This document shows, piece by piece, positions 1 through 64,000 of a stretch of 64,000 nt of DNA. A program made the translations under genes and the position numbers. The notes beneath the pieces are model-generated. The model did no database searches. It worked only from the letters and a program-made list of their open reading frames with translations, and had not been told where the DNA came from. Each line of letters opens with the position of its first letter. Within the stretch, counting starts at the first letter, position 1. The stretch lies in assembly GCA_038065555.1 (NCBI GenBank), contig JBBTQS010000001.1:128741-192740 (forward strand), written 5' to 3'. The stretch is from Patescibacteria group bacterium. GTDB lineage: Bacteria; Patescibacteriota; Patescibacteriia; Magasanikbacterales; JBBTQS01.

Positions 1-165
1 ATGCGAAATGCCAAGCCCGCTCACAATAATAATGAGCCCACCTGGCACAAAGAGTCCGATGAATGCCAGCGATTCCACGAAAGTAATAGTGAAGACGGCA
101 ACATATCCCCAAATCGCGTGCATGCCGCTCATTGTCTGCAAAAGTTCTGAAAACCACTGTTCCAT
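1..165 (-). CDS. DedA/SNARE-associated family membrane protein. N-terminal fragment; the gene continues beyond the window start.
   Basis: Minus-strand translation from the ATG at 163-165 reads MEQWFSELLQTMSGMHAIWGYVAVFTITFVESLAFIGLFVPGGLIIIVSG, a typical DedA N-terminus with a hydrophobic segment. Confidence 0.5.
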   Translation of the reverse strand, partial: MEQWFSELLQTMSGMHAIWGYVAVFTITFVESLAFIGLFVPGGLIIIVSGLGISH

Positions 166-257
166 ACTGATTTGGAGTAAAGTATAGCACAAAACAAAGG
201 CCCGCATGACTCCGAGGGAATCATGCGGGCGCTCTGGTTGGTTGTCATGCGTACGCG

Positions 258-1151
258 CTAGTTGCGCGTCTTGCAGGACTCGGGGCGTGGTTGCCTCACG
301 GCGTAGCCGCTGACGCGCAGTGGAATTCGCGATTCGATGTTCCACTCTGCAAGCACTTCGGAAGTGAGTTGGAGGATGAACTCCTGTGCGTGTGCGTCGT
401 GTAGTACATCAACACGTTCGAGGTTGAATCGCTGTGTCTCCGGGTTGGAGACCAGTCGACGACACACTGCATCGCTGAGCTGATCCTGGAAATCAGATGC
501 GGGGCGAGTCAGTGACAGCGCCTCGTACTCCAGCTCTGTGAGCTGGATGTCAGCGCTAATTGTCCAGCGACTCACTTCGCACATTGTGGGTGCTTGTGCT
601 GGGACTTCTTCCATCTCGCACGTGAGCTGGTCAGCGATGATTCGCGCGTTTGGGTTGTACGGCGTGACCGTCACAGTGAACGGAACGGCGATTCTGAATG
701 TCCATTCAGTTCCGGTTACTGTCTCAGTGAAACCACCGGTGATTCTGTACGCGAGACTGCCGTCAGCACGCAGAGGAAGCGGCACGATGCACAGTGCTGC
801 GGCCTGCACGAGCATTGTCGATACCACCAACGTCTTATGACTTCCTGGTCGTGGCGTCGTTTTGACCCAGTCGAAGCAGAAGACGGACAGGTAGAACAAA
901 ACCCCACTGGACGGGAGAATGGGTAAAAGCATGCCCAGCAACACGATCCCACGCTCGTTGGGAGGCACGTTGATGGCGTAGCAGGAGGCCTGGTGGATTA
1001 TGGCGATAATCCAGATCATGCCGCAGATGGACATCTCGTTGCTCGGTCCGCCGACGCTCTTCTTGTCGGTATCAGTCAGTGCTGCTGTTTCGGTTTTGGT
1101 CAAGGAGCTTTTCCTTTCTGGCGCATGTATGCCAGGTTCGGAAGATAGCAC
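258..1151 (-). CDS. Hypothetical membrane protein, two predicted TM helices then a soluble domain.
   Basis: 297-aa ORF with hydrophobic segments (ICGMIWIIAIIHQ, GVLFYLSVFCF). No recognisable catalytic motif. The start may be the internal Met MSICGMIW. Confidence 0.35.
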   Translation of the reverse strand: MLSSEPGIHAPERKSSLTKTETAALTDTDKKSVGGPSNEMSICGMIWIIAIIHQASCYAINVPPNERGIVLLGMLLPILPSSGVLFYLSVFCFDWVKTTPRPGSHKTLVVSTMLVQAAALCIVPLPLRADGSLAYRITGGFTETVTGTEWTFRIAVPFTVTVTPYNPNARIIADQLTCEMEEVPAQAPTMCEVSRWTISADIQLTELEYEALSLTRPASDFQDQLSDAVCRRLVSNPETQRFNLERVDVLHDAHAQEFILQLTSEVLAEWNIESRIPLRVSGYAVRQPRPESCKTRN

Positions 1152-1194
1152 AAATTCAGGCCGTTGTCAATGAGCCTGTTGTGGAGGGTGATTG

Positions 1195-2652
1195 CTACAC
1201 TTTGTATTTGCCTTTGATCTTCGCGACTTCTTCGGATTCAACTTCTTCTGCGCTTGCACGTGCTTTGGATGCGAGTGCAGCGAGATCTGCGTCTGAGAGC
1301 GTGAGCAGGACTTGCGCTCGCGTCATGAGCCATTCTCGCGTGTTGCGTGATGGATCAACAAGAACATCTTCGAGAAGTGCATTGAGCATCCAGCCCAGCC
1401 GGGGACCGGGCGCAACAGCGAGTTCGTTCATGAGAACGGTTCCATCGATCTCGAGCATCTTCACGGAGATTGGATCGCGCGCGACTTTTTCGATCATGAA
1501 TTCGAGATGTCGTAGGCGGTAGGGGCGTGCTTTTGCAACACCTGATCCCATGCGTTCGGCAATGCGAACCTTGAGCAGATCCTGGATGTTCTCTGCACCA
1601 ACTTTCTTCACCAGTCGACGAATGGCTGCTTCGGTCACAACACCAACGTCGTAGAAGAAGAGATGATAGCGGACAAGCGTAACTACTTTGACACCAAACT
1701 CCTTTGAGAATTTGAGACGTTGCATGATGGCACGTGCTTGCTTGGCGCCAACAATATCGTGGTTGTAGAATGTGGAGTTGTATCCGTCTCCTGCCTTGGT
1801 TGCAGGCTTGCCCACGTCGTGCAGGAGAGACGCCCAACGTACCGCAGTTGTGTATCCGTATTCTGCCGCAAAGTCCAGTGATAGCACGTTGTGTTCGAAG
1901 ACCGTATACACGTGGTGTTTGTTCTGTCCCACGCCAACACCAGCCTCAAGTTCTGGTAAGATGCGCGCGAGCAGTCCGCAGTCGTGTAGCAAATGAAATG
2001 CGCGCGAGGGTTGCTTTGGCGCATTGATCATTTTGGTGAGCTCGTCACGTACACGCTCGGGGGACACGTGGTCGATGAGGTGTGCGTTCTTGGTGATGGC
2101 AGCAAATGTTGCAGGCTCTATCTCGAATCCGAGCACCGTTGCAAATCGAATAGCGCGCAACATGCGAAGTGCGTCCTCGTTGAATCGTTCATCAGCATCA
2201 CGTACCGCGCGTACAATGCCGTTGTCTAGATCACGCTGACCATCATACGGATCAACAATACGCGTCCCATCAAATGCCATGGCATTGATAGTGAAATCAC
2301 GGCGTGACAAATCTTCCTCAAGTGACACGCCGAACTGTACGGAATCGGGACGACGACGGTCTGAATATCCAGCTTCTGCACGAAACGGTGTGATTTCGAC
2401 TTTGCTCTCTTCTGGGATCTCAGGAACTGGCTTGAGAGTGACGGTGCCGAAATCGTTTTCGCAAAAGCTCTCGGGAAAAAGTCGCTGGATCTCTTCGGGG
2501 TGCGCGCTGGTCGCAATATCCCAATCTGTGGGTGTCACACCACGCAAGACGTCGCGCACACATCCACCCACCGCGTATGCCTGATGGCCAGCCGTGTGCA
2601 GTGTCGCGAGAATGAAGGTGAGAAATGCGGGAAGTTCCATGTCGCGAATCAT
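1195..2652 (-). CDS. cca: CCA tRNA nucleotidyltransferase with HD domain (poly(A) polymerase/CCA-adding family).
   Basis: N-terminal GGCVRDxLxG...DWDIAT nucleotidyltransferase head, RRDFTINAMA motif, HDIGK HD-domain motif. 485 aa. Confidence 0.85.
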   Translation of the reverse strand: MIRDMELPAFLTFILATLHTAGHQAYAVGGCVRDVLRGVTPTDWDIATSAHPEEIQRLFPESFCENDFGTVTLKPVPEIPEESKVEITPFRAEAGYSDRRRPDSVQFGVSLEEDLSRRDFTINAMAFDGTRIVDPYDGQRDLDNGIVRAVRDADERFNEDALRMLRAIRFATVLGFEIEPATFAAITKNAHLIDHVSPERVRDELTKMINAPKQPSRAFHLLHDCGLLARILPELEAGVGVGQNKHHVYTVFEHNVLSLDFAAEYGYTTAVRWASLLHDVGKPATKAGDGYNSTFYNHDIVGAKQARAIMQRLKFSKEFGVKVVTLVRYHLFFYDVGVVTEAAIRRLVKKVGAENIQDLLKVRIAERMGSGVAKARPYRLRHLEFMIEKVARDPISVKMLEIDGTVLMNELAVAPGPRLGWMLNALLEDVLVDPSRNTREWLMTRAQVLLTLSDADLAALASKARASAEEVESEEVAKIKGKYKV

Positions 2653-2659
2653 ACCGATT

Positions 2660-2689
2660 TTCGACCAAACCGTAAAGTTCGCGTATACT
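2660..2689 (+). promoter_or_regulatory. Putative sigma70-like promoter (TTCGAC-18-TATACT) immediately upstream of the PBP gene.
   Basis: ttcgac at 2660-2665 and tatact at 2684-2689. The -10 sits 1 nt before the annotated ATG at 2691, so the real start is leaderless or a downstream Met (e.g. 2733). Confidence 0.3.
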
Positions 2690-2690
2690 T

Positions 2691-4520
2691 ATGGCATCTA
2701 TGTACGTGCAAGGAGGTTCACGCTCGCAGGCAATGCGCGTCGGCAATGGTCGCCTTCACAGTGGCGCGAGTGCTCGCACCAGCGCACCAGCAACAGCAGT
2801 CAATCATCGACCGCTCATTTTTTTGCGCACGATTTCAATTGTTCTGGTGTGTGTCATGATTGCGCGGCTCTTCGTGATGCAGGTGGTACAACATGAGTTC
2901 TACACTGCACTTGCCGCTGGTACGCAGGATATTTATCGATCGCTCTTGCCCAAGCGTGGTGGTATCTATGTACAAGATCGTTCACGCGGGACGACGCTCA
3001 CGCCACTTGCGCTGCATCGCACCGTCTACCAAGCATTCCTCGACAACGCAGACAAGCCTGACTACGGCGCAATCGCCGATCAGTTTGCTCGCGTCTACAC
3101 ACTCGACAAACCTGCGCGTGACGTACTCTACGACACACTCAAGAATTCCAAACCCGAAAGTCGTTACGTACCGCTGCCAGGTTACGACAAGGTAACAGAT
3201 GATCAGCGCGATGCACTTGCAACCAAGAAATTGCAGGGTTTGTATTTTGCCCCGCGTCCATATCGGTACTACCCAGAAGCGAATTTTGCTTCTCATATTC
3301 TCGGATTCTACGGGATGGGTTCTGATGGCAAGGCAAAGGGGTCGTATGGTATCGAGGGCTATTACCAATCCACACTCGCGGGGCAACAAGGATTCATTGA
3401 AGGCAAGCGTGACGCATTTGGCGGATGGATTCCAGTTGCAAGTCGTGAGCATCAGGCTGCACGTGATGGAGCAGATGTTGTGCTCACGATCGATCAGACA
3501 ATTCAGTTGCGCGCATGCGAAGAGTTGGAGCGTATCGCAAAGGAATCACAGTCTGTGAGTGCGACGTCTATTATCATGAATCCCAAGACGGGCGCGATCA
3601 TGGCAATGTGTAGCTATCCGACATTTGATCCGAATACGTATAACAAGGTTGATTCAGCGGCGGTGTACAACAATCATGCGATCTTTACCGCGTACGAGCC
3701 TGGGTCGATTTTCAAGACCGTCACGATGGCTGCGGCGCTAGACAAGAATGTCATTACTCCGGAGCTCACGTATGATGATCCAGGATCGCGTCAGATTGAT
3801 GGATTCACAATCTATAATGCGCAGCGCAAGAATTGGGGGAGACAAACCATGACAGGAGTGCTCGAGCGTTCGATCAACACGGGCATGATTCTCATTGTTG
3901 AGAAATTAGGTCGTGCAGACTTCGCTGAGTATGTAGACCGGTTCGGATTTGGGAAGAAGACCGGGATAGAGCTCAACACGGAGAGCGCGGGCACTGTCGT
4001 ATCACTGCAGAAGAAAGGATTGGTGTACGCAGCAACAGCATCATTTGGACAAGGTATCACTGCAACGCCGATTCAGATGACACAAGCCTACGCCGCGATG
4101 GCCAACGGCGGCGTGCTCATGCAACCAACCATCGTGAGTCAGGTTCGATATCCTGATGGTCATGTGGAAGTGCGTGAGCCTGTTGTGGTTCGTCGCGTGA
4201 TCAGCCCACAAGCATCGTTCCTGATCTCTGGAATGTTGACCTCTGTTATTGAGACAACGTATCGCAAGGTTGCATATGTTCCTGGGTATCACTTCGGCGG
4301 CAAGACAGGTACGGCGCAGATTGCAGACCAAGGCGGATATAGTGACGAAACCAACCACAGTTTTGTCGGCTATGGACCTATCGAAGATCCGCAGTTCGTC
4401 GTGTTCTCCAAATTCGAACAACCACAGCGTGAGTGGGCAGAATCTACTGCAGCGCCATACTTTGGCAAAATGGCCAAATTCTTGGTACAGTACCTGCGAA
4501 TTCCTCCCACAACCAGATAA
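2691..4520 (+). CDS. ftsI: Class B penicillin-binding protein (FtsI-like peptidoglycan D,D-transpeptidase).
   Basis: N-terminal TM, SIFKTVT (SxxK), SxN and KTGTA motifs. Immediately upstream of murF as in dcw clusters. The start may be an internal Met. Confidence 0.85.
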   Translation: MASMYVQGGSRSQAMRVGNGRLHSGASARTSAPATAVNHRPLIFLRTISIVLVCVMIARLFVMQVVQHEFYTALAAGTQDIYRSLLPKRGGIYVQDRSRGTTLTPLALHRTVYQAFLDNADKPDYGAIADQFARVYTLDKPARDVLYDTLKNSKPESRYVPLPGYDKVTDDQRDALATKKLQGLYFAPRPYRYYPEANFASHILGFYGMGSDGKAKGSYGIEGYYQSTLAGQQGFIEGKRDAFGGWIPVASREHQAARDGADVVLTIDQTIQLRACEELERIAKESQSVSATSIIMNPKTGAIMAMCSYPTFDPNTYNKVDSAAVYNNHAIFTAYEPGSIFKTVTMAAALDKNVITPELTYDDPGSRQIDGFTIYNAQRKNWGRQTMTGVLERSINTGMILIVEKLGRADFAEYVDRFGFGKKTGIELNTESAGTVVSLQKKGLVYAATASFGQGITATPIQMTQAYAAMANGGVLMQPTIVSQVRYPDGHVEVREPVVVRRVISPQASFLISGMLTSVIETTYRKVAYVPGYHFGGKTGTAQIADQGGYSDETNHSFVGYGPIEDPQFVVFSKFEQPQREWAESTAAPYFGKMAKFLVQYLRIPPTTR

Positions 4521-4525
4521 GCTGT

Positions 4526-5812
4526 ATGAGTAGAAAGATTCTCGAAAAGGTGTTGCGCTGGTGCACGAGACGTATTTTGAAGAAGTACAAGCCAGCCGTG
4601 ATCGGCGTCGCAGGTTCTGTAGGCAAGACAACAACTCGCGAAGCCATTGCTGCCGTACTTTCGCAGCAATTTTCGGTTCGTCAGAGTATTCGCAGCTACA
4701 ACGATGGGATCGGCGTTCCAATGACCATCATCGGCCTAGAAAGTCCGGGCAAGTCTGTTGCCGGGTGGGTGACAGTGTTTTTTTACGTTGCACGACTGTT
4801 GCTCACGCGCATGTCGTATCCGAAGAAACTTATTGTAGAGATGGGGACGGATCGTCCAGGGGACATCGCGTATCTTACCGAGATGTGTCCACCAGATGTT
4901 GCCGTGCTCACGGCGATTTCTCCGGAGCATTATGAGTACTTCAAATCCATGGAGCGATTGGAGGATGAAGAAAAAACGATCGTACGTGCGCTCCGGCCAG
5001 GGGGCGTGGCAGTGCTCAATGGCGATGATGCTCGTGTTATGGGGGAGAGTGCGACTATTCCAGGACCCGTGATGACATTTGGTTTTGGAGATCATGTGGA
5101 TATGCGTGTTGCGCATGCGGCGATGGTGCGAGACGAACATCGTGTGCAGGGAATGGAGTTCGGACTCACGCTCGGGCAGCGTTCGTTGCACGCGCGTGTG
5201 GAAGGTGTGATTGGAACACAGCATGGATATGCCCTTGCGGCTGCAGCAGCAGTTGGTGTGCATTTCGGCATGGAAGACGCGGATATTGAGAAGGGATTGT
5301 CGCTCTATCGCGCAGCACCTGGACGAATGCGTCTCATCGAAGGTGTGAAGCACACGACGATTATTGACGATACATACAACGCGTCACCTCGCGCAGCACA
5401 AGTCGCTGTAGAGACATTGGCAAAGACGCCGGTGGGATCTGAGCGGGGAGAGCGATACGCAGTGCTTGGCGATATGCTCGAACTCGGTTCTATCACGCGA
5501 GAAGAACATGAGGATCTTGGACGCATTGTTGTAGACAACAAAATTGATTTCCTTATTACTGTAGGTCCAGCGAGCAAGCATAGCGCCGCTGCCGCGCTTG
5601 ATGAAGGGATGGATGAACATCGTATTGCGAAGTTCGACACGTCCGTTGCGGCAGGTGCATTTTTGCAGGAGAAGTTGGAGGTGGGTGATGTGGTTCTGGT
5701 GAAGGGCTCGCAAGGTGTTCGTATGGAAAAAATTGTTCGCGAAATTATGGCGCGCCCTGAAGACGCGCCAACGCTCATTGCCCGAACCTATGGAAAGTGG
5801 CTTGAAGACTAA
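4526..5812 (+). CDS. murF: UDP-N-acetylmuramoyl-tripeptide--D-alanyl-D-alanine ligase MurF.
   Basis: GVAGSVGKTTT P-loop and Mur ligase central/C-terminal motifs. ATG at 4526, 6 nt after the PBP stop. Confidence 0.9.
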   Translation: MSRKILEKVLRWCTRRILKKYKPAVIGVAGSVGKTTTREAIAAVLSQQFSVRQSIRSYNDGIGVPMTIIGLESPGKSVAGWVTVFFYVARLLLTRMSYPKKLIVEMGTDRPGDIAYLTEMCPPDVAVLTAISPEHYEYFKSMERLEDEEKTIVRALRPGGVAVLNGDDARVMGESATIPGPVMTFGFGDHVDMRVAHAAMVRDEHRVQGMEFGLTLGQRSLHARVEGVIGTQHGYALAAAAAVGVHFGMEDADIEKGLSLYRAAPGRMRLIEGVKHTTIIDDTYNASPRAAQVAVETLAKTPVGSERGERYAVLGDMLELGSITREEHEDLGRIVVDNKIDFLITVGPASKHSAAAALDEGMDEHRIAKFDTSVAAGAFLQEKLEVGDVVLVKGSQGVRMEKIVREIMARPEDAPTLIARTYGKWLED

Positions 5813-7568
5813 ACCTGCTCCAACTGCATCAGTAAAAGACGTTGTTCAGTTTTTCTGGGCGGTTGCGAGGCCGTACCGACTCGGTATTGGTGTTGTTGTG
5901 CTGATGGTTCTCTTTGGTGCTATAGGTGACCTCCTTGTCCCTGTCGCGCTCAAGTATTTGATTGATGCCATGCGCGACGGATCGCCGCACGAGCTCATTG
6001 TGCAGACATTCCTGTGGCTTGTTGCGGCAAAGATTTTTGTGTGGGGAGCGGGACGTATTCGAGAATTCGTAGTGATTGAGTGGCAGTCCAAAATCATGGT
6101 GCAAATGCAGACCCGAGTTGCTGACTACTTGCTGCGTCATTCGTTCCAGTATTTTACTGACGCGTTTGCAGGATCGCTGGTGCGCAAGGTGATCCGTGTG
6201 TCGCGATCATTTGAAGTGTTTGTTGATGAGTTTGAGGTCAAGCTGATCCCGATGTTTGTCACGCTCATTGGTACTACACTCTTGCTAACGTGGAGATTCC
6301 CGTTGTTAGGACTGGCGTTTTTCGGATGGATTGCGTTATTTTTGTTTGTGAATTTGCGAATAGCTTTTTGGAAGCGAACGCTCGATGTTGCGCGAGCTGA
6401 TGCTGATTCTCATGCTGTTGCCACACTCGCTGATACATTGTCTAATGTTTCGACCATCAAGTATTTTGCAACAGAGCAACGCGAGGCTGAGCGATTCCAA
6501 GGTGTGGCAAATGCCTGGGGATCGCTGCTTCATCGTGGATGGGTCGTGGGAGTCAGAGCGAATTTGTTCCAACTTGCTCTCACGTTGCTCCTCGAAATTG
6601 TCTTGATGTGGTATGGCATTACATTGTGGGAACGAGGCATCATGAGTATTGGTGATTTGGTGTTCCTGCAGAGTGTGCTGCTCGTCGTCTTTGCTCGCAT
6701 TGTTGATGTGGGTCGTAGTCTGCGCAAGTTGATGGAAGCATATTCGGATGCCGCTGACACGGTGAGTATTTTGTCTACAAAACATGGAGTGGTAGACGCG
6801 CCGCGCGCAAAGGCTATCGTGGTGAAGAAAGGCTCTATTCAATTTGATGCAGTCACATTTGGCTATGGAGACAACGCGCCAGTGTTGCGCGATTTTGCGT
6901 TGTCGATTGCGTCACGTGAGAAGGTGGCGCTCGTTGGACATTCAGGTGCTGGGAAATCTACGATTTCGAAATTGTTGTTGCGTCTGTACGATGTTCAAGG
7001 CGGAACCATCTTGATTGATGGAGTGGATATCAAGAGTGTCAAACAGCGCTCGTTGCGTGAATCCGTTGCGTATGTTCCGCAAGAGCCCGCACTCTTCCAT
7101 CGTACGCTCGCAGACAATATTCGGTACGCACGACCTGAGGCAACTGATGCGCAGGTGCGGCGCGCAGCAAAACTTGCGCACTGTGATGAATTCATCGCGC
7201 GGCTTCCCAATGGGTATGACACGTATGTAGGAGAGCGTGGCGTGAAATTGTCTGGTGGTGAGCGTCAACGCGTTGCCATTGCGCGCGCCATTCTCAAGGA
7301 TGCGCCGATTGTGCTCTTTGACGAGGCTACTTCTTCTCTTGATTCTGAATCAGAGCAACTCATTCAGGCAGCGCTCGACGATCTCATGCGCAACAAAACG
7401 ACTATTGTCATCGCACATCGACTTTCGACCATCGCACATATGGATCGCATTGTTGTTGTGGAAGACGGTCAAGTGCGTGCCATGGGGGATCACAAGGAGT
7501 TGTACGCATCTGATGAGCGATACCGCACATTGTGGGATATCCAGGCAGGTGGATTTGCAGCAGAGTAG
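5790..7568 (+). CDS. ABC exporter, fused permease/ATPase (MsbA/lipid A export-like type I exporter).
   Basis: Six-TM N-domain followed by GHSGAGKST Walker A, LSGGERQRVAIARA signature and ILFDEATSSLD Walker B. Overlaps the murF end by 23 nt. Confidence 0.85.
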   Translation: MESGLKTKPAPTASVKDVVQFFWAVARPYRLGIGVVVLMVLFGAIGDLLVPVALKYLIDAMRDGSPHELIVQTFLWLVAAKIFVWGAGRIREFVVIEWQSKIMVQMQTRVADYLLRHSFQYFTDAFAGSLVRKVIRVSRSFEVFVDEFEVKLIPMFVTLIGTTLLLTWRFPLLGLAFFGWIALFLFVNLRIAFWKRTLDVARADADSHAVATLADTLSNVSTIKYFATEQREAERFQGVANAWGSLLHRGWVVGVRANLFQLALTLLLEIVLMWYGITLWERGIMSIGDLVFLQSVLLVVFARIVDVGRSLRKLMEAYSDAADTVSILSTKHGVVDAPRAKAIVVKKGSIQFDAVTFGYGDNAPVLRDFALSIASREKVALVGHSGAGKSTISKLLLRLYDVQGGTILIDGVDIKSVKQRSLRESVAYVPQEPALFHRTLADNIRYARPEATDAQVRRAAKLAHCDEFIARLPNGYDTYVGERGVKLSGGERQRVAIARAILKDAPIVLFDEATSSLDSESEQLIQAALDDLMRNKTTIVIAHRLSTIAHMDRIVVVEDGQVRAMGDHKELYASDERYRTLWDIQAGGFAAE

Positions 7569-7705
7569 TATTTGACAGTTGTGGTTGTGTGAGTTACTGT
7601 GCCATCTATTCTTTTTGTGGATTTTTTTGAACAAGCGAAGACATCCATAAGAATGATACGCATTCTGACCGAAGCATCCGGTAGCTGATGCACAGAGGAG
7701 AGAAG

Positions 7706-8200
7706 ATGAGAGAGCGATTGATCAAGATCATGGCCAGCATCCTGGTTGGGCTCGTTATCCTGGGAATCATCGGGATGCTGATCTATTCTTCGAGGGAAGC
7801 GTACAAGGAACGTTGGGCTGCACTGGAAAAGGAGCCCAACGCACAGCTGTGCGTTCACGACGCGACTGGACGCGACGCTATCGGCATCTGGGTGGTGAAC
7901 TGGAATGGAGATCTGCAAACAAACGCAGTCGAGCTGAAACCACTTCCTGAAGATCGTTCGGTGCTGTGTGCTTGGGGAGGGAGCGTGCCGGTTTCGCGCT
8001 CCTTTCACGAGGTGTTAGTTACTGGATTGACGGAGGTGGAACGCGTGTACCTCTGTCAGAAATCCCCTTCGGGCAGCAAGAGCCTCGCAGAAATATGTGA
8101 ATCGATTCCCATTCTGCTAGATGGGAATGCGACATTTCAACTTCGTGCTAAGGAAGAAGTGGTGCCTTCGACACAGCCGCAGATCACTCTCGGCACGTAG
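7706..8200 (+). CDS. Hypothetical small membrane-anchored protein with 4 Cys. Standalone transcription unit.
   Basis: AGGAG at 7696-7700, 5 nt before the ATG at 7706. N-terminal TM (IMASILVGLVILGIIGMLIY). Strong terminator directly downstream. Confidence 0.45.
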   Translation: MRERLIKIMASILVGLVILGIIGMLIYSSREAYKERWAALEKEPNAQLCVHDATGRDAIGIWVVNWNGDLQTNAVELKPLPEDRSVLCAWGGSVPVSRSFHEVLVTGLTEVERVYLCQKSPSGSKSLAEICESIPILLDGNATFQLRAKEEVVPSTQPQITLGT

Positions 8201-8238
8201 TCGCTTTACCTGTAACCTAGCACCTGAATCAAACCCAT

Positions 8239-8291
8239 CCCCCGGCACGTACCACTTGAACAAGTGGAGAACGGCCGGGAGTTTTCTTTTG
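8239..8291 (+). terminator. Rho-independent terminator after the hypothetical gene.
   Basis: ccccggc ... gccggg stem enclosing an inner ccacttg/caagtgg hairpin, followed by agttttctttt. Confidence 0.6.
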
Positions 8292-8361
8292 CATTGACTT
8301 ATTCGCTAAATTATGCTAGAGTTCGTTATTACCCTTGGTTGCAACTACTGGACATGCGCGT

Positions 8362-9576
8362 ATGCATATTCTCTCCAACGCATTTCCATCGAACATGCCC
8401 GACGCTGAGCAGATTTCGCAAGGCGGACCTGCCAACTTTGCGCATTTGTTCATCAAGCATATTGTGTCTCGGACAACACATCGTTGGACAGGTGTTCTCT
8501 TTGAGAGCGTGTCAGCTGGTGCAACTGCTTGTGAGAAGAAGCATACATTTCAGCAACAGGAGTATTATCAGTTGCGAGTATTGCGTTCGGCATTGCAATC
8601 AGTTGTAGCAGCGAAGAAAATTGTCGATCCTGCACTCTTGCTCAAGAAGCCGATCCAGTACATTGTGGAGTTGATCGAAGCGCAAAAACCAGACATTATT
8701 TTTTTGAATGGATTCGGTATCTACAATTGGATGCTGCTCAAAGCAGGGGAGATCACACAGACTCCAGTTGTTATCCAGCACGCTGGCATCTGGACCAAGG
8801 AACTCTCGATTCACAAGAAACGGTATTCAGCTGCGGGGAGAAAAATCATGGAGTTGATGGAACAAGATTCAACACGGATCGCGTCATTTGAAATTTTTCT
8901 CAACGAGTGGAGCAAGAAATACTACCATTCCGCGATTGCAAATGGTGCAGAGCAAAACTGTGGCGTAGTTCCATTGCCATTTGACTTCGCGTCGTTCAAA
9001 AAACTTGTTGCACAAAAAAGTGCTACGGTTTTTGCATTCGACTCTGCGACAGTTCACATCGGCATTATTGCACGTTGGGATGATATCAAGAATCATGGCG
9101 CGGTGTTGGCACTGGCAAAAGAGGCCAAACGCCGGCAGTTGCCATGGGAGTTCCATGCTGTTACTTCAATTCCAGAGACCGACCAGTACACGCGAGCGCG
9201 CGCAGCGTATGCAAAGCACGTCGATATTGTTCCGCCGCTTGATCGTGAGGGCATTGCTCAATTTTGTAAGGCGGTTGATCTGTTGGTGCTCCCGTCGAGA
9301 TTCGACGTGTCACCAACTGTTGTCCTTGAGGCAGTTGCATCAAATACTCCGATCGTGATTTCACCAACCGTTGGATTTGCAGACGCATTTCAGAAGTGGG
9401 GCGGCAAGAATTGGGTCGTTGATTTCACGGACACTGCTCATGCTGCGGGTTGTATCAAAAAACTGCTTGGCAAACCAATGCCAAAGCAACTGTTGACAAC
9501 CATCAAGCAAAATCACAAAGCAACCACAGTCTTTGTGGCGTACTTGCAAATCTTCAAAAATGCATTGGCGCGATAG
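8362..9576 (+). CDS. Glycosyltransferase family 4 (GT-B fold, group 1).
   Basis: C-terminal LVLPSRFDVSPTVVLEAVASNTPIV is the GT4 EX7E-region signature. Upstream candidate promoter TTGACT(8295)-17-TAGAGT(8318). Confidence 0.75.
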   Translation: MHILSNAFPSNMPDAEQISQGGPANFAHLFIKHIVSRTTHRWTGVLFESVSAGATACEKKHTFQQQEYYQLRVLRSALQSVVAAKKIVDPALLLKKPIQYIVELIEAQKPDIIFLNGFGIYNWMLLKAGEITQTPVVIQHAGIWTKELSIHKKRYSAAGRKIMELMEQDSTRIASFEIFLNEWSKKYYHSAIANGAEQNCGVVPLPFDFASFKKLVAQKSATVFAFDSATVHIGIIARWDDIKNHGAVLALAKEAKRRQLPWEFHAVTSIPETDQYTRARAAYAKHVDIVPPLDREGIAQFCKAVDLLVLPSRFDVSPTVVLEAVASNTPIVISPTVGFADAFQKWGGKNWVVDFTDTAHAAGCIKKLLGKPMPKQLLTTIKQNHKATTVFVAYLQIFKNALAR

Positions 9577-9578
9577 AG

Positions 9579-9650
9579 TACCGCTACGGAGAATCGAACT
9601 CCGATTACGTGGATGAGAACCACGCGTCCTAGCCGTTAGACGATAGCGGC
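9579..9650 (-). tRNA. tRNA-Glu (anticodon CUC).
   Basis: Minus strand GCCGCTATCGTCTAACGGCTAGGACGCGTGGTTCTCATCCACGTAATCGGAGTTCGATTCTCCGTAGCGGTA folds as a cloverleaf. Stems: acceptor 7 bp, D 4 bp, anticodon CGTGG/CCACG, T CGGAG/CTCCG. Loop TTCTCAT gives anticodon CTC, T-loop is TTCGATT. CCA is not encoded. Confidence 0.85.
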
Positions 9651-9672
9651 AAAAAGCATCCATTTTATACCA

Positions 9673-9701
9673 AGAGTCAGGTTGCATGTCAAACTGACTC
9701 T
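9673..9701 (+). promoter_or_regulatory. Inverted repeat (agagtcag-N13-ctgactct) between tRNA-Glu and znuA. Candidate operator, e.g. for a Zur-like regulator.
   Basis: 8-bp perfect inverted repeat 72 nt upstream of the znuA start. Function not established. Confidence 0.25.
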
Positions 9702-9772
9702 ATTCTGTATTGAAACTCATTTGCATTGACGGAATCGCGGGCAGGGGGTACGATAGGGAAAAAGCCTATCAT

Positions 9773-10726
9773 ATGTCACGATTTAGTGCCGTAATGCAGC
9801 GTCGGATGTTCCGCCTCCTTGTGGTGGCTGGGTTTTCGATGCTTGCAGTGTTTGTGTGGTGGATGCAGGTGCAGCCAGATCCTGTTGCTGATGCTGGAGA
9901 TGAGATTCGGGTTGCTGCAACAATATTTCCGCTCTATGACGTTGCGCGAGTTGTGGGTGCAGGCGAGATTGACGTGCAGTTGATCGTGCCACCAGGCGCA
10001 AGTCCACACACGTTCACCTTCACACCTCAGGGCGTGCGAGCCATTCAGGGATCGCAGGTGATTTTTGCTGTCGGGCAGGGATTGGATACGTGGATCGCTG
10101 ATGTGCAAAGCTCGATTCCAGGTTCGCGTGTCGTGACAGTGGATCGCAATGTACAGTTGCGCCATATGGGAGAGGATTCCGAACATGAAGATGAACATGG
10201 TCATGGTGAATACGACCCGCACTATTATTTGTCACTCGTGCAGATGCAGGAAGTGACGCGAACCATTGCTGCAACATTCAAGGAGCTCAAGCCAGAGAGT
10301 AGTGCGCTCTTCGAGGCACGAGCTACCGCATACGTTGCAGAGCTCCAAGCACTCCACCGCGAGACCGCTGATACGCTCGCGCCACTCAAGGGTGCGAGTA
10401 TTATTACGTTACATGATGCCTGGGGGTATTATGCACATGAATACGACCTACACATCACCGGTACCTTCGAACCAGCAGCTGGTGAAGAGCCAACACCGCA
10501 GTATTTGTCGCGTCTGCGTGCTGCAATCAGACTGGATGGGGTGAAGGTGCTGTTTGGCGAACCACAATTGAGCGGAGCGGCACTCGAATCATTTGCGCGC
10601 GATACCAACGTAACGATCGCACAACTGGATCCAGAGGGCGGACTTCCTGGACGTGAGACGTACCTTGCGCAGATGCGGTATAATGCGCAGGCACTCGATC
10701 GCGCTCTTGCTCCGTATGTCCGCTAA
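9773..10726 (+). CDS. znuA: Zinc ABC transporter substrate-binding protein (ZnuA/TroA cluster 9 SBP).
   Basis: His/Asp/Glu-rich loop (DSEHEDEHGHGEYDPH), HDAWGYY motif, N-terminal signal/TM. Confidence 0.85.
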   Translation: MSRFSAVMQRRMFRLLVVAGFSMLAVFVWWMQVQPDPVADAGDEIRVAATIFPLYDVARVVGAGEIDVQLIVPPGASPHTFTFTPQGVRAIQGSQVIFAVGQGLDTWIADVQSSIPGSRVVTVDRNVQLRHMGEDSEHEDEHGHGEYDPHYYLSLVQMQEVTRTIAATFKELKPESSALFEARATAYVAELQALHRETADTLAPLKGASIITLHDAWGYYAHEYDLHITGTFEPAAGEEPTPQYLSRLRAAIRLDGVKVLFGEPQLSGAALESFARDTNVTIAQLDPEGGLPGRETYLAQMRYNAQALDRALAPYVR

Positions 10727-11435
10727 GTCCATCATCTCAACAACCGACCTTTCGTACACGCAGGAACATCGCGTGATTCTTGAATCTATCTCCGTTGCGA
10801 TTCCTGAAGGGAGTATGACCATGATTATTGGTCCAAATGGTGCGGGCAAGACTACACTTATTCGACTCATTCTTGGACTACTCACACCTACGTCAGGCAC
10901 GGTGTTGATTGCGGGGATGTCACCTGCGCAAGCGCGCAGCAAAGTCGGGTATGTGCCGCAACGATTTGCGGTCGATGCGACAATTCCTATAACTGTTTCA
11001 GAATTTTTGACACTCACGTACACAGCTACTGCTGTGGAAATCAAAGGAGCTCTTGCAGAAGTGGGACTTGCTGCGTCCATTGCCCGCGCACAATTAGCAA
11101 CGCTATCTGGCGGGCAGTTGCAGCGCGTGCTCATTGCACGAGCAATACTCGGTCGTCCGGAGATTCTCGTGCTTGATGAGCCGGTGAGCAATGTGGACGC
11201 AGGCGGTACACGTTCGATCTATGATCACCTGGAACATTTGCGAGATACACACAACATGACCATCATTGTTGTCTCACATGAAATGGATATTGTGAGTCGA
11301 TATGCGAGTTTTGTAGTGTGCGTGAATCGTTCCATTCTTTGTACAGGTACCGCACATGAGGTGCTCAAGTCCGAAGCAATGCACCATGTGTACGGTGAAG
11401 GTGCGAAGCATTTCCATCATCATGAGCACAGCTAG
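10716..11435 (+). CDS. znuC: Zinc ABC transporter ATP-binding protein.
   Basis: GPNGAGKTT Walker A, LSGGQLQRV signature, ILVLDEP Walker B. Overlaps the znuA stop by 11 nt. Confidence 0.85.
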   Translation: MSAKSIISTTDLSYTQEHRVILESISVAIPEGSMTMIIGPNGAGKTTLIRLILGLLTPTSGTVLIAGMSPAQARSKVGYVPQRFAVDATIPITVSEFLTLTYTATAVEIKGALAEVGLAASIARAQLATLSGGQLQRVLIARAILGRPEILVLDEPVSNVDAGGTRSIYDHLEHLRDTHNMTIIVVSHEMDIVSRYASFVVCVNRSILCTGTAHEVLKSEAMHHVYGEGAKHFHHHEHS

Positions 11436-12246
11436 TATGGAACTCTTTCTCGAACTTTTTACACTTCCATTCATGCAGCGCGCGCTCATTGCTGGTATTG
11501 CTACTGCAGTCCCGTTGGCGATGCTCGGTGTGTTTGTGACTGCCAAGGGCATCGCGTTCTTTGGTGATGGAATTGCGCATGCGTCGCTTGCGGGGATTGC
11601 ACTGGGCCTCTTGATTGGCGTCAGTCCATTGTGGTGCGCGCTTGCTGTTGCGGTTGTCTTTGCATTGGCACTTGCGCTGCTTGAAGAGAAGAGTCGACTC
11701 AAGAGTGATACAACGCTTGCGCTCCTTTTCACCGTTGGATTTGCCGTTGCTATTGTGCTGCTTTCGATGGATCAGGGATTCCAGCCGGACATCATGAGCT
11801 ATCTCTTTGGAAATATTTTGACCATTAGCAGCGCGGATTTGTTATTCATTGTGCCATTTGCTGGTGTGTGTGCATTGATTTTGCTTGCACTGCAGCGTCG
11901 CATGATGCTCCTGGTGTTGAATCGCGAAATGGCGTGGCTCGCTGGTATTCCAGTTGCAGCAACACATGCGCTGCTCTATACACTTCTTGCCATCACTGTT
12001 GTTGTTGCAGTGAAGTTGCTCGGTGTGGTGCTCGTGAGCGCACTATTGGTAATTCCGGTGGTTGCGGCGCGCCAGTGGGCACGATCGTTGCAGTCACTGT
12101 TTGCGTGGAGCGTCGTCTTCGCCGAACTGGCCGTCATTGGTGGTTTGATTGCCTCGTACATGCTTGATCTTCCATCAGGGGCTACGATTGTGCTCACGGG
12201 AGCTCTGCTTGCTGGCATTGCGTTTGTTCTCCGATTGCGACCATAG
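11422..12246 (+). CDS. znuB: Zinc ABC transporter permease.
   Basis: Polytopic membrane protein of the ABC-3 family. Overlaps the znuC end. Confidence 0.8.
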   Translation: MSTASMELFLELFTLPFMQRALIAGIATAVPLAMLGVFVTAKGIAFFGDGIAHASLAGIALGLLIGVSPLWCALAVAVVFALALALLEEKSRLKSDTTLALLFTVGFAVAIVLLSMDQGFQPDIMSYLFGNILTISSADLLFIVPFAGVCALILLALQRRMMLLVLNREMAWLAGIPVAATHALLYTLLAITVVVAVKLLGVVLVSALLVIPVVAARQWARSLQSLFAWSVVFAELAVIGGLIASYMLDLPSGATIVLTGALLAGIAFVLRLRP

Positions 12247-12247
12247 C

Positions 12248-13342
12248 ATGCAGTGGCAATTCTACACACGAACGGGGGATGCGTGGGATGCAATGCACGA
12301 GGCGCTCGCACAAGCGCGCGGTTCGATTTATCTGGAATCGTATATTTTTCTTGATGACGAAGTAGGTCGTGCGTTTGTTGATGTGCTGGTGAGTAAGGCG
12401 CAGCAGGGTGTTGATGTGCGGCTCATTCTCGACGGACTTGGGAGTTTTTGGTTCAGCGTGCAGTCTATTCAACGACTTCGTGCTGCTGGTGCTCGTGTGG
12501 TGTCATTTCAATCGCTCGCGTATCGACGATTTTTCAAGAGTCTTCGACGCCTCAACAATCGTAATCATCGCAAAATTCTCATTGTAGACAAGCGAGTCGG
12601 GTTCATCGGTGGAGTGAATGTACGCAAAGAATACCAGGACTGGCTCGACTTGCATGTGCGACTTGAAGGCGAGCATATTCTCGAGCCAATGGTTCGGTCA
12701 TTTGGCCAGACATGGATTATCGGTGGTGGTGAGCGACGTGGAGTGCGGCATTTGTTGCGAGGTTCGGGTGCGCGATGGCGACAGCGTGTACGCCATCTCC
12801 GGTACGTCTTCGACCATCCATACAAACGATTCCGCGAAAACAGCCAAGTACGCCACGAGTACATCGCAGCGTGCAAGCGCGCAAAGGAATCCATACTCAT
12901 TGCGACACCGTATTTCCTCCCTGACAAGAAATTGCTCGCGGCAATGGGTGCAGCTATTGCACGCGGAATTCAGATTCGTATTCTTGTTCCGGGGCGCATT
13001 GATGTTGCTATCTTGCAGCAAGCAATGGGCCGCGCAGTCAAACATATTCACGATCTTGGAGGATCAGTGTATTTGCTTCCTTCCATGATGCACGGCAAAG
13101 CACTCGTTGTGGACAACGATTATGGCATGATCGGGAGTAGTAACATTGATCCGCGCAGCTTCTTCTCCAACCACGAAGCCAATGTCACGTTCACGCAACG
13201 TGCCATGGTCGCAGACCTCGTACATATATTGAAAAAATGGCGACTGCTTGCCAGCGTATATCGTCCCAAGCATGATTTTCGCTCAAGTCCTCTTGAGTGG
13301 GTTCTTGGGCTGGTTGGACGACTACTTACGCCGCTGTTGTAG
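12248..13342 (+). CDS. cls: Cardiolipin synthase-like phospholipase D family protein (two HKD motifs).
   Basis: HRKILIVDKRVGFIGGVN and HGKALVVDNDYGMIGSSNID HKD motifs. Starts 1 nt after the znuB stop. Confidence 0.75.
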   Translation: MQWQFYTRTGDAWDAMHEALAQARGSIYLESYIFLDDEVGRAFVDVLVSKAQQGVDVRLILDGLGSFWFSVQSIQRLRAAGARVVSFQSLAYRRFFKSLRRLNNRNHRKILIVDKRVGFIGGVNVRKEYQDWLDLHVRLEGEHILEPMVRSFGQTWIIGGGERRGVRHLLRGSGARWRQRVRHLRYVFDHPYKRFRENSQVRHEYIAACKRAKESILIATPYFLPDKKLLAAMGAAIARGIQIRILVPGRIDVAILQQAMGRAVKHIHDLGGSVYLLPSMMHGKALVVDNDYGMIGSSNIDPRSFFSNHEANVTFTQRAMVADLVHILKKWRLLASVYRPKHDFRSSPLEWVLGLVGRLLTPLL

Positions 13343-13778
13343 TGAGTTCGATGGTGCGAGTTTCGCCCGTTCCTCGCAGTGTGAACCACCATTGGCGTGA
13401 GGCGCCACTCCATGCATCAGGAAATCGTTCTGGCCACTCGACGAGACTGATGGTGTTCGGTTCTCCCAGGTATGAATCTACGCCGATTTCAACAAGCTCC
13501 TCTGGACGTTCCATGCGATAGGTGTCCATATGCATGAGCGACTTCATGGTCGGGTGCGCAGTGGTGTACACATTCATGAGTGTGAATGTTGGTGAGGTGA
13601 TTGTTTCGTGCACGCCAAGTGCAGCAGCGATCGCCTTTGCGAGTGTGGTTTTGCCAGCGCCAAGATCTCCTGAGAGGAGAATCGCGTCACCTGCATCCAC
13701 CATGTCTACGATTTCGCGTGCAATGGTGTCGATTTCGGAGAGTGCAAACGTACGTGGTTGTGCCAGAGGTGTGGTCAT
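13326..13778 (-). CDS. tsaE: tRNA threonylcarbamoyladenosine biosynthesis protein TsaE.
   Basis: ILLSGDLGAGKTTLAKAIA P-loop typical of YjeE/TsaE. 150 aa. Converges on and overlaps the cls 3' end by 17 nt. Confidence 0.8.
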   Translation of the reverse strand: MTTPLAQPRTFALSEIDTIAREIVDMVDAGDAILLSGDLGAGKTTLAKAIAAALGVHETITSPTFTLMNVYTTAHPTMKSLMHMDTYRMERPEELVEIGVDSYLGEPNTISLVEWPERFPDAWSGASRQWWFTLRGTGETRTIELTTTAA

Positions 13779-14617
13779 ACAGTTGTGGTCTGTGTACGTG
13801 CAAGATGGACTACAGTGTGCAAAAGCATAGCAACGGTCATTGGACCGACGCCGCCAGGAACTGGGGTAATGAATCCAGCACGTGCTGCAGCATCAGGATG
13901 GACGTCACCTGCCACCTGTCCGTCGAGTTTGCTAATGCCAACATCAATAATACTTGCGCCCTGTTTGACTGCGTCAGCTGTGACACTGTGTGGAACACCA
14001 AGTGCTGTGACGAGCACGTCTGCGGTTGCACAAATTTCTTTCCACGAGTCGGTTGACTGCGTGATCCACTGTACGTGCAGTCCCATGCGAGTGAGTGAGG
14101 CGCCCAGTGGTCGCATGAATACATCACTTTTGCCCAAGATCACTGCCTGTTTGTCAGTCAGTGGATTTCCGGTTGCCTCGAGGAGCGCACGAATCGCATG
14201 GATGAGTACTGGCTCCACGTATGGCTGCGTGTCATGCATGAACCGTTCAATGTTGTCTGGGTGAAATCCGTCGACATCTTTGCGCGGATCAATCGAGCGA
14301 ATGACAATGTCTGTATCGAGTCCTGCAGGGAGAGGAAGTTGCACAAGAATTGCGTGCACGTCCATTCGAGCATTGAGTGAGCGAATGATTTCGCACAGTG
14401 ACTGCGTGTTGGTATTCTCAGCAACGACGATCTTCTCAAATGCAATTCCCACGCGGCTGCATCGCTGTTCCTTCATCCGCACATAGAGGCGTGACGCTGG
14501 ATTGTCTCCAACAAGGATCGCCGCAATGCGAGGCACAACCGAAAGAGCGCGAACTTCTTCGCGCAAATCCGTAAGGATCTTGTTGCCGATGCGTGTGCCG
14601 CTGAGAATGTGTGCCAT
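13775..14617 (-). CDS. folD: Bifunctional methylene-THF dehydrogenase/methenyl-THF cyclohydrolase FolD.
   Basis: Start chosen at MAHILSG (ATG 14615-14617), 1 nt after the glyA stop. NAD(P)-binding GxSxxxG and the conserved YxxxK/PGGVGP region. Confidence 0.85.
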   Translation of the reverse strand: MAHILSGTRIGNKILTDLREEVRALSVVPRIAAILVGDNPASRLYVRMKEQRCSRVGIAFEKIVVAENTNTQSLCEIIRSLNARMDVHAILVQLPLPAGLDTDIVIRSIDPRKDVDGFHPDNIERFMHDTQPYVEPVLIHAIRALLEATGNPLTDKQAVILGKSDVFMRPLGASLTRMGLHVQWITQSTDSWKEICATADVLVTALGVPHSVTADAVKQGASIIDVGISKLDGQVAGDVHPDAAARAGFITPVPGGVGPMTVAMLLHTVVHLARTQTTTV

Positions 14618-14618
14618 G

Positions 14619-15896
14619 CTAGAAATTGAGCGGGTAGCGTGCGCACAGTGCGCGCACTTCATCATGGATTGCTGCGAGCTTGCCGCTGTCAGCTCGGTTC
14701 TTGATTGCGTCGCTAATCCAGTGTGCGATTGTCTCCATTTCTGGCTCACGGAGTCCGCGTGTCGTAATTGCTGGTGTGCCCAGGCGAATACCTGATGGAT
14801 CAAATGGACTGCGTGTATCGAATGGAACAGTATTTTTGTTCACGGTGATACCAATAGCAGAGAGTGCATCAGATCCTTCTTTGCCACTAGTGTTCATTGC
14901 TGTGAGATCGGCGACCATCAAGTGATTATCCGTGCCTCCTGTAACGAGATTGAATCCTTGTGCAATGAGACCGCTGGCAAGTGCTTGCGCATTGCGAACG
15001 ATTTGCTTGCCGTATTCACGGAATTCTGGAGTTGCTGCTTCCTTGAGTGCAACGGCAATTGCCGCAGTCTGGTGATTGTGTGGACCGCCCTGCAATCCTG
15101 GGATAATTGCGCGGTCAATCAGTGTTGGCAAATTCTCACGCGTCTTCGCTGCTTTCTTGAGAGGTTCTGATGGATTGCCGTTGCACAAAATCATGGCACC
15201 ACGTGGTCCGCGCAATGTTTTGTGTGTTGTTGTCATCACCACGTCTGCGATTCCAATAGGGGATGGGTGTACTCCAGCAACAACAAGTCCGGCAATGTGC
15301 GAAATATCTGCAACTAACCATGCGCCAACCTTGTCTGCAATTGCGCGCAGGCGTGCCCAATCAATAATACGTGGGTACGCGGTTGCTCCTGACATGATGA
15401 GCTTGGGCTGTTCCTTGATCGCCAGTGCCTCCATCGCATCGTAGTCAATCACACCATCTGGTCGCGTGCGATATGTGACGCTCTTGTAGTAGATGCCGGA
15501 GAAATTCACTTTGAGTCCATGCGTCATGTGGCCACCAAATGCCAACTCGAGCCCCATTACCGTGTCACCAGGTTCGACAAGCGCAAAATAGATTGCGTGG
15601 TTGGCAGGAGATCCAGAGTACGGCTGCACATTAGCGTGCGTGCAACCGAAGAGCGCCTTCGCGCGTTCGCGTGCGATGTTCTCAATGACGTCAACATTCT
15701 CGCATCCACCGTAGTAGCGCATGCCAGGATAGCCTTCGGAGTATTTGTCGGTGAGTCGCGTGCCAAGAGCTTCGAGTACTGCAGACGATGTGTGGTTCTC
15801 ACTCGGAATCATTTCGAGTCCTTCTGCCTGTCGAGACGCTTCGCGCTCGATGAGGCCGGCGATCTCCGGGTCAAAGGTGGCCAATGATGTAGGCAT
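14619..15896 (-). CDS. glyA: Serine hydroxymethyltransferase.
   Basis: 425 aa with PLP-lysine region TTHKTLRGPRG and N-terminal SENxxS motif. Confidence 0.92.
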   Translation of the reverse strand: MPTSLATFDPEIAGLIEREASRQAEGLEMIPSENHTSSAVLEALGTRLTDKYSEGYPGMRYYGGCENVDVIENIARERAKALFGCTHANVQPYSGSPANHAIYFALVEPGDTVMGLELAFGGHMTHGLKVNFSGIYYKSVTYRTRPDGVIDYDAMEALAIKEQPKLIMSGATAYPRIIDWARLRAIADKVGAWLVADISHIAGLVVAGVHPSPIGIADVVMTTTHKTLRGPRGAMILCNGNPSEPLKKAAKTRENLPTLIDRAIIPGLQGGPHNHQTAAIAVALKEAATPEFREYGKQIVRNAQALASGLIAQGFNLVTGGTDNHLMVADLTAMNTSGKEGSDALSAIGITVNKNTVPFDTRSPFDPSGIRLGTPAITTRGLREPEMETIAHWISDAIKNRADSGKLAAIHDEVRALCARYPLNF

Positions 15897-16052
15897 GCGC
15901 GGTGTGGATTACAGAGTTAACAATATCACCACGATACCAAACCCCCGCTCAAAAACCAAGAAGCTGCTAGAACGGGGCGCACTGATGCAAAACAGCCTAT
16001 AGGTTGGTCCTGTTGTGATTCACTTTGTCAATAGATCGAGTTCTGCTAGAGT

Positions 16053-17459
16053 ATGAATATGAAACTTCCGACGTCTATCAGTTCGCTCACACGCGTCCAT
16101 TGCATTGGCATTGGCGGTATTGGTGTTTCGGCAGCTGCGAAGTATTTGCATGAGCTGGGAATTGTTGTCTCTGGATCAGATGCTTCAGACTCTGAAATCG
16201 TTGCCGAGGTGCGCAAGCTCGGTATTGCTGTCTTCATGGGTGAGGATGCAGAGAGCGTTCCAACTGACGCAAGTCTGGTGATCTATTCCCCAGCAGTGCA
16301 GCCAACACATGCAGAGCGAGTGCGAGCCAAGCAGCTCAACATCCCCGAGATGAGTTATCCAGAATTTCTCGCGTTGCTCTCGCAAAAGAAATATACCATT
16401 GCAGTCACGGGTACGCATGGCAAATCGACAACAACCGCGTTGATTGGAAGCATTCTCAAAAATGCAGGGTTTGATCCGACGGTCATTGTAGGATCGCGTT
16501 GTCCGATGTTCAGTCATGGCAATCTCAATTTCGGTTCAAGTAACATTCTTGTAGTTGAGGCATGTGAGTATCAGGGGAATATGCGGTTGCTGCATCCCAA
16601 CATTGCTGTGGTGACCAACATCGAATGGGATCATCCGGATTATTATAAGGATGCTGATGCGGTGTATCAGACGATGCAGCAATTTGTGAGTGGATTGCCA
16701 ACGGACGGCGTGCTCGTGAAGAACTATGATGACAAGCTCGTGCGCGGCAAATTACATTTTGGTGGCAAAACAGTAACGGTTGGTCTTGCAGAAGGCGCAA
16801 ATCTCGCTGCGACAGACATTCTCACGCACAGTGGCGCGTCATATTTCACAGTTGCGATTCCTGTGAAGTCCAAATTCACAGATCAGCGATTCAGTCTGCG
16901 CGTGCCTGGGCGATTCAATATTAGCAATGCGCTCTCAGCTATCGCTGTTGCGGCTGAGATGAACGTGCCACTCGAACGTATTCAATCAACGTTGGCAGAA
17001 TTCCGTGGGATTTGGCGACGATTCGAAGTGGTTGGTACTTGGCGTGGTGCAACAGTCATCTCAGACTATGCGCATCATCCAACCGCAGTGCGTGCGACAA
17101 TCCAGGCTGCACGCGAGTGGTATCCAGGTCAACGCATTGTCGCAGTATATCAGCCGCATCAGCATGCGCGGACAAAAGAATTATTCGCGGATTTTGTTGA
17201 TGCATTCCATGGCGCTGATCTGACACTCATGTCGGATATTTATGATGTGCAGGGACGTGAGGAAATACAGCACCAAGACATCACGTCTGCAACACTGGTT
17301 GCAGCAATACAAAAGAGCAATGCGCGTGACGCCGTGCACGCAACGGGGGATCTGCGACATACGCAGGCACGATTGCGTGAGGTGGCGCAAAAGGATGATG
17401 TGATTCTCATCATGGGTGCGGGAGACATCGACACACTCGCACGCAAACTTGTGAAATAG
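16053..17459 (+). CDS. murC: UDP-N-acetylmuramate--L-alanine ligase MurC.
   Basis: IGIGGIGVSAAA Rossmann N-terminus, GTHGKSTTT P-loop. Candidate promoter TTGTCA-17-TAGAGT at 16026-16054, divergent from glyA. Confidence 0.9.
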   Translation: MNMKLPTSISSLTRVHCIGIGGIGVSAAAKYLHELGIVVSGSDASDSEIVAEVRKLGIAVFMGEDAESVPTDASLVIYSPAVQPTHAERVRAKQLNIPEMSYPEFLALLSQKKYTIAVTGTHGKSTTTALIGSILKNAGFDPTVIVGSRCPMFSHGNLNFGSSNILVVEACEYQGNMRLLHPNIAVVTNIEWDHPDYYKDADAVYQTMQQFVSGLPTDGVLVKNYDDKLVRGKLHFGGKTVTVGLAEGANLAATDILTHSGASYFTVAIPVKSKFTDQRFSLRVPGRFNISNALSAIAVAAEMNVPLERIQSTLAEFRGIWRRFEVVGTWRGATVISDYAHHPTAVRATIQAAREWYPGQRIVAVYQPHQHARTKELFADFVDAFHGADLTLMSDIYDVQGREEIQHQDITSATLVAAIQKSNARDAVHATGDLRHTQARLREVAQKDDVILIMGAGDIDTLARKLVK

Positions 17460-17460
17460 T

Positions 17461-18369
17461 ATGCAAGACGCGATTACCAAACAACTTACGCCGCACGTGC
17501 AGGAAATTCGTCAGCATGTTTCGATGGCAAAGCTCACGAGCTTCAAAATCGGTGGACCTGCTCGATATCTGGTGACGGTCAACACGATTGAGTCGTTGCG
17601 ATTTGTGCTCGATGTTGCTGCGCGTGCTGGTCTCTCGACGATCATTCTGGGAGGTGGGAGCAATATGCTCGTGGCTGATATCGGATACACGGGAATTGTC
17701 ATTAGACTTGCGATGACACGAGTGACTATAGAAGGAAATCGCGTAACTGCTGAGGCGGGTGTGAAGACGGTTGCGCTCGCGCAGCAGACGGTGGCTGCTG
17801 GGCTCACTGGATTTGAGTGGGCAGTAGGCATTCCTGGGACAATCGGCGGAGCAGTACGAGGTAACGCAGGAGCCGTTGGTGGTGAAATGCGCGATAACGT
17901 CGTTACAGTCGAAGCTCTTGTTGATGGAGACATTGCCACATTTACAAATGCAGACTGCGAGTTTGACTACCGACACAGCGCGTTCAAGGAGAATGGCGGA
18001 ATTATTCTGTCCACAACACTCGAACTTGCCGCTGGCGACCCTGCCACTGGTGCGAAGAAGATGCATGACGCGCTTATGCACCGTATGACGACACAGCCAA
18101 AGGGGTTTGCGTCTACAGGGTGTATTTTCAAGAATATTGTGACGCCTGATGGGCAGCGGATCTCTGCGGGCAAGCTCATTGATGAGGCTGGGCTCAAGGG
18201 AACAGAGCTCGGTGGTGCGCGAGTCTCTGAGGCGCATGGGAATTTTGTCATCAACACGGGTGAGGCAACGGCAGAGGAAATTCGTGAATTGGTTGAGAGA
18301 ATCAAGGCGCAGGTGTATGCTACAAGTGGATACCAACTCCACGAAGAAATCCAATACGTGGGGTTCTAA
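17461..18369 (+). CDS. murB: UDP-N-acetylenolpyruvoylglucosamine reductase MurB.
   Basis: FAD-binding ILGGGSNMLV and GIPGTIGGAV motifs. Starts 2 nt after murC. Confidence 0.9.
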   Translation: MQDAITKQLTPHVQEIRQHVSMAKLTSFKIGGPARYLVTVNTIESLRFVLDVAARAGLSTIILGGGSNMLVADIGYTGIVIRLAMTRVTIEGNRVTAEAGVKTVALAQQTVAAGLTGFEWAVGIPGTIGGAVRGNAGAVGGEMRDNVVTVEALVDGDIATFTNADCEFDYRHSAFKENGGIILSTTLELAAGDPATGAKKMHDALMHRMTTQPKGFASTGCIFKNIVTPDGQRISAGKLIDEAGLKGTELGGARVSEAHGNFVINTGEATAEEIRELVERIKAQVYATSGYQLHEEIQYVGF

Positions 18370-18376
18370 TAACCGC

Positions 18377-18670
18377 ATGCATATGATTACTGTCACGTTG
18401 CAAGCTGTGCACATTACATTGACTGACGCGATTACAGACTACGCAACCACCAAGGTTCAAGCACTCAGCAGATTCACTCGCGACGAAGAGATTGATGCAC
18501 AAGTAACCGTCGGCAAAACATCCGAACATCATCAGAAGGGCCAAGTCTTCCTCTGTGAAGTCCATCTCAAGGGACCAGACACCAAAATCATGGCAAAAGA
18601 GGTAACGGAGGACCTCTATGCAGCGATTGACGCAGTTGTAGCAAAGCTCAAGCGACAACTCACAGCCTAA
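18377..18670 (+). CDS. hpf: Ribosome hibernation promoting factor (RaiA/HPF short form).
   Basis: 98 aa, MHMITVTLQAVHITLTDAITDYATTKV... with the S30AE-family fold pattern. Confidence 0.8.
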   Translation: MHMITVTLQAVHITLTDAITDYATTKVQALSRFTRDEEIDAQVTVGKTSEHHQKGQVFLCEVHLKGPDTKIMAKEVTEDLYAAIDAVVAKLKRQLTA

Positions 18671-18749
18671 TCTTGTTCTAGTGCAATGATCATGGTAGAG
18701 TAGCCCCGATCAGGGAAGGGCTGATTTGTGATAGTTTTTCTTGAATTCT

Positions 18750-21452
18750 ATGATGAAATTTCTCTCAACATTCTTTGGTGATGCGAATGAACGGACCGTG
18801 CGCGAGTTACGGCAGGTTGCTGAGTTAGTGAATGCGCAAGAAGCAGTGATTTCGCCGCTTTCTGATGAGGCTCTGCGCGCAAAGACAGTAGAGCTACGTG
18901 AGCGCCATGCTGCAGGAGCGTCACTCGACGATCTGTTGCCAGAGGCGTTTGCTGTGGTGCGCGAAGCTGCACGTCGCGTGTTAGGGCAGCGTCATTACGA
19001 TGTTCAGCTCATGGGTGGTGTTGTTCTCCATCGCGGTCAAATTGCGGAAATGCGTACCGGTGAAGGTAAGACGCTTACTTCCACACTTCCAGTGTATCTC
19101 AATGCGATTGCTGGTAATGGAGTGCACGTGGTGACCGTGAACGACTATCTCGCGCGTCGCGACGCGGTGTGGATGGGACGCGTGTTCAAATTCTTGGGCA
19201 TGTCTGTTGGTATTATCCAGAACCTGCAGGTGAGTTATGTTTTTGATCCGGAATTTGCTGGAACCAATCCTGAAGATGCTGGATTGCGTCCATCGACGCG
19301 CCAGGAATCGTATCAGTGCGATATCACGTACGGAACGAACAACGAATTTGGTTTTGATTATTTGCGTGACAACATGGTGCAGGATTCGGCGCACATGGTG
19401 CAGCGACCGTTTTCTTTTGCCATCGTGGATGAGCTCGATTCGATTCTCATCGATGAAGCGCGTACACCGCTGATTATTTCTGCACCTGCGGCAGATGCAA
19501 GTGATGAGTATTACAAGTATGCAGCGCTTGCAAGCAAGCTCGTGCCTGAAGAAGATTTCAAGGTAGACGAGAAGTTGCGTGCTGCGACACTCACCGATGG
19601 TGGTATTGCGAAGATGGAGCAGTGGTTGGGCATTGAGAACCTCTATGCAGACGGGAGTACTCGTGCTGCACACTTTGCAGAATCAGCAGTGAAGGCGCGT
19701 GCGCTCTTCCATCGAGACAAGGAATATGTGGTGCGTGAAGGCGAGATTGTCATTGTCGACGAGTTCACTGGACGCATGATGTTCGGACGTCGCTACAATC
19801 AGGGTCTGCACCAAGCGATCGAAGCAAAGGAAGGTGTGAAGATTCAGCAGGAGAGTCAGACGCTCGGAACCGTGACGTTCCAGAATTATTTCCGTCTCTA
19901 TCCGAAGCTCGGTGGTATGACTGGTACTGCCATGACCGAGGCAGAAGAGTTCCACAAAATTTACAAGCTCGAAGTTGTAGTGATTCCAACGCATCGCGAC
20001 AACATTCGTGTGGACCATCAGGACCTGATTTACAAGACAGAAGAGGGCAAGATTCGCGCGGTTATTGCTGATGTGAAGGCGCGCCACGAGAAGGGACAGC
20101 CCGTGCTCATTGGTACCATCTCCATTGAGAAGAACGAGCTTCTCTCACTGCTTCTGGAGCAGCAAGGAGTGCCGCACGAAATGTTGAATGCCAAGAACCA
20201 CCAGCGAGAAGCAGAAATCATTGCACAAGCTGGACGTCGTGGTGCTGTGACGCTTGCAACGAACATGGCTGGGCGTGGTGTGGACATTATCCTCGGTGGT
20301 AATCCACCAGACGTTGAGGAAGCGCGCAAGGTGCGTGAACTCGGCGGTCTCTATGTCATCGGTACAGAGCGTCATGAATCACGCCGTATCGACAACCAGC
20401 TGCGTGGACGCGCAGGTCGCCAGGGTGATCCTGGTGAGACACAATTTTACGTTTCTACCGAAGACGATCTCATGCGCATTTTTGCAGGAGATCGCATGAA
20501 GACAATGATGGAGCGATTGAAACTCGATGAGGATACGCCGATTTCGCATCCGTTCATCTCTAAGGCGCTCGAGAACGCGCAGAAAAAGGTCGAAGGGAAT
20601 AACTTCGACACGCGTAAGCATTTGTTGGATTACGATGATGTGCTCAACAAGCATCGCGAAGTGTTCTATCGCCGTCGTCGCGAGGTTCTTGTTGCTGCGC
20701 AGGCTGAAGTTGGAGATGGTTCACTCGATGCATTAGTGCAGGATATGATGCGTGAGGAAGTGCGAGTAACGGTGGAGGAGTATACCCAGAGTGAGAACGC
20801 GTCGCAGTGGAATCGCGAGTCACTTGTAGCAGCATTACAACTCCTCGAACCATCAGCAGATGGCATTGTTGCTACTGCATGGGATGATCCAGCACTGAGC
20901 CCCGAAGCGAGCCGCGAACAAATCATCACGCAATTGCAGGAGCGATTGTTGTCTCGTCATGCTGAGCTCATCGCATCGATGGAACCTCAGGTTGCCCGCG
21001 ACATGGAGCGCTCTATTATGTTGCGCGCCATGGACGCATTGTGGATCGAACATCTTGAGGCTGTAGATCAGTTGCGTACAGGTATTGGTTTGCAAGGATA
21101 TGGTCAGCGTGATCCACTCGTGGAGTATCGCCGTGAGACGCATCGTCTCTTCACCATGCTCATGACGCTCATTCGTCGTGATAGTGTCCTTGCGCTCGCA
21201 CAAGTTCGCGGTGCAGTGCAGTCCTACAATGGAATGCTCGCAGCGCGCCAAGTGCAACTCTCTGGTGCAGCAAAGACCATGCAAGAGACCGCTGCAACGT
21301 CAACCGACGGTCAGCTGATGGAGTCCACACTTGGACAGGCTGCCGTTGCCGTATCCTCACTTTCGCCCGTTGAATCAGGCGACAAGGTGGGACGCAATGA
21401 GCCATGTCACTGCGGCTCAGGCAAGAAGTTCAAGAAGTGTCATGGTGCGTAA
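18750..21452 (+). CDS. secA: Preprotein translocase ATPase SecA.
   Basis: DEAD-like motor motifs (MRTGEGKT, IVDEVDSILIDEA) and C-terminal zinc finger CHCGSGKKFKKCHG. TTG at 18741 or ATG at 18750. Confidence 0.95.
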   Translation: MMKFLSTFFGDANERTVRELRQVAELVNAQEAVISPLSDEALRAKTVELRERHAAGASLDDLLPEAFAVVREAARRVLGQRHYDVQLMGGVVLHRGQIAEMRTGEGKTLTSTLPVYLNAIAGNGVHVVTVNDYLARRDAVWMGRVFKFLGMSVGIIQNLQVSYVFDPEFAGTNPEDAGLRPSTRQESYQCDITYGTNNEFGFDYLRDNMVQDSAHMVQRPFSFAIVDELDSILIDEARTPLIISAPAADASDEYYKYAALASKLVPEEDFKVDEKLRAATLTDGGIAKMEQWLGIENLYADGSTRAAHFAESAVKARALFHRDKEYVVREGEIVIVDEFTGRMMFGRRYNQGLHQAIEAKEGVKIQQESQTLGTVTFQNYFRLYPKLGGMTGTAMTEAEEFHKIYKLEVVVIPTHRDNIRVDHQDLIYKTEEGKIRAVIADVKARHEKGQPVLIGTISIEKNELLSLLLEQQGVPHEMLNAKNHQREAEIIAQAGRRGAVTLATNMAGRGVDIILGGNPPDVEEARKVRELGGLYVIGTERHESRRIDNQLRGRAGRQGDPGETQFYVSTEDDLMRIFAGDRMKTMMERLKLDEDTPISHPFISKALENAQKKVEGNNFDTRKHLLDYDDVLNKHREVFYRRRREVLVAAQAEVGDGSLDALVQDMMREEVRVTVEEYTQSENASQWNRESLVAALQLLEPSADGIVATAWDDPALSPEASREQIITQLQERLLSRHAELIASMEPQVARDMERSIMLRAMDALWIEHLEAVDQLRTGIGLQGYGQRDPLVEYRRETHRLFTMLMTLIRRDSVLALAQVRGAVQSYNGMLAARQVQLSGAAKTMQETAATSTDGQLMESTLGQAAVAVSSLSPVESGDKVGRNEPCHCGSGKKFKKCHGA

Positions 21453-21720
21453 AAATGAAAAAGCTCGGGACTCGCACAGCGGTTAGGCTGATTGTGTCCC
21501 GAGCTCCAGATCAGTTAGGTAGGTCGGATCGTCAATCCGGAGTCGTCACCCGTTTCGCTTGGCGCCGCGTGTGCTGGTATGCTGCGGTGTGCCATCTTTT
21601 TTCAGAAGGGTTCGCGACTGTGCGCATTGCGAAATGCCAATAAACTGATCTGGAGCGAGTCTAGCACAACACGTCATTTTTGTCAAGTAGGCAATAGACA
21701 CTACGAAATTGATCTCAAAT

Positions 21721-22290
21721 ATGCATATTATTCTCGGTTCTTCCTCAGCATCTCGTCAGCAGGTGATGCGTGAGCTGGGGTTGCCATTTACGATTGTTAC
21801 GCCTGACATCGATGAGAAGTCGATTCGATTTGATGATCCAGAGACGCTCACGTTGGCTATTGCCAATGCGAAGGCTGATGCGGTGGCCGACAAGCTCACG
21901 GAGTCGGGGATCGTCATTGCGTCAGATCACGTGGAAGTCTGCGATGGAGTGATCTATGAAAAGCCTTCAAGTGAACAAGAAATTCGCGAGCTGTATAAGC
22001 ACTTCAGCAATCGTGAGCTCGTGGGGTACTCAGCAGTCGTGGTACTCAACACTGCGACTGGGAAGCGCGCGCAAGGTATCGAGCGTGCATCATTCATGTA
22101 TCGCGAAATTCCCGATGCAGTGCTCACGCAGTACATTGCAGAAGGGGATCCGTGGAATGCCGCGGGTGCTATTCGCGTGCAGAACGAGTTGCTCCTTCCG
22201 TATTTGGAATATTTGCACGGTGGAGTTGATGTGATTATGGGGTTGCCCAAAGCATTGACACTTCGTCTCGTCGAAGAAGTGCAGAACTAG
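21721..22290 (+). CDS. maf: Maf-like nucleoside triphosphate pyrophosphatase (septum formation protein Maf).
   Basis: MHIILGSSSASRQQVMRELGL N-terminus characteristic of Maf/Ham1-like. Confidence 0.85.
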   Translation: MHIILGSSSASRQQVMRELGLPFTIVTPDIDEKSIRFDDPETLTLAIANAKADAVADKLTESGIVIASDHVEVCDGVIYEKPSSEQEIRELYKHFSNRELVGYSAVVVLNTATGKRAQGIERASFMYREIPDAVLTQYIAEGDPWNAAGAIRVQNELLLPYLEYLHGGVDVIMGLPKALTLRLVEEVQN

Positions 22291-22357
22291 GTGACTCGTG
22301 TTATCCACTTGTACTTTTTTGGTTCTTCAGCGTACAATACGGCCGTAATTTCAGCCT

Positions 22358-24397
22358 ATGCTTCAGATTCAAGATACACCTGAGAAACGTGCGCAATTGC
22401 GTACGAAGTTCTATGTCCTCGTGATTGCATGTATTGCGCTCGTGCTCTTCGTAGCGCCAGGTGCGTACAACCGGCTTTCGAGCTGGGTCAACAGCAAGAC
22501 CAACGTCAGTATTGGTCAATTGCACTTCGATCCATTCCGTCTCGGACTGGATCTGCAAGGTGGTGCACATTTGGTGTACGAAGTGGACACACGTCCAGTT
22601 CCAGCAGATGAAAATGTTGATGACGCAGTGGAAGGTGTACGCAATGTCGTGAATCGTCGTGTAAATGCATTTGGCGTAGGCGAACCAATTATTCAGACCA
22701 ACAAGAGCGGGGATACCCATCGCATTATTGTTGAATTGCCAGGTGTCTCTGACATGAACGCCGCAATTAGCGCGATTGGCAAAACGCCGATTCTTGAGTT
22801 CAAAGAAGTGGGCGAAGCAACAACAACACCGCTCACCGCAGAGGAAAAGGCCGAAATCGTAACAAAGAATACAGAGTCTAAGGCAGTGATTACCAAGGCG
22901 CTCGATGCACTTCGCAAGGGTCGCAGCCTCGATGATGTAGCAAAAGAGTTTTCTCAATTGACAGCGGCAAAGGAAAAGGGTGCAGACATGGGGCTGATTG
23001 ACGATCAATATGATGACGCAAAATTGATCGCATGGCTCAAGGCAAATCGTCCAGGCACTACTTCTGGATTCCTCGAAACGGACAAAGGGTTCTACATTCT
23101 CAAGAATAACGAAACAACAACCGGCCCAATCAAGGTGAAGGTTCGTCACATCCTCATCTGTCATCAAGGCGCAGACCAGTGTGGATTAAATATTACTGAG
23201 GAAGAGGCGCTGCGTCAGGCGAGCGAATTGCGTGGAACGCTCACGCCGCAGAATTTCGCAGAACAGGCGACGCTACGCTCTACAGATGGTTCTGCAAGCC
23301 AGGGTGGTGCACTACCAGAGTTCGGACGTAATGAAATGATTCCTGTTTTTCAGGACGCAGCATTTGCACTCAAGACAGGGGAGATTAGCCAGCCAGTGAA
23401 GTCACAGTATGGCTACCACATTATTTACAAGGAGAGTGAAGTGCGTGGAACGACCTTCAAGGTGAGTGGTGTCTATGCGCAGAAGTTCACAGAAGCAGAT
23501 TTCCAGGACGCGGCAAGTGAGTGGAAGAATACGGGACTTGGTGGCGCGCAACTTGTGCGATCTGCAGTGCAGTATGATCCTAATACCAACGCTCCTACCG
23601 TTGGACTTGAGTTCAGTGACGAAGGTGAGAAACTCTTCGCAGAGATTACTCGTCGCAACATTGGCAAGCCAATCGCTATTTTTCTCGATGGCGAAATCAT
23701 CAGTCAGCCTACGGTGAATACGGAGATTACGACGGGTGAAGCTGTGATTGAAGGTGATTTCACATTATCGCAGGCTCGTACGTTGGTTCGTGAGCTCAAT
23801 GCGGGTGCATTGCCACTTCCGGTGAAGTTGGTTTCACAACAAAAGGTAGATGCGAGTCTTGGATCTGAGTCACTCGACAAGAGTCTCATGGCAGCTCTCA
23901 TTGGGTTCGGGTTGGTGAGTCTCTTCGTGATTTTGTACTACCGACTCATGGGCGTGCTCGCGGTACTGGGATTGGGTGTGTACACGCTTATCGTTCTTGC
24001 ACTCTTCAAGATCGTTCCTGTCACCATGACCGCATCGGGTATTGCAGGATTTATCTTGTCACTTGGTACGGCGATTGATGCCAATATTCTGATCTTCGAG
24101 CGTATCAAGGAAGAGCGCCGATTGGGCAAGCGATTGCACGCAGCAATTGAAGAAGGATTTGTTCGCGCTTGGCCATCGATTCGTGATAGCAATGTTTCGA
24201 CGCTCATTACCTGTGTCATTCTCTTCTGGTTCGGAACGAGTATGGTGCGTGGATTTGCTCTGACGTTGTCCATCGGTGTTCTTGTTACCATGTTTACTGC
24301 AGTATTTGTGATCAGACTCTTCATTCGTCTGGTTGTACCACGTTTGGACGAACACACGAAGCTCGTGCTGGGAGCACCTGAGACCCCACGCGAATAA
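22358..24397 (+). CDS. secD: Protein translocase subunit SecD, with a ~190-aa parvulin/PpiC-type PPIase insertion in the periplasmic P1 domain.
   Basis: SecD N-terminal TM+P1 (LDLQGGAHLVYEVD), conserved IAIFLDGEIISQPTV and a 6-TM C-terminal domain. Residues ~175-362 carry parvulin motifs (VRHILI ... GGALPEFGRNEMIPVFQDAAFALKTGEIS ... YGYHIIYK) plus an upstream degenerate parvulin-like half. Confidence 0.9.
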   Translation: MLQIQDTPEKRAQLRTKFYVLVIACIALVLFVAPGAYNRLSSWVNSKTNVSIGQLHFDPFRLGLDLQGGAHLVYEVDTRPVPADENVDDAVEGVRNVVNRRVNAFGVGEPIIQTNKSGDTHRIIVELPGVSDMNAAISAIGKTPILEFKEVGEATTTPLTAEEKAEIVTKNTESKAVITKALDALRKGRSLDDVAKEFSQLTAAKEKGADMGLIDDQYDDAKLIAWLKANRPGTTSGFLETDKGFYILKNNETTTGPIKVKVRHILICHQGADQCGLNITEEEALRQASELRGTLTPQNFAEQATLRSTDGSASQGGALPEFGRNEMIPVFQDAAFALKTGEISQPVKSQYGYHIIYKESEVRGTTFKVSGVYAQKFTEADFQDAASEWKNTGLGGAQLVRSAVQYDPNTNAPTVGLEFSDEGEKLFAEITRRNIGKPIAIFLDGEIISQPTVNTEITTGEAVIEGDFTLSQARTLVRELNAGALPLPVKLVSQQKVDASLGSESLDKSLMAALIGFGLVSLFVILYYRLMGVLAVLGLGVYTLIVLALFKIVPVTMTASGIAGFILSLGTAIDANILIFERIKEERRLGKRLHAAIEEGFVRAWPSIRDSNVSTLITCVILFWFGTSMVRGFALTLSIGVLVTMFTAVFVIRLFIRLVVPRLDEHTKLVLGAPETPRE

Positions 24398-24407
24398 TTC
24401 CACCTCT

Positions 24408-25325
24408 ATGATCTCCATTGTTAAGACACGCAAAGTTTGGTACTCCGCAGCGGTGGTCTATTTGTTCATCGCGATCGCCGCAATCTTCTGGTACGGATTC
24501 AAGCCAGGACTCGACTTCACAGGTGGTGCATTGTTGGAAGTTGATTTCTCTCAGAACCGTCCGTCAACCTCCGTTGTGTACGAAGCACTCAAGCCAATGG
24601 ACCTCGGCACCATTGTTGCGCAGCCAGCAGACGAGCAGGCGATGCTCGTTCGTCTCCCGTTCCTCAGCGTTGAGCAGCATCAGGAAGTGTTGAATCGACT
24701 CGATGAGCTCAACGGTACTGCGCCAATTGTCGAGACACGCTACGAGACCATCGGACCATCGGTGAGCAGTGAGCTGAAATCCAAGTCTATCAGCGCTATT
24801 ATCCTCGTGATTCTCGGAATCATGGTGTACATCACTTGGACGTTCCGCAAAGTATCCAAGCCGATTCCGTCTTGGAACTACGGACTCATTGTCGTTGTCG
24901 CGCTGGTGCACGACGTGATTGTTCCAGCAGGCGTGATGGCTGTCCTTGGTCACTTCCTTGGGTATGAAATCGATACACTGTTCGTTGTTGCATTGTTGAC
25001 GATCCTTGCATTCTCTGTGAACGACACGATTGTGACGTTCGATCGCATTCGCGAAAATCTCGTACGCGCTCCACAACCTGATTTTGCAGACACTGTGGAT
25101 AACAGCATCAACGAGACAATCACGCGATCCCTCGCAACATCATTCGCGGTGCTACTCACCATGTTCGCCGTGTACTTCTTTGGTGGCGAAACTGTTGAGC
25201 ATTTCATGCTCATTATGATCGTTGGAATGATTGCGGGTACGTACTCTTCGATCTTCCTCGCGTCTCCGATGCTCGTAGATCTTGCACGTCGAATGGATGT
25301 GCACAAACTCGTACCAAAAAAATAA
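24408..25325 (+). CDS. secF: Protein translocase subunit SecF.
   Basis: SecF TM+P4 architecture. Starts 11 nt after the secD stop. Confidence 0.9.
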   Translation: MISIVKTRKVWYSAAVVYLFIAIAAIFWYGFKPGLDFTGGALLEVDFSQNRPSTSVVYEALKPMDLGTIVAQPADEQAMLVRLPFLSVEQHQEVLNRLDELNGTAPIVETRYETIGPSVSSELKSKSISAIILVILGIMVYITWTFRKVSKPIPSWNYGLIVVVALVHDVIVPAGVMAVLGHFLGYEIDTLFVVALLTILAFSVNDTIVTFDRIRENLVRAPQPDFADTVDNSINETITRSLATSFAVLLTMFAVYFFGGETVEHFMLIMIVGMIAGTYSSIFLASPMLVDLARRMDVHKLVPKK

Positions 25326-25328
25326 AAG

Positions 25329-25517
25329 GTGTGGTATACTTTGTCTCGTATGGAAGACAAAGTTTGGAGACATATCTACTCATTCGTCACTACGGTGATG
25401 TTCTTCGTGATCTTCACCGGCGCATATTACGCAGGTGCGCATAACTTCTGGTGGATGGGTGTGGTTTTTTTGCCGATCGCGTATCTCGGCGTGTTCAATT
25501 TCTTAGTACCGGATTAG
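25329..25517 (+). CDS. Small hypothetical membrane protein (two TM helices). First gene of the post-secF module.
   Basis: 62-aa ORF packed 4 nt after secF and ending 2 nt before the next gene. Hydrophobic stretches FVTTVMFFVIFTGAYY and WMGVVFLPIAYLGVF. Confidence 0.4.
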   Translation: MWYTLSRMEDKVWRHIYSFVTTVMFFVIFTGAYYAGAHNFWWMGVVFLPIAYLGVFNFLVPD

Positions 25518-25518
25518 C

Positions 25519-27027
25519 ATGTTCCTTCTCGAAGATTTTATCCTGACCATTAATAGCATTTTTGGTCAGCAAATCCATAGCGGATGGGAATTGTTTTTGT
25601 TCTTCTACGTTCATGGCGGGTGGATCATTCTTTTTATGTTCTTGTTTCGCGCCAGCCTCGAGATGTTCTACATCTACCGAGTTGGACGATTCATGGGCCA
25701 GAAGTTCCAATGGCATTTCATTGCCATCGACATTCCGAAGGAGAACGTGCAGACACCAGTTGCAGTAGAGAACATTTTTTCCCACCTTGCAGGTGCGCAC
25801 CAGACACGCGACTTGAAGGAAAAGTATTGGGATGGGCAGTGGCAGCAGTGGTATAGTTTTGAAATTGTAAGCATCGAAGGACACATCCAGTTCATTATCA
25901 TGCTGGAGCATTCGATGCGTGATGTTACTGAATCTGCGATTTATGCGCAGTATCCAGATGCTGAAATCACAGAGATTGAGGACTACGCAAAGGATTTCCC
26001 CAACACTTTCCCAGACAAGGAATACCAGTTGTGGGGGACCGAGTTCGAGCTCGTGAGCAGTCAGTATTTCCCAATCAAGACCTATTCGAGTTTTGAGGAC
26101 AAAATGTCCAAGGACGATCAGTTCAAGGATCCAATGGCTGCGATCCTCGAAACATTCACTCGTATTGGACGTGACGAGCAAGCGTGGTTACAGATCATCG
26201 TCTTCCCGATCGGACAATCATGGAAGGAAGAGGGGTTCAAGATGGCAAAGCAAATGTTGGGCAAGAGCGATCCACCGAAGCGCCATTGGTGGCACGATGT
26301 AGGCGAGTTCCCACTCTATATCCTCAAGCTCGCAGTCTACGGCATTGTAGGTGGTGAGGAAGTACCGAAGTTCGATAATGGGGAGAAGAAGAAGGACGAC
26401 GCCATGATGTTCGGTACATGGAATCTGACCCCGGGTGAGGTTCAGACCATCAAGGAAATGGAAGAGAAAGTATCGAAAATTGGTTACAACGTGAAGATCC
26501 GTGTGGTGTATATTGGTAAAAAAGAAGTCTTCGACAAATCTCGTATTGTGTACGGTATTGTGGGTGCAATGAAGCAGTTCACCCGTGAAGACAGCAACGC
26601 GCTCAAGCCATCATACAAACTTACTGGTACCTCGGCGCACTATATCTTCACTGATGCTCGTAAGAATGTACGAAGAACAAAGATGATCCGCGCGTACAAG
26701 TCGCGCAGTGCGTGGAGTGGTAAGTTGCCATTCGTGTTGAACGTTGAGGAGCTCGCGACCTTGTGGCATTTCCCAATCAAGTCTGTACGTGCGCCGCTTG
26801 TGCAGAAGACAACGAGCAAGCGTGGAGAAGCGCCAGTTGGCCTGCCTATGGTGTTTGAACGCAGAACACCACCGCAGCCCCAAGCTCCTGCAGCAAGTGT
26901 TCCTATGGTGATTCCTGATGAGGTAGCACATGATGTGCTCACCACTGCTGAAATCGATGGAGTACACGGTCAGAGTGCGAAGAATGCAAAGATGACAGAC
27001 GCGCCCGATAATTTGCCCTTTGTTTGA
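25519..27027 (+). CDS. Hypothetical membrane protein (N-terminal 2 TM, then ~430-aa soluble domain). Candidate membrane partner of the downstream coupling-type ATPase.
   Basis: N-terminal hydrophobic pair (WELFLFFYVHGGWIILFMFLF). No recognisable catalytic motifs. Conserved-looking C-terminal segment NVEELATLWHFPIKSVRAPLV. Confidence 0.6.
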   Translation: MFLLEDFILTINSIFGQQIHSGWELFLFFYVHGGWIILFMFLFRASLEMFYIYRVGRFMGQKFQWHFIAIDIPKENVQTPVAVENIFSHLAGAHQTRDLKEKYWDGQWQQWYSFEIVSIEGHIQFIIMLEHSMRDVTESAIYAQYPDAEITEIEDYAKDFPNTFPDKEYQLWGTEFELVSSQYFPIKTYSSFEDKMSKDDQFKDPMAAILETFTRIGRDEQAWLQIIVFPIGQSWKEEGFKMAKQMLGKSDPPKRHWWHDVGEFPLYILKLAVYGIVGGEEVPKFDNGEKKKDDAMMFGTWNLTPGEVQTIKEMEEKVSKIGYNVKIRVVYIGKKEVFDKSRIVYGIVGAMKQFTREDSNALKPSYKLTGTSAHYIFTDARKNVRRTKMIRAYKSRSAWSGKLPFVLNVEELATLWHFPIKSVRAPLVQKTTSKRGEAPVGLPMVFERRTPPQPQAPAASVPMVIPDEVAHDVLTTAEIDGVHGQSAKNAKMTDAPDNLPFV

Positions 27028-27033
27028 TATCCT

Positions 27034-28980
27034 ATGGAGGACCCAGCCCTTTCCATTTTCTCAAGACGTGATATCAACGTGTTTGCGCAGACGAGTTTTC
27101 GCAATCAGTTCCGCAAGTTCGGAATCAAGATCGATGACCGTCGCCGTCACATGTATGTGATCGGTAAAACAGGTATGGGTAAGACCACCCTGTTAGAGAA
27201 CATGGTGCTCGGCGACATCTATGCTGGTAACGGCGTAGGAATCGTTGACCCACACGGAGATTTCGCGGAGAAAATCATCAATTACATTCCAAGTAACCGC
27301 ATTAATGATGTGGTGTATTTCAATCCGTCGGACGTCGATTTTCCGATTGGTTTTAATATTCTCGAAGTGAAGGATCCTGCGCACCGACATTTGGTGGCGT
27401 CAGGTCTCATGAGTGTCTTCAAGAAGATTTGGATCGACATGTGGAGCGCACGCATGGAGTACATTCTCAATAATACGATTTTGTCACTTCTCGAGTATCC
27501 AGGATCGACGCTCTTGGGTATCAACCGATTGCTCGCAGACAAGGAGTACCGCAAGAAGGTAGTATCGGTGATCACAGATCCAGTTGTGAAGGCGTTTTGG
27601 ATTACAGAATTCGCGAAGTATAACGACAAGTATCAGCAAGAAGCCGTTGCTCCAATTCAGAACAAGATCGGTCAGTTCCTGTCCGCTTCTGTGATGCGTA
27701 ATATCGTTGCGCAGGTGAAGTCCACAATCGATATTCGTCAGATCATGGATGGTGAAAAGATTTTCATCATGAACTTGTCCAAGGGGCGTATTGGTGAGGA
27801 CTCATCGAGATTGCTCGGTGGAATGCTCATCACCAAGATTCAGCTTGCTGCCATGGAGCGTGTGGATATGCCAGAGGCAGAGCGTAAGGATTTCTTCCTG
27901 TACGTTGATGAATTCCAGAACTTCGCAACGGAATCATTTGCGAACATTCTTTCTGAGGCGCGCAAGTACCACTTGAGTCTCATCATGGCGCATCAGTACA
28001 TCAAGCAGCTCGATGAGCATGTGGCGGATGCGGTGTTTGGTAACGTTGGTACGATTGTGACATTCCGTGTAGGTGCTGAGGATGCAGAATTCATGGAGAA
28101 GGAGTTCGAGCCTGTGTTCACAGCCAATGATATTATCAATTTGCCGAAGTTCCATATCTACTTGAAGCTCATGATCAATGGTGTGGCGTCGCAGCCGTTT
28201 AGCGCCATGGGTATGCCGCCGATTGGTAATCCGACGAATAACCTGGAGAAGGTTGTCCGTATTTCTCGTGAGCGCTACGCACTGCCACGTGCAGAGATTG
28301 AGGACAAGATCATGCAGTGGAGTGGTATGGGAGATCTCGACTCTGAGGAAGCATTGTCCCAGATGGATGGTGGATCGAAGAAGCCCAAGAATAAGGAAGT
28401 GGATATTCCACAGGAACAGCGTCATCCGTATCAAGCACAGTGTTGGAAATGTTTGCGCATGACGGATGTGCCGTTCCCACCTGATGGGAAGCGTCCAACC
28501 TATTGTCGCGACTGTTATCCAGAGGCAATGCGTGAAAAGCAGGAAGGTAAGCCTGCCCCACCTCCACCACCATTTGCACTCGCATTGTTGAAGGAGAAGA
28601 AGGACGCAGACAATCGCAAGGGAGTCTCGCTCAAGGAATTGGAGCCTGCAACAGCACCCAAACCGCAGCAGACACCAACAGCAGTTGCAGCACCTCCTGT
28701 TGCGCCACTACCACAACGTCCTCCTGAGGAGCGCAGAGTTGAACCACGAAACGATGCACCACGTCCGAGATTGTCACTTGCAGTGACTCCACCAACAGAA
28801 GATGGTGAGCACAAGAAGCGACGCAAGCGGAAGCGCACAGGTGGAGGCGGTTCTTCGAGCGGCAATGGTCAGCATGACCAGCAGCGCCCACAAAATCAGC
28901 AACAGCAACCACCTCGTCCACGGTTACACTTGCCGGACTTGCCACCAGGCACTCCGACACAGCCTCCAGCGTCCCTCTAG
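27034..28980 (+). CDS. Soluble VirD4/TraD/TrwB (type IV coupling protein)-family P-loop ATPase with a C-terminal C4 zinc ribbon and a Pro/Gln-rich disordered tail.
   Basis: Walker A VIGKTGMGKTT (27163-27189) and Walker B FFLYVDEFQNF, then ARKYHLSLIMAHQYIKQLDEHVADAVFGNVGTIVTFRVG, matching the TraG/TrwB C-terminal ATPase signature. No N-terminal TM. CWKC...CRDC at 28438-28515, low-complexity tail to the end. Confidence 0.7.
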   Translation: MEDPALSIFSRRDINVFAQTSFRNQFRKFGIKIDDRRRHMYVIGKTGMGKTTLLENMVLGDIYAGNGVGIVDPHGDFAEKIINYIPSNRINDVVYFNPSDVDFPIGFNILEVKDPAHRHLVASGLMSVFKKIWIDMWSARMEYILNNTILSLLEYPGSTLLGINRLLADKEYRKKVVSVITDPVVKAFWITEFAKYNDKYQQEAVAPIQNKIGQFLSASVMRNIVAQVKSTIDIRQIMDGEKIFIMNLSKGRIGEDSSRLLGGMLITKIQLAAMERVDMPEAERKDFFLYVDEFQNFATESFANILSEARKYHLSLIMAHQYIKQLDEHVADAVFGNVGTIVTFRVGAEDAEFMEKEFEPVFTANDIINLPKFHIYLKLMINGVASQPFSAMGMPPIGNPTNNLEKVVRISRERYALPRAEIEDKIMQWSGMGDLDSEEALSQMDGGSKKPKNKEVDIPQEQRHPYQAQCWKCLRMTDVPFPPDGKRPTYCRDCYPEAMREKQEGKPAPPPPPFALALLKEKKDADNRKGVSLKELEPATAPKPQQTPTAVAAPPVAPLPQRPPEERRVEPRNDAPRPRLSLAVTPPTEDGEHKKRRKRKRTGGGGSSSGNGQHDQQRPQNQQQQPPRPRLHLPDLPPGTPTQPPASL

Positions 28981-29028
28981 GGCGCTGGTTGCTTTTTTGG
29001 TGCGTCCGCGGTATGTTGGGACGTCACT

Positions 29029-30099
29029 ATGCAAGAACAGCGCAAGAAAATTCTTGTTGGAATGAGCGGCGGCGTTGACTCCTCAGTCACAGCCGCACTC
29101 TTGGTGCGCGAAGGCTACGAAGTCATTGGTGGCTACATGCGCAATTGGTCTGATGGCAAGGAAGAGAATGGCGTATGTACCTGGAAAACAGACCGACGTG
29201 ATGCGCAACGTGTTGCTGCACACCTTGGCATTCCACTCATGACGTTTGATTTCGAAGCGCAGTACCGTGCGGAGGTCGTGCAATATCTCTACGACGAGTA
29301 CGCTGCTGGACGAACTCCGAATCCTGATGTGTTGTGCAATCGCCAGATCAAGTTTGGATATTTTTTGGATGCTGCAAAACGTCTCGGATGTGATGCTGTT
29401 GCAACGGGGCATTATGCTGGTGTGCATGTAGCCGATACGGTCGCGCACCTTTTGCGTGCGAAGGACGACAACAAGGATCAGACCTATTTTCTTCATCAGC
29501 TCAATCAGGAACAATTACGCCACGCGCTTTTTCCGCTGCAGCCGTATCTCAAGAGCGAGGTGCGTGATCTTGCGCGCGAGTTCGACTTGCCAACTGCAGA
29601 GCGCAAGGAGAGTATGGGAATTTGCTTTGTAGGTCGAGTACCTATCAAAGATTTTTTGCAGTCAAACGTCGCAGCAACTCCTGGTGACGTTGTTCTCGAA
29701 GATGGAACACGTATCGGGACACATGATGGATTGCAGTTCTTCACGATTGGTCAACGACATGGATTCACGCAGCCAGGCGGCGGCGAACCGTACTATGTTG
29801 CTGCAAAGAATTTGACGACGGGGCAATTGATTGTTGCACCACGAGAAAGCGAGCTTTTGCTCTCAAATAGCGTAGAGGTCTCGAAGATGCATTGGATCTC
29901 TAGCACTTCACCCGCACAATCGCTTCGTTGTCTTGCGCGTTTGCGTCATCGCGCGCCACTGGCGTCCTGCACTGTTGACCCGCACGAAGACGGGTCTGCA
30001 ACTGTGGTTTTTGATGAGCCACAGTGGGGCGCAGCGCCTGGACAGTTTTGTGTGTTGTACACTGAGCAGGAGTGTCTCGGTGGTGGCCCTATTAGATAG
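29029..30099 (+). CDS. mnmA: tRNA-specific 2-thiouridylase MnmA.
   Basis: PP-loop ILVGMSGGVDSSV and conserved Cys residues. 356 aa. Confidence 0.9.
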   Translation: MQEQRKKILVGMSGGVDSSVTAALLVREGYEVIGGYMRNWSDGKEENGVCTWKTDRRDAQRVAAHLGIPLMTFDFEAQYRAEVVQYLYDEYAAGRTPNPDVLCNRQIKFGYFLDAAKRLGCDAVATGHYAGVHVADTVAHLLRAKDDNKDQTYFLHQLNQEQLRHALFPLQPYLKSEVRDLAREFDLPTAERKESMGICFVGRVPIKDFLQSNVAATPGDVVLEDGTRIGTHDGLQFFTIGQRHGFTQPGGGEPYYVAAKNLTTGQLIVAPRESELLLSNSVEVSKMHWISSTSPAQSLRCLARLRHRAPLASCTVDPHEDGSATVVFDEPQWGAAPGQFCVLYTEQECLGGGPIR

Positions 30100-30107
30100 C
30101 TACGTCG

Positions 30108-30137
30108 CCCTCTCTTCACATCCTCGTGAAGAGAGGG
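30108..30137 (+). other. Perfect 12-bp stem / 6-nt loop hairpin downstream of mnmA. Possible terminator/attenuator or RNA processing structure, with no U-tract.
   Basis: ccctctcttcac-atcctc-gtgaagagaggg. Confidence 0.35.
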
Positions 30138-30172
30138 TAATCTATCAATCAGTTGCCCTATCTCCAAATCGT

Positions 30173-31972
30173 ATGACAGCACAAGAACTCGTCCAAAAAT
30201 ACATTCAGTTTTTTGTAGAACGCGGACATGCGGAGATCCCATCTGCACCCCTGATTCCAGAAAATGACCCAACTGTACTCTTCACGACCGCCGGGATGCA
30301 CCCACTGGTCCCTTTTTTGCTTGGCGAGCGGCATCCTGCTGGTACGCGTCTGGTGGACTTCCAGCGTTGTGTTCGCACGGGCGATATTGATGAAGTGGGG
30401 GATGCTACACACAACACATTCTTCACCATGCTCGGCAATTGGTCGCTTGGTGATTATTTCAAGAAAGAATCGATTACGTGGAGTTACCAGCTGCTCACAC
30501 AGGCATTTGGAATTGATCCGAAGAATCTCGCTGTGACGGTGTTCGAAGGCGATGCTGATGCGCCGCGTGACGAAGAATCTGCAGGGTATTGGCGTGAGCT
30601 CGGTGTTGCGGCTGAGCGCATCGCCTTTTTGCCCAAAGGTGATAACTGGTGGGGACCTGCTGGCGTGACAGGACCGTGCGGCCCAGACACCGAGATTTTC
30701 TTTTGGACTGGGGACGAGGAAGCGCCTGCGGTGTATGACCCGAAGGACAAACGTTGGGTGGAGATTTGGAACAACGTGTTCATGCAGTACAACAAACAAG
30801 CAGATGGTACGTTTGCAGTTCTTGCAAAACCAAATGTAGACACAGGGCTGGGCCTTGAGCGTACGCTTGCGGTTCTCAATGGCAAGAAATCTGGATATGA
30901 CACGGAATTGTTCAGTGGAATGCTCGGTGCTATCGCAGCAGCGAGTGGCAAAATGTATGGTGCTGATGACGTAACAACCTTCTCGATGCGTGTCATCGCA
31001 GATCATGTGCGCACAGGCATTATGATCATTGCGGACGGTATGGTACCGAGCAACAAGGATCAAGGGTACGTACTTCGCCGACTCATTCGTCGCGCAGTTC
31101 GACATGCGCGCAAGCTCGGTGTTGAGAACATCGAATCGCTCTTGCGCGCGCTCACTGATGCAGCAGTCGCATCATTGGGCATGCTGTACGCGCATCTCGA
31201 GCCACAGCGTGAGCACGTGGTGACTGTACTCCTTGCAGAAGCAAAGAAGTTCGAAGCCACGATTCAGAAAGGCCTCAAGGAAGTGCAGCACATCTGGGAA
31301 ACACGCAAAGAAGTAACGGCCAAGGATGCGTTCGATCTCTACCAGTCATATGGATTTCCACTCGAGTTAACTGAAGAAGTGGCTCGCGAGTATGGACAAG
31401 TCATTGATGCAGCAGCATTTCGTGCTTCATTTGCAGAGCATCAGACACTATCACGCGCTGGAGCAGAGAAGAAGTTCGCAGGTGGGCTTGCTGATCATTC
31501 AGCAGAGACAACGCGATTGCACACCGCAACGCACTTGTTGCACAAAGCACTCAAAAATATTCTAGGCGAAGAGGTCCAACAGAAGGGGAGTAATATCACC
31601 GCAGAGCGTTTGCGATTTGACTTCAACTATCCAACGAAGGTAACGGACGAGCAGCTCAAAGCGATTGAGGATATGGTCAATGAGCAAATTGCGAAGGAAT
31701 TGCCTGTTGGGTTCAAGGAGCTCACGCCAGAGGAAGCAAAGGCAAGCAATGCCATCGGGTATTTCGAGGACAAATACGCACAGCTCGGTGGCAAGCTCAA
31801 GGTCTATGCCGTGGGCGATGACGCACGTGGATACTACTCAAGTGAAATTTGTGGCGGACCACATGTAGCTAATACTGCCGAACTCAAGCATTTCCGTATC
31901 CAAAAGGAGGAAGCGGTTTCAGCGGGTATTCGTCGTATCAAGGCTACGGTTGATGCTAATGGACACGCATGA
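30173..31972 (+). CDS. alaS: Alanyl-tRNA synthetase, short form (~600 aa: catalytic, tRNA-recognition and editing domains, no C-Ala domain).
   Basis: AlaRS N-terminal motifs (FTTAGMHPLVPF, FTMLGNWSLGDYFK). Editing-domain HTATHLLH and CGGPH. Ends right after the editing domain. Confidence 0.85.
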   Translation: MTAQELVQKYIQFFVERGHAEIPSAPLIPENDPTVLFTTAGMHPLVPFLLGERHPAGTRLVDFQRCVRTGDIDEVGDATHNTFFTMLGNWSLGDYFKKESITWSYQLLTQAFGIDPKNLAVTVFEGDADAPRDEESAGYWRELGVAAERIAFLPKGDNWWGPAGVTGPCGPDTEIFFWTGDEEAPAVYDPKDKRWVEIWNNVFMQYNKQADGTFAVLAKPNVDTGLGLERTLAVLNGKKSGYDTELFSGMLGAIAAASGKMYGADDVTTFSMRVIADHVRTGIMIIADGMVPSNKDQGYVLRRLIRRAVRHARKLGVENIESLLRALTDAAVASLGMLYAHLEPQREHVVTVLLAEAKKFEATIQKGLKEVQHIWETRKEVTAKDAFDLYQSYGFPLELTEEVAREYGQVIDAAAFRASFAEHQTLSRAGAEKKFAGGLADHSAETTRLHTATHLLHKALKNILGEEVQQKGSNITAERLRFDFNYPTKVTDEQLKAIEDMVNEQIAKELPVGFKELTPEEAKASNAIGYFEDKYAQLGGKLKVYAVGDDARGYYSSEICGGPHVANTAELKHFRIQKEEAVSAGIRRIKATVDANGHA

Positions 31973-33657
31973 TGCGCCGTTGGTTGAGCCGCGTTCATCT
32001 CCCGATTTTCCTTCTGATTCTTGTTGCACTTTCTGCGCACGGGCAAATGCTCGGGCGCGGATTTGTGTCTGATGATTGGGATTGGTTGCATATCGCGGCA
32101 ACAGCGCAGTTCCCAGAGTATTTTGTTGGTAATTACGCAGGAGAGCATGCTGTTGGTGGATCGTATCGTCCTGTTGTGACGGTTGTGATGCAGATGCTGT
32201 ACGCACTGTTCGGGCTGCAGGCTATTTGGTACCACGCGCTTTCTCTGGTGTTGCTCGTGGTCACAGCTATTGGTATTGCACGACTGGTGCAGACTATATT
32301 TGCCTCTGTGAGACAGCAGACGTGGATTGCGTGGATGAGCGCGCTTTTGTTTGTGCTCATTCCAACACATGCAGAAGCAGTGTATTGGGTTGCAGGGCTT
32401 CCGGATATGATCGCAGCTGCGTGTATGGTCTGGTCCAGTGTGTGGATGGTGCGGTGGCTACGCTACAATTCGTGGCGTAGCGCTGTGGTTGCGGTGGTCC
32501 TCTGGATCATAGCGCTCGGTGCAAAGGAGAATGCGGTAGTGTTGCCGGGGATTTGGTTCGCGTGCACCGCAGTGATCGCGTCTCTTGAGTGGGATCGGTC
32601 AGCATATCGATCCCGTGTGTTGCCACTGTTGCGATGGTTTGGGGGGGCGATCGCAATCCTTGTTGCTTTTGTCCTATTGCGTCGCTACGCAGTTGGGAGT
32701 AGCACATTGGTATACAGCGTTGCGGCAGCACAACTCTCACTACACAGCGCAGCTATTTCGTTGTTGCACACGTTAGTTGCGCCTGTTGTTGGATGGCATG
32801 AGATTCGACATCAGATTGTTGCGTGGGTGTGGGAGTACCGTGTATGGGTTGTGAGTGTTGTCGGTGCACTCGGATTAGGTACAATAGGCTATGGCGTGCG
32901 CAGATATGGGCGCACCACAGGTGCTGCGTTGGCACTGTTGGCTGCATTCATGATCGCTGCAATCCCAAATACTGTTGTGACATACCACCCGGTCTTTGCA
33001 GAGGGGGAGCGATTTGCATATTTTCCATCGGTGTTCATCGCAGTACTCCTTGCGTGGGGTTGTAGTTGGCTGATTACGTTGCAGCAGCAGTTGGGACGTG
33101 CAGCAACGCTCATGCTCGCACTGAGTATGACAATTGCTATTCCTCATTATCATCGTGCATGGGATGAAGCAGACCGCGCACTCGCAACAGTGCAGCAGGA
33201 CCTCACGACCTACGCAGCGACGCACTCACGTCCACAAGCAGTACTGATTGGTCTTCCAGAATTCGCACACACTATCGCTCCAGTTCTGCGCAACGGATTG
33301 CCGCAGTGGTATGCGATGACACATGACCTTGCGCCTTCCCCCTATGGTCGGTTACCCTATTACACGCAGTGGGACGGTCGCAGTGCAATGACATGGGTTG
33401 CAGACACCAATGGGTGGAAGGCAACGTATGCCACAAGCACATCACTGTGGGGCCCAGCCACATACGCGGATAGTAACCACCTGGTAGAATTATGGGGGTA
33501 TAACTACGCATTGCAGCATGGCGGGAACTTCGTGAAGTTCGTCTATCGTCCTGATGACCCCCGTACGAAGAGCTATCGCAGTGAAATATCGCCACCGATT
33601 ATTGCGTGGAGCAAAGACGGGTTTATCCCCATGCCACAGGCCACGTCGCTAAAATAA
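31969..33657 (+). CDS. GT-C fold membrane glycosyltransferase (PMT/ArnT-like, GT39/GT83 type).
   Basis: ~12 predicted TM helices with an acidic first-loop motif (FVSDDWDW) typical of GT-C enzymes. ATGA overlap with the alaS stop. Confidence 0.5.
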
Positions 33658-33694
33658 GCTAAATCATGTTGCAAAAATCGATTTTTATTGTCTA

Positions 33695-33723
33695 TTGACA
33701 GGAAATTTCACTTCACCTATACT
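33695..33723 (+). promoter_or_regulatory. Consensus sigma70 promoter TTGACA-17-TATACT for the infA-rpmJ-rpsM-rpsK-rpsD-rpoA-rplQ operon.
   Basis: ttgaca at 33695-33700, 17-nt spacer, tatact at 33718-33723. The infA ATG at 33737 implies a very short leader. Confidence 0.6.
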
Positions 33724-33736
33724 ACCGACAGTATTT

Positions 33737-33961
33737 ATGCCCGATCCATCGAAAAACGACGTTGTAGAGTTTGTAGGCGTGATTGAGGAATTGTTGCCAG
33801 CTGGCATGTTCCGCGTCCGTCTCGAGAACGAGCATATGATTCTTGCATACTTGTCAGGCAAGATGCGCAAGAATCATATTCGCCTCACCACAGGCGATTC
33901 TGTGCGCGTTGAAATGTCTCCCTACGACCTTACGAAAGGGCGAATCGTGTATCGTCAATAA
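33737..33961 (+). CDS. infA: Translation initiation factor IF-1.
   Basis: 74 aa, S1-like OB fold sequence [64 protein letters not shown]. Confidence 0.9.
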
Positions 33962-33968
33962 CCCCGCT

Positions 33969-34082
33969 ATGAAAGTACGTTCATCGGTGAAGAAAATGTG
34001 CAAGGACTGCAAGACAGCGCGCCGTGAAGGACGCGTGATTGTACAGTGCAAGACTCCAAAACATAAGCAGCGACAAGGATAA
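33969..34082 (+). CDS. rpmJ: 50S ribosomal protein L36.
   Basis: [37 protein letters not shown] (37 aa) with the C-x2-C-x12-C-x4-H zinc ribbon. Confidence 0.9.
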
Positions 34083-34087
34083 TCTCT

Positions 34088-34474
34088 ATGGCACGTATCT
34101 CAGGTATTACACTTCCAAAGGACAAGCGCGTTGACGTGGCGCTTACATATATTTACGGCATCGGACCAGCCATTGCGAAGCTCATCATTGCGAAGACTCA
34201 GATCAAGCCTGAGATTCGTGTGAAGGATCTCTCCCAAGCTGAAGAAGATCGCCTGCGCACTGTTGTGGAGAAGGAATACGCAACTGAAGGAGATTTGCGC
34301 CGTAACATTGCGATGAACATCAAGCGTCTCAAGGACATCAAGTCCTATCGCGGCACTCGTCATGCGAAGCGTCTCCCAGCACGCGGTCAGCGCACCAAGG
34401 TCAACTCGCGTACCGTTCGCGGCAACACGCGCAAGACCATGGGTTCTGGCAAAAAGCCAGTTGGTCTCAAGTAA
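34088..34474 (+). CDS. rpsM: 30S ribosomal protein S13.
   Basis: MARISGITLPKDKRVDVALTYIYGIG... Confidence 0.95.
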   Translation: MARISGITLPKDKRVDVALTYIYGIGPAIAKLIIAKTQIKPEIRVKDLSQAEEDRLRTVVEKEYATEGDLRRNIAMNIKRLKDIKSYRGTRHAKRLPARGQRTKVNSRTVRGNTRKTMGSGKKPVGLK

Positions 34475-34492
34475 TCCACGCACTGAATAGCT

Positions 34493-34909
34493 ATGGCACA
34501 AACGAACAAACCAGCGGCAGCAGTAAAGGCGAAAGTCGCTAAGAAAAAGAAAGTAGCACGCAACGTACCAAAGGGTCTTGCGTACATCAATGCAACCTAC
34601 AACAACACCATCGTATCTGTAACTGACCTTGACGGTAACGTTCTCGGTTGGGCAAGCGCAGGTATGGTTGGGTTCAAGGGTCCAAAGAAGGCGACACCAT
34701 ACGCAGCTTCGATGATCGTCAAGAAAATCATGGAAGGCATCGCAGCAGTAGGTATCCAGGAAGTGACTGTATTTATCAAGGGTATTGGCCAGGGTCGCGA
34801 AGGAGCAATCCGCGCGTTCCATGCAAATAACGTAGCGGTGAATGGTATCAACGATGTGACACCAATTCCGCACAATGGTTGCCGCCCACGCAAGCGCCGC
34901 CGCGTGTAA
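34493..34909 (+). CDS. rpsK: 30S ribosomal protein S11.
   Basis: ...AYINATYNNTIVSVTDLDGNVLGWASAGMVGFKG... Confidence 0.95.
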   Translation: MAQTNKPAAAVKAKVAKKKKVARNVPKGLAYINATYNNTIVSVTDLDGNVLGWASAGMVGFKGPKKATPYAASMIVKKIMEGIAAVGIQEVTVFIKGIGQGREGAIRAFHANNVAVNGINDVTPIPHNGCRPRKRRRV

Positions 34910-34931
34910 TACTCTCCAGAACGCAACGATT

Positions 34932-35552
34932 ATGCCAGTACAATATCATGAATCTAAGTGTGTGAAGTGCCGCCGCGAGGGCGTCAAGCTTTTCCTCAAA
35001 GGTGAGAAATGCTTTACGACCAAGTGTCCGGTTGCTCGCCGTCCATTTGCCCCTGGTCAGCACGGTCCAACCGCGCGCCGACCAAAGGTTTCGGTTTACG
35101 GTTCGCAGCTTCGCGAAAAGCAAAAAGCAAAGCGTATTTACGGTCTCACCGAAGCCCAGTTCATGGGATATGTTGAGCGCGCAAACCGCAAAGTAGGTGA
35201 CACAGGTGTAATGCTCCAGCAGATGCTCGAGACACGTCTTGATAACGTGGTCTACCGCCTTGGATTCGCTGCATCACGCTTTGATGCTCGTCAAAAAGTT
35301 TCCCACTGCCACATGACTGTGAACGGTAAGTCCGTGAACATTCCATCATACCGCGTTGCGGTAGGGGATGTGATCGCGCTTGACGCCACCAAGTTTGCGG
35401 CAATCAAGGAACGCGTTAGCAAACACCAAGCTCCATCATGGCTCGCGCTCGACGCGAGTGCGATGAGCGGCAAAATGGTCGCAATTCCGGGAAAAACGGA
35501 CTTCGACACGGTGTTTGACACCAAAATGATCATTGAATTCTATTCACGCTAA
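34932..35552 (+). CDS. rpsD: 30S ribosomal protein S4 (zinc-ribbon containing form).
   Basis: MPVQYHESKCVKCRREGVKLFLKGEKCFTTKCP... Confidence 0.92.
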   Translation: MPVQYHESKCVKCRREGVKLFLKGEKCFTTKCPVARRPFAPGQHGPTARRPKVSVYGSQLREKQKAKRIYGLTEAQFMGYVERANRKVGDTGVMLQQMLETRLDNVVYRLGFAASRFDARQKVSHCHMTVNGKSVNIPSYRVAVGDVIALDATKFAAIKERVSKHQAPSWLALDASAMSGKMVAIPGKTDFDTVFDTKMIIEFYSR

Positions 35553-35562
35553 ATCCATTTCT

Positions 35563-36252
35563 ATGGAGGCACTTCTTTTGCCAAGCTCTACAACCTATAG
35601 CGAGCTCGAGACCCCGCATACGGCAGAGATCGTGGTTAGCCCGTGCTATCACGGCTACGGCACGACCATTGGCAACATGTTGCGCCGCGTGCTCCTCTCA
35701 TCCCTTCCTGGTGCTGCAATTACTGCAGTGAAGATCAAGGGAGTTGCTCATGAGTTCTCCGGCATTGACGGCGTTCTCGAAGACGTAGTGCAGATTCTCC
35801 TCAACCTCAAGAAAGTACGTGTTCGCGTGCACTCTGAGAACGAGGTGAAGATCACACTCAAGGCAACAGGCGCTCGCGCAGTAACGGCTGCAGACATTGA
35901 AGGTAACTCTGATGTCGAAGTCGTGAACCCAGAGGCACACATTGCAACCATCACGGATGCAAAGAAGGTACTCGAAATGGAAATCATGGTTCGTCAGGGT
36001 CGCGGATACGTTCCGGTAGAGGAGCGTGGCGACGAAAGTTTGGAACTCGGCATGATCGCAGTGGATGCGGTGTACACCCCAGTGGTGGACGTCGGATACC
36101 ACGTAGAGTTCACCCGTGTGGGTGACATCACCAACTACGAGAAGCTCACACTTCGCGTACAGACAGACGGTACACTCTCCCCAAAGGATGCAGTGACCCA
36201 GTCGGTGAAGATCCTTGCTGACCACCTCAATATCATTCAGTCCATCGCGTAA
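35563..36252 (+). CDS. rpoA: DNA-directed RNA polymerase alpha subunit, N-terminal (dimerisation/assembly) domain only. No alpha-CTD.
   Basis: 229 aa ending ...VTQSVKILADHLNIIQSIA, against ~330 aa for typical RpoA. The next gene (rplQ) starts 35 nt later. Confidence 0.85.
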   Translation: MEALLLPSSTTYSELETPHTAEIVVSPCYHGYGTTIGNMLRRVLLSSLPGAAITAVKIKGVAHEFSGIDGVLEDVVQILLNLKKVRVRVHSENEVKITLKATGARAVTAADIEGNSDVEVVNPEAHIATITDAKKVLEMEIMVRQGRGYVPVEERGDESLELGMIAVDAVYTPVVDVGYHVEFTRVGDITNYEKLTLRVQTDGTLSPKDAVTQSVKILADHLNIIQSIA

Positions 36253-36286
36253 GGAGCGAGACAACAGTCACAGTAACAGCAGGCCT

Positions 36287-36637
36287 ATGCGCCACAATAA
36301 TAAAGTCAAAACATTCGATCGTAAGAAGGCATCTCGCGAAGCCCTCTTCCGCTCCCTCGCGGAGTCGGTGATTCTTCGTGAGCGTGTGGAGACGACTCAG
36401 GCAAAGGCCAAGTACGTCCGCCCGCTTGTTGAGAAGCTTATTACGCTCGGAAAGAAGCGATCGTTGCACGCACAGCGTGAGATCCTCAAGCAGGTGTACA
36501 CCCAGCAAGCTCGTAAGAAGTTGGTTGAGGCACTTGCTGACAAGTATCAGGATCGCGCAGGTGGGTACACACGTATCGTTGCATCTGGATGCCGTCCTGG
36601 TGATGGAGCATCTATGGCTATTATCGAATTGGTCTAA
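36287..36637 (+). CDS. rplQ: 50S ribosomal protein L17.
   Basis: MRHNNKVKTFDRKKASREALFRSLAESVI... Confidence 0.95.
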   Translation: MRHNNKVKTFDRKKASREALFRSLAESVILRERVETTQAKAKYVRPLVEKLITLGKKRSLHAQREILKQVYTQQARKKLVEALADKYQDRAGGYTRIVASGCRPGDGASMAIIELV

Positions 36638-36642
36638 TCCCT

Positions 36643-36990
36643 ATGAGCAAAACACATACTATTGATGCTACAGGGCAGGCTCCAGGTCGCGTTGCAACCG
36701 CAGTTGCACGCATCCTCATGGGCAAGCACACCGCTCAGTACGAACCACGCGTGTGGTCCGGTGAGCCAGTGCATGTTATCAATGCAGGAGCGATCAAGAC
36801 CACTCCAAAGAAGTTGGAGCAGAAGAACTACTACCGTCACAGCAAGTATCCAGGTGGTTTGAAAACAACGACTATGGAGAAGGCAATGGCAAAGGACCCA
36901 ACGTTCATCATTCGCCACGCAGTAGCTCGCATGTTGCCGAAGAACAATATGCGCGTCCGCATGCTTAAGAACTTGCGCATTACCGCATAA
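36643..36990 (+). CDS. rplM: 50S ribosomal protein L13.
   Basis: MSKTHTIDATGQAPGRVATAVARILMGKH... Confidence 0.95.
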   Translation: MSKTHTIDATGQAPGRVATAVARILMGKHTAQYEPRVWSGEPVHVINAGAIKTTPKKLEQKNYYRHSKYPGGLKTTTMEKAMAKDPTFIIRHAVARMLPKNNMRVRMLKNLRITA

Positions 36991-36994
36991 CGCT

Positions 36995-37396
36995 ATGGCA
37001 GAAACGACAAATCTCATCGCGACCATCGGTCGCCGCAAGTGTGCTAGCGCTCGCGTTCGTCTCACTCCAAATGGTACAGGTAAAGTATTGGTGAATGGCA
37101 TGGACCACACGAAGTACTTTGCAACTGAGGAGCAGCGTCAGATCGCTGTCTCTCCGCTTACCGCAGTAGGTAAGGCTGAGACCACAGACACTTCCGTGAA
37201 AGTTCTCGGCGGTGGTAAGAAGGGTCAGTCAGTAGCAGTACGCCTCGGCATTGCACGCGCACTTATCGAACTCGATGAGACATTGCGCAAGTCACTCAAG
37301 GCACTTGGCTATCTCTCTCGCGACGCACGTGTGAAGGAACGTAAGAAATTCGGACATCGCAAAGCTCGCCGCTCTCCACAGTGGAGCAAGCGTTAA
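36995..37396 (+). CDS. rpsI: 30S ribosomal protein S9.
   Basis: C-terminal ...GHRKARRSPQWSKR. Confidence 0.95.
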   Translation: MAETTNLIATIGRRKCASARVRLTPNGTGKVLVNGMDHTKYFATEEQRQIAVSPLTAVGKAETTDTSVKVLGGGKKGQSVAVRLGIARALIELDETLRKSLKALGYLSRDARVKERKKFGHRKARRSPQWSKR

Positions 37397-37449
37397 GCAA
37401 GAAGGACAGTCGCATTCCCATGCGGCTGCTTTTCTTTTATACTTGTTCT

Positions 37450-38910
37450 ATGTCAGTGAAGGCTGGTCTGCGCTCCATTGCGAGCAATACGATTTGGATG
37501 ACGGGTGCGTCTGTAGCCCAGAAAATAATTTCCTTTGGGTATTTTTGGTTTCTTGCACATCGTGTCTCTTTGGAAACACTCGGTCTCTATACATTCGCAC
37601 TTTCGTATACCACGCTTTTTTCGATCGGTACAGATATTGGAATGGCATCGGTGTTGGTTCGTGATGGGGCACGTGATCCAGAGCAGCTTTGGGGATTGTA
37701 CCGGCGCATGATTCGAGTGAAGGTGTTAACGTGTGTTGTCACCTATAGTTTGTTGCTCATTGCGGCTGTTGCTGTTGGGTATGACTCGACGAAGCTCTTG
37801 CTTATTTCGATTGCTGGTATCGCGATGCTTCTCGACTCTATCCATCTCACCAATTATGCAGCACTGCGAGCGCTTCACAACACGCGATACGAGGCGATGG
37901 GTATGGTTGGGAGCCAGGCACTGACGCTAGTGCTAGGAGTAACAGCACTCCTCATGCACGCTCCACTGTGGGTGTTGTTGCTTGCTTATGGGGTGAGTAG
38001 CGCATGCAATGTGCTCTGGAGTACCTTCCAGCTGCTGCGCCATCCACAGGTCGTTGCATTGCGTGTAGCGGGATCTGATAGCAGCCTCTTGCGAGGGGGT
38101 GTTCGCGCACTGTTGCGTGTTGCATTTCCTTTTGCACTTGCTGGCATCTTTACACGCGTCTATTCATCGTTGGATGCTGTGTTGTTGGAACGATTAGCAG
38201 GGGACGCGGCGCTTGGACTCTACAGCGCACCATACAAAATCGCCTTTGCGTTCCAGTTCATCCCTATGGCACTCGTTGCTTCACTCTATCCGCTGTTGAG
38301 CCACGCAGCCGCACATGATATTGCACAAATTCCACGCATCTTCCGTGCTGCAATGACGTATCTCTTGGCAATTGCTATTCCACTTTTTGCTGGAACCGTT
38401 GTTGTGGGGGATGCGTTGTTGGTCGCACTTTTTGGTGCGAAGTATGCTGGAGCAGGAACCGTATTGTCACTCATGATGGCAAGTCTGATATTTGCTTTTG
38501 CAAGTTTTCCTGTGGGATCTGTACTCAACGCTATGCATCTCCAAAAGGCACAAACAGTGATTATGGGTATCGTCATGGTGCTCAACGCTGTACTCAATAT
38601 CATGTTGATTCCGCACTTGGGCGCGGTTGGCGCAGCCATCGCTGCAGTTGTTGGATACGTGGTGCTCTTTGGAGCAGGACTCGTGTGGATGCAGCGTGTG
38701 GTTGTCGTTGCATGGCGCCCCATGGTTTGGCACGTATTCCTAATTCTCGCTGCTACTGGGTGTATGGTTGTTGCATTGTTGCTCTTGCGTGCGGTAGGAA
38801 TGAGCTCTGTGCTGCCACTCATTGTTATCGGTGGTGTGGTGTATGTTGGTTCGTTGATGCTCATGGGTGGCAGAGCGTTGTTGCGTGCACGGTCTTCGTT
38901 CAACGGATAG
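37450..38910 (+). CDS. MOP-superfamily oligosaccharide/polysaccharide flippase (Wzx/MurJ-like).
   Basis: ~14 TM helices, glycine-rich N-terminal repeat typical of the polysaccharide biosynthesis protein family. Confidence 0.7.
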   Translation: MSVKAGLRSIASNTIWMTGASVAQKIISFGYFWFLAHRVSLETLGLYTFALSYTTLFSIGTDIGMASVLVRDGARDPEQLWGLYRRMIRVKVLTCVVTYSLLLIAAVAVGYDSTKLLLISIAGIAMLLDSIHLTNYAALRALHNTRYEAMGMVGSQALTLVLGVTALLMHAPLWVLLLAYGVSSACNVLWSTFQLLRHPQVVALRVAGSDSSLLRGGVRALLRVAFPFALAGIFTRVYSSLDAVLLERLAGDAALGLYSAPYKIAFAFQFIPMALVASLYPLLSHAAAHDIAQIPRIFRAAMTYLLAIAIPLFAGTVVVGDALLVALFGAKYAGAGTVLSLMMASLIFAFASFPVGSVLNAMHLQKAQTVIMGIVMVLNAVLNIMLIPHLGAVGAAIAAVVGYVVLFGAGLVWMQRVVVVAWRPMVWHVFLILAATGCMVVALLLLRAVGMSSVLPLIVIGGVVYVGSLMLMGGRALLRARSSFNG

Positions 38911-38916
38911 TTCGCT

Positions 38917-39960
38917 ATGACTCCACACTCAATCATCCTCTGTACTTCTGAATATCCGCCAGATCATGGTGGAGTTGGCCGGTATCTCGCAGCACTCGTG
39001 CAGCACAGCGATATCCCTGTGACTGTCGTGCGTGTCGAACGTACTGCGCGGTGGTTCGATGTTTTTCGTAGAGTAGAGCGCGAGACTCGTGGCAAGCGAC
39101 GTGCTACGACGCTGTGGTGTAGCCATATTTTCCCTATCGGAACTGCATGCTGGCTCCTCTCGTGGATTGGGGTTCGGTATGAACTATACTTTCATGGAAT
39201 GGACATTGCTATTGCATCGAATGCAGGGGCACTACGTCGATGGGTAGCACGCCGAATCATTGCACGTGCCACGCGAGTGTATGCAAATAGTGTGTATACG
39301 GCAGATCTTGTCTCAGCATTGAGCAAACGGTCAGCTGTACATGTTCGGCATCCTCGCATTAGTGCGTTATCTCAGGTGCAAGCGTCCTTAATTCGCACAC
39401 TCCGTACACAAACAAACATCAATGAGGCCTCACAAATCGTACTCGTAGCTTGCCGCTTGGTTGAGCGCAAAGGTGTAGACCGAGTGATCAGAGCTTTCGC
39501 CCTCTTACCAGCTGAACTCGATGCAACACTTGTCATTGTTGGGGATGGCCCGCAGCGAGCGGTGTGGGAGGAGTTGTCACGAACGTGTGGCATCACCGAT
39601 CGTGTGCGTTGGGTGGGTTCAGTGTCGGATGCAGACTTGTACACATGGTATGCTGCTGCTGCTATTTTTGCGCTGCTTCCACGCGCTTCATCTACAGATT
39701 TCGAAGGGTTTGGTATCGTGTATATTGAGGCGGGGTGGTATGGTGTGCCGGTCATCGCAACACGCACAGGTGGTATATCTGATGCGGTTGTGGACACGGA
39801 GACTGGGTATTTGCTTCCAGACACCGATGATCCGGAGCCAGTTGTTCGTATCATGGAGCAACTGTTAGGGGATCAACAACTACGCCTGCGTATGGGCAAA
39901 CGTGCGCAAGAACGCGTGCAAAATCTTTTTGTATGGAACGACAAAAACAACCACTCGTAA
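38917..39960 (+). CDS. Glycosyltransferase family 4 (GT-B).
   Basis: N-terminal YPPDHGGVGRY, C-terminal GFGIVYIEAGWYGVPVIATRTGGISD (EX7E region). Confidence 0.8.
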   Translation: MTPHSIILCTSEYPPDHGGVGRYLAALVQHSDIPVTVVRVERTARWFDVFRRVERETRGKRRATTLWCSHIFPIGTACWLLSWIGVRYELYFHGMDIAIASNAGALRRWVARRIIARATRVYANSVYTADLVSALSKRSAVHVRHPRISALSQVQASLIRTLRTQTNINEASQIVLVACRLVERKGVDRVIRAFALLPAELDATLVIVGDGPQRAVWEELSRTCGITDRVRWVGSVSDADLYTWYAAAAIFALLPRASSTDFEGFGIVYIEAGWYGVPVIATRTGGISDAVVDTETGYLLPDTDDPEPVVRIMEQLLGDQQLRLRMGKRAQERVQNLFVWNDKNNHS

Positions 39961-40652
39961 GTGTCATTATTCCGGTGTACACGCGTGCACATTTGTTGCA
40001 TGCGTGCCTTCTCTCCATTGCTGCACAAACCTATCGCAATACCCAGGTCATTGTGGTGAACGATGGATCTCCAGAGTCTGATGAAGTGAAGCGCATTGTT
40101 GCGCAGCATCCCGAAATCGATCGCTACATTGAACAAGAGAATGGTGGGGCCCCACGTGCACGAAATCGTGGGTTTGAGGTTGCCACAGGTTCGTATCTGC
40201 TTTTTTGTGACGCTGACGCAGTGCTTGAGCCAACAATGATTGCGCAATGTATGCGCGCTCTGGATCAGCACCCCGAAGCAGCGTACAGCTACTGTGGGAT
40301 GAAATTTGGCTGGAAGACATTTGCTGCATTGCCATTTGATGCAACGCGTCTACGGTTGTTCAATTACATTCATGTAAGCAGTCTCATTCGTCGCGAGGCA
40401 TTTCCTGGATTTGATCCAGAGATCAAGCGATTCCAGGATTGGGATGTGTGGCTCACGATGCTCGAAAAAGGCCATCGGGGTGTTGCGGTCCCTGATGTGC
40501 TATTCACTGTTGCAACAAAGGGAACGATGAGCAAATGGTTGCCCTCGTGGTTCTATCGATTATTTCCTTGGAGCAAAGATGTTCGTGCGTATCGCGCAGC
40601 ACAACAGCACATCCGCACCAAGCATCATTTGCGAGTAGGGTCGGGGAGTTGA
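39933..40652 (+). CDS. Glycosyltransferase family 2 (GT-A, DxD).
   Basis: VSVIIPVYT...VIVVNDGSPE...LFCDADA motifs. Confidence 0.8.
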   Translation: MERQKQPLVSVIIPVYTRAHLLHACLLSIAAQTYRNTQVIVVNDGSPESDEVKRIVAQHPEIDRYIEQENGGAPRARNRGFEVATGSYLLFCDADAVLEPTMIAQCMRALDQHPEAAYSYCGMKFGWKTFAALPFDATRLRLFNYIHVSSLIRREAFPGFDPEIKRFQDWDVWLTMLEKGHRGVAVPDVLFTVATKGTMSKWLPSWFYRLFPWSKDVRAYRAAQQHIRTKHHLRVGSGS

Positions 40653-41548
40653 GCGCGATATCCGTTAGCAAATTGCTGAGCATCGATAGGTCGCCCACCA
40701 GCAACTTGTACTACGTCAAAAGTAAGTACGTCTGTACCATCAACGAGCTGGATGGCACGTTTTGTTGCTACAAAAGACCGTTCGGCAGGGGTATCACTTG
40801 TGCTGTGTGTTGCGGCGATCACCGCGACACGACGCCCAGACGCAAGTGTGAACCACGCCTCGCCGGGGCAGCTATGCACGAGCGCTGCAATATCGGGAAG
40901 TGATTGATGTACAAGATCAATAGCCGTATTTGCGGTGGTAATCTTGGTTGTGTAGGTTGCAGCAGTGTGATCTTGCTCTTCTGGAGCAAAAGGTTGGCGA
41001 ATATACTGCTCGAGTGTCTTCACAAGGAGCGACCCACCGAGCGTGCTGAGCTCCTGGCGTAACTCCGGTGCATAGATTCCAGGTGGAATCGAGTACGTCT
41101 CTCGTGCAAAGATTGGGCCATGGTCCATGAGAGCGTCGAGCAACATGATACTGACGCCGGTTTGATGCGCTCCTTCGCGTAGAGCAGTCTCAACAGGTGT
41201 TGGGCCACGAAACAGCGGAAGAAGCGAAGGATGGACGTTCCACGTACCAGCAGCTGCAACATCGAGCACTCGTTGTGGAATAATTGCGCCGTAGGATGCG
41301 ACAACAGCGATGTCAGGGCGCAGTTCCATGTATGATTCGAAAAAAGACGTGTCTAGTTTTGTTGGCTGCAACAACTGCGCAGTAGTAGGAGTTGCTGTGA
41401 CGGCGGGAAGTCTGCCAGGTCTGCACACTACTCCAACAATCGTCACAATATCTGGTCGAGCAAGAAGATGCTCGAGTACCGTTACTGCAAAGGCATCAGA
41501 TCCGAAAAACACGCAACGCAGTGGCGTATTAAATTGCTGGGTGTTCAT
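40625..41548 (-). CDS. fmt: Methionyl-tRNA formyltransferase.
   Basis: N-terminal formyltransferase fold (VFFGSDAFAV, SLLPLFRGPTPV) plus C-terminal domain. Start taken at the ATG at 41548 (ORF extends to 41572). Confidence 0.85.
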   Translation of the reverse strand: MNTQQFNTPLRCVFFGSDAFAVTVLEHLLARPDIVTIVGVVCRPGRLPAVTATPTTAQLLQPTKLDTSFFESYMELRPDIAVVASYGAIIPQRVLDVAAAGTWNVHPSLLPLFRGPTPVETALREGAHQTGVSIMLLDALMDHGPIFARETYSIPPGIYAPELRQELSTLGGSLLVKTLEQYIRQPFAPEEQDHTAATYTTKITTANTAIDLVHQSLPDIAALVHSCPGEAWFTLASGRRVAVIAATHSTSDTPAERSFVATKRAIQLVDGTDVLTFDVVQVAGGRPIDAQQFANGYRAQLPDPTRK

Positions 41549-42059
41549 GGGTGTAGTTGTGCGCTTGAACAAGATTGGTAGCTTTGTCTACGAAAAGTAC
41601 GCCGTCGAGATGGTCCACCTCATGTTGGAGTACGCGCGCGAGAAAGTCAGTAGCGTCAAAGGCGATAGGGTTACCATGACGATCCATGCCTTCGACGTGG
41701 ATTGATACCGCGCGCCGCACGTCGCCAAACACTCCAGGAACCGAGAGACATCCTTCCTGATCAACTGCATGTCGGGCAGAATGGTTCGTGAGTACTGGAT
41801 TCACGAGGACCATGTCCATTGCAGGGAACTGTCGTGCGTTCTTTGTTTGTTTGAATGCGTCTTTGCCGATTACAATGATACGACGAGCTACAGCAACCTG
41901 TGGTGCAGCAATGCCAATACCGTCGTCGAGGTACATGAGCTCCACCAAATCATCGATGAACTGTTGCGTTTCGTGCAATGCCAAAAATGAGCGGTCTATC
42001 TCGGTGGATCGCTTGCGCAGTCGCTTATCTGGAAGGGTGATGACTCGTAACGTGCTCAT
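41529..42059 (-). CDS. def: Peptide deformylase.
   Basis: GIGIAAPQV, EGCLSVPG and QHEVDHLDG motifs. Confidence 0.92.
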   Translation of the reverse strand: MSTLRVITLPDKRLRKRSTEIDRSFLALHETQQFIDDLVELMYLDDGIGIAAPQVAVARRIIVIGKDAFKQTKNARQFPAMDMVLVNPVLTNHSARHAVDQEGCLSVPGVFGDVRRAVSIHVEGMDRHGNPIAFDATDFLARVLQHEVDHLDGVLFVDKATNLVQAHNYTHEHPAI

Positions 42060-43720
42060 GGAGAAAGCGGATTAGGTTCGACTCGATCTTCGCGTGCGAG
42101 TTGTGGTGTGAGAGCGCAGAGCTCGTCAATCCACGTAGCCATCGGCAAACGCACCAGTCGTGTGGTACTTGTTATAGCGGATTTTTGTTGTTTTGGCAAT
42201 GGCCCTGGGCTCACGCGAATCAGTCTAATATATGGTGGATACTGGTGTTTTTTGCGACTTTGGAGCTCGTGGGCGAAGAATCGGCGCAACGCGTCTGTGT
42301 CGCGTAGTGCTCCCCACAGCGGATGCTCAGCCTTCCATGTGCTCAGGAGAAGTCGGGCTGTTGGGGCACGAAACGCTAATTCTCTGAAGTAGTACAATGC
42401 ATCTTCGACCGTTCGGTACCACAACCGACCAAATCGTGCGTCAGCACTCGGCGCCCAAACGATAGAAGCGCGAGCCAATACTGAGTGATACAGAATAGAA
42501 TCAGTTGCAACGATAATCTGCGCATCAGGTGGGACGTCTGTAGTTTCAGATGTGAAAACACCTGTATGGAATGCAGGAAATGCCTCCGCCGCCATGCGTG
42601 CAAGATATTCGACACTCATGCCACGTGAATGCAGTGTGGTTCCATGACACTGCGGGCACTCAGTAGCAGTACGTGATGCAATGATGGTTTCGCACTCAGC
42701 ACAACGAAGTACAACGGATGCATCAGTTCTGTTCACGAGGATGACTGCAGGGTGTTCGCTCGTTGCTTGAGCCAGTGCATCTCGTACAGGATCAGGAATG
42801 GCGTGGTAGAGCCGCGCACGGACCAGCTGTGCGTTGTCGATGGATTCGAATGTGAGGGGCTCTGGGTTCCATGCACGAGTCCACGCCTCCTTCTCAAGCA
42901 ACTGTTCCGTTGTGGCAGTGTGCGCAAATGTTGTAACGCGAAGATTCTCTGATCTCGCACGAATCATGAGGACATCAAGTGTTGTGGTGTGCGGCTGTCC
43001 GTCCCATTGCGTGTGACTGTCGTCTTGTGGATGGACGACCAACACCTGAGTCTCTGGCGCGAAGGGGAGTAGTGCGGCTGCGCGCGTGCCGACAATGATA
43101 TCTGGCGCCGCAACCCGAACACGATGCCAAATCGCCTTCACGTCCTTTGCAGATCCTGCGCGCGTGTATGCGCGTATATTCTTTCCTGGGAATGCGGCCG
43201 TACACTGCGCGATGATTCGATCAACGGTGGAAGATTCTGGACAAATGATCACGCATGTACTCTCTGGGAACGCGCGTACTTGCGCAATGAGTGCTTCGTC
43301 AACGTCAGCTCCTCGATCAACAATGGTGTGGCGAAGCGCAACAGTACCATGTGCCGCATGTGCGTGTGCAAGCGGGGGGAGTGTAGCTGCTTTGACCATC
43401 CGTGGACCGATGGATGGGAGCATTGATATTGCCATCGTGCCAGGATTCACATGGTACACGGTCGCAAGTCGTAGCAAGGATGCGCACCATCCCTCTGATA
43501 CGAGTGGTATAGGCGAGAGTGTGGTGGTGATTGGTTGGAGGGGTTTGTCTGTTGGCGCTGTGCCTGTTGTGCAATCTACAACAATCCCAAGTTTGGTTCT
43601 TGAGCGAAATGGGATGGTAACCAACGATCCAACAACGATCTCTTGGTCTTCGGATGCGGTATAGGAAAATGGCCCGACTCCTACTGGTAATCGTACGAGG
43701 GGGACAACGCTGATGATCAT
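42056..43720 (-). CDS. priA: Primosomal protein N' (PriA) homolog with degenerate helicase motifs.
   Basis: N-terminal 3'-DNA-binding-like domain and C-terminal Cys4 CAEC...CPQC zinc region, with fmt-def-priA synteny. Walker A position reads AHGTVALRH (not GxGKT), DEAH position reads HPQDD. 554 aa against ~730 typical. Confidence 0.6.
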   Translation of the reverse strand: MIISVVPLVRLPVGVGPFSYTASEDQEIVVGSLVTIPFRSRTKLGIVVDCTTGTAPTDKPLQPITTTLSPIPLVSEGWCASLLRLATVYHVNPGTMAISMLPSIGPRMVKAATLPPLAHAHAAHGTVALRHTIVDRGADVDEALIAQVRAFPESTCVIICPESSTVDRIIAQCTAAFPGKNIRAYTRAGSAKDVKAIWHRVRVAAPDIIVGTRAAALLPFAPETQVLVVHPQDDSHTQWDGQPHTTTLDVLMIRARSENLRVTTFAHTATTEQLLEKEAWTRAWNPEPLTFESIDNAQLVRARLYHAIPDPVRDALAQATSEHPAVILVNRTDASVVLRCAECETIIASRTATECPQCHGTTLHSRGMSVEYLARMAAEAFPAFHTGVFTSETTDVPPDAQIIVATDSILYHSVLARASIVWAPSADARFGRLWYRTVEDALYYFRELAFRAPTARLLLSTWKAEHPLWGALRDTDALRRFFAHELQSRKKHQYPPYIRLIRVSPGPLPKQQKSAITSTTRLVRLPMATWIDELCALTPQLAREDRVEPNPLSP

Positions 43721-43722
43721 GT

Positions 43723-44514
43723 CTAGAACGTGAATTGTGCTGTGAGATACCCTACACCCATTGGATGCTCGTAGGCGAGCTCGCGGTATCGGTATTGCAT
43801 GCGCTGCACCATTCCTAGGAAGAGTACCAGTGGAGGGAGGGCATATTGTTCTGCCTGATCGGCCACCGCACGGTCCATGGAGAGCAATCTACTTGTGTTG
43901 TAGTCCTGCAATCTCGCGCGCACTTCTGCATCAAATATTTCACCGGATTTGTGATACCCAAATGGCGCATCAGTGTGCAATGTGTGCGCCAGGTTGGTAG
44001 AAACAATCACACCATAGCGAGTCGTGCTCTCGAGGATCAAATCTTTGAGAGCATACCCGAAGTCGAACTGCTCCTTGAGAGGGAGAGCTGATGTTCCGAT
44101 GACGGCGATTCGATTGAACCGGATACCTGGGCGCAGGAGCAATGCGGGGATGGCACTTGCGTAGTCGAGCTCCGAACTGGTGCGCGTGATCACAGGGAGT
44201 GATTCGCGCAAGCAGCGCTCGCGTACGCGTGCAGAAAGCTCAAGATCGTTCTTGAGTGGAGCGTAGGTGTGTAGATCTCCGAATTCTGTGAAGGTGAGAT
44301 CAAGCTCTGGCGCACCAGCCACGCTAAACGCTTCATCCTGAATTCCAGCATGAGCCGAAATTATAATCAGCGTATCAACGTACGATGCGTAGAGTTCCTC
44401 AGTCAAAAGTTGGCATGCAGCGCGGGTTTTGGGCAACTGGTAGAGCTCCTTGGTGCTCACGTGGGGCAACAGGAGTGGGGTGTGAGGCATTAGTGCTGCA
44501 AAAACAAGTGACAT
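43723..44514 (-). CDS. Class III extradiol dioxygenase (LigB/DODA/Memo-like) family protein.
   Basis: N-terminal MPHTPLL and ISAHAG His-containing motifs typical of the LigB fold. Function uncertain. Confidence 0.45.
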   Translation of the reverse strand: MSLVFAALMPHTPLLLPHVSTKELYQLPKTRAACQLLTEELYASYVDTLIIISAHAGIQDEAFSVAGAPELDLTFTEFGDLHTYAPLKNDLELSARVRERCLRESLPVITRTSSELDYASAIPALLLRPGIRFNRIAVIGTSALPLKEQFDFGYALKDLILESTTRYGVIVSTNLAHTLHTDAPFGYHKSGEIFDAEVRARLQDYNTSRLLSMDRAVADQAEQYALPPLVLFLGMVQRMQYRYRELAYEHPMGVGYLTAQFTF

Positions 44515-44517
44515 AGA

Positions 44518-45915
44518 TTATTTCTTGCCGATCGTGGTTGCATTGAGCTCAATAGGAACTCCAATTGGCGCTCCTAGGAGTGCCTGTTCATTCACGTACA
44601 GAATGTTTTCTTTCTTATATCCCAATCCTTGGAAGACCGCATCATTAGGAATGAGTCGACGGGTGCCGTCAGAGACAACGTAGGTGAAAGGAGACCCCTT
44701 CACAGAAATGAGTGTACCTTCGCGGAATGTATATGCCTTGTTGACCAGTGGGTATTCAGCGAGTGTTTTCATGTCTACGACGATAGGCTTCGCGTTCGGG
44801 AATTGTGCCTTCACAATATCCAAGTGTGCGATGGGTTGTCGCATGCCGTTCTCCACGTAGTAGTATGCGCCAGACTTCTTCTCCTTCATGACCGTTCCGA
44901 GAGGGTAGATTGAGGCGCTTGTAATAATGTTGCCCTGGTAGTAGTCGTCGAGTTCTGCGGTTGTGATGTCGATGACTTCGCCTGGATTGTAGCCAAGCTG
45001 ACGGAATACTTCCTTGGAAGGAATGTAGCGAATCGTGTCATCTTGGAGCAAGTACGTCATCCCATTCTCGATGCGCAAAATAGAGTAGTTAGCGAATTTG
45101 ATTGCAGGACCCTCCTCGAAGGATTGCAAATCTGCATCGCTGATTTCGATAATTTGCGATGGGTTGTATCGGCTCGTGAGTGCGGTGAGGGATGCAAATG
45201 GTCGGCGCATTCCTTTTTGGATGATGTACACCGTCTTGCTGCTCTTGGTCTTTACGAGCGAGCCATTGGGGTAGACACGTGTGAACCAGCGATTCCAAAT
45301 CTTCCACAAATTCGCATTGCCATTGATGTGCGGAGTATAGGTGTAGAGGAATCCTGTTGCGAAATTCTGTGGTGTAACTGGTGTGTTGCTAAAGGTATAT
45401 TGCTGTCCAACCTTCTTGAACGATGGGTGTGATTGGTGCTCGTACCACCAGCGCACAGATCCTGCTGCATTATCGATTTGTTTTGCGAATCCTTTGAATT
45501 TGCCGATGGCTGGATCGTCCATCGAGCAGGAATCGCACACAGCGTAGCCTGTTGCCCAGTCGAGCGCCTTTTGTGATGGGAATTGCTTCTCTACAAGGCT
45601 TTGCTCCTTTTGCAACAGAACGAGAAGATACCGTGGGTTGACGGTGTAGAGCTGTGCTGCGTTGTAGATAATGTCGCTGGCGCGCTGGAGTGAGTTGGTT
45701 GTGACATCAATGTCCTTGTACGTGCTCAGTCCACTGCGTCGTGATTCCAGGAATCCTTGAATCGTGTCACGCGACATGGATGTAGAATCGAACATCTCCG
45801 CATCACTAATAATGTGCGCTGGATTGAATTCAGCTGCTGTAGCAAGAAGTGGTTGTGCAACCAACATCCCTGCAAAAACAGCTGCAAAAATGGTTTTGGG
45901 TAAAGAAAATGGCAT
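44518..45915 (-). CDS. Secreted protein: signal peptide, N-terminal domain of unknown (possibly cell-wall-related) function, and four tandem ~55-aa repeats.
   Basis: Signal peptide MPFSLPKTIFAAVFAGMLVAQPLLATAAE. Repeats such as GTLISVKGSPFTYVVSDGTRRLIPNDAVFQGLGYKKENILYVNEQALLGAPIG recur 4 times. Confidence 0.6.
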   Translation of the reverse strand: MPFSLPKTIFAAVFAGMLVAQPLLATAAEFNPAHIISDAEMFDSTSMSRDTIQGFLESRRSGLSTYKDIDVTTNSLQRASDIIYNAAQLYTVNPRYLLVLLQKEQSLVEKQFPSQKALDWATGYAVCDSCSMDDPAIGKFKGFAKQIDNAAGSVRWWYEHQSHPSFKKVGQQYTFSNTPVTPQNFATGFLYTYTPHINGNANLWKIWNRWFTRVYPNGSLVKTKSSKTVYIIQKGMRRPFASLTALTSRYNPSQIIEISDADLQSFEEGPAIKFANYSILRIENGMTYLLQDDTIRYIPSKEVFRQLGYNPGEVIDITTAELDDYYQGNIITSASIYPLGTVMKEKKSGAYYYVENGMRQPIAHLDIVKAQFPNAKPIVVDMKTLAEYPLVNKAYTFREGTLISVKGSPFTYVVSDGTRRLIPNDAVFQGLGYKKENILYVNEQALLGAPIGVPIELNATTIGKK

Positions 45916-45956
45916 ATACTAGAGTATAGCCATTTTTCTCAATGTGGACAACCGTG

Positions 45957-48596
45957 CTAAACGTGAATTTCGATTGTCCCATTCTTGATTCCTACACGTA
46001 CTGATCCGGACTCAGTGAGACTCTGATCAATGATATGGCGCGCAATAGCGTCGCTCACTTCATGCTGAATCAGTCGGCGTAGTGGTCGTGCGCCAAAGTT
46101 CGGATCATATCCCTTCTTCGCCAAGTATTCGAGCGCTTCTAGGTCTACGGTGAGTGTGATTTTTTGCTCCTGCAGCCGGAGTGCGAGTTTCTTGATCTGC
46201 AAGTCTACGATTTCGCGAACTTGTGGTTCGGTAAGTGCGTGGAAAATAACCGTCTCGTCAACGCGGTTGAGAAATTCTGGCTTGAACTGTTCACGCAATG
46301 CACTGAGCACTCGCTCACGCATATGTGATTGCGCATCATCGGCTGTAGATTCTTTGCCAGTCGTATTGAATCCCAATCGTCCGCGCGATGCGAGGGAGAG
46401 GATATCGCTACTTCCGACATTACTCGTCATCACGATGATCGTGTTCTTGAAGTTCACCACTCGACCCTTTGCATCAGTCACGCGACCATCGTCAAGAATC
46501 TGCAACAAAATGTTGAAGATATCGGGATGTGCCTTTTCAATTTCGTCGAAGAGGATGACGGCATACGGACGTCGGCGGACGATTTCGGTGAGCTGGCCGC
46601 CTTCTTCGTAGCCAACGTATCCAGGAGGGGAGCCGATCATCTTGCTCGCGGTGTGACGCTCCATGTATTCACTCATGTCGAGTCTGATGAGCGCATTCTC
46701 GTCGTTGAACAAGAATTCTGCCAATGCGCGTGCAAGCTCTGTCTTGCCCACGCCCGTTGGTCCCAAGAAAATAAACGAACCCATCGGACGATTCGGCTCC
46801 GAAATTCCAGCGCGAGATCGGCGTACTGCGTTGGCAACTGCTGCGATCGCTTCTTGCTGTCCAACGACACGCTTGCCTAGCTCTGCTTCCATGGTGAGGA
46901 GCTTCTCAGATTCGTCGCGCAACATGCGCACCACAGGGATTCCTGTCCAGCGTGAGACAACGGCTGCAATGTCTTCGTCCGTGACTTCTTCTTTGAGGAT
47001 CTTGCGATCTTTTTGCACTTCAGCGAGCTTTTCCTGTGCGGTCTTGATCGCTTGTTCCATCATGGGGATTTTGCCATAGCGAATCTCGGCTACTTTTTGC
47101 AAATCACTCTGACGTTCTGCGATTTCTGCCTGTTGCTTGAGTGACTCGATTTGCTTCTTGTAGTCGCGAATCTTGGTAATAGATTCTTTTTCATTTTTCC
47201 AATGGAGTTCGAGTTCCATGGCCTGCTCCTTGATCTCAGCAAGATCCTTCTCGATTACCTGCAGACGCTCTTGTGAATCAGTGTCTAGTTCTTTTGCCAG
47301 TGCGCGCTTTTCTACCTCGAGCTTCACAATCTGTCGCTTGAGTTGATCGAGCTCGTCAGGCATGGAATCAATTTCCATGCGAATGGCAGAGGTTGCCTCG
47401 TCAATGAGATCAACAGCTTTGTCCGGGAGGAATCGGTCAGTGATGTAGCGCGCGGAGAGCTCTGCTGCTGCAACAAGTGCAGGATCGGTAATGCGTACGC
47501 CGTGGTGTACTTCGTACTTCTCCTTGATCCCACGAAGAATAGCAATCGTATCCTCGATGCTTGGCTCTGCCACCAGCACTGGCTGGAATCGACGCTCGAG
47601 CGCTGCATCCTTCTCAATGTACTTCTGGTATTCCTTGAGTGTTGTTGCGCCAATCATGTGGAGCTCACCGCGTGCAAGTGCTGGCTTGAGCAAATTCGCA
47701 GCATCAATTGCTCCTTCTGATCCACCAGCGCCAACAATGGTGTGCAACTCGTCCGCGAAGAGGATGATGCGACCCGCGGCATCAGTCACTTCCTTGAGCA
47801 CTGCCTTGAAACGCTCCTCGAATTCACCGCGGAATTTCGTTCCAGCAACGAGCGCGCCGATGTCGAGCGCAATGAGTTCTTTGCCCTTGAGACTCTCTGG
47901 AACGTCTCCTGCAACAATACGCTGTGCAAGTCCTTCAACGACAGCAGTCTTACCGACACCTGGCTCACCAATGAGTACTGGATTGTTCTTCGTTCGGCGC
48001 GTGAGCACCTGCATCACACGTCGAATCTGCATGTCACGCCCGATCACAGGATCGAGCTTTTCCTTGCGCGCAAGTTCGGTGAAATTCTTCCCGTACTTTT
48101 CGATTGCTTGATACGTTGCCTCTGGTTCGGGGGAGTCGACACGCTGTGAGCCACGAATATCTACAAGAACGCGCAACACGACATCATACGTGATCCCAGC
48201 ATCAGAGAGCTCATGCGAAAGCGCATTCTTGTGTGCCAAAAACGCCAAGAAGATGTGTTCGGTCGAAACAAATTCGTCCTTGAGTCGACGCGCTTCTTCG
48301 AGCGACTGTTGCAGGAGCGTTGCAACCTCCGGGCTCATATAGATCTGCCCGAGATTTCCCTGCGGCATTGTCTGTACCTCACTATGCTGATGCGTCTTCT
48401 TCGCAATCGTGGACTTGAAAGTAGCAAGAGGGACGTTCAATTTCTTAAAGATTGAAACCACCACACCGCCTTCTTGGTCAAGGAGCGCATAGAGGAGGTG
48501 ATGAAGCTCAATCTGGCCGTGCCCGGTCTCCGTTGCTATGGCAAAGGCACGCGTAATGGCTTCCTGAGATTTTGTGGTAAAATTGTGGGGAGTCAT
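45957..48596 (-). CDS. clpB: ATP-dependent chaperone ClpB.
   Basis: Two AAA+ modules ([18 protein letters not shown]), middle coiled-coil domain, N-terminal Clp_N repeats. 879 aa. Confidence 0.95.
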
Positions 48597-48605
48597 GTTG
48601 GTTGA

Positions 48606-48632
48606 TTAGCACTCGTTAGTCCAGAGTGCTAA
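48606..48632 (+). promoter_or_regulatory. CIRCE element (HrcA operator) in the clpB 5' region.
   Basis: TTAGCACTC-gttagtcca-GAGTGCTAA is a perfect match to the CIRCE consensus TTAGCACTC-N9-GAGTGCTAA, 10 nt upstream of the clpB start codon. Confidence 0.85.
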
Positions 48633-48674
48633 TATCAGCGTACCACACAGAATTACTACGTCAATAGTCCAAAA

Positions 48675-49403
48675 ATGCGCTTATTTAACATTGAATTTGC
48701 ATTCAAAAAACGTGCAGAAGCTTTAGAGGGGTACCGTCCATCGGGGAGGGAAGTACTGCATTGGGTTACACTTAATCCAGAGATGGCGCTTGCAGCCGCT
48801 GATGATCCAGAGCTGGCGAGTATTCTCGCGGGAGCGCCCCGTGTAGTTGCCGATGGCGTCGGATTGAGTTGGGTAGCCGTGGCAACGGGTCAGCCGCGTC
48901 CTGAGCGCTGCACAGGAGTGGAACTCGTAGAGCACTGGGCGCGGTCAGCGAACCGCATTTTTTTTCTTGGTGCTGGTCCAGATTCTAATATGGGAGCACT
49001 GGCTTGGTGTCGGTCGGTCAACCCCAAGGCAGAAATTGCGGGGACCGCTGCTATTTTTGTAAACAGTCTTGGGGAGTCTGCTGACACTCCTGCAGTACTT
49101 GCGCAAATCCAATCACTTCGCCCCGAGGTGATCTTTGTGGCACTTGGGCACAGCAAGCAGGAGAAGTGGATCCATAATACACTCTCGCAAATTCCTGGAC
49201 CGTGCGCAGTGATTGGCGTGGGTGGGTCCTTTGATACACTCTCTGGAGCTGTACGTCGTGCGCCTTGTTGGATGTCACGTGTTGGGGTAGAATGGCTATG
49301 GAGATTGTGTGTTGAACCCCAGCGTTTTTCACGTATTTGGAACGCGGTGATCATCTTCCCATTGCGCGCAATACGCTCGCACTTAACATCCCACATCCGA
49401 TGA
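48675..49403 (+). CDS. WecB/TagA/CpsF-family glycosyltransferase (GT26, N-acetylmannosaminyltransferase-like).
   Basis: VVADGVGLSW and C-terminal RVGVEWLWRLCVEPQRFSR motif typical of GT26. ATGA overlap with gltX. Confidence 0.75.
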   Translation: MRLFNIEFAFKKRAEALEGYRPSGREVLHWVTLNPEMALAAADDPELASILAGAPRVVADGVGLSWVAVATGQPRPERCTGVELVEHWARSANRIFFLGAGPDSNMGALAWCRSVNPKAEIAGTAAIFVNSLGESADTPAVLAQIQSLRPEVIFVALGHSKQEKWIHNTLSQIPGPCAVIGVGGSFDTLSGAVRRAPCWMSRVGVEWLWRLCVEPQRFSRIWNAVIIFPLRAIRSHLTSHIR

Positions 49404-50899
49404 GTTCCAGCACTTCTGTTCGCGTTCGATTTGCGCCAAGTCCAACCGGTGAGTTACATATTGGGGGAGCCCGAACAGCGCTCTATAATTTTTTGTTTGC
49501 GCGCCATCATGGTGGCACGTTTATTTTGCGTATCGAGGATACAGATCGCGAGCGGTTTGTCGCGGGGAGCGATGTGCGTATTTTCACAGCACTCTCTGCA
49601 CTTGGCATGACGCCAGACGAAGGCGCGGTGCTCTCTGCCGATGGAACAACAATTGTTGACAAGGGCGAGTTTGGTCCCTATGTACAATCGCAGCGACTCG
49701 CGATCTACCGGTCACACGCAGACCATCTCGTGGCGCACGGTCTCGCGTATCCTTGCTTTTGTACTGAAGAGCGGCTCACGCAGTTGCGCGAGACACAGCA
49801 GTTGGCAAAAACCAAAACAGGCTATGATCGACAGTGTCGCACGATTGATCCCGCAGATGCGCAATCACGCATCACAGCAGGTGAGCGACATGTATTGCGC
49901 ATGGCAATGCCTACGGAGGGGACTGTGACGTTCACTGACGTCATTCGAGGAGCCATTACCTTTGCGTATGCAGAATCAGATGATTATGTTTTGCTCAAAT
50001 CAGACGGGTATCCCACATATCACTTCGCCAACGTGGTCGATGATCACGCAATGCAGATCTCACATGTGATTCGCGCAGAAGAGTGGATTAGCTCGACTCC
50101 CAAGCATATTGCGTTGTACAAAGCGTTCGGTTGGGATCACCCCACGTTCGCGCATTTGCCAATTCTCATCAATCCTGATCGCAGCAAGCTCAGCAAGCGT
50201 CAGGGAGATGTTGCGGCAATGGATTACCTCAACAAGGGGTATTTGCCAGACGCACTCATTAATTTCATTGCACTTCTCGGATTCAATCCACGAGGCGATC
50301 AGGAGGTGTACACCATCCAAGAGTTGATCGAGGGATTCAATCTCGAAAAAGTTGGCGCATCAAGCACCATGTTCTCCCACGAGAAGCTGGACTGGCTCAA
50401 TCGGCAGTATTTGCAGCGTCTTTCGGACGATCAATGGATCGAGTTGATTACACCGGTATTGCGTGCCAAGGGTTGTACTGATTTTTCGCCACGATTATTG
50501 CGTGCTGTGGTCGGTATCGAACGCGAACGTATGCAAAAGGTTGCTGATGCAGGGGAGGAGAGCGGATTCTTGTTCCGCGAAATCGTTATCTCAGATCCTT
50601 CAATGCTCGTGTGGAAGAAATCAACAGCAGATGCAACTCGTGATATTCTCGCGTCACTTAATGCATTCTTGGGCACTCTTGCGGATGAGTCGTGGGATGA
50701 TATTACAACGTTCACTACAGCAGTCGAAGCATGGATTACGCAGCAAAATCTTGCAAAAGGTGATGTGCTGTGGCCGATGCGCGTTGCACTCACGGGACTC
50801 GAACGATCACCAGATCCATTTCGCGTTGCTGTTGCACACGGCAAACAAAAATCACTTGTCCTTTTAGCACGTGCGTATGAACTCCTTTCCAAGGCGTAA
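49400..50899 (+). CDS. gltX: Glutamyl-tRNA synthetase.
   Basis: RFAPSPTGELHIGGARTALYN (HIGH) and KLSKRQG (KMSKS). Confidence 0.92.
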   Translation: MSSSTSVRVRFAPSPTGELHIGGARTALYNFLFARHHGGTFILRIEDTDRERFVAGSDVRIFTALSALGMTPDEGAVLSADGTTIVDKGEFGPYVQSQRLAIYRSHADHLVAHGLAYPCFCTEERLTQLRETQQLAKTKTGYDRQCRTIDPADAQSRITAGERHVLRMAMPTEGTVTFTDVIRGAITFAYAESDDYVLLKSDGYPTYHFANVVDDHAMQISHVIRAEEWISSTPKHIALYKAFGWDHPTFAHLPILINPDRSKLSKRQGDVAAMDYLNKGYLPDALINFIALLGFNPRGDQEVYTIQELIEGFNLEKVGASSTMFSHEKLDWLNRQYLQRLSDDQWIELITPVLRAKGCTDFSPRLLRAVVGIERERMQKVADAGEESGFLFREIVISDPSMLVWKKSTADATRDILASLNAFLGTLADESWDDITTFTTAVEAWITQQNLAKGDVLWPMRVALTGLERSPDPFRVAVAHGKQKSLVLLARAYELLSKA

Positions 50900-52112
50900 A
50901 ATCTTTTTGCTCTTGCTTGTAGTGCTCGTGGGTCTTTTTGCATCTCCCATCACTCCGAGCATCACGCGGGTTTTTGCGGCAACGGATGAGGTGACAGCAC
51001 TGCAAAAGTCGATTGATGAGAAGAATGCGAAGATCAAAGAGATCCAGACCAAGATCGATAGTTACAAGAAGGTCATCGACAAGAAGAAGCTCGAGCGGGC
51101 GAGTCTCAACAACCAAGTTGATCTCATTACTAATCGCATCCAGAAGACACAGCTCGATATTGAGCAAACACAGCTACAGACAGAGGAGCTGACTCTCGAG
51201 CTCTCTGCAATCGAAATTACCCTCGAAGATACAGTGCAAAAGATTCGTGCCCAAGAGGTCTTTGTTGGTGCAATTTTGCGCAACATGCAGTCGCTTGACG
51301 CTCGCAACAGTGTTGAGGTGCTCGCTTCTGGCAAGAGCCTCACAGACTTCTTTGCGAATGTGCAACAGCACAAACAGCTTCAGCGCTCACTTGCAGATTC
51401 TACCCGGCTCCTGAGCAAGGCGCGTGCCGAGCTTGAAGCCACAAAAGTAGCAAAGGAGAGCAAGAAGCGCACCCTCTCACTTCTCGAAGAAGCATTGCAG
51501 GCCAAGAAGGAGTCCTTGTCAGGGGAGAAGAATGTGAAAAGTGTCTTGATCCAGGAGACGTCGTCTTCCGAAAAGAAATTCAACTCGCTCGTTGATAATT
51601 TGCGTCGTGAGTATGAGCGCACAGAGTCTGAAATCTCTTCTATCGAACGACAGATGCGCGCAAAGCTCGACAGTAAGTCGTTCGACGCCTCAACCCCACA
51701 GAATTTCACATGGCCAGTTCCGAGTCGCTACATCACAACGTACTTCCGTGATTCAGACTATCCGTATCGCCACGTATTCGAGCATTCAGGACTCGACATT
51801 CGAGCAGCACAAAAGACGCCGATCCGCGCTGCTAATTCTGGATTTGTAGCACGTGCGCAGCGCTGCAGTAGTTCATTGTGTTACTCATACACACTCATCG
51901 TGCACCAGAACCAAGTATCTACTCTCTACGGACACATGTCTTCGATCATTGTGAATGAAGGGGACTTCGTGACGCAGGGTGATATTATTGGCTATTCTGG
52001 AGGTACTCCTGGAACCGTTGGTGCAGGCCCGTTTGTAACTGGACCGCATTTGCACTTTGAGACGCGTGTGAATGGTATCCCGGTGAACCCACTTAATTAT
52101 GTTCAGCCTTAA
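50871..52112 (+). CDS. M23 family metallopeptidase with N-terminal coiled-coil (EnvC-like murein endopeptidase activator/hydrolase).
   Basis: Signal/TM, long heptad-repeat region, C-terminal HxxxD...GPHLHFE M23 motifs. Confidence 0.8.
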   Translation: MRMNSFPRRKIFLLLLVVLVGLFASPITPSITRVFAATDEVTALQKSIDEKNAKIKEIQTKIDSYKKVIDKKKLERASLNNQVDLITNRIQKTQLDIEQTQLQTEELTLELSAIEITLEDTVQKIRAQEVFVGAILRNMQSLDARNSVEVLASGKSLTDFFANVQQHKQLQRSLADSTRLLSKARAELEATKVAKESKKRTLSLLEEALQAKKESLSGEKNVKSVLIQETSSSEKKFNSLVDNLRREYERTESEISSIERQMRAKLDSKSFDASTPQNFTWPVPSRYITTYFRDSDYPYRHVFEHSGLDIRAAQKTPIRAANSGFVARAQRCSSSLCYSYTLIVHQNQVSTLYGHMSSIIVNEGDFVTQGDIIGYSGGTPGTVGAGPFVTGPHLHFETRVNGIPVNPLNYVQP

Positions 52113-52264
52113 TTTGTAGTCAATTTGTCCTATGGCCGGAGCCAAAAAACCAGAGTATTCAGCATTCGTCTTTATTCTCCTGGTGTTCTACGGGCTACTT
52201 CTGTGGCTCGCAACATTCATCTGGAGTGCAATTGGCAACTAGGTGCAGACAAAATACGAATACA

Positions 52265-52292
52265 AAAAAGCACCTGCAGAGGTGCTTTTTTG
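52265..52292. terminator. Bidirectional rho-independent terminator between convergent genes.
   Basis: aaaaa-agcacct-gcag-aggtgct-tttttt: a GC stem flanked by an A-run and a T-run. Confidence 0.65.
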
Positions 52293-52302
52293 TATCGAGT
52301 CA

Positions 52303-53580
52303 CTACTGTGCAGTATGTACGCGTGTACCAATCACCTTGGACTCAGTGTAGACCTCAGCATCGCCACCAACGATGAGCTGCTCTACAGCAGTGGTGAAGA
52401 TTTCTCCGTCCATTCGGTCAATGTCCATGTTCTCGAGGCCTTTGAGTACCACAGCGAACACTCGTTGACCACCTGAGACAACAGAGATATCGAGGAACGA
52501 GAACTTTTGTGTTTGGAGTCCATTGCGAATTGATGTGCCACCTGCAACGTTCTTGAATGTGACAACCGAGCCGAAGTCAACTGATCCTGGTGTGACGTCG
52601 ACGATCTCAATCGTTTTTGCAATCATGTCAGAGGCACTGTTAGCAGTCTCGAATGCAAACCACAGCTCCTGGATATGCTGCGTAGTCGCAGAATTGTTGT
52701 AGATAAAGAATCGACCCACTTCAATATTTTCCTTTCGCAGAGCGCCTTGTGTTGGAGCACCGGAGTGCGCTGCAATATAGAGATCATAGTATGTCACAAA
52801 CGTCCCAGACTCCTCGATGCGGTCCCTACCTTCGCTGTCAGCGATGGTGATGGTATATGCGTACTTGGAGCGTGGCGCAAGAGCACCGAGCGTAAAGGTG
52901 TGTGTGGTGTTCGCTGTTGTAGATTTGCGAGTGATCGTCTGTAGTGCTCCACCATCGATAGGGCGGTAGGAGAGAGTCACTGTAGAGGGTGCAGTGGTCT
53001 GCAGTCGAATATCACCTGCAGTCTTGCTTGTTGCGGTGAATGATCGTGACACAATATCAAATGCAACAGGCTCTTGCTCAACAGGTGGTGTAGATGTCGG
53101 TGTCTCGACCGGAGAAGCGGGGAGTGTGCCAACAATCTTGTAACTGGTAAAGAAGCCATCTGGGATGTCACGGACTTCGTTGAACTGCTTACCCAGTGCA
53201 AGGAATTCTTTTTCTGTTGGGATGGCGGTGAGCTCGAGGTCACCAGACACCAAATACACGGTAGGGAGTGACGGAGATTTTACGACACTACCAGTCTTGA
53301 AGCTCTTCACTCGTCGAACGGGGAGCGTTGCGAGTGTTTCGAGTGAGACAACTTTGACTGCTGCGAAGTTCTTGCCATACCAGGACTCGTAGACCGACTG
53401 CATTTGAAAAACAAGACGAGAGTCATCAGAACCAATTTCGTACACAGTAGAGGAGCCAGCTGTCTTCACCAGGTCGCCTGCGACTAACCCTTGAGCAACC
53501 TGTGCCGACGCGCTTTGCGGTGAGAGTAAGAAAGCAAGGGTCGCAAGGAGCAACAGAGGTCGTGAAGCAGATGTTCGCAT
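52303..53580 (-). CDS. Secreted protein with signal peptide and two N-terminal copies of the same ~55-aa repeat found in 44518-45915, then a Thr/Ser-rich region and a beta-rich C-terminal domain.
   Basis: Signal peptide RPLLLLATLAFLLSPQSASA. Repeats GDLVKTAGSSTVYEIGSDDSRLVF... and GSVVKSPSLPTVYLVSGDLELTAIPTEKEFLALGKQF... Confidence 0.55.
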   Translation of the reverse strand: MRTSASRPLLLLATLAFLLSPQSASAQVAQGLVAGDLVKTAGSSTVYEIGSDDSRLVFQMQSVYESWYGKNFAAVKVVSLETLATLPVRRVKSFKTGSVVKSPSLPTVYLVSGDLELTAIPTEKEFLALGKQFNEVRDIPDGFFTSYKIVGTLPASPVETPTSTPPVEQEPVAFDIVSRSFTATSKTAGDIRLQTTAPSTVTLSYRPIDGGALQTITRKSTTANTTHTFTLGALAPRSKYAYTITIADSEGRDRIEESGTFVTYYDLYIAAHSGAPTQGALRKENIEVGRFFIYNNSATTQHIQELWFAFETANSASDMIAKTIEIVDVTPGSVDFGSVVTFKNVAGGTSIRNGLQTQKFSFLDISVVSGGQRVFAVVLKGLENMDIDRMDGEIFTTAVEQLIVGGDAEVYTESKVIGTRVHTAQ

Positions 53581-53727
53581 AGATGGATCGTCCTTAATGG
53601 AGTCAGTATACACTAATTGGAGGAGCAAAGAAACAGTTTTTGGAACTGCGTATTATTGTGTCGCACAATATATCTTATACGACACCACAGGATCGCACTT
53701 CAAAAACCACAGGTCTTACTTTACAGC

Positions 53728-54744
53728 TTATTTGCGTAGAATTACTTCACCAGGCCGCCTGAGGTCTAGTTGTCGGTAGCTGGCAGCCTTCTCTAGACGC
53801 AGGTACTCATATAGCAGTTCATTCTGGGACTCAAACGAACTTCGCAGATCGTACCAATACGTAATTTCTGATCCGCCGCGGCGTGAGTCCAGGATAACAT
53901 ATCCGAGGCTATATGGATCACCGACAGGGTCGTACACCAGGTACTGGAGATCCTCGGGCAAGACCTGTCCTCTCTCTCGGTGGAGAGCAGATCTTGTTAG
54001 TGTCGTAAAATCTATGAACTTAGGGAAGAGGGTTGTTGCAATCGGTGACGTTCCAGAATCTGTTTCCCATGAGCGAAGTACAATTGCTGGTACACCGAGT
54101 TTCTTACTCTCCGACAGCAGTGATGCTCGAGCACTCACAGGCACGAGTGTTGTCACTGCAGCCACTACGGTTGATGTGGACGACGTAGCGCTTACACTTC
54201 CCTCCCCCATCTTCTGCGCCACAGGTGCTGCAGCTGTTGCGAGTTGTGTCACTGCACCTTGTGTGGTAATTCGCACAACACGTGTACCATAGAGCGCTAC
54301 AACACTGTCACTTTTTTCTACGAGCTGCACCTGGAGTGTATTTGGGAACTTCTTCACAACGCTGATGGACTGGAGTGGGAACCGCTCGCGAATAGTCGCC
54401 TCCAACTCCCCCGTCGAGAAGAGAAAGTAGTTCCCACGGAGTGACAGTGCACCGCTGCCGCGTATTTCCTGGAGCACTGCTTCGCGGTATTGCGCTTCAT
54501 TTTTTGTTTCACTTGCTTCAACGGAGAGGTGGCGAAGGAAGAAATATGGATGCCACAAAAGTAACGCCATCCAGCCGACCAAAATAAGTATCAGTACTCC
54601 TGTCAGAAAACGCGGCGTGCGCCACCATGGGAGTGCAGGAGCAACAAAACGATCTCGGACATAGACTTTCTCTGTGTCCGAGGCGTTCCAACTCCGTTGA
54701 TATCTATTACGCCGCTTGTTGCGGTTCCATACGTTCCCCTCCAT
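53728..54744 (-). CDS. ftsQ: Cell division protein FtsQ/DivIB-like (POTRA domain).
   Basis: Arg-rich cytoplasmic N-terminus, single TM (VLILILVGWMALLLW), POTRA-like IRERFPLQSISVVKKFPNTLQVQLVEK. Confidence 0.55.
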   Translation of the reverse strand: MEGNVWNRNKRRNRYQRSWNASDTEKVYVRDRFVAPALPWWRTPRFLTGVLILILVGWMALLLWHPYFFLRHLSVEASETKNEAQYREAVLQEIRGSGALSLRGNYFLFSTGELEATIRERFPLQSISVVKKFPNTLQVQLVEKSDSVVALYGTRVVRITTQGAVTQLATAAAPVAQKMGEGSVSATSSTSTVVAAVTTLVPVSARASLLSESKKLGVPAIVLRSWETDSGTSPIATTLFPKFIDFTTLTRSALHRERGQVLPEDLQYLVYDPVGDPYSLGYVILDSRRGGSEITYWYDLRSSFESQNELLYEYLRLEKAASYRQLDLRRPGEVILRK

Positions 54745-55969
54745 AGTATGGTCGCAGCACCTCCGGGATCGTAACCGATCCGTCTTCGTGCTGGAAATTC
54801 TCAAGAATAGCGAGCATGGTGCGATCTGCCGTCACAGTGTTATTGAGTGCATGCGCAAGTACTGACTTACCCTCAGCGTCCTTCATGCGAATATTCAATC
54901 GACGTGTTTGGTAATCTGTTGTGTTGCTCGCGCTGCCGACTTCGCGATATCGATTCTGTCCTGGGAACCAGGCTTCGATGTCGATGGTCTTTGCACTTTG
55001 CGCACCTGTGTCACCGCTGCACAACTGCAATGTACGAAATGCAATACCAAGCGATCGATAGAAGTCACAAGAAATCGCAACCATTTGTGCGTGGTAGTCC
55101 CATGACTCAGATGGAGCGCACAATACGACCATTTCAACCTTGTTGAACTGGTGCACGCGCAAAATGCCTTTTGTGTCCTTACCATAGCTGCCAGCTTCAC
55201 GACGGAAGCATGGGGAATACCCAACATACTTGCGTGCGCCTTGCGCCAATGGAAGTGACTCGTCCGCGTGCATCGCCATGAGTGCCTGCTCTGAGGTACC
55301 GATCAAGTAGAGATTATCCTCACCTGGATTCACTGCGTACACTTCGTTGCGACCATTAGGGAAATACCCTGTTCCATAGAGCGCCTGCTCCCCCACAAGA
55401 ATCGGAGGCAACGTGAGTGTGAATCCGCGCTCCATCATGAAATCCATCGCGTAGTTCATCAGCGCTCGCTCGAGGCGAGCCACCGAACCACGCAAGTAAT
55501 AAAACCGCGATCCAGCAACCTTGGCACCACGCTCAATATCAATACCGTTGGCTGCTGCAATATCGAAGTGTTCCTTAGGCGTAAATGTAAATGTAGGAAT
55601 CTCACCTTCTTGGGAGAGCTCTACGTTCTGCTCCTCGCCAGGACCAACAGGTACGGACACATCGAGCACGTTTGGAATCGATGCTAGTAGCGCCTTGCGT
55701 TGAGCATCTGTTGCAGCAAGGGCTTCTTCGAGTGTTTGAATATGTGTTCGGAGCTCCTGGAGCGCGGCGATCTCCTCAGGTGAAGGCTTGGACTTGGAGC
55801 GTGCATTACGATCGCTACGTAGCTGATTAATCTCCGTGTCAGCAGCGCGCCATGTCTCGTCAAGCGCAACAATCTGCTCAACCACGGGGATGAGCTGTTC
55901 TTTGTTACGATGTCGAAGACTGGTAATCAAATCCTCCTTGCGTTCTCGAATGTAGATAGGATCAATCAT
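54707..55969 (-). CDS. serS: Seryl-tRNA synthetase.
   Basis: N-terminal coiled-coil arm and class II motifs (FRREAGSYGKDTKGILRVHQF, GSASNTTDYQTRR). Start at MIDPIYIRE. Confidence 0.92.
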   Translation of the reverse strand: MIDPIYIRERKEDLITSLRHRNKEQLIPVVEQIVALDETWRAADTEINQLRSDRNARSKSKPSPEEIAALQELRTHIQTLEEALAATDAQRKALLASIPNVLDVSVPVGPGEEQNVELSQEGEIPTFTFTPKEHFDIAAANGIDIERGAKVAGSRFYYLRGSVARLERALMNYAMDFMMERGFTLTLPPILVGEQALYGTGYFPNGRNEVYAVNPGEDNLYLIGTSEQALMAMHADESLPLAQGARKYVGYSPCFRREAGSYGKDTKGILRVHQFNKVEMVVLCAPSESWDYHAQMVAISCDFYRSLGIAFRTLQLCSGDTGAQSAKTIDIEAWFPGQNRYREVGSASNTTDYQTRRLNIRMKDAEGKSVLAHALNNTVTADRTMLAILENFQHEDGSVTIPEVLRPYYGGERMEPQQAA

Positions 55970-56813
55970 AGAAAGCGTATTTTTGTGCGAGCCGGAGCAT
56001 TTCGCGGTTCTTGGGTAAGAGATCTTTTTGCATGGCAAGTGGGAACGTGTACCACCCAGTAGAGAGCACCTCACGTGAGGAAATGCGCAAATGAGACGGA
56101 AGTAGAGTACACAGGTACGGCATCAATACGACCTGCACTCTCCCCCAATCATACACCTTGTAGTTGGTGTAGATGCGCGAGAGCAATCGCTCGGGGCGTA
56201 CGGAGTATCCGGTCTCCTCTTTGACCTCACGAACCAGACACGCCTCAACAGTCTCGCCCCACTCAACAGAGCCGCCTGGGAACTCCCACTTCTTGTGGTT
56301 AATCGTTCCAGGATCGTTGCGCTGCTGCAAGAATACCTTACCATTATGGATGATGATCGCAAGCGGCACGAGAAAAACCTTCGCATCTTCTGAAACTTTC
56401 TTTGTTTTTTGTGTTTTTTTGATCTCGGTGCTCTTGTACTGGTCTTCGTGGAACGAATCAAGTCTCACCACGCGTGTGGAGAGTCCAAGTGAGCGAATAC
56501 GGTCAGCTAATCCGTCCACGAAGGCATGCTGATCATACCCGAGTGCAATGATGTCAGGTTTGATCTGGCGTAGTGATGCGTACATGTCTGCGGTGTCGCC
56601 CAGCTGCACTTCTGTAACGCACTTGAGCTCACGCACCAGAGCCATGCGAGCTGATTCGTCGAGCGCAGGCTTGTGATGCTTGACCTTGGTAACCGTGCTA
56701 TTGCGCGCAATGACAACCGTAAGACTATCCCCCAGCTTGCGAGCAGAGGTGAGAAAATGAATGTGCCCAGGATGGAGAAAATCAAATGTCCCGAAAACGA
56801 GGACTTTTTTCAT
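55962..56813 (-). CDS. Bifunctional cytidylyltransferase-like (HxGH nucleotidyltransferase) / NUDIX hydrolase fusion protein.
   Basis: N-terminal GTFDFLHPGHIHFL (CTP_transf-like Rossmann domain, RibL/TagD/NadM type). C-terminal NUDIX box GGSVEWGETVEACLVREVKEETG. Confidence 0.7.
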   Translation of the reverse strand: MKKVLVFGTFDFLHPGHIHFLTSARKLGDSLTVVIARNSTVTKVKHHKPALDESARMALVRELKCVTEVQLGDTADMYASLRQIKPDIIALGYDQHAFVDGLADRIRSLGLSTRVVRLDSFHEDQYKSTEIKKTQKTKKVSEDAKVFLVPLAIIIHNGKVFLQQRNDPGTINHKKWEFPGGSVEWGETVEACLVREVKEETGYSVRPERLLSRIYTNYKVYDWGRVQVVLMPYLCTLLPSHLRISSREVLSTGWYTFPLAMQKDLLPKNREMLRLAQKYAFYD

Positions 56814-56827
56814 ACGGAAGAAGGAGC

Positions 56828-57655
56828 TTATTGCTGCAACAAGGTCACGAGCTGTCGCGAAGAGAGTGAGGAAAGTGCACGGTTAGCGGATACATCAGAT
56901 CCACAGATCAACATTTTGGAGCTGTGGTGCAAATACCAGTCTGCATCTGGTTCGAGTGTGCGCACTGCTGTCGCTACACGAGTCAGATCAACACGGGAAT
57001 CATTACGTGACTTGATAGACAAGTAGTGTGTCGCAGGATTGCTGTATACAAACAGTACATAGTCTTGCGCATACGCAATGCGCGCGACTACCTTGGAACT
57101 CACGGTTGTGGTCACTGCAACACCCTTCCCCCACTTGGTCGTGAATTCCTTGCGCTTTTTCCAGTCACGCATGCACCATTCTTTTTCGAGCAGTCCTTCG
57201 TAGACACCGGCAAGATATTGCTCGCCGAACTGGAGCGCGCCCTCTGACCCCTCCCCTGTTACGCGACCCAAATACGTGAAGACTGAACCGATCATGAATT
57301 CGCGTGTTGGTGAGGCGAAGAGCATGCCGTGATCCTCTTCGTTGACGTACGCAACAAGTGCGTCCATGGCTTTGCGCTCTTCGGGGGTTTTGACAGCACA
57401 CTCCGGTTGCTTCTTGCAGTATTTCCAGACGAGCGTCGTCGCGCTATCTGCACGATCGCCCTTGTGCTCATCAAACTGACCACGTCCTACACCAATTGCC
57501 ATTCGGTCTGCGCTGTCCTTGCGTGTATAAGAAGCGTCTGCCGCAATGAACTCAACACGCGCCTTCTTCCATGCAGGAAGTGCGCGGCGAAGTACCCAAA
57601 TAGCTGCGACATCATCGAGGTGTGGATTCTTGTGCGTGACGAAGAGCTTGGGCAT
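56828..57655 (-). CDS. Hypothetical protein, possibly a metal-dependent phosphoesterase/hydrolase (MYG1/UPF0160- or DHH-like N-terminal motif).
   Basis: N-terminal FVTHKNPHLDDVAAIWVL and GRGQFDEH His/Asp motifs. Weak assignment. Confidence 0.3.
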   Translation of the reverse strand: MPKLFVTHKNPHLDDVAAIWVLRRALPAWKKARVEFIAADASYTRKDSADRMAIGVGRGQFDEHKGDRADSATTLVWKYCKKQPECAVKTPEERKAMDALVAYVNEEDHGMLFASPTREFMIGSVFTYLGRVTGEGSEGALQFGEQYLAGVYEGLLEKEWCMRDWKKRKEFTTKWGKGVAVTTTVSSKVVARIAYAQDYVLFVYSNPATHYLSIKSRNDSRVDLTRVATAVRTLEPDADWYLHHSSKMLICGSDVSANRALSSLSSRQLVTLLQQ

Positions 57656-57664
57656 AGTGTGGTA

Positions 57665-59149
57665 TTAGCTGCGTGGACGCATGGTTGGGAAGAGAATCAC
57701 TTCCTTGATCGATGCTGCACCTGTGAAGAGCATGGCCATGCGATCGATTCCTACACCTGCGCCAGTAGTTGGTGGCATTCCGTGCGCCATTGCTTCGATG
57801 AAGTCGTCATCAGTCTGTTGTACATCTTCAATTCCCTTTCCTTCTTTTTCCTTCGCTGCCTCTGCATCAAATCGCTTGCGAAGTTCGAGAGGATCATTGA
57901 GCTCGCTGTAGTTATTCCCCTGTTCCTGTCCGAGTACATAGTGTTCAAACCGTTCCACAAACCGTGGATCTGCAGCAGACTGCTTCGCAAGAGGCGAAGA
58001 CTCTACAGGGTAATCATACACGATCGTCGGCTGAATGAGCGTATGCTCAACACGATCTTCGAACAACACGGTGAGCAGATCACCCACTGACAACGCTGTC
58101 TCAACGCGATATGGCTCCTCAGGCTTGCATTCAAGTGCTGCCTTTTTCGCCTGAGCAAGTGTGTCGTTGGTCCATGCGTGATAATCCCAGCCAGTTGCTT
58201 CGCGTACTGCGTCCACCATAGTCACACGGCGCCAAGGAGCCTTGACCTCGATGAGGTGTTCGCCATGTGGGAGTTGTGTTGTGCCGAAGAGCTTTTGTGC
58301 GCAGAATTCGTACACGCGCTCGATGAGCGACATGTTGTACCGATAATCTTCGTACGCGCACATAGTCTCGAGCATAGTGAACTCTGGATTGTGCTTGAAG
58401 CTCACTCCTTCGTTGCGGAAAATTCGGCCAATCTCAAAAACTCGCTCCATACCACCGACAACAAGTCTCTTGAGATAGAGTTCTGTTGAGATGCGAAGAT
58501 AGAGTTGCAAATCGAGCGTGTGGTGATGTGTGACAAACGGACGTGCCGATGTACCACCGTAGAGCGGTTGTAACACGGGCGTCTCTACTTCGACATATCC
58601 TTCGTTGTAGAGAAACTCACGAATGTACTGCACCATCTTGCTACGAATCATGAAGCGCTTGTACACTTCTTCGTTGGCAACAAGGTCTAAGTAGCGCTGG
58701 CGGTAGCGAATCTCCGTGTCAGCAAGACCGTGCCACTTCTCAGGGAGCGGCAAAAGCGCCTTCGTGAGAAGTGTATACGATTGCACCTGGAGACTCTTCT
58801 CTCCACGCTTGGTGATCATCGCAACACCGTGAACACTCACGAAGTCTGCGCGATCAATGAGCTCGAGAAACTGTTCATACGCAGTGTCCCCTACATGCTC
58901 CTTCTTGATGAAGAGTTGTACTGAACCGCTCTGATCTTTGATGGTTGCAAATGTGACACCACCTTGTGTACGGATACTCAAAAGTCGACCTGCCAGGCTC
59001 ACTGGGGTCTGTCCTTCGAGGATTACTTCGAACTGCTCGAGATACGCTGCAACGGTGTGCGAATGTGTAGCGGTCGACGGGTACGCCTGCCACCCAAGCT
59101 CTGCAATACGCGCGAGCTTGCCTACGCGGATATCATATTCTGACTGCAT
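57665..59149 (-). CDS. lysS: Lysyl-tRNA synthetase (class II).
   Basis: N-terminal OB anticodon-binding domain and class II core motifs (FRNEGVSFKHNPEFTMLE, GIDRMAMLFTG). Confidence 0.92.
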   Translation of the reverse strand: MQSEYDIRVGKLARIAELGWQAYPSTATHSHTVAAYLEQFEVILEGQTPVSLAGRLLSIRTQGGVTFATIKDQSGSVQLFIKKEHVGDTAYEQFLELIDRADFVSVHGVAMITKRGEKSLQVQSYTLLTKALLPLPEKWHGLADTEIRYRQRYLDLVANEEVYKRFMIRSKMVQYIREFLYNEGYVEVETPVLQPLYGGTSARPFVTHHHTLDLQLYLRISTELYLKRLVVGGMERVFEIGRIFRNEGVSFKHNPEFTMLETMCAYEDYRYNMSLIERVYEFCAQKLFGTTQLPHGEHLIEVKAPWRRVTMVDAVREATGWDYHAWTNDTLAQAKKAALECKPEEPYRVETALSVGDLLTVLFEDRVEHTLIQPTIVYDYPVESSPLAKQSAADPRFVERFEHYVLGQEQGNNYSELNDPLELRKRFDAEAAKEKEGKGIEDVQQTDDDFIEAMAHGMPPTTGAGVGIDRMAMLFTGAASIKEVILFPTMRPRS

Positions 59150-59155
59150 ATGCAG

Positions 59156-59629
59156 CTATGATATCGAAAGAATGGTATATTTGGCAACGCCTGACGGTTT
59201 TTGGACTTCTACAACTTCACCAACTTCACATCCGAGGAACGCTGCGCCAAGTGGTGATTCGTTGGAAATTTTGCCAGCAAGTGGCTGTGCTTCTGCTGAA
59301 CCAACGATCTGGAATTCCTTCTTGGTTTTGTCTTCGGTGCTCACGACAATGCGCGAACCAATTTGTACCGAGACAATTTTTTGTGAAGCGCGCTTCTCCT
59401 CAATCAACATGGATCGGTTGATCATGTCTTCAAGTTCGAGAAGTCGTCCTTGTGCAAATGCCATCTGTTCTTTTGCATCCTGGTATTCAGCATTTTCGGA
59501 CAAGTCGCCGTTTTGTTTTGCATCGTCAATACGACCTGCAATTGCAGGGATTGTTTTCATCTTGAGTATCTCGAATTCAGCCTTGAGTGCCTCGAGTCCT
59601 TCTTTGGAAATGTATACAATTTCAGTCAT
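59156..59629 (-). CDS. greA: Transcription elongation factor GreA.
   Basis: Coiled-coil N-terminus with DLSENAEY acidic tip, FKBP-like C-terminal domain. Start at MTEIVYISKEGL. Confidence 0.9.
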   Translation of the reverse strand: MTEIVYISKEGLEALKAEFEILKMKTIPAIAGRIDDAKQNGDLSENAEYQDAKEQMAFAQGRLLELEDMINRSMLIEEKRASQKIVSVQIGSRIVVSTEDKTKKEFQIVGSAEAQPLAGKISNESPLGAAFLGCEVGEVVEVQKPSGVAKYTILSIS

Positions 59630-59675
59630 AGATTCATGAGGAGTAAACGCAGTATACGGGTCTTTTGGTCGAGTG

Positions 59676-61664
59676 TCAAGAATCGTAGCCAGACCACCAA
59701 ACAAAGAAATCTGCTGCGATCATAGACGCGATCGTCGCACCTTCTTCGCCTTCTTCAACAAGCACCGCGATTGCAATGCGTGGCGACTCGTACGGAGCAA
59801 ATCCAGTGAACCATGCGTGTGGTTGATACACGTTACTCCACTGCGCAGTTCCTGTTTTGCCAGCAACAGCAACGCGTGCTGCTTGGAGACGATACCCCGA
59901 CCCTTCCGTCACCGTCATTCGCATTCCTTCGCGAATAGTCTGGAGATGCTGCGCATCAATCATGTTGCTGTTAAGAACAACAGGCTTCTCCACAACACGA
60001 GGCTGACTCGAGCTATCCCCCAGTGCGTAGAGCAAATGCGGTTTGTACAATGTGCCGCCATTTGCAATAGCTGCAGTTGCCACAGCCATTTGCAATGGGG
60101 TCACCAACAAGTCACCTTGTCCAATCGAAAAGTTGTATGTGTCTCCAATATACCATCGTTCCTTCTTCACTTCTTGCTTCCATGTTGGCGACGGAATAAA
60201 TCCAGCGAATTCTCCCTGAATATCAATGCCCGTCTTGCTCCCAAATCCGAACTGCTGGAGATATGCCGCGATACGCTCTGCGCCGAGTCCCTCCGTCTGC
60301 TCATATCCACCGCCAATAATGTAGAAGAACGTATTCACCGAGTCGGCAATGGCTTTGCGTACGTCTGTCACACCATGTCCACCCGGTCGCCAATCACGGA
60401 AATACCAACGTGAAATCTGCAACCCACCGACACTCAGGAACGTCGTTGACTTTGTGATAATTCCTTCCTGCAATGCAGCAGCAGCAACAAACGGTTTGAT
60501 CACAGACCCTGATGGGAACCGACCACTGATTGCTCGATTGAAAAGAGGCATGTCTGGATCAGCAAGCAGCGCAGCATACGCCTCACTCTTGATTCCCTTG
60601 CTGAACAAGTTGTCGTCATACGCAGGGAGAGACACAAGTCCAAGTACTGCACCAGATCGTGGATCAATCGCCACAGCAGAGGCACGCTTCTTGCCGAGCT
60701 TTTGCATGGCGTTCTTCATCGCGATTTCAAGCTGCGATTGCACTTGGAGATCCAGCGTGAGGTACACACCGGTTCCTGGCACTGATGCCACAGCACTCAC
60801 CTGACGGCCTGGGCGGCCCTGTGCGTTGACTTCGGTGAGAACTTTGCCGTAGGTACCACGCAGGAGATGTTCGTAGGTTTTCTCCACTCCTGACTTCCCT
60901 ACTCGATCGGTTGGGCTATACGCACGATCTGCACGCGTCGTTCCCTGGTCGAGAATCTGTTGCCACTCCTGCGCATTCATTTTGCCGGTATACCCCAGCA
61001 CATGGGAGAGGCTCGCTGCTTTGTCCAGCTGATAATTGCGTGTAAAGGTGCTCTGTACGTACAGTCCAGGAATATCCGCCGCAGCTGCCTGAATACGAAC
61101 CGCATCCTCATACGACACTGCATCCTTCACAATAAGTGAATCACGCCCCGTGAGTTGCGGTGCACCGAAGAGCTCACTCGCTGCTGCAGCGTCAATACCC
61201 AAGAGGTGTTGCAACTTCGCACGACGTTCTGGATACGGGATAATATCACGCGGCGAAATCGCAATAGCAAATGTTGGCACATTTTCGACCAATGCTGCTC
61301 CATTGCGATCATAGACAATGCCGCGCGCAGCAGGTTGCGCATACGTGCGAGTGCGATTGTTCTCTGCGGCGAGAAGGTGCGACCTTCCGTCACCAATTTG
61401 GATGGAACCTATTTTCCAATATAGGAATGCAAGGAGTAACCATCCGAACAATCCTACAACGACAATCTTGTTGCGCGACAGCGCATTCCCAATATAATGC
61501 TCACGAAATTCTGGAAGCGCGCGATCTGCATCATCGCGATGGGGTGCAAATTGCTCGGTAACCCACTCCAGGCGAAATCTCCCGCGCAATCCGAAATATC
61601 TCTGCGACCCTTCGGAGGAGAGAAAGAGATCAGTATCTGCACGAGGTTTGGACCAAAAAGCCAT
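59676..61664 (-). CDS. mrdA: Penicillin-binding protein 2 (elongasome transpeptidase MrdA).
   Basis: N-terminal TM, dimerisation domain, SVIKPF (SxxK), SGN/SVN and KTGTA. Adjacent to mreBCD. Confidence 0.9.
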   Translation of the reverse strand: MAFWSKPRADTDLFLSSEGSQRYFGLRGRFRLEWVTEQFAPHRDDADRALPEFREHYIGNALSRNKIVVVGLFGWLLLAFLYWKIGSIQIGDGRSHLLAAENNRTRTYAQPAARGIVYDRNGAALVENVPTFAIAISPRDIIPYPERRAKLQHLLGIDAAAASELFGAPQLTGRDSLIVKDAVSYEDAVRIQAAAADIPGLYVQSTFTRNYQLDKAASLSHVLGYTGKMNAQEWQQILDQGTTRADRAYSPTDRVGKSGVEKTYEHLLRGTYGKVLTEVNAQGRPGRQVSAVASVPGTGVYLTLDLQVQSQLEIAMKNAMQKLGKKRASAVAIDPRSGAVLGLVSLPAYDDNLFSKGIKSEAYAALLADPDMPLFNRAISGRFPSGSVIKPFVAAAALQEGIITKSTTFLSVGGLQISRWYFRDWRPGGHGVTDVRKAIADSVNTFFYIIGGGYEQTEGLGAERIAAYLQQFGFGSKTGIDIQGEFAGFIPSPTWKQEVKKERWYIGDTYNFSIGQGDLLVTPLQMAVATAAIANGGTLYKPHLLYALGDSSSQPRVVEKPVVLNSNMIDAQHLQTIREGMRMTVTEGSGYRLQAARVAVAGKTGTAQWSNVYQPHAWFTGFAPYESPRIAIAVLVEEGEEGATIASMIAADFFVWWSGYDS

Positions 61665-61672
61665 AGCGTGTG

Positions 61673-62185
61673 TTATGCGCGACGAACATGATCAAAGACT
61701 CCGAACCGCTGGCTCACCGCGAAGACAGCGAGTGAGCCTGCGAGCGACACACCAATAATAGGAAGTGAACGAATGCCAAACGCTACAAATGAAGTGCCAA
61801 ACGGTTCAGCAGCGCGCACAGCATTCATCATCACCCAGATCAATGCAAAAGCAAACAGTCCAAGTGTCGCCACCACAGCGTATGACCCGAATGACAATCG
61901 AGGAATGAGTCGGATGCACACGAGTCGTACCGTCCAAGCAAGTGCAAGATAGGCTACCGTCATTGTACCAAATGGGTAGGGGCTCATCACGTCAGCAGTA
62001 ATACCCATGAGTAGCGGCCACCATCCGATGCGCTCAAATGCATACCAGCGACTGCGGACCCACCATGGCGCGAGCACAACAGGCACAAGCATCGCATGCC
62101 ACGGAGCCGGCAGCGCACTCACTACACCCAACTGCGTCACGAGCACTCCTACAAACAAAACCAGTTGGAGAAGAAAGATACGCAT
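61673..62185 (-). CDS. mreD: Rod shape-determining protein MreD.
   Basis: 170-aa polytopic membrane protein between mreC and mrdA. Confidence 0.65.
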   Translation of the reverse strand: MRIFLLQLVLFVGVLVTQLGVVSALPAPWHAMLVPVVLAPWWVRSRWYAFERIGWWPLLMGITADVMSPYPFGTMTVAYLALAWTVRLVCIRLIPRLSFGSYAVVATLGLFAFALIWVMMNAVRAAEPFGTSFVAFGIRSLPIIGVSLAGSLAVFAVSQRFGVFDHVRRA

Positions 62186-62187
62186 AG

Positions 62188-62994
62188 CTACGACCCTGAG
62201 CGAGTCAGAATTATGACTTGGCGGAGATTTTCTTGCGCATACCGTACTTGGATGCTTGCACGAAGGAGCTCCGTGTTCGGTTCTTCTTCGAGCTCCTCGA
62301 TGGCACCAATCACAATTCCCGCAGGTATTGCTTCGTCCATTCCTGCAGTCTGGATGAGTGAGCCTTGTCGCAACTGAGCAGACTTGGGGATCAACGTTAG
62401 TTGTGTTGAGAGTCCGAATTGTCCGCGGACCAATCCCACAAGCGTCCCCTGCTCCACTGATGCCCCAGAGATTGCAGACGAAGGATGCGCCAATGTACGC
62501 ACATAGGCACTTGTGTCTGCAACAGAGTGAACGGTACCAACTAGCGCCCCTTCTACTGTGAGTACCGTGTCCCCTGGTCTCACCCCATGTGCAGACCCTT
62601 GGTCAACAAGAACGAGAGACGTATCGAAGCTCATTCCTGTTCCCAACACATTTGCTCCGCGAACCGTGTACGATTTATATCGATCAATCAACGAGAAGGC
62701 GCGCTCGAGATCTGTGCATACCCTCGCTGCAGTTGCTGTTGTTGCCGTCGCTGCCTCCCAGATAAGTCGTTCACGACGAAGCTGCTCGATTTCTGCAATG
62801 AGTTCGTCTTTGGATTTTGCAGTGAGTGAACTGTCTTGGGCGGTTCCTCCCCTTACCCAGGAGGCAACCGGTGACATGAGTCGTACGAGTGGATCTCGCA
62901 ACCACTGGAACCAGGGTGTACGAGTTCCAATAACAACCACTGCCACAGCCCAAACCACCACCCATGCTACTCGTATTCGGTACGATGCGCGCAT
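62188..62994 (-). CDS. mreC: Rod shape-determining protein MreC.
   Basis: N-terminal TM, coiled-coil (ELIAEIEQLRRERL), C-terminal beta-domains with GIVIG motif. Confidence 0.85.
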   Translation of the reverse strand: MRASYRIRVAWVVVWAVAVVVIGTRTPWFQWLRDPLVRLMSPVASWVRGGTAQDSSLTAKSKDELIAEIEQLRRERLIWEAATATTATAARVCTDLERAFSLIDRYKSYTVRGANVLGTGMSFDTSLVLVDQGSAHGVRPGDTVLTVEGALVGTVHSVADTSAYVRTLAHPSSAISGASVEQGTLVGLVRGQFGLSTQLTLIPKSAQLRQGSLIQTAGMDEAIPAGIVIGAIEELEEEPNTELLRASIQVRYAQENLRQVIILTRSGS

Positions 62995-63006
62995 AGGAAG
63001 GAAATA

Positions 63007-64000
63007 TTATCTGCGCTTTCGATTTGACTCTTCGTGTGTCGAAGGAATAGCAATACGTGCCAAAAGATTGAGATCATCCAGAAGCATTCCAGTGCCTCGC
63101 ACAACGCACATCAGTGGATCATCAACGATGCGAACAGGAATACCTGTCGCTGCTGCAATAACCTGATCAATCCCGCGCAAAAGTGCTGTGCCACCTGAGA
63201 GCACGAGCCCACGTTCGTGGATATCTGCAACGATTTCTGGTGGTGTTACTTCGAGTGTTGCTTTGATGTTCTCCACGATCGTCGCGATAGAGCGTGAAAT
63301 AGCGCGGTACACATGCTCACTATCAATCATTACTTCCTTCGGTAGGCCAGAGACTACATCACGACCACGCATGGAGAACTCGATTTTCTCTGGGAGTGGC
63401 TGTGCTGAACCAACGGCGATCTTGATGTTCTCCGCCTGACGATCCCCCAAGAGAAGTCCGAACACCTCACGGGTATACTGCATGATGTTCTTGGTGAGCT
63501 CGTCCCCTGCGATGACACTCGTGCGCCAACTCACAATTCCCTCGAGTGAGATAATAGCTACTTGGGTGTTTCCTGCACCCAGTTGCACTACCATGTTGCC
63601 TGTTGGCTCTTCCACAGACATTCGTGCGCCGATTGCAGCAGCTACTGGCTCCTCTACCACAAACACTTCGCGCGCACCTGCTGCAACAATAGCATCCTCA
63701 ACTGCTTTGCGTTCTACTTCGGTAACACCAAGTGGCACCGTGACAACCACACGCGGACGCGGAACAAACGAGAATTCGTCTTCGTGCACCTTGTCGATAA
63801 AATATTTCACCATGCGCTCCGCAACTTCGAAGTCAGAAATCACGCCCCCTGAGAGTGGGCGTGATGTCATGATGTGGCCTGGTGTCTTGCCGACCATATT
63901 TTTCGCTTCGTTGCCAACAGCGAGAATCTGCTCGGTGCGCATGTTAATGGCAACTACTGACGGCTCATGTACGACAATTCCTTTGTCTTTGACATACACG
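63007..64000 (-). CDS. mreB: Rod shape-determining protein MreB (actin homolog). N-terminus truncated by the window edge.
   Basis: Actin/Hsp70 fold motifs (EPSVVAI, GGGTTD-like VVQLGAGNTQVAII, GIVLSGGTALLRG). The reading frame runs off the window end. Confidence 0.92.
   Translation of the reverse strand, partial: VYVKDKGIVVHEPSVVAINMRTEQILAVGNEAKNMVGKTPGHIMTSRPLSGGVISDFEVAERMVKYFIDKVHEDEFSFVPRPRVVVTVPLGVTEVERKAVEDAIVAAGAREVFVVEEPVAAAIGARMSVEEPTGNMVVQLGAGNTQVAIISLEGIVSWRTSVIAGDELTKNIMQYTREVFGLLLGDRQAENIKIAVGSAQPLPEKIEFSMRGRDVVSGLPKEVMIDSEHVYRAISRSIATIVENIKATLEVTPPEIVADIHERGLVLSGGTALLRGIDQVIAAATGIPVRIVDDPLMCVVRGTGMLLDDLNLLARIAIPSTHEESNRKRR

Follow-up and report, generated by a model that had tools for sequence, protein, structure and literature searches.

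A single C4 zinc module and a motif-bearing disordered tail on a T4CP-like ATPase of Patescibacteria that lacks a transmembrane segment

The 64,000-nucleotide stretch of patescibacterial DNA analyzed here (the window) encodes a T4CP-like ATPase whose motor core is followed by a zinc module and a disordered tail with conserved short motifs (Table 1). Both the zinc module and the tail are under purifying selection. This C-terminal segment may well be the recruitment arm of a hexameric translocase ATPase, resembling T4CPs that lack a transmembrane domain (TMD) and working with the DUF8128 protein encoded next to it. The arm would begin with an acidic linker and continue through the zinc module and a poly-proline stretch with an amphipathic helix into ~118 disordered residues, in which Pro/Gln/Gly/Ser spacers separate three motifs (VSLKEL, KKRRKRKR and a C-terminal peptide). 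The ATPase ring would carry six such projecting arms. Polyanionic cargo, most likely nucleic acid, would be captured by the zinc module and basic patch, while partner proteins would dock on the short motifs; substrate would thereby be concentrated locally at the motor, in much the way that the TraD tail acts with TraM and the DotL tail with its adaptors. We infer the hexamer, the kind of ligand and the recruitment role from the features described below, and nucleic-acid binding by the arm is likewise a prediction. Tethering of nucleic acid or of a partner protein is the most plausible role for the arm.

Table 1. Features of the ATPase locus, in positions of the window
Feature	Coordinates	Strand	Description
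DUF8128 (PF26449) membrane protein, 502 aa	25519..27027	+	N-terminal hydrophobic helix, folded domain, disordered C-terminal tail
Complete ATPase gene	27034..28980	+	648 aa plus stop; TMD-less, T4CP-like (TrwB/VirD4/HerA superfamily)
ATPase core, aa 1-432	27034..28329	+	Nucleotide-binding domain plus predicted all-alpha domain; no transmembrane segment
Acidic flexible linker, aa 433-462, GDLDSEEALSQMDGG...	28330..28419	+	Net charge -4; low pLDDT
CxxC-x17-CxxC zinc module, aa 463-505	28420..28548	+	Predicted beta-hairpin knuckle plus helix
Poly-proline PAPPPPP, then amphipathic helix FALALLKEKKDADNRK, aa 506-530	28549..28623	+	Helix from the AF2 model
VSLKELEP	28624..28647	+	Fits the family-wide pattern [IVLA]SLxx[LAM]; conserved in close relatives
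Pro/Gln/Ala-rich variable spacer, aa 539-589	28648..28800	+	pLDDT 31-39; substitutions and in-frame indels in close relatives
DGEH, then polybasic KKRRKRKR, aa 590-601	28801..28836	+	Identical in four close relatives
Gly/Ser/Gln-rich variable spacer, aa 602-627	28837..28914	+	Indel-rich in close relatives; pLDDT <40
Clade-specific conserved C-terminal peptide RPRLHLPDLPPGTPTQPPASL, aa 628-648	28915..28977	+	Nearly invariant in four relatives
Terminator-like hairpin	28966..28998	+	9-bp stem, 7 GC pairs, plus T-run; straddles the TAG stop

The ATPase core carries a Walker A motif (GKTGMGKT, aa 44-51) and a Walker B motif (FLYVDE, aa 288-293), and a Pfam profile search matches aa 31-351 to PF10412 (53 bits; cut-off 20.5), with further matches to DUF87 and TraG-D_C. 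Foldseek searches with the ATPase model recover TrwB (E 2.6e-10, TM(target) 0.60) as well as HerA, DotL, Cagbeta and VirB4, and TrwB scores better against the ATPase half than the VirB4 C-terminal domain does. The AF2 model contains a helical block at ~aa 115-225, a candidate for the T4CP all-alpha domain. Over the whole protein there is no hydrophobic 19-residue window, and Walker A is reached already at aa 44. Lacking a transmembrane segment, the ATPase thus fits only the subfamily of T4CPs without a TMD (PMC7434980). None of the curated NCBIfam TraD/VirD4 models comes near its cut-off (the best, TIGR03743, gives 43.8 bits against 366), and scores against TrbC, VirD4-like CD1115 and other equivalog models fall far below theirs. 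More than 8000 homologs were found, and every named one belongs to the Patescibacteria. Two other functions were considered for the ATPase and rejected: PADLOC returns just generic HerA and mad8 P-loop matches for a role in defense, and the PHROG terminase match, which would indicate phage packaging, is confined to the P-loop.

The stop codon of the DUF8128 gene lies 6 nt 5' of the ATPase ATG. In 65 of 80 species loci, the gene directly before the ATPase encodes a DUF8128 homolog; the two genes are apparently co-transcribed, and the pair often follows secDF. DUF8128 was assigned by way of existing annotations for P0271, a protein of 100% identity, and for close homologs; the Pfam scan of the window protein itself is silent. 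The protein has a single hydrophobic window (aa 24-45), and its AF2 model (mean pLDDT 80.7) is disordered over aa 432-502. Both phrog_5156 and Bacillus phage G gp156 join DUF8128 and the ATPase in one protein, and these phage fusion proteins do not carry the ATPase tail. The best Foldseek match of DUF8128 in the PDB is TrwK/VirB4, a weak one (E 1.4e-4, TM ~0.3), and sequence-level comparison with PDB chains and NCBIfam models revealed no link. DUF8128 is probably the membrane-anchoring partner, or the 'N-terminal half', of the ATPase. The neighbors of the ATPase are secA, secDF, mnmA, alaS and ribosomal genes. A scan of the 20 window ORFs of at least 400 aa turned up neither VirB4 nor a relaxase nor any further T4SS gene. 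Across the Patescibacteria, only 148 of 5,713 t4cp genes are located near virB4 (PMC12102498). The hairpin at the ATPase stop codon, identified by a consensus scan only, likely marks the end of the operon.

The zinc-module sequence CWKCLRMTDVPFPPDGKRPTYCRDCY is confirmed in the ATPase ORF, and its cysteines C470, C473, C491 and C494 (nt 28441-28515; codons 28441-43, 28450-52, 28504-06 and 28513-15) are the sole four in the 648-aa protein. The preliminary description of this locus had proposed a C4 zinc module at the ATPase C-terminus, and the module proves to be real: the protein exceeds the cut-offs of both PF23477 (zf_Tbcl_2; 38.1 bits against 27) and TIGR04272 (39.2 bits against 36). In a scan of all frames of the window, it is also the single genuine instance of CxxC-x15-19-CxxC. 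Given these scores and this uniqueness, the motif stands above chance. Its cysteine pairs, first described as spaced by 18 residues, are separated by 17. In the AF2 model (pLDDT 85-89), strands at aa 466-469 and 476-479 flank the first CxxC, and a helix at aa 495-503 follows the second. The predicted fold is treble-clef-like, with the second CxxC at the helix N-terminus, and both this model and the Pfam name point away from the classical zinc ribbon that had been suggested. Comparison with solved structures returned no true relative, just spurious C2H2-knuckle fragments.

Within the module, the residues C, C, D, R, C and C are invariant, and the loop PFxPDxxRPxYC is conserved. Its sequence suggests that the ATPase module binds zinc, as two small Methanosarcina mazei proteins with the same domain do by ICP-MS (PMC12704099). 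Small proteins make up 140 of the 150 best representatives of this domain and mostly contain at least two copies, joined by R/K/G-rich linkers that are net positive in 93%. Thus, a zinc module next to a basic disordered region is a recurrent combination. A 'CapR' domain co-occurs in eight of the 150 zinc-domain proteins; a literature search on CapR yielded no relevant paper.

Beyond the zinc module, order soon gives way to disorder. AF2 confidence is high to intermediate over aa 461-530 (pLDDT 71-89, with 71-84 for the amphipathic helix at aa 513-528) and drops to 31-39 over aa 531-648, so the predicted disorder extends over ~118 aa. The tail was correctly described as basic and disordered, and the length first given for its disordered part, ~150 aa, was too great. 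Of the limits then set for the feature, 28977 indeed closes the last sense codon, and 28438 falls on the Gln codon ahead of the first Cys. The composition (P 20.5%, R 9.9%, A 9.3%, Q 8.6%, K 7.9%; zero I, Y, W and C) and the KKRRKRKR patch at aa 594-601 (nt 28813-28836) agree with the Pro/Gln/Arg-rich tail originally noted, and the accompanying statement that the DNA is no nucleotide tandem repeat is borne out by Tandem Repeats Finder, which finds nothing over 28300-29050.

The tail combines poorly conserved spacers with conserved elements. Its Pro/Gln/Ala-rich stretches are unalignable across the family, and the segment at aa 506-530 is nearly identical among four close relatives. Three kinds of motif recur in 116 homolog tails far above their frequency in shuffled sequences, controls that overstate independence since the homologs share kinship: an hSLxxL motif (85 tails against 2.1 in shuffles), a K/R run of at least six residues (60 against 0.9) and an acidic start (104 against 23). 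Among 74 species representatives, hSLxxL is present in 34, the K/R run in only 12, and a C-terminal PG[EQ]xhxF motif in 31 (0.28 in shuffles). The RPRLHLPDLPPGTPTQPPASL peptide occupies the slot of the ...PG[EQ]x[IV]xF[DE] C-terminal motif of other lineages.

Substitution rates were obtained from comparisons with four close relatives. First, the core has a dN/dS of 0.006-0.024. Second, the zinc module shows a dN of 0-0.012 at a dS of 1.2 to saturated. Third, codon analysis of four independent assemblies gives a tail dN/dS of 0.07-0.26, with every indel in frame. The zinc module is kept in 62 of 74 species-level relatives, and a tail is present in all relatives examined, ranging from 66 to 534 aa in the species representatives. 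Parsimony on a neighbor-joining tree places a zinc-positive state at the root, with at least eight state changes and two large zinc-minus clades. The module thus looks ancestral to the ATPase family, with a few clade-wide losses. The preliminary description would have been undermined by orthologs without CxxC pairs or tail, or by a frameshift; the retention of module, tail and reading frame speaks against this. Some observations weigh against the recruitment reading. The polybasic run is limited to 12 of 74 representatives, and two large clades retain the ATPase after losing the zinc module, so the core function can do without either. The phage fusions have no tail, and T4SS genes are missing from the scanned ORFs of at least 400 aa. 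Compensation for a lost zinc module by a polybasic run was considered and rejected, since neither data set on its own shows the two to be associated; the pooled test (odds ratio 0.37, p = 0.0016) is confounded by phylogeny and is not relied on.

The same features are open to other readings. Conceivably, though with a good deal less probability than recruitment, the arm serves in regulation or as a membrane tether: its K/R run and amphipathic helix would bind anionic phospholipids and keep the ATPase at the membrane, or its zinc module and linker would fold back onto the motor and autoinhibit it until a partner binds. An ATPase without a transmembrane segment could use such a tether, and the helix at 513-528 and the +8 K/R run are of a suitable kind. 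The acidic linker beside basic elements could provide intramolecular electrostatic switching, the SecA C-terminal tail behaves in an autoinhibitory manner (PMC6620043), and the ATPase gene itself sits in a secA-secDF neighborhood. However, a membrane anchor is already available in DUF8128, which phage proteins without the tail carry fused to the ATPase, most species representatives lack the polybasic run, and the zinc domain is also found in many small soluble proteins without membrane context.

It is rather unlikely that the zinc module is a purely structural or oligomerization element, contacting DUF8128 or the other subunits of a hexamer, and that the rest is a neutral, lineage-specific low-complexity extension. 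The Pro/Gln/Gly/Ser stretches do vary in length and sequence even among relatives with 83-96% identity, the spacers cannot be aligned family-wide in tails of such different lengths, and the ATPase has been kept after at least two losses of the zinc module. Yet the short motifs stay conserved from one candidate phylum to another, at 30-100 times their frequency in shuffled sequences, and the tail dN/dS is well under 1. The surface D and R of the PDxxRP loop are moreover invariant and common to unrelated stand-alone proteins, which argues for a common ligand rather than family-specific packing. An assembly or frameshift artifact, or a reading frame wrongly extended into non-coding DNA, is scarcely credible: GC content does rise to 57% in the tail from 48% in the core and spurious opposite-strand ORFs are present, but the same frame with in-frame indels only is found in four independent assemblies, and the constrained substitution rates, the conserved C-terminal peptide, the terminator-like hairpin at the stop and the tail in every homolog all argue against it.

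The proposed recruitment arm bears on a large group of genes. T4CP homologs number 5,713 in 2,918 patescibacterial genomes, and a 2025 survey left exaptation of those unlinked to a T4SS possible (PMC12102498). Few genes of Patescibacteria are as widespread and as well conserved as T4CP-like genes without a T4SS link. The family described here is one of ATPases without a TMD, genetically coupled to DUF8128 (fused to it in phages), and its ancestral features include the zinc module and the disordered arm with its motifs. The family also provides a large-protein context for the uncharacterized CxxC-x17-CxxC domain. The zinc module, the C-terminal peptide and the Cys residues are concrete handles that could reveal what the motor moves. 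A bolder and doubtful proposal is that DUF8128 and the ATPase form a T4SS-independent housekeeping nucleic-acid translocase, a split VirB4/T4CP-like motor near-universal in Patescibacteria, with the zinc treble clef and basic tail as its cargo-capture arm. Were this true, DNA or RNA import or export in the epibiotic lifestyle, or chromosome movement at division, would be possible functions, and the tail motifs would be a previously unrecognized recruitment code common to the whole radiation.

T4CPs are among the closest known systems. Their C-terminal domains are variable, acidic and used in substrate reception, and recruiting extensions are known from F TraD (with TraM), DotL (with IcmSW) and the VirD4 C-terminal domain (PMC7434980, PMC7555446). 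The F-plasmid TraD, Legionella DotL (which engages IcmSW/LvgA/DotN) and VirD4 have in common with the ATPase a TrwB-like nucleotide-binding domain, and the helical block of the ATPase model is a candidate for their all-alpha domain. The tails are alike in being variable and flexible, with an acidic start and a conserved short end peptide, and many ATPase orthologs resemble TraD in placing Gly, an aromatic and an acidic residue at the extreme C-terminus (PMC7555446; PMC7434980). The initial view that such a tail is foreign to VirD4/TraD proteins thus applies to the C4 zinc module and, in some lineages, the polybasic run, neither of which has been described for T4CPs; variable recruiting extensions as such are known in several of them. 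Unlike most T4CPs, the ATPase has no N-terminal transmembrane domain. It occupies a chromosomal housekeeping setting, and its core keeps 63-80% identity even between candidate phyla, which sets it apart from plasmid T4CPs.

A recognized subfamily consists of T4CPs that have no TMD of their own and act with a separate membrane protein (PMC7434980). In pIP501, the soluble T4CP-type ATPase TraJ is encoded beside its presumed anchor, the membrane protein TraI, as the ATPase is beside DUF8128 (PMC7434980). In contrast to TraI, DUF8128 measures ~500 aa, and its large folded domain is weakly VirB4/TrwK-like; conjugation genes are absent near the ATPase among the ORFs of at least 400 aa, and partner and ATPase are fused in Bacillus phages. 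DUF8128 and the ATPase might together amount to a split VirB4-like form, the DUF8128 model giving the weak Foldseek match (TM ~0.3).

The TIGR04272/PF23477 proteins match the ATPase tail in their Cys spacing, which is identical, in the same loop and in basic low-complexity sequence. Their usual form is two to five tandem copies in a small protein, whereas the ATPase has a single appended copy. Zinc modules on other motors offer a parallel of a different kind. The N-terminal C4 zinc-binding domain of ClpX is tethered, binds partners or adaptors, and modulates motor activity. The C-terminal tail of SecA consists of a flexible linker plus a zinc-binding domain (PMC6620043). Its SEC-C motif, CxCx8C[HC], has no sequence relationship with the ATPase module, and the architecture alone is alike: a Cys4 metal-binding domain is held on a flexible tether of a motor, where in SecA it binds partners and modulates activity (PMC6620043).

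The core of the ATPase (residues 1–432) matches PF10412 (TrwB_AAD_bind, 53 bits), DUF87/HerA and TraG-D_C, with Walker A at residues 44–51. Its AlphaFold2 (AF2) model is closest to TrwB (E 2.6e-10, target TM-score 0.60), followed by HerA, DotL, Cagbeta and the C-terminal domain of VirB4; all scores against curated TraD/VirD4 equivalog models fall far below their cut-offs. The C-terminal segment beyond the core contains a zinc module and a flexible tail, and its most likely role is that of a recruitment arm, a reading in which we place about as much confidence as doubt. The peptide CWKCLRMTDVPFPPDGKRPTYCRDCY is confirmed within the protein, but the two CxxC pairs are separated by 17 residues, not by the 18 first reported. 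The 64-kb window holds no further genuine CxxC-x15–19-CxxC, whichever frame is read.

Coordinates of the ATPase, its C-terminal features and other loci in the window
Feature	Position (nt)	Strand	Description
Conserved gene order	18741-28980		secA, (maf), secD, secF, small ORF, DUF8128, ATPase; relatives' loci L001, L004 and L007; 80 species loci
Small hydrophobic ORF	25329-25517	+	Between secF and DUF8128; 62 aa (55 aa in gene calls of L001 and L004)
DUF8128 gene	25519-27027	+	502 aa, immediately upstream of ATPase
DUF8128 disordered tail	26815-27024		aa 432-502
ATPase ORF	27034-28980	+	648 aa; zinc module and tail at 3' end
Segment of the preliminary description	28438-28977		Gln codon preceding first Cys to final sense codon
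Zinc module cysteines	28441-28515		C470, C473, C491, C494; sole cysteines in ATPase
Terminator-like hairpin	28966-28998	+	9-bp stem, 7 GC pairs, T-run; across ATPase stop codon
ORF, no Pfam match (E <=1e-5)	31969-33657	+	562 aa
ORF, no Pfam match (E <=1e-5)	44518-45915	-	465 aa
ORF, no Pfam match (E <=1e-5)	52303-53628	-	441 aa

Residues 463–497 score above the cut-offs of both Pfam PF23477 (zf_Tbcl_2, 'probable treble clef zinc finger'; 38.1 bits, cut-off 27) and NCBIfam TIGR04272 ('CxxC-x17-CxxC domain'; 39.2 bits, cut-off 36). Thus, the module is a known, named domain and no ad hoc cysteine pattern, and PF23477 is already among the precomputed Pfam annotations of these ATPases. In an AF2 model of the ATPase built from a 61-sequence alignment, the module (pLDDT 85–89) places the first CxxC in a beta-hairpin turn (strands 466–469 and 476–479) and the second at the N-terminus of helix 495–503. 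The C4 zinc module of the preliminary description therefore stands, while its zinc ribbon, classically a fold of two hairpins, gives way to a predicted treble clef. No solved structure was found with the module profile. Two small Methanosarcina mazei proteins of the same domain family bind zinc as measured by ICP-MS (PMC12704099), and by homology the ATPase module probably does so as well.

Predicted order extends beyond the module across PAPPPPP and helix 513–528 (pLDDT 71–84), and from residue 531 to the C-terminus pLDDT falls to 31–39. The predicted disordered tail is thus retained, although at ~118 rather than ~150 residues. Past the CxxC peptide, the protein is as Pro/Gln/Arg-rich as initially described (P 20.5%, R 9.9%, A 9.3%, Q 8.6%, K 7.9%; no I, Y, W or C), with polybasic KKRRKRKR at residues 594–601, and Tandem Repeats Finder returns nothing across 28300–29050, in agreement with the absence of a DNA tandem repeat. 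The hairpin spans the stop codon, with the 5' side of its stem made up of the final four codons (PASL).

All homologs have a tail, of 66 to 534 residues (the latter at locus L019), and despite the impossibility of aligning these tails across the family, their elements recur in constant order. With composition-preserving shuffles as control, these are an acidic start (104/116; shuffles 23), the optional zinc module or modules, [IVLA]SLxx[LAM] (85/116, and 34/74 species representatives; shuffles 2.1), and a K/R run of at least six (60/116, just 12/74 species representatives; shuffles 0.9) often with DGE before it and G/S after. The C-terminal elements are a peptide, ...PG[EQ]x[IV]xF[DE] (31/74; shuffles 0.28), and an alternative helix, hNLxxhRxxh (11/74; shuffles 0); the query clade has its own conserved terminal peptide, ...PRLHLPDLPPGTPTQPPASL, in place of the family motif. 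Although the homologs are akin and the counts hence not independent events, retention of motifs within unalignable sequence argues for selection on them, and the Pro/Gln/Gly/Ser stretches behave as spacers. Some orthologs (P0121, P0124, P0125, L014, L019, P0085) carry two or three tail copies of the module; the first copy in P0085 is degenerate (CxxD) and the second intact.

In 65 of 80 species loci, the gene immediately before that of the ATPase encodes a DUF8128 homolog; in the window, its stop codon is 6 nt ahead of the ATPase start codon. The upstream gene product has a 100%-identical match from a 'Patescibacteria group bacterium' MAG. The other 15 loci have no DUF8128 ahead of the ATPase; at L005/L006 (GCA_965231005.1, 1.23-Mb contig) a thioredoxin/DsbA-like gene precedes it. 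SecF is encoded within 4 kb upstream in ~36 of the 80 species representatives, and these belong to different candidate phyla. In the DUF8128 protein, a single strongly hydrophobic helix near the N-terminus is followed by a confidently folded domain (mean pLDDT 80.7) and by a disordered tail ending in a PPxNLPF-like peptide in which P496 and P500 are nearly invariant; the ATPase and its partner thus both terminate in a disordered tail that closes with a conserved peptide. The small hydrophobic ORF has no Pfam match and may encode a further membrane component of the unit. The ATPase has no hydrophobic segment anywhere, and the pairing is consistent with a recognized subfamily of T4CPs that lack a transmembrane domain (TMD) and depend on a neighboring membrane protein (PMC7434980). 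By analogy with the linker and zinc-binding domain of SecA (PMC6620043), the C-terminal segment might instead be a membrane-tethering or autoinhibitory tail, which we consider rather unlikely.

Phage genomes contain fusions of the two proteins. The 824 profile positions of PHROG phrog_5156 match both proteins, DUF8128 towards the N-terminus (E 2.4e-16) and the ATPase towards the C-terminus (E 6e-64). One fusion of this kind is the 825-aa gp156 of Bacillus phage G (locus L088, 1888–4365), which shares 29% identity with the ATPase in its C-terminal half and matches the DUF8128 profile with its N-terminal half (hhalign probability 96.8%, E 2.6e-10). These Rosetta-stone fusions are good evidence that the pair functions as one unit in CPR. 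The fusions have no zinc tail, which makes the tail specific to the Patescibacteria lineage. In phage G, the gp156 gene follows that of a second TraG/VirB4-type P-loop ATPase, gp155, and homologs of the ATPase half occur in the SPO1-like phages CP-51, JL, Shanette, CampHawk and SP82G. The best Foldseek match in the PDB to the DUF8128 AF2 model is weak, TrwK/VirB4 of R388 (E 1.4e-4, TM ~0.3), and no sequence-level support for a VirB4 link was found; as a lead only, the match hints that the pair may be a split VirB4-like protein.

Codon-level comparison of close relatives from four independent metagenome assemblies (L001–L004; 83–96% identical) gives dN/dS of 0.006–0.024 for the core and 0.07–0.26 for the tail (residues 498–648), and for the zinc module dN of 0–0.012 with dS of 1.2 to saturated. 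Near-invariant islands (EGKPAPPPPPFALxLLKxKK, RKG[VI]SLxxL, KKRRKRKR and PRP[RK]LHLPDLPPGTPTxPPAS) are separated by sequence that varies. A structural zinc module followed by a neutral extension is less probable again; the intervening sequence would suit it, and the islands and recurring motifs would not. A frameshift or read-through artefact, of negligible probability, is ruled out by the exclusively in-frame indels, low dN/dS and near-invariant islands of the four assemblies.

The family-wide frequency of the module depends on the sample: it is present in 27 of 116 best-hit homologs with tails of at least 100 residues (about a quarter; from the 120 best database hits, mostly Magasanikbacteria-like proteins), and in 62 of 74 complete proteins from one-genome-per-species representatives, two with two copies. 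Together with a tail in every homolog and the reading frame kept in the four assemblies, this answers the concern in the preliminary description that orthologs might lack the CxxC pairs or tail, or that a frameshift was involved. The ATPase occurs in at least 599 species, including Uhr-, Falkow-, Moran-, Nealson-, Portnoy-, Buchanan-, Wildermuth- and Kerfeldbacteria. On an approximate, midpoint-rooted neighbor-joining tree of 169 cores, Fitch parsimony assigns the module to the root with at least 8 changes, and two pure clades (51 and 42) hold most proteins without it; thus, the module appears ancestral and lost a few times.

The same domain is widespread elsewhere. The module profile matches 4,975 of 1.84 billion cluster representatives (E <=0.001), and 140 of the best 150 clusters are non-ATPases, small (mostly 90–350 aa), with at least two domain copies in the majority. 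These proteins derive from archaea (Thermoplasmatota) and Patescibacteria, are named at source only 'CxxC-x17-CxxC domain-containing protein', and have no enzymatic partner domain by Pfam. Their inter-domain linkers are rich in R (9.6%), K (13.8%) and G (9.5%) and net positive in 93%, with RG/GR repeats in 78 of 140; the zinc module and basic disordered sequence thus recur together in unrelated contexts in both prokaryotic domains. The D and R of the PDxxRP loop are invariant throughout. This recurrence and the invariant loop favor a generic polyanionic ligand, possibly nucleic acid. Stand-alone Thermoplasmatota and Patescibacteria proteins (P0122, P0126, P0128, P0131, P0139 and others) have two to five domains separated by RGG/RGD-like repeats and, by sequence likeness, resemble zinc-knuckle and RGG nucleic-acid-binding proteins; many two-copy forms share a conserved terminal N-x-KLD-x-I-x-x-x-L helix and a Lys-rich tail.

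The gene content of the window (CCA-adding enzyme, PBP2, Mur ligases, SHMT, secA, secD, secF, mnmA, alaS, priA, clpB, aminoacyl-tRNA synthetases, mreB) is that of a chromosomal housekeeping region, and VirB4 and relaxase domains are absent from 20 scanned ORFs of at least 400 aa. The 562-aa ORF is conserved downstream of alaS in L001–L003, there too without a Pfam match. Among 2,918 Patescibacteria genomes, just 148 of 5,713 VirD4-like homologues are near virB4, and the VirD4-like gene of S. epibionticum is non-essential; the authors of that study do not rule out exaptation (PMC12102498), and they mention no zinc module, tails or the neighbors described here. The ATPase superfamily, the zinc domain family and the flexible recruiting tails of T4CPs are already known. 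The literature searched contains no description of the module as ancestral and very strongly constrained in a T4CP-like ATPase that is pan-Patescibacteria, lacks a TMD and is unlinked to a T4SS, of a conserved motif grammar in its tail, or of DUF8128 coupling, phage fusion and frequent secDF adjacency. The feature in itself is unsurprising to a specialist, yet it makes the role of orphan coupling-type ATPases directly testable.

In the recruitment-arm reading, the ATPase ring would bear six projecting flexible tails, and each of these would present a zinc treble clef; in the query lineage the +8 basic patch would capture polyanionic cargo, and short tail motifs would dock partners. Precedents for such an arm are the flexible, acidic tail of F TraD, which binds TraM through its terminal Gly/aromatic/acidic peptide (PMC7555446), the DotL tail, which binds IcmSW (PMC3441705, PMC7251119), and the general variability of T4CP C-terminal domains (PMC7434980).

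Follow-up and report, generated by a model that had tools for sequence, protein, structure and literature searches.

Every bacterial RNA polymerase is usually assumed to include the C-terminal domain of the α subunit (α-CTD), which mediates the stimulation of strong promoters by UP elements, for example those of rRNA, and class I activation. The rpoA gene in the 64-kb stretch of DNA analyzed here (the window), which comes from an uncultivated Patescibacteria (CPR) bacterium, raises the question of whether its product truly lacks this domain and, if so, how the domain came to be absent. A preliminary description of the window had claimed that rpoA encodes only 229 aa, stops after the N-terminal assembly domain (α-NTD) and leaves no room for an α-CTD before rplQ. 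Our analysis makes it very probable that this is a functional rpoA without the linker and the α-CTD, a state reached by evolutionary loss, fixed across a large clade of Patescibacteria and leaving an α subunit for assembly only.

The length of 229 aa was borne out by the open reading frame (Table 1), and the stop after the assembly domain by the domain content and end point of its product. In a Pfam scan, RNA_pol_L (PF01193) was matched at residues 27-222 (E=6.3e-23), interrupted by the RNA_pol_A_bac insert (PF01000) at residues 56-172 (E=4e-33), and no RNA_pol_A_CTD (PF03118) was found even at E≤1. Both NCBIfam equivalog models of rpoA are passed on the NTD alone, TIGR02027 with 256.8 bits (cut-off 227.8) and NF003519 with 280 bits (cut-off 277). 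The matches span positions 2-210 of 298 and 13-228 of 320, respectively, leaving the C-terminal third of each model unmatched. Alignment with the E. coli and B. subtilis subunits, which the preliminary description had proposed as a check, covered only their α-NTD portions when the window RpoA was compared with solved structures (E. coli residues 17-229 of 329; B. subtilis residues 21-225 of 314, E=6e-62). In BLASTP against E. coli RpoA (NC_000913), window residue 222 lies opposite E. coli residue 228; therefore, the C-terminal residue 229 corresponds to E. coli residue 235, the end of the crystallised α-NTD construct 1BDF. The GNMLRR motif of the window RpoA aligns with GNALRR (R45) in the β-binding region of E. 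coli. The AlphaFold2 model, built with 43 homologues, has a pLDDT of 88.1, and its last helix (residues 207-228) extends to the C-terminus. Foldseek matched the model to the α-NTDs of E. coli, Thermus, M. tuberculosis, and B. subtilis with TM scores of 0.87-0.90 and about 2 Å rmsd. A TTG start at 35533, which would add 10 aa, was ruled out by the N-termini of homologues (consensus MExILLPS) and by the gene calls on other contigs. The window RpoA is a complete α-NTD without linker and without CTD.

Table 1. Features of the rpoA operon in the 64-kb window (positions are those of the window).
Feature	Position	Strand	Remarks
Sigma-70-type promoter-like site	33695..33723	+	TTGACA-17-TATACT, assigned by consensus matches only (11/12); upstream of infA
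infA (IF-1)	33737..33961	+	PF01176; first gene of the apparent infA-rpmJ-rpsM-rpsK-rpsD-rpoA-rplQ-rplM-rpsI unit
rpsM (S13)	34088..34474	+	From translation; PF00416 in gene calls
rpsK (S11)	34493..34909	+	From translation; PF00411 in gene calls
rpsD (ribosomal protein S4)	34875..35552	+	PF00163 and PF01479; canonical upstream neighbour of rpoA
rpoA	35563..36252	+	229-aa RNA polymerase α, N-terminal (dimerisation/assembly) domain only; ATG start, TAA stop at 36250-36252
rpoA-rplQ spacer	36253..36286	+	34 nt; below the size of any domain
rplQ (ribosomal protein L17)	36287..36637	+	Ribosomal_L17 PF01196, E=7.6e-32; canonical downstream neighbour of rpoA; ATG at 36287
rplM (L13)	36643..36990	+	From translation, Pfam and gene calls
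rpsI (S9)	36995..37396	+	From translation, Pfam and gene calls
Terminator-like hairpin	37407-37428		Downstream of rpsI

The gene order rpsM-rpsK-rpsD-rpoA-rplQ is that of E. coli. The preliminary description placed the start of rplQ 35 nt after rpoA; the proximity stands, and the exact spacer is one nucleotide shorter. With 34 nt there is no room for an α-CTD before rplQ, and no CTD-like coding was found in the spacer in any frame.

A short rpoA may also result from a sequencing or assembly error, a scaffold gap, a recent nonsense mutation or a pseudogene, in which case the real protein would have a CTD; an error of this kind had been named in the preliminary description as a possible refutation. 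Such cases do occur: in a related rpoA (L082), the apparent 'split' comes from a scaffold gap of 10 N, and several database 'RpoA' representatives carry frameshifted junk tails. Against this, 11 independently assembled contigs from independent runs, including ERR3858121, ERR3094302, SRR22387988, and ERR3858137, encode exactly the same 229-aa protein. Four of the 11 have lengths of 0.2-1 Mb, the gene neighbours are the same in all, and the 4.7 kb flanking rpoA on the matching contigs is 97.5-100% identical to the window. An orthologue from run SRR12901042 (P0001/L087), with 91% nucleotide identity within rpoA, differs from the window gene by 54 synonymous and 4 non-synonymous codons and keeps the TAA at the same codon, whereas its spacer to rplQ has diverged. 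These codon changes, the shared stop and the diverged spacer indicate strong purifying selection on a protein ending at residue 229. Together with the short distance to rplQ and the CTD-less state of all 120 nearest protein clusters, these observations make the probability of an artefact negligible, and the short rpoA holds.

The length of rpoA in the closest relatives, a further check proposed in the preliminary description, places the missing domain in a wider context. PF03118 was found in none of the 120 nearest 90%-identity protein clusters (57-98% identity, lengths of 193-311 aa), whose named members belong to Magasanikbacteria, Uhrbacteria, Falkowbacteria or 'Patescibacteria group'. We also surveyed the 80 nearest loci in GTDB with one genome per species. 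The best species-representative match to the window RpoA is only 63% identical, and the window organism therefore has no close species representative. Among these representatives, 76 of 80 are CTD-less, with rpoA ending 3-60 aa past the NTD, and a CTD with the motif LSxRSxNxL...GxGxKSxxEI is recognisable in four (L030, L031, L035, and L061). As a control of detection, we took the CTD-bearing L035 RpoA and found PF03118 in 120 of its 120 nearest neighbours, which carry Parcubacteria/Moranbacteria names. It follows that the profile does work on CPR sequences and that the domain has been lost specifically in one part of Patescibacteria. Of the best 150 representatives at 50% clustering, 79 carry a CTD; the other 71, which include some frameshifted junk, are without it, and the representatives nearest to the window RpoA are the CTD-less ones. 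CTD loss is fixed across a large clade, with the public names Magasanikbacteria, Uhrbacteria, Falkowbacteria, Kerfeldbacteria, and Veblenbacteria, among others, which we take to correspond roughly to the GTDB class ABY1. Two database proteins from the search for representatives, P0132 (526 aa) and P0139 (664 aa), carry two diverged α copies per chain in the arrangements NTD-NTD-CTD and NTD-CTD-NTD-CTD, respectively, and may be natural single-chain α dimers. Another protein (P0129) consists of two identical α copies and has the appearance of an assembly artefact.

The CTD might persist as a separate gene, or fused to another protein, and act in trans; a CTD encoded elsewhere was the second refutation that the preliminary description had considered. 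The window covers only 64 kb of the genome, and short PF03118-only proteins exist in databases, both of which leave room for a relocated domain. With an HMM built from four CPR CTDs and the E. coli CTD, however, the six-frame translation of the 64-kb window gave no CTD (best E=3.8). The CPR-CTD profile found just eight short PF03118-only proteins (P0121-P0128) among 5.8 billion proteins. These are mostly contig-end fragments on contigs of about 1 kb, and the CTD-retaining lineage is the source of them all. In P0128, a frame error has fused the CTD to L17. P0125/L082, the single one on a long contig, comes from the split rpoA mentioned above (GCA_964405805.1, L082 9917-10000), in which a 213-aa NTD and a 92-aa CTD open reading frame are separated by the 10-N gap inside rpoA. 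Short 'α-CTD only' database entries should thus be regarded as artefacts until checked. JGI metagenome contigs, scanned with this profile, had no orphan CTD in any of the 44 loci matched; the CTD lies in frame behind an NTD without a stop, or a contig end lies just upstream of it. The unrelated tails at the CTD position in relatives also argue for loss and not for relocation. Moreover, tethering to the NTD is what lets the CTD work, which weighs against action in trans. We consider a relocated CTD quite improbable, and infer that the remainder of the genome beyond the window does not encode one either. None of these searches turned up a stand-alone gene for a CPR-type CTD.

We prefer the loss of the domain, and the relatives show what stands in its place. 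Their NTDs are followed by acidic tails of 0-70 aa, often ending in a lysine-rich or AT-hook-like peptide, and the window RpoA is tail-less. The tails are of low complexity (26% Glu, 16% Ala, and 16% Lys). A tail of 8 aa or less is present in 18 of the 120 protein clusters, an acidic-only tail in 41, an acidic tail with a lysine-rich end (KKAKKAKK, KKKVSKKKK) in 54, and a tail with a K(K/R)RGR(P/K)KK-type motif in 7. The corresponding counts for the 80 GTDB loci are 19, 22, 30, and 6, as given by an automated classifier that scored three loci as CTD and missed one of the four CTD loci. Acidic tails capped with the KKRGRPKK-type motif belong to clusters P0075, P0078, P0100, P0054, P0041, P0062, and P0085 and to loci L010, L025, L032, L036, L046, and L077. 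Purely basic tails are present in some more distant representatives (P0163, P0172, P0207, P0222, and P0276). The tails were ruled out as degenerate CTDs by their E/A/K-rich low complexity and the lack of PF03118 signal. Since CTD-bearing CPR α subunits already have long acidic linkers, the acidic tails are plausibly the retained linker.

The sole Pfam family matching the RGRP tails is AT_hook (PF02178), with 11.8-15.6 bits, below the cut-off of 17.4 bits; from their sequences, the RGRP tails of relatives (e.g., P0075, P0100, L025, and L046) may be called AT-hook-like, and no more. The C-terminus of the window RpoA has no AT-hook R-G-R-P core and no residues past the NTD. In an NJ tree of the NTDs, a crude tree of a single 225-aa domain, the window RpoA groups with P0001, P0004, P0002, and P0003, which have tails of 0-10 aa, and this group adjoins P0005-P0008 with acidic tails of 22-60 aa. 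Forms without a tail are spread over at least five distinct sub-branches, and those with a CTD or an AT-hook lie near the base. This arrangement suggests an order of change from the CTD to a basic-ended tail, then to an acidic stump and finally to nothing, although a single-domain NJ tree is no proof of it. Tentatively, the CTD may have been replaced by a disordered acidic linker with a lysine-rich or AT-hook end that reads the minor groove of A/T-rich DNA upstream, as a convergent mini UP-element reader, which the window lineage and four or more further sub-branches later dropped; we find this scenario possible but rather doubtful. If it is true, the window lineage would have the most stripped-down α known outside insect endosymbionts, with promoter recognition by sigma alone.

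The DNA upstream of the operon bears on the same point. The best promoter-like site of the operon is ahead of infA, and an A/T tract at 33672-33689 (caaaaatcgatttttatt) lies just upstream of its −35 hexamer, in the position of an UP element, as a single anecdotal case. The tract occurs in an organism whose α has no CTD to bind such DNA. The upstream DNA could still be read by some other reader, or the tract may merely belong to an AT-rich intergenic region. A reading in which the CTD was lost and its anchoring to A/T-rich upstream DNA was taken over, by the tail end in relatives and by an RNAP-associated DNA-binding factor in the tail-less window organism, would agree with this tract. It would also agree with the basic cluster that ends about half of the CTD-less tails, with the presence of the KKRGRPKK-type motif in 13 tails, among them some on basal and scattered branches, and with AT_hook being the sole family match of these tails. 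However, the window RpoA is wholly tail-less, the AT_hook scores stay below the cut-off, and Pfam found no sigma factor, other RNAP subunit, RNAP-binding protein or transcription factor among the approximately 55 window ORFs that were scanned. We regard such a takeover as unlikely.

The approximately 55 scanned ORFs include, by Pfam, SecA, Maf, SecD/SecF, a VirD4-like ATPase, MnmA, AlaRS, ribosomal proteins, a flippase, glycosyltransferases, Fmt, PriA, ClpB, Mur ligases, PBPs, MreB/C, and several aminoacyl-tRNA synthetases, and Rfam found one tRNA. In the SecD ORF (22358-24397, +), a PPIC-type peptidyl-prolyl isomerase (Rotamase) domain is inserted at residues 249-358, after the N-terminal P1 segment of SecD and before the P1 head; a translocon subunit fused in this way to a foldase domain is unusual. 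The ORF at 27034-28980 (+), between secF and mnmA, encodes a VirD4/TrwB-like type IV coupling ATPase with a treble-clef zinc finger, and a 502-aa ORF without Pfam match (25519-27027) adjoins its upstream side. The alanyl-tRNA synthetase ORF (29933-31972, +) stops directly after tRNA_SAD, without the C-terminal C-Ala/DHHA1 region; it overlaps mnmA, so that its real start is probably later, and the AlaRS called in L082, a related locus, is comparably short (588 aa). Further ORFs of 275-562 aa without Pfam match are located at 31969-33657 (+), 44518-45915 (-), 52303-53628 (-), 56828-57655 (-), and 258-1151 (-). The first of these (562 aa), directly 5' of infA, has the appearance of a multi-pass membrane protein and occupies the usual place of secY-adk-map.

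For the assembly-only α that we favour, the biochemistry of E. coli and B. subtilis offers a guide to function. By analogy with E. coli α(1-235), the 229-aa α-NTD would dimerise and scaffold β and β' into the core RNA polymerase. We infer that it assembles the core, in line with the GNMLRR motif and the purifying selection seen in the sequence comparison. The holoenzyme would then make no α-CTD/UP-element contacts and would have no class I-type activation. Without an α-CTD, promoter recognition should therefore rest on sigma contacts and on any factors touching sigma, β/β' or the α-NTD. In many relatives, a disordered acidic tail with a lysine-rich or AT-hook-like end fills the position of the CTD, and the window lineage, like four or more further sub-branches, has no such tail either. 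The whole lineage probably does without one of the textbook routes by which bacterial promoters are activated.

A large and widespread CTD-less clade means that the α-CTD is dispensable in nature outside insect endosymbionts. Its absence fits the limited set of regulators to be expected in small-genome, host-dependent bacteria. The states found in one clade (CTD, acidic tail with an AT-hook or lysine-rich end, acidic-only tail, and none) form a natural series for studying what contacts with upstream DNA add to transcription. For annotation, this means that a short rpoA in these genomes is a real gene and not a truncated fragment.

The phenomenon is known in kind and barely recorded for the Patescibacteria group. 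Loss of the α-CTD has been described in the endosymbionts Hodgkinia and Tremblaya, and one sentence of the same paper states it for Parcubacteria and also for microalgal chloroplasts (PMC8321222, 2021). The work cited there for Parcubacteria (Nelson and Stegen 2015; PMC4508563) mentions neither polymerase, rpoA nor α in its main text, and the published Parcubacteria claim therefore rests on one unsupported sentence. Besides PMC8321222, we found no literature linking the α-CTD or rpoA to CPR, Patescibacteria or Parcubacteria, and no description of the clade specificity, the replacement tails or the tail-less end state of the loss.

Among known systems, the canonical RpoA (E. coli b3295, 329 aa; B. 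subtilis, 314 aa) shares with the window subunit an α-NTD (42% identity to E. coli over residues 8-228), a TM score of about 0.9, the GNxLRR β-binding motif and the place in the operon between rpsD and rplQ. The window RpoA differs in having neither the linker of about 14 aa nor the helix-hairpin-helix CTD of about 80 aa (PF03118) that binds UP elements and class I activators. The archaeal RpoD and eukaryotic Rpb3-AC40 resemble it as two-domain α-like assembly platforms without a CTD. However, the window RpoA scores only 28.5 bits against the cut-off of 153 of the NCBIfam RpoD model (NF001988) and is a typical bacterial α-NTD. CarD-type proteins of Myxococcus combine an RNAP-binding domain with an acidic region and AT-hooks. 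They resemble only the tails of the relatives, in which an acidic stretch is followed by an AT-hook-like basic peptide on an RNAP-bound module. There is no homology, the relatives have one sub-threshold AT-hook-like motif instead of several, and the window RpoA has none.

The closest engineered counterpart is E. coli α(1-235), which still assembles the core enzyme and supports basal transcription. The window RpoA ends at the residue aligned to position 235 of this construct (1BDF), and the truncation is here the wild-type, selected state of a lineage and not a mutant. B. subtilis with a CTD-less α continues to grow for hours at about half the rate, with lower transcription of genes for ribosome synthesis and secondary carbon sources (PMC4495994). 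The closest natural counterparts are the CTD-less α subunits of the Hodgkinia, Tremblaya, and Parcubacteria type, which share with the window RpoA the natural loss, the retained NTD, the small genomes and the host-dependent lifestyles. The window gene ends after the NTD, and this state is fixed in its lineage and not sporadic, as expected of a naturally CTD-less α. In contrast to the few insect endosymbionts, the clade of the window organism is large, diverse, and environmentally widespread. The one-sentence report on Parcubacteria differs in that the loss described here is clade-specific within Patescibacteria, while a neighbouring lineage keeps the CTD.
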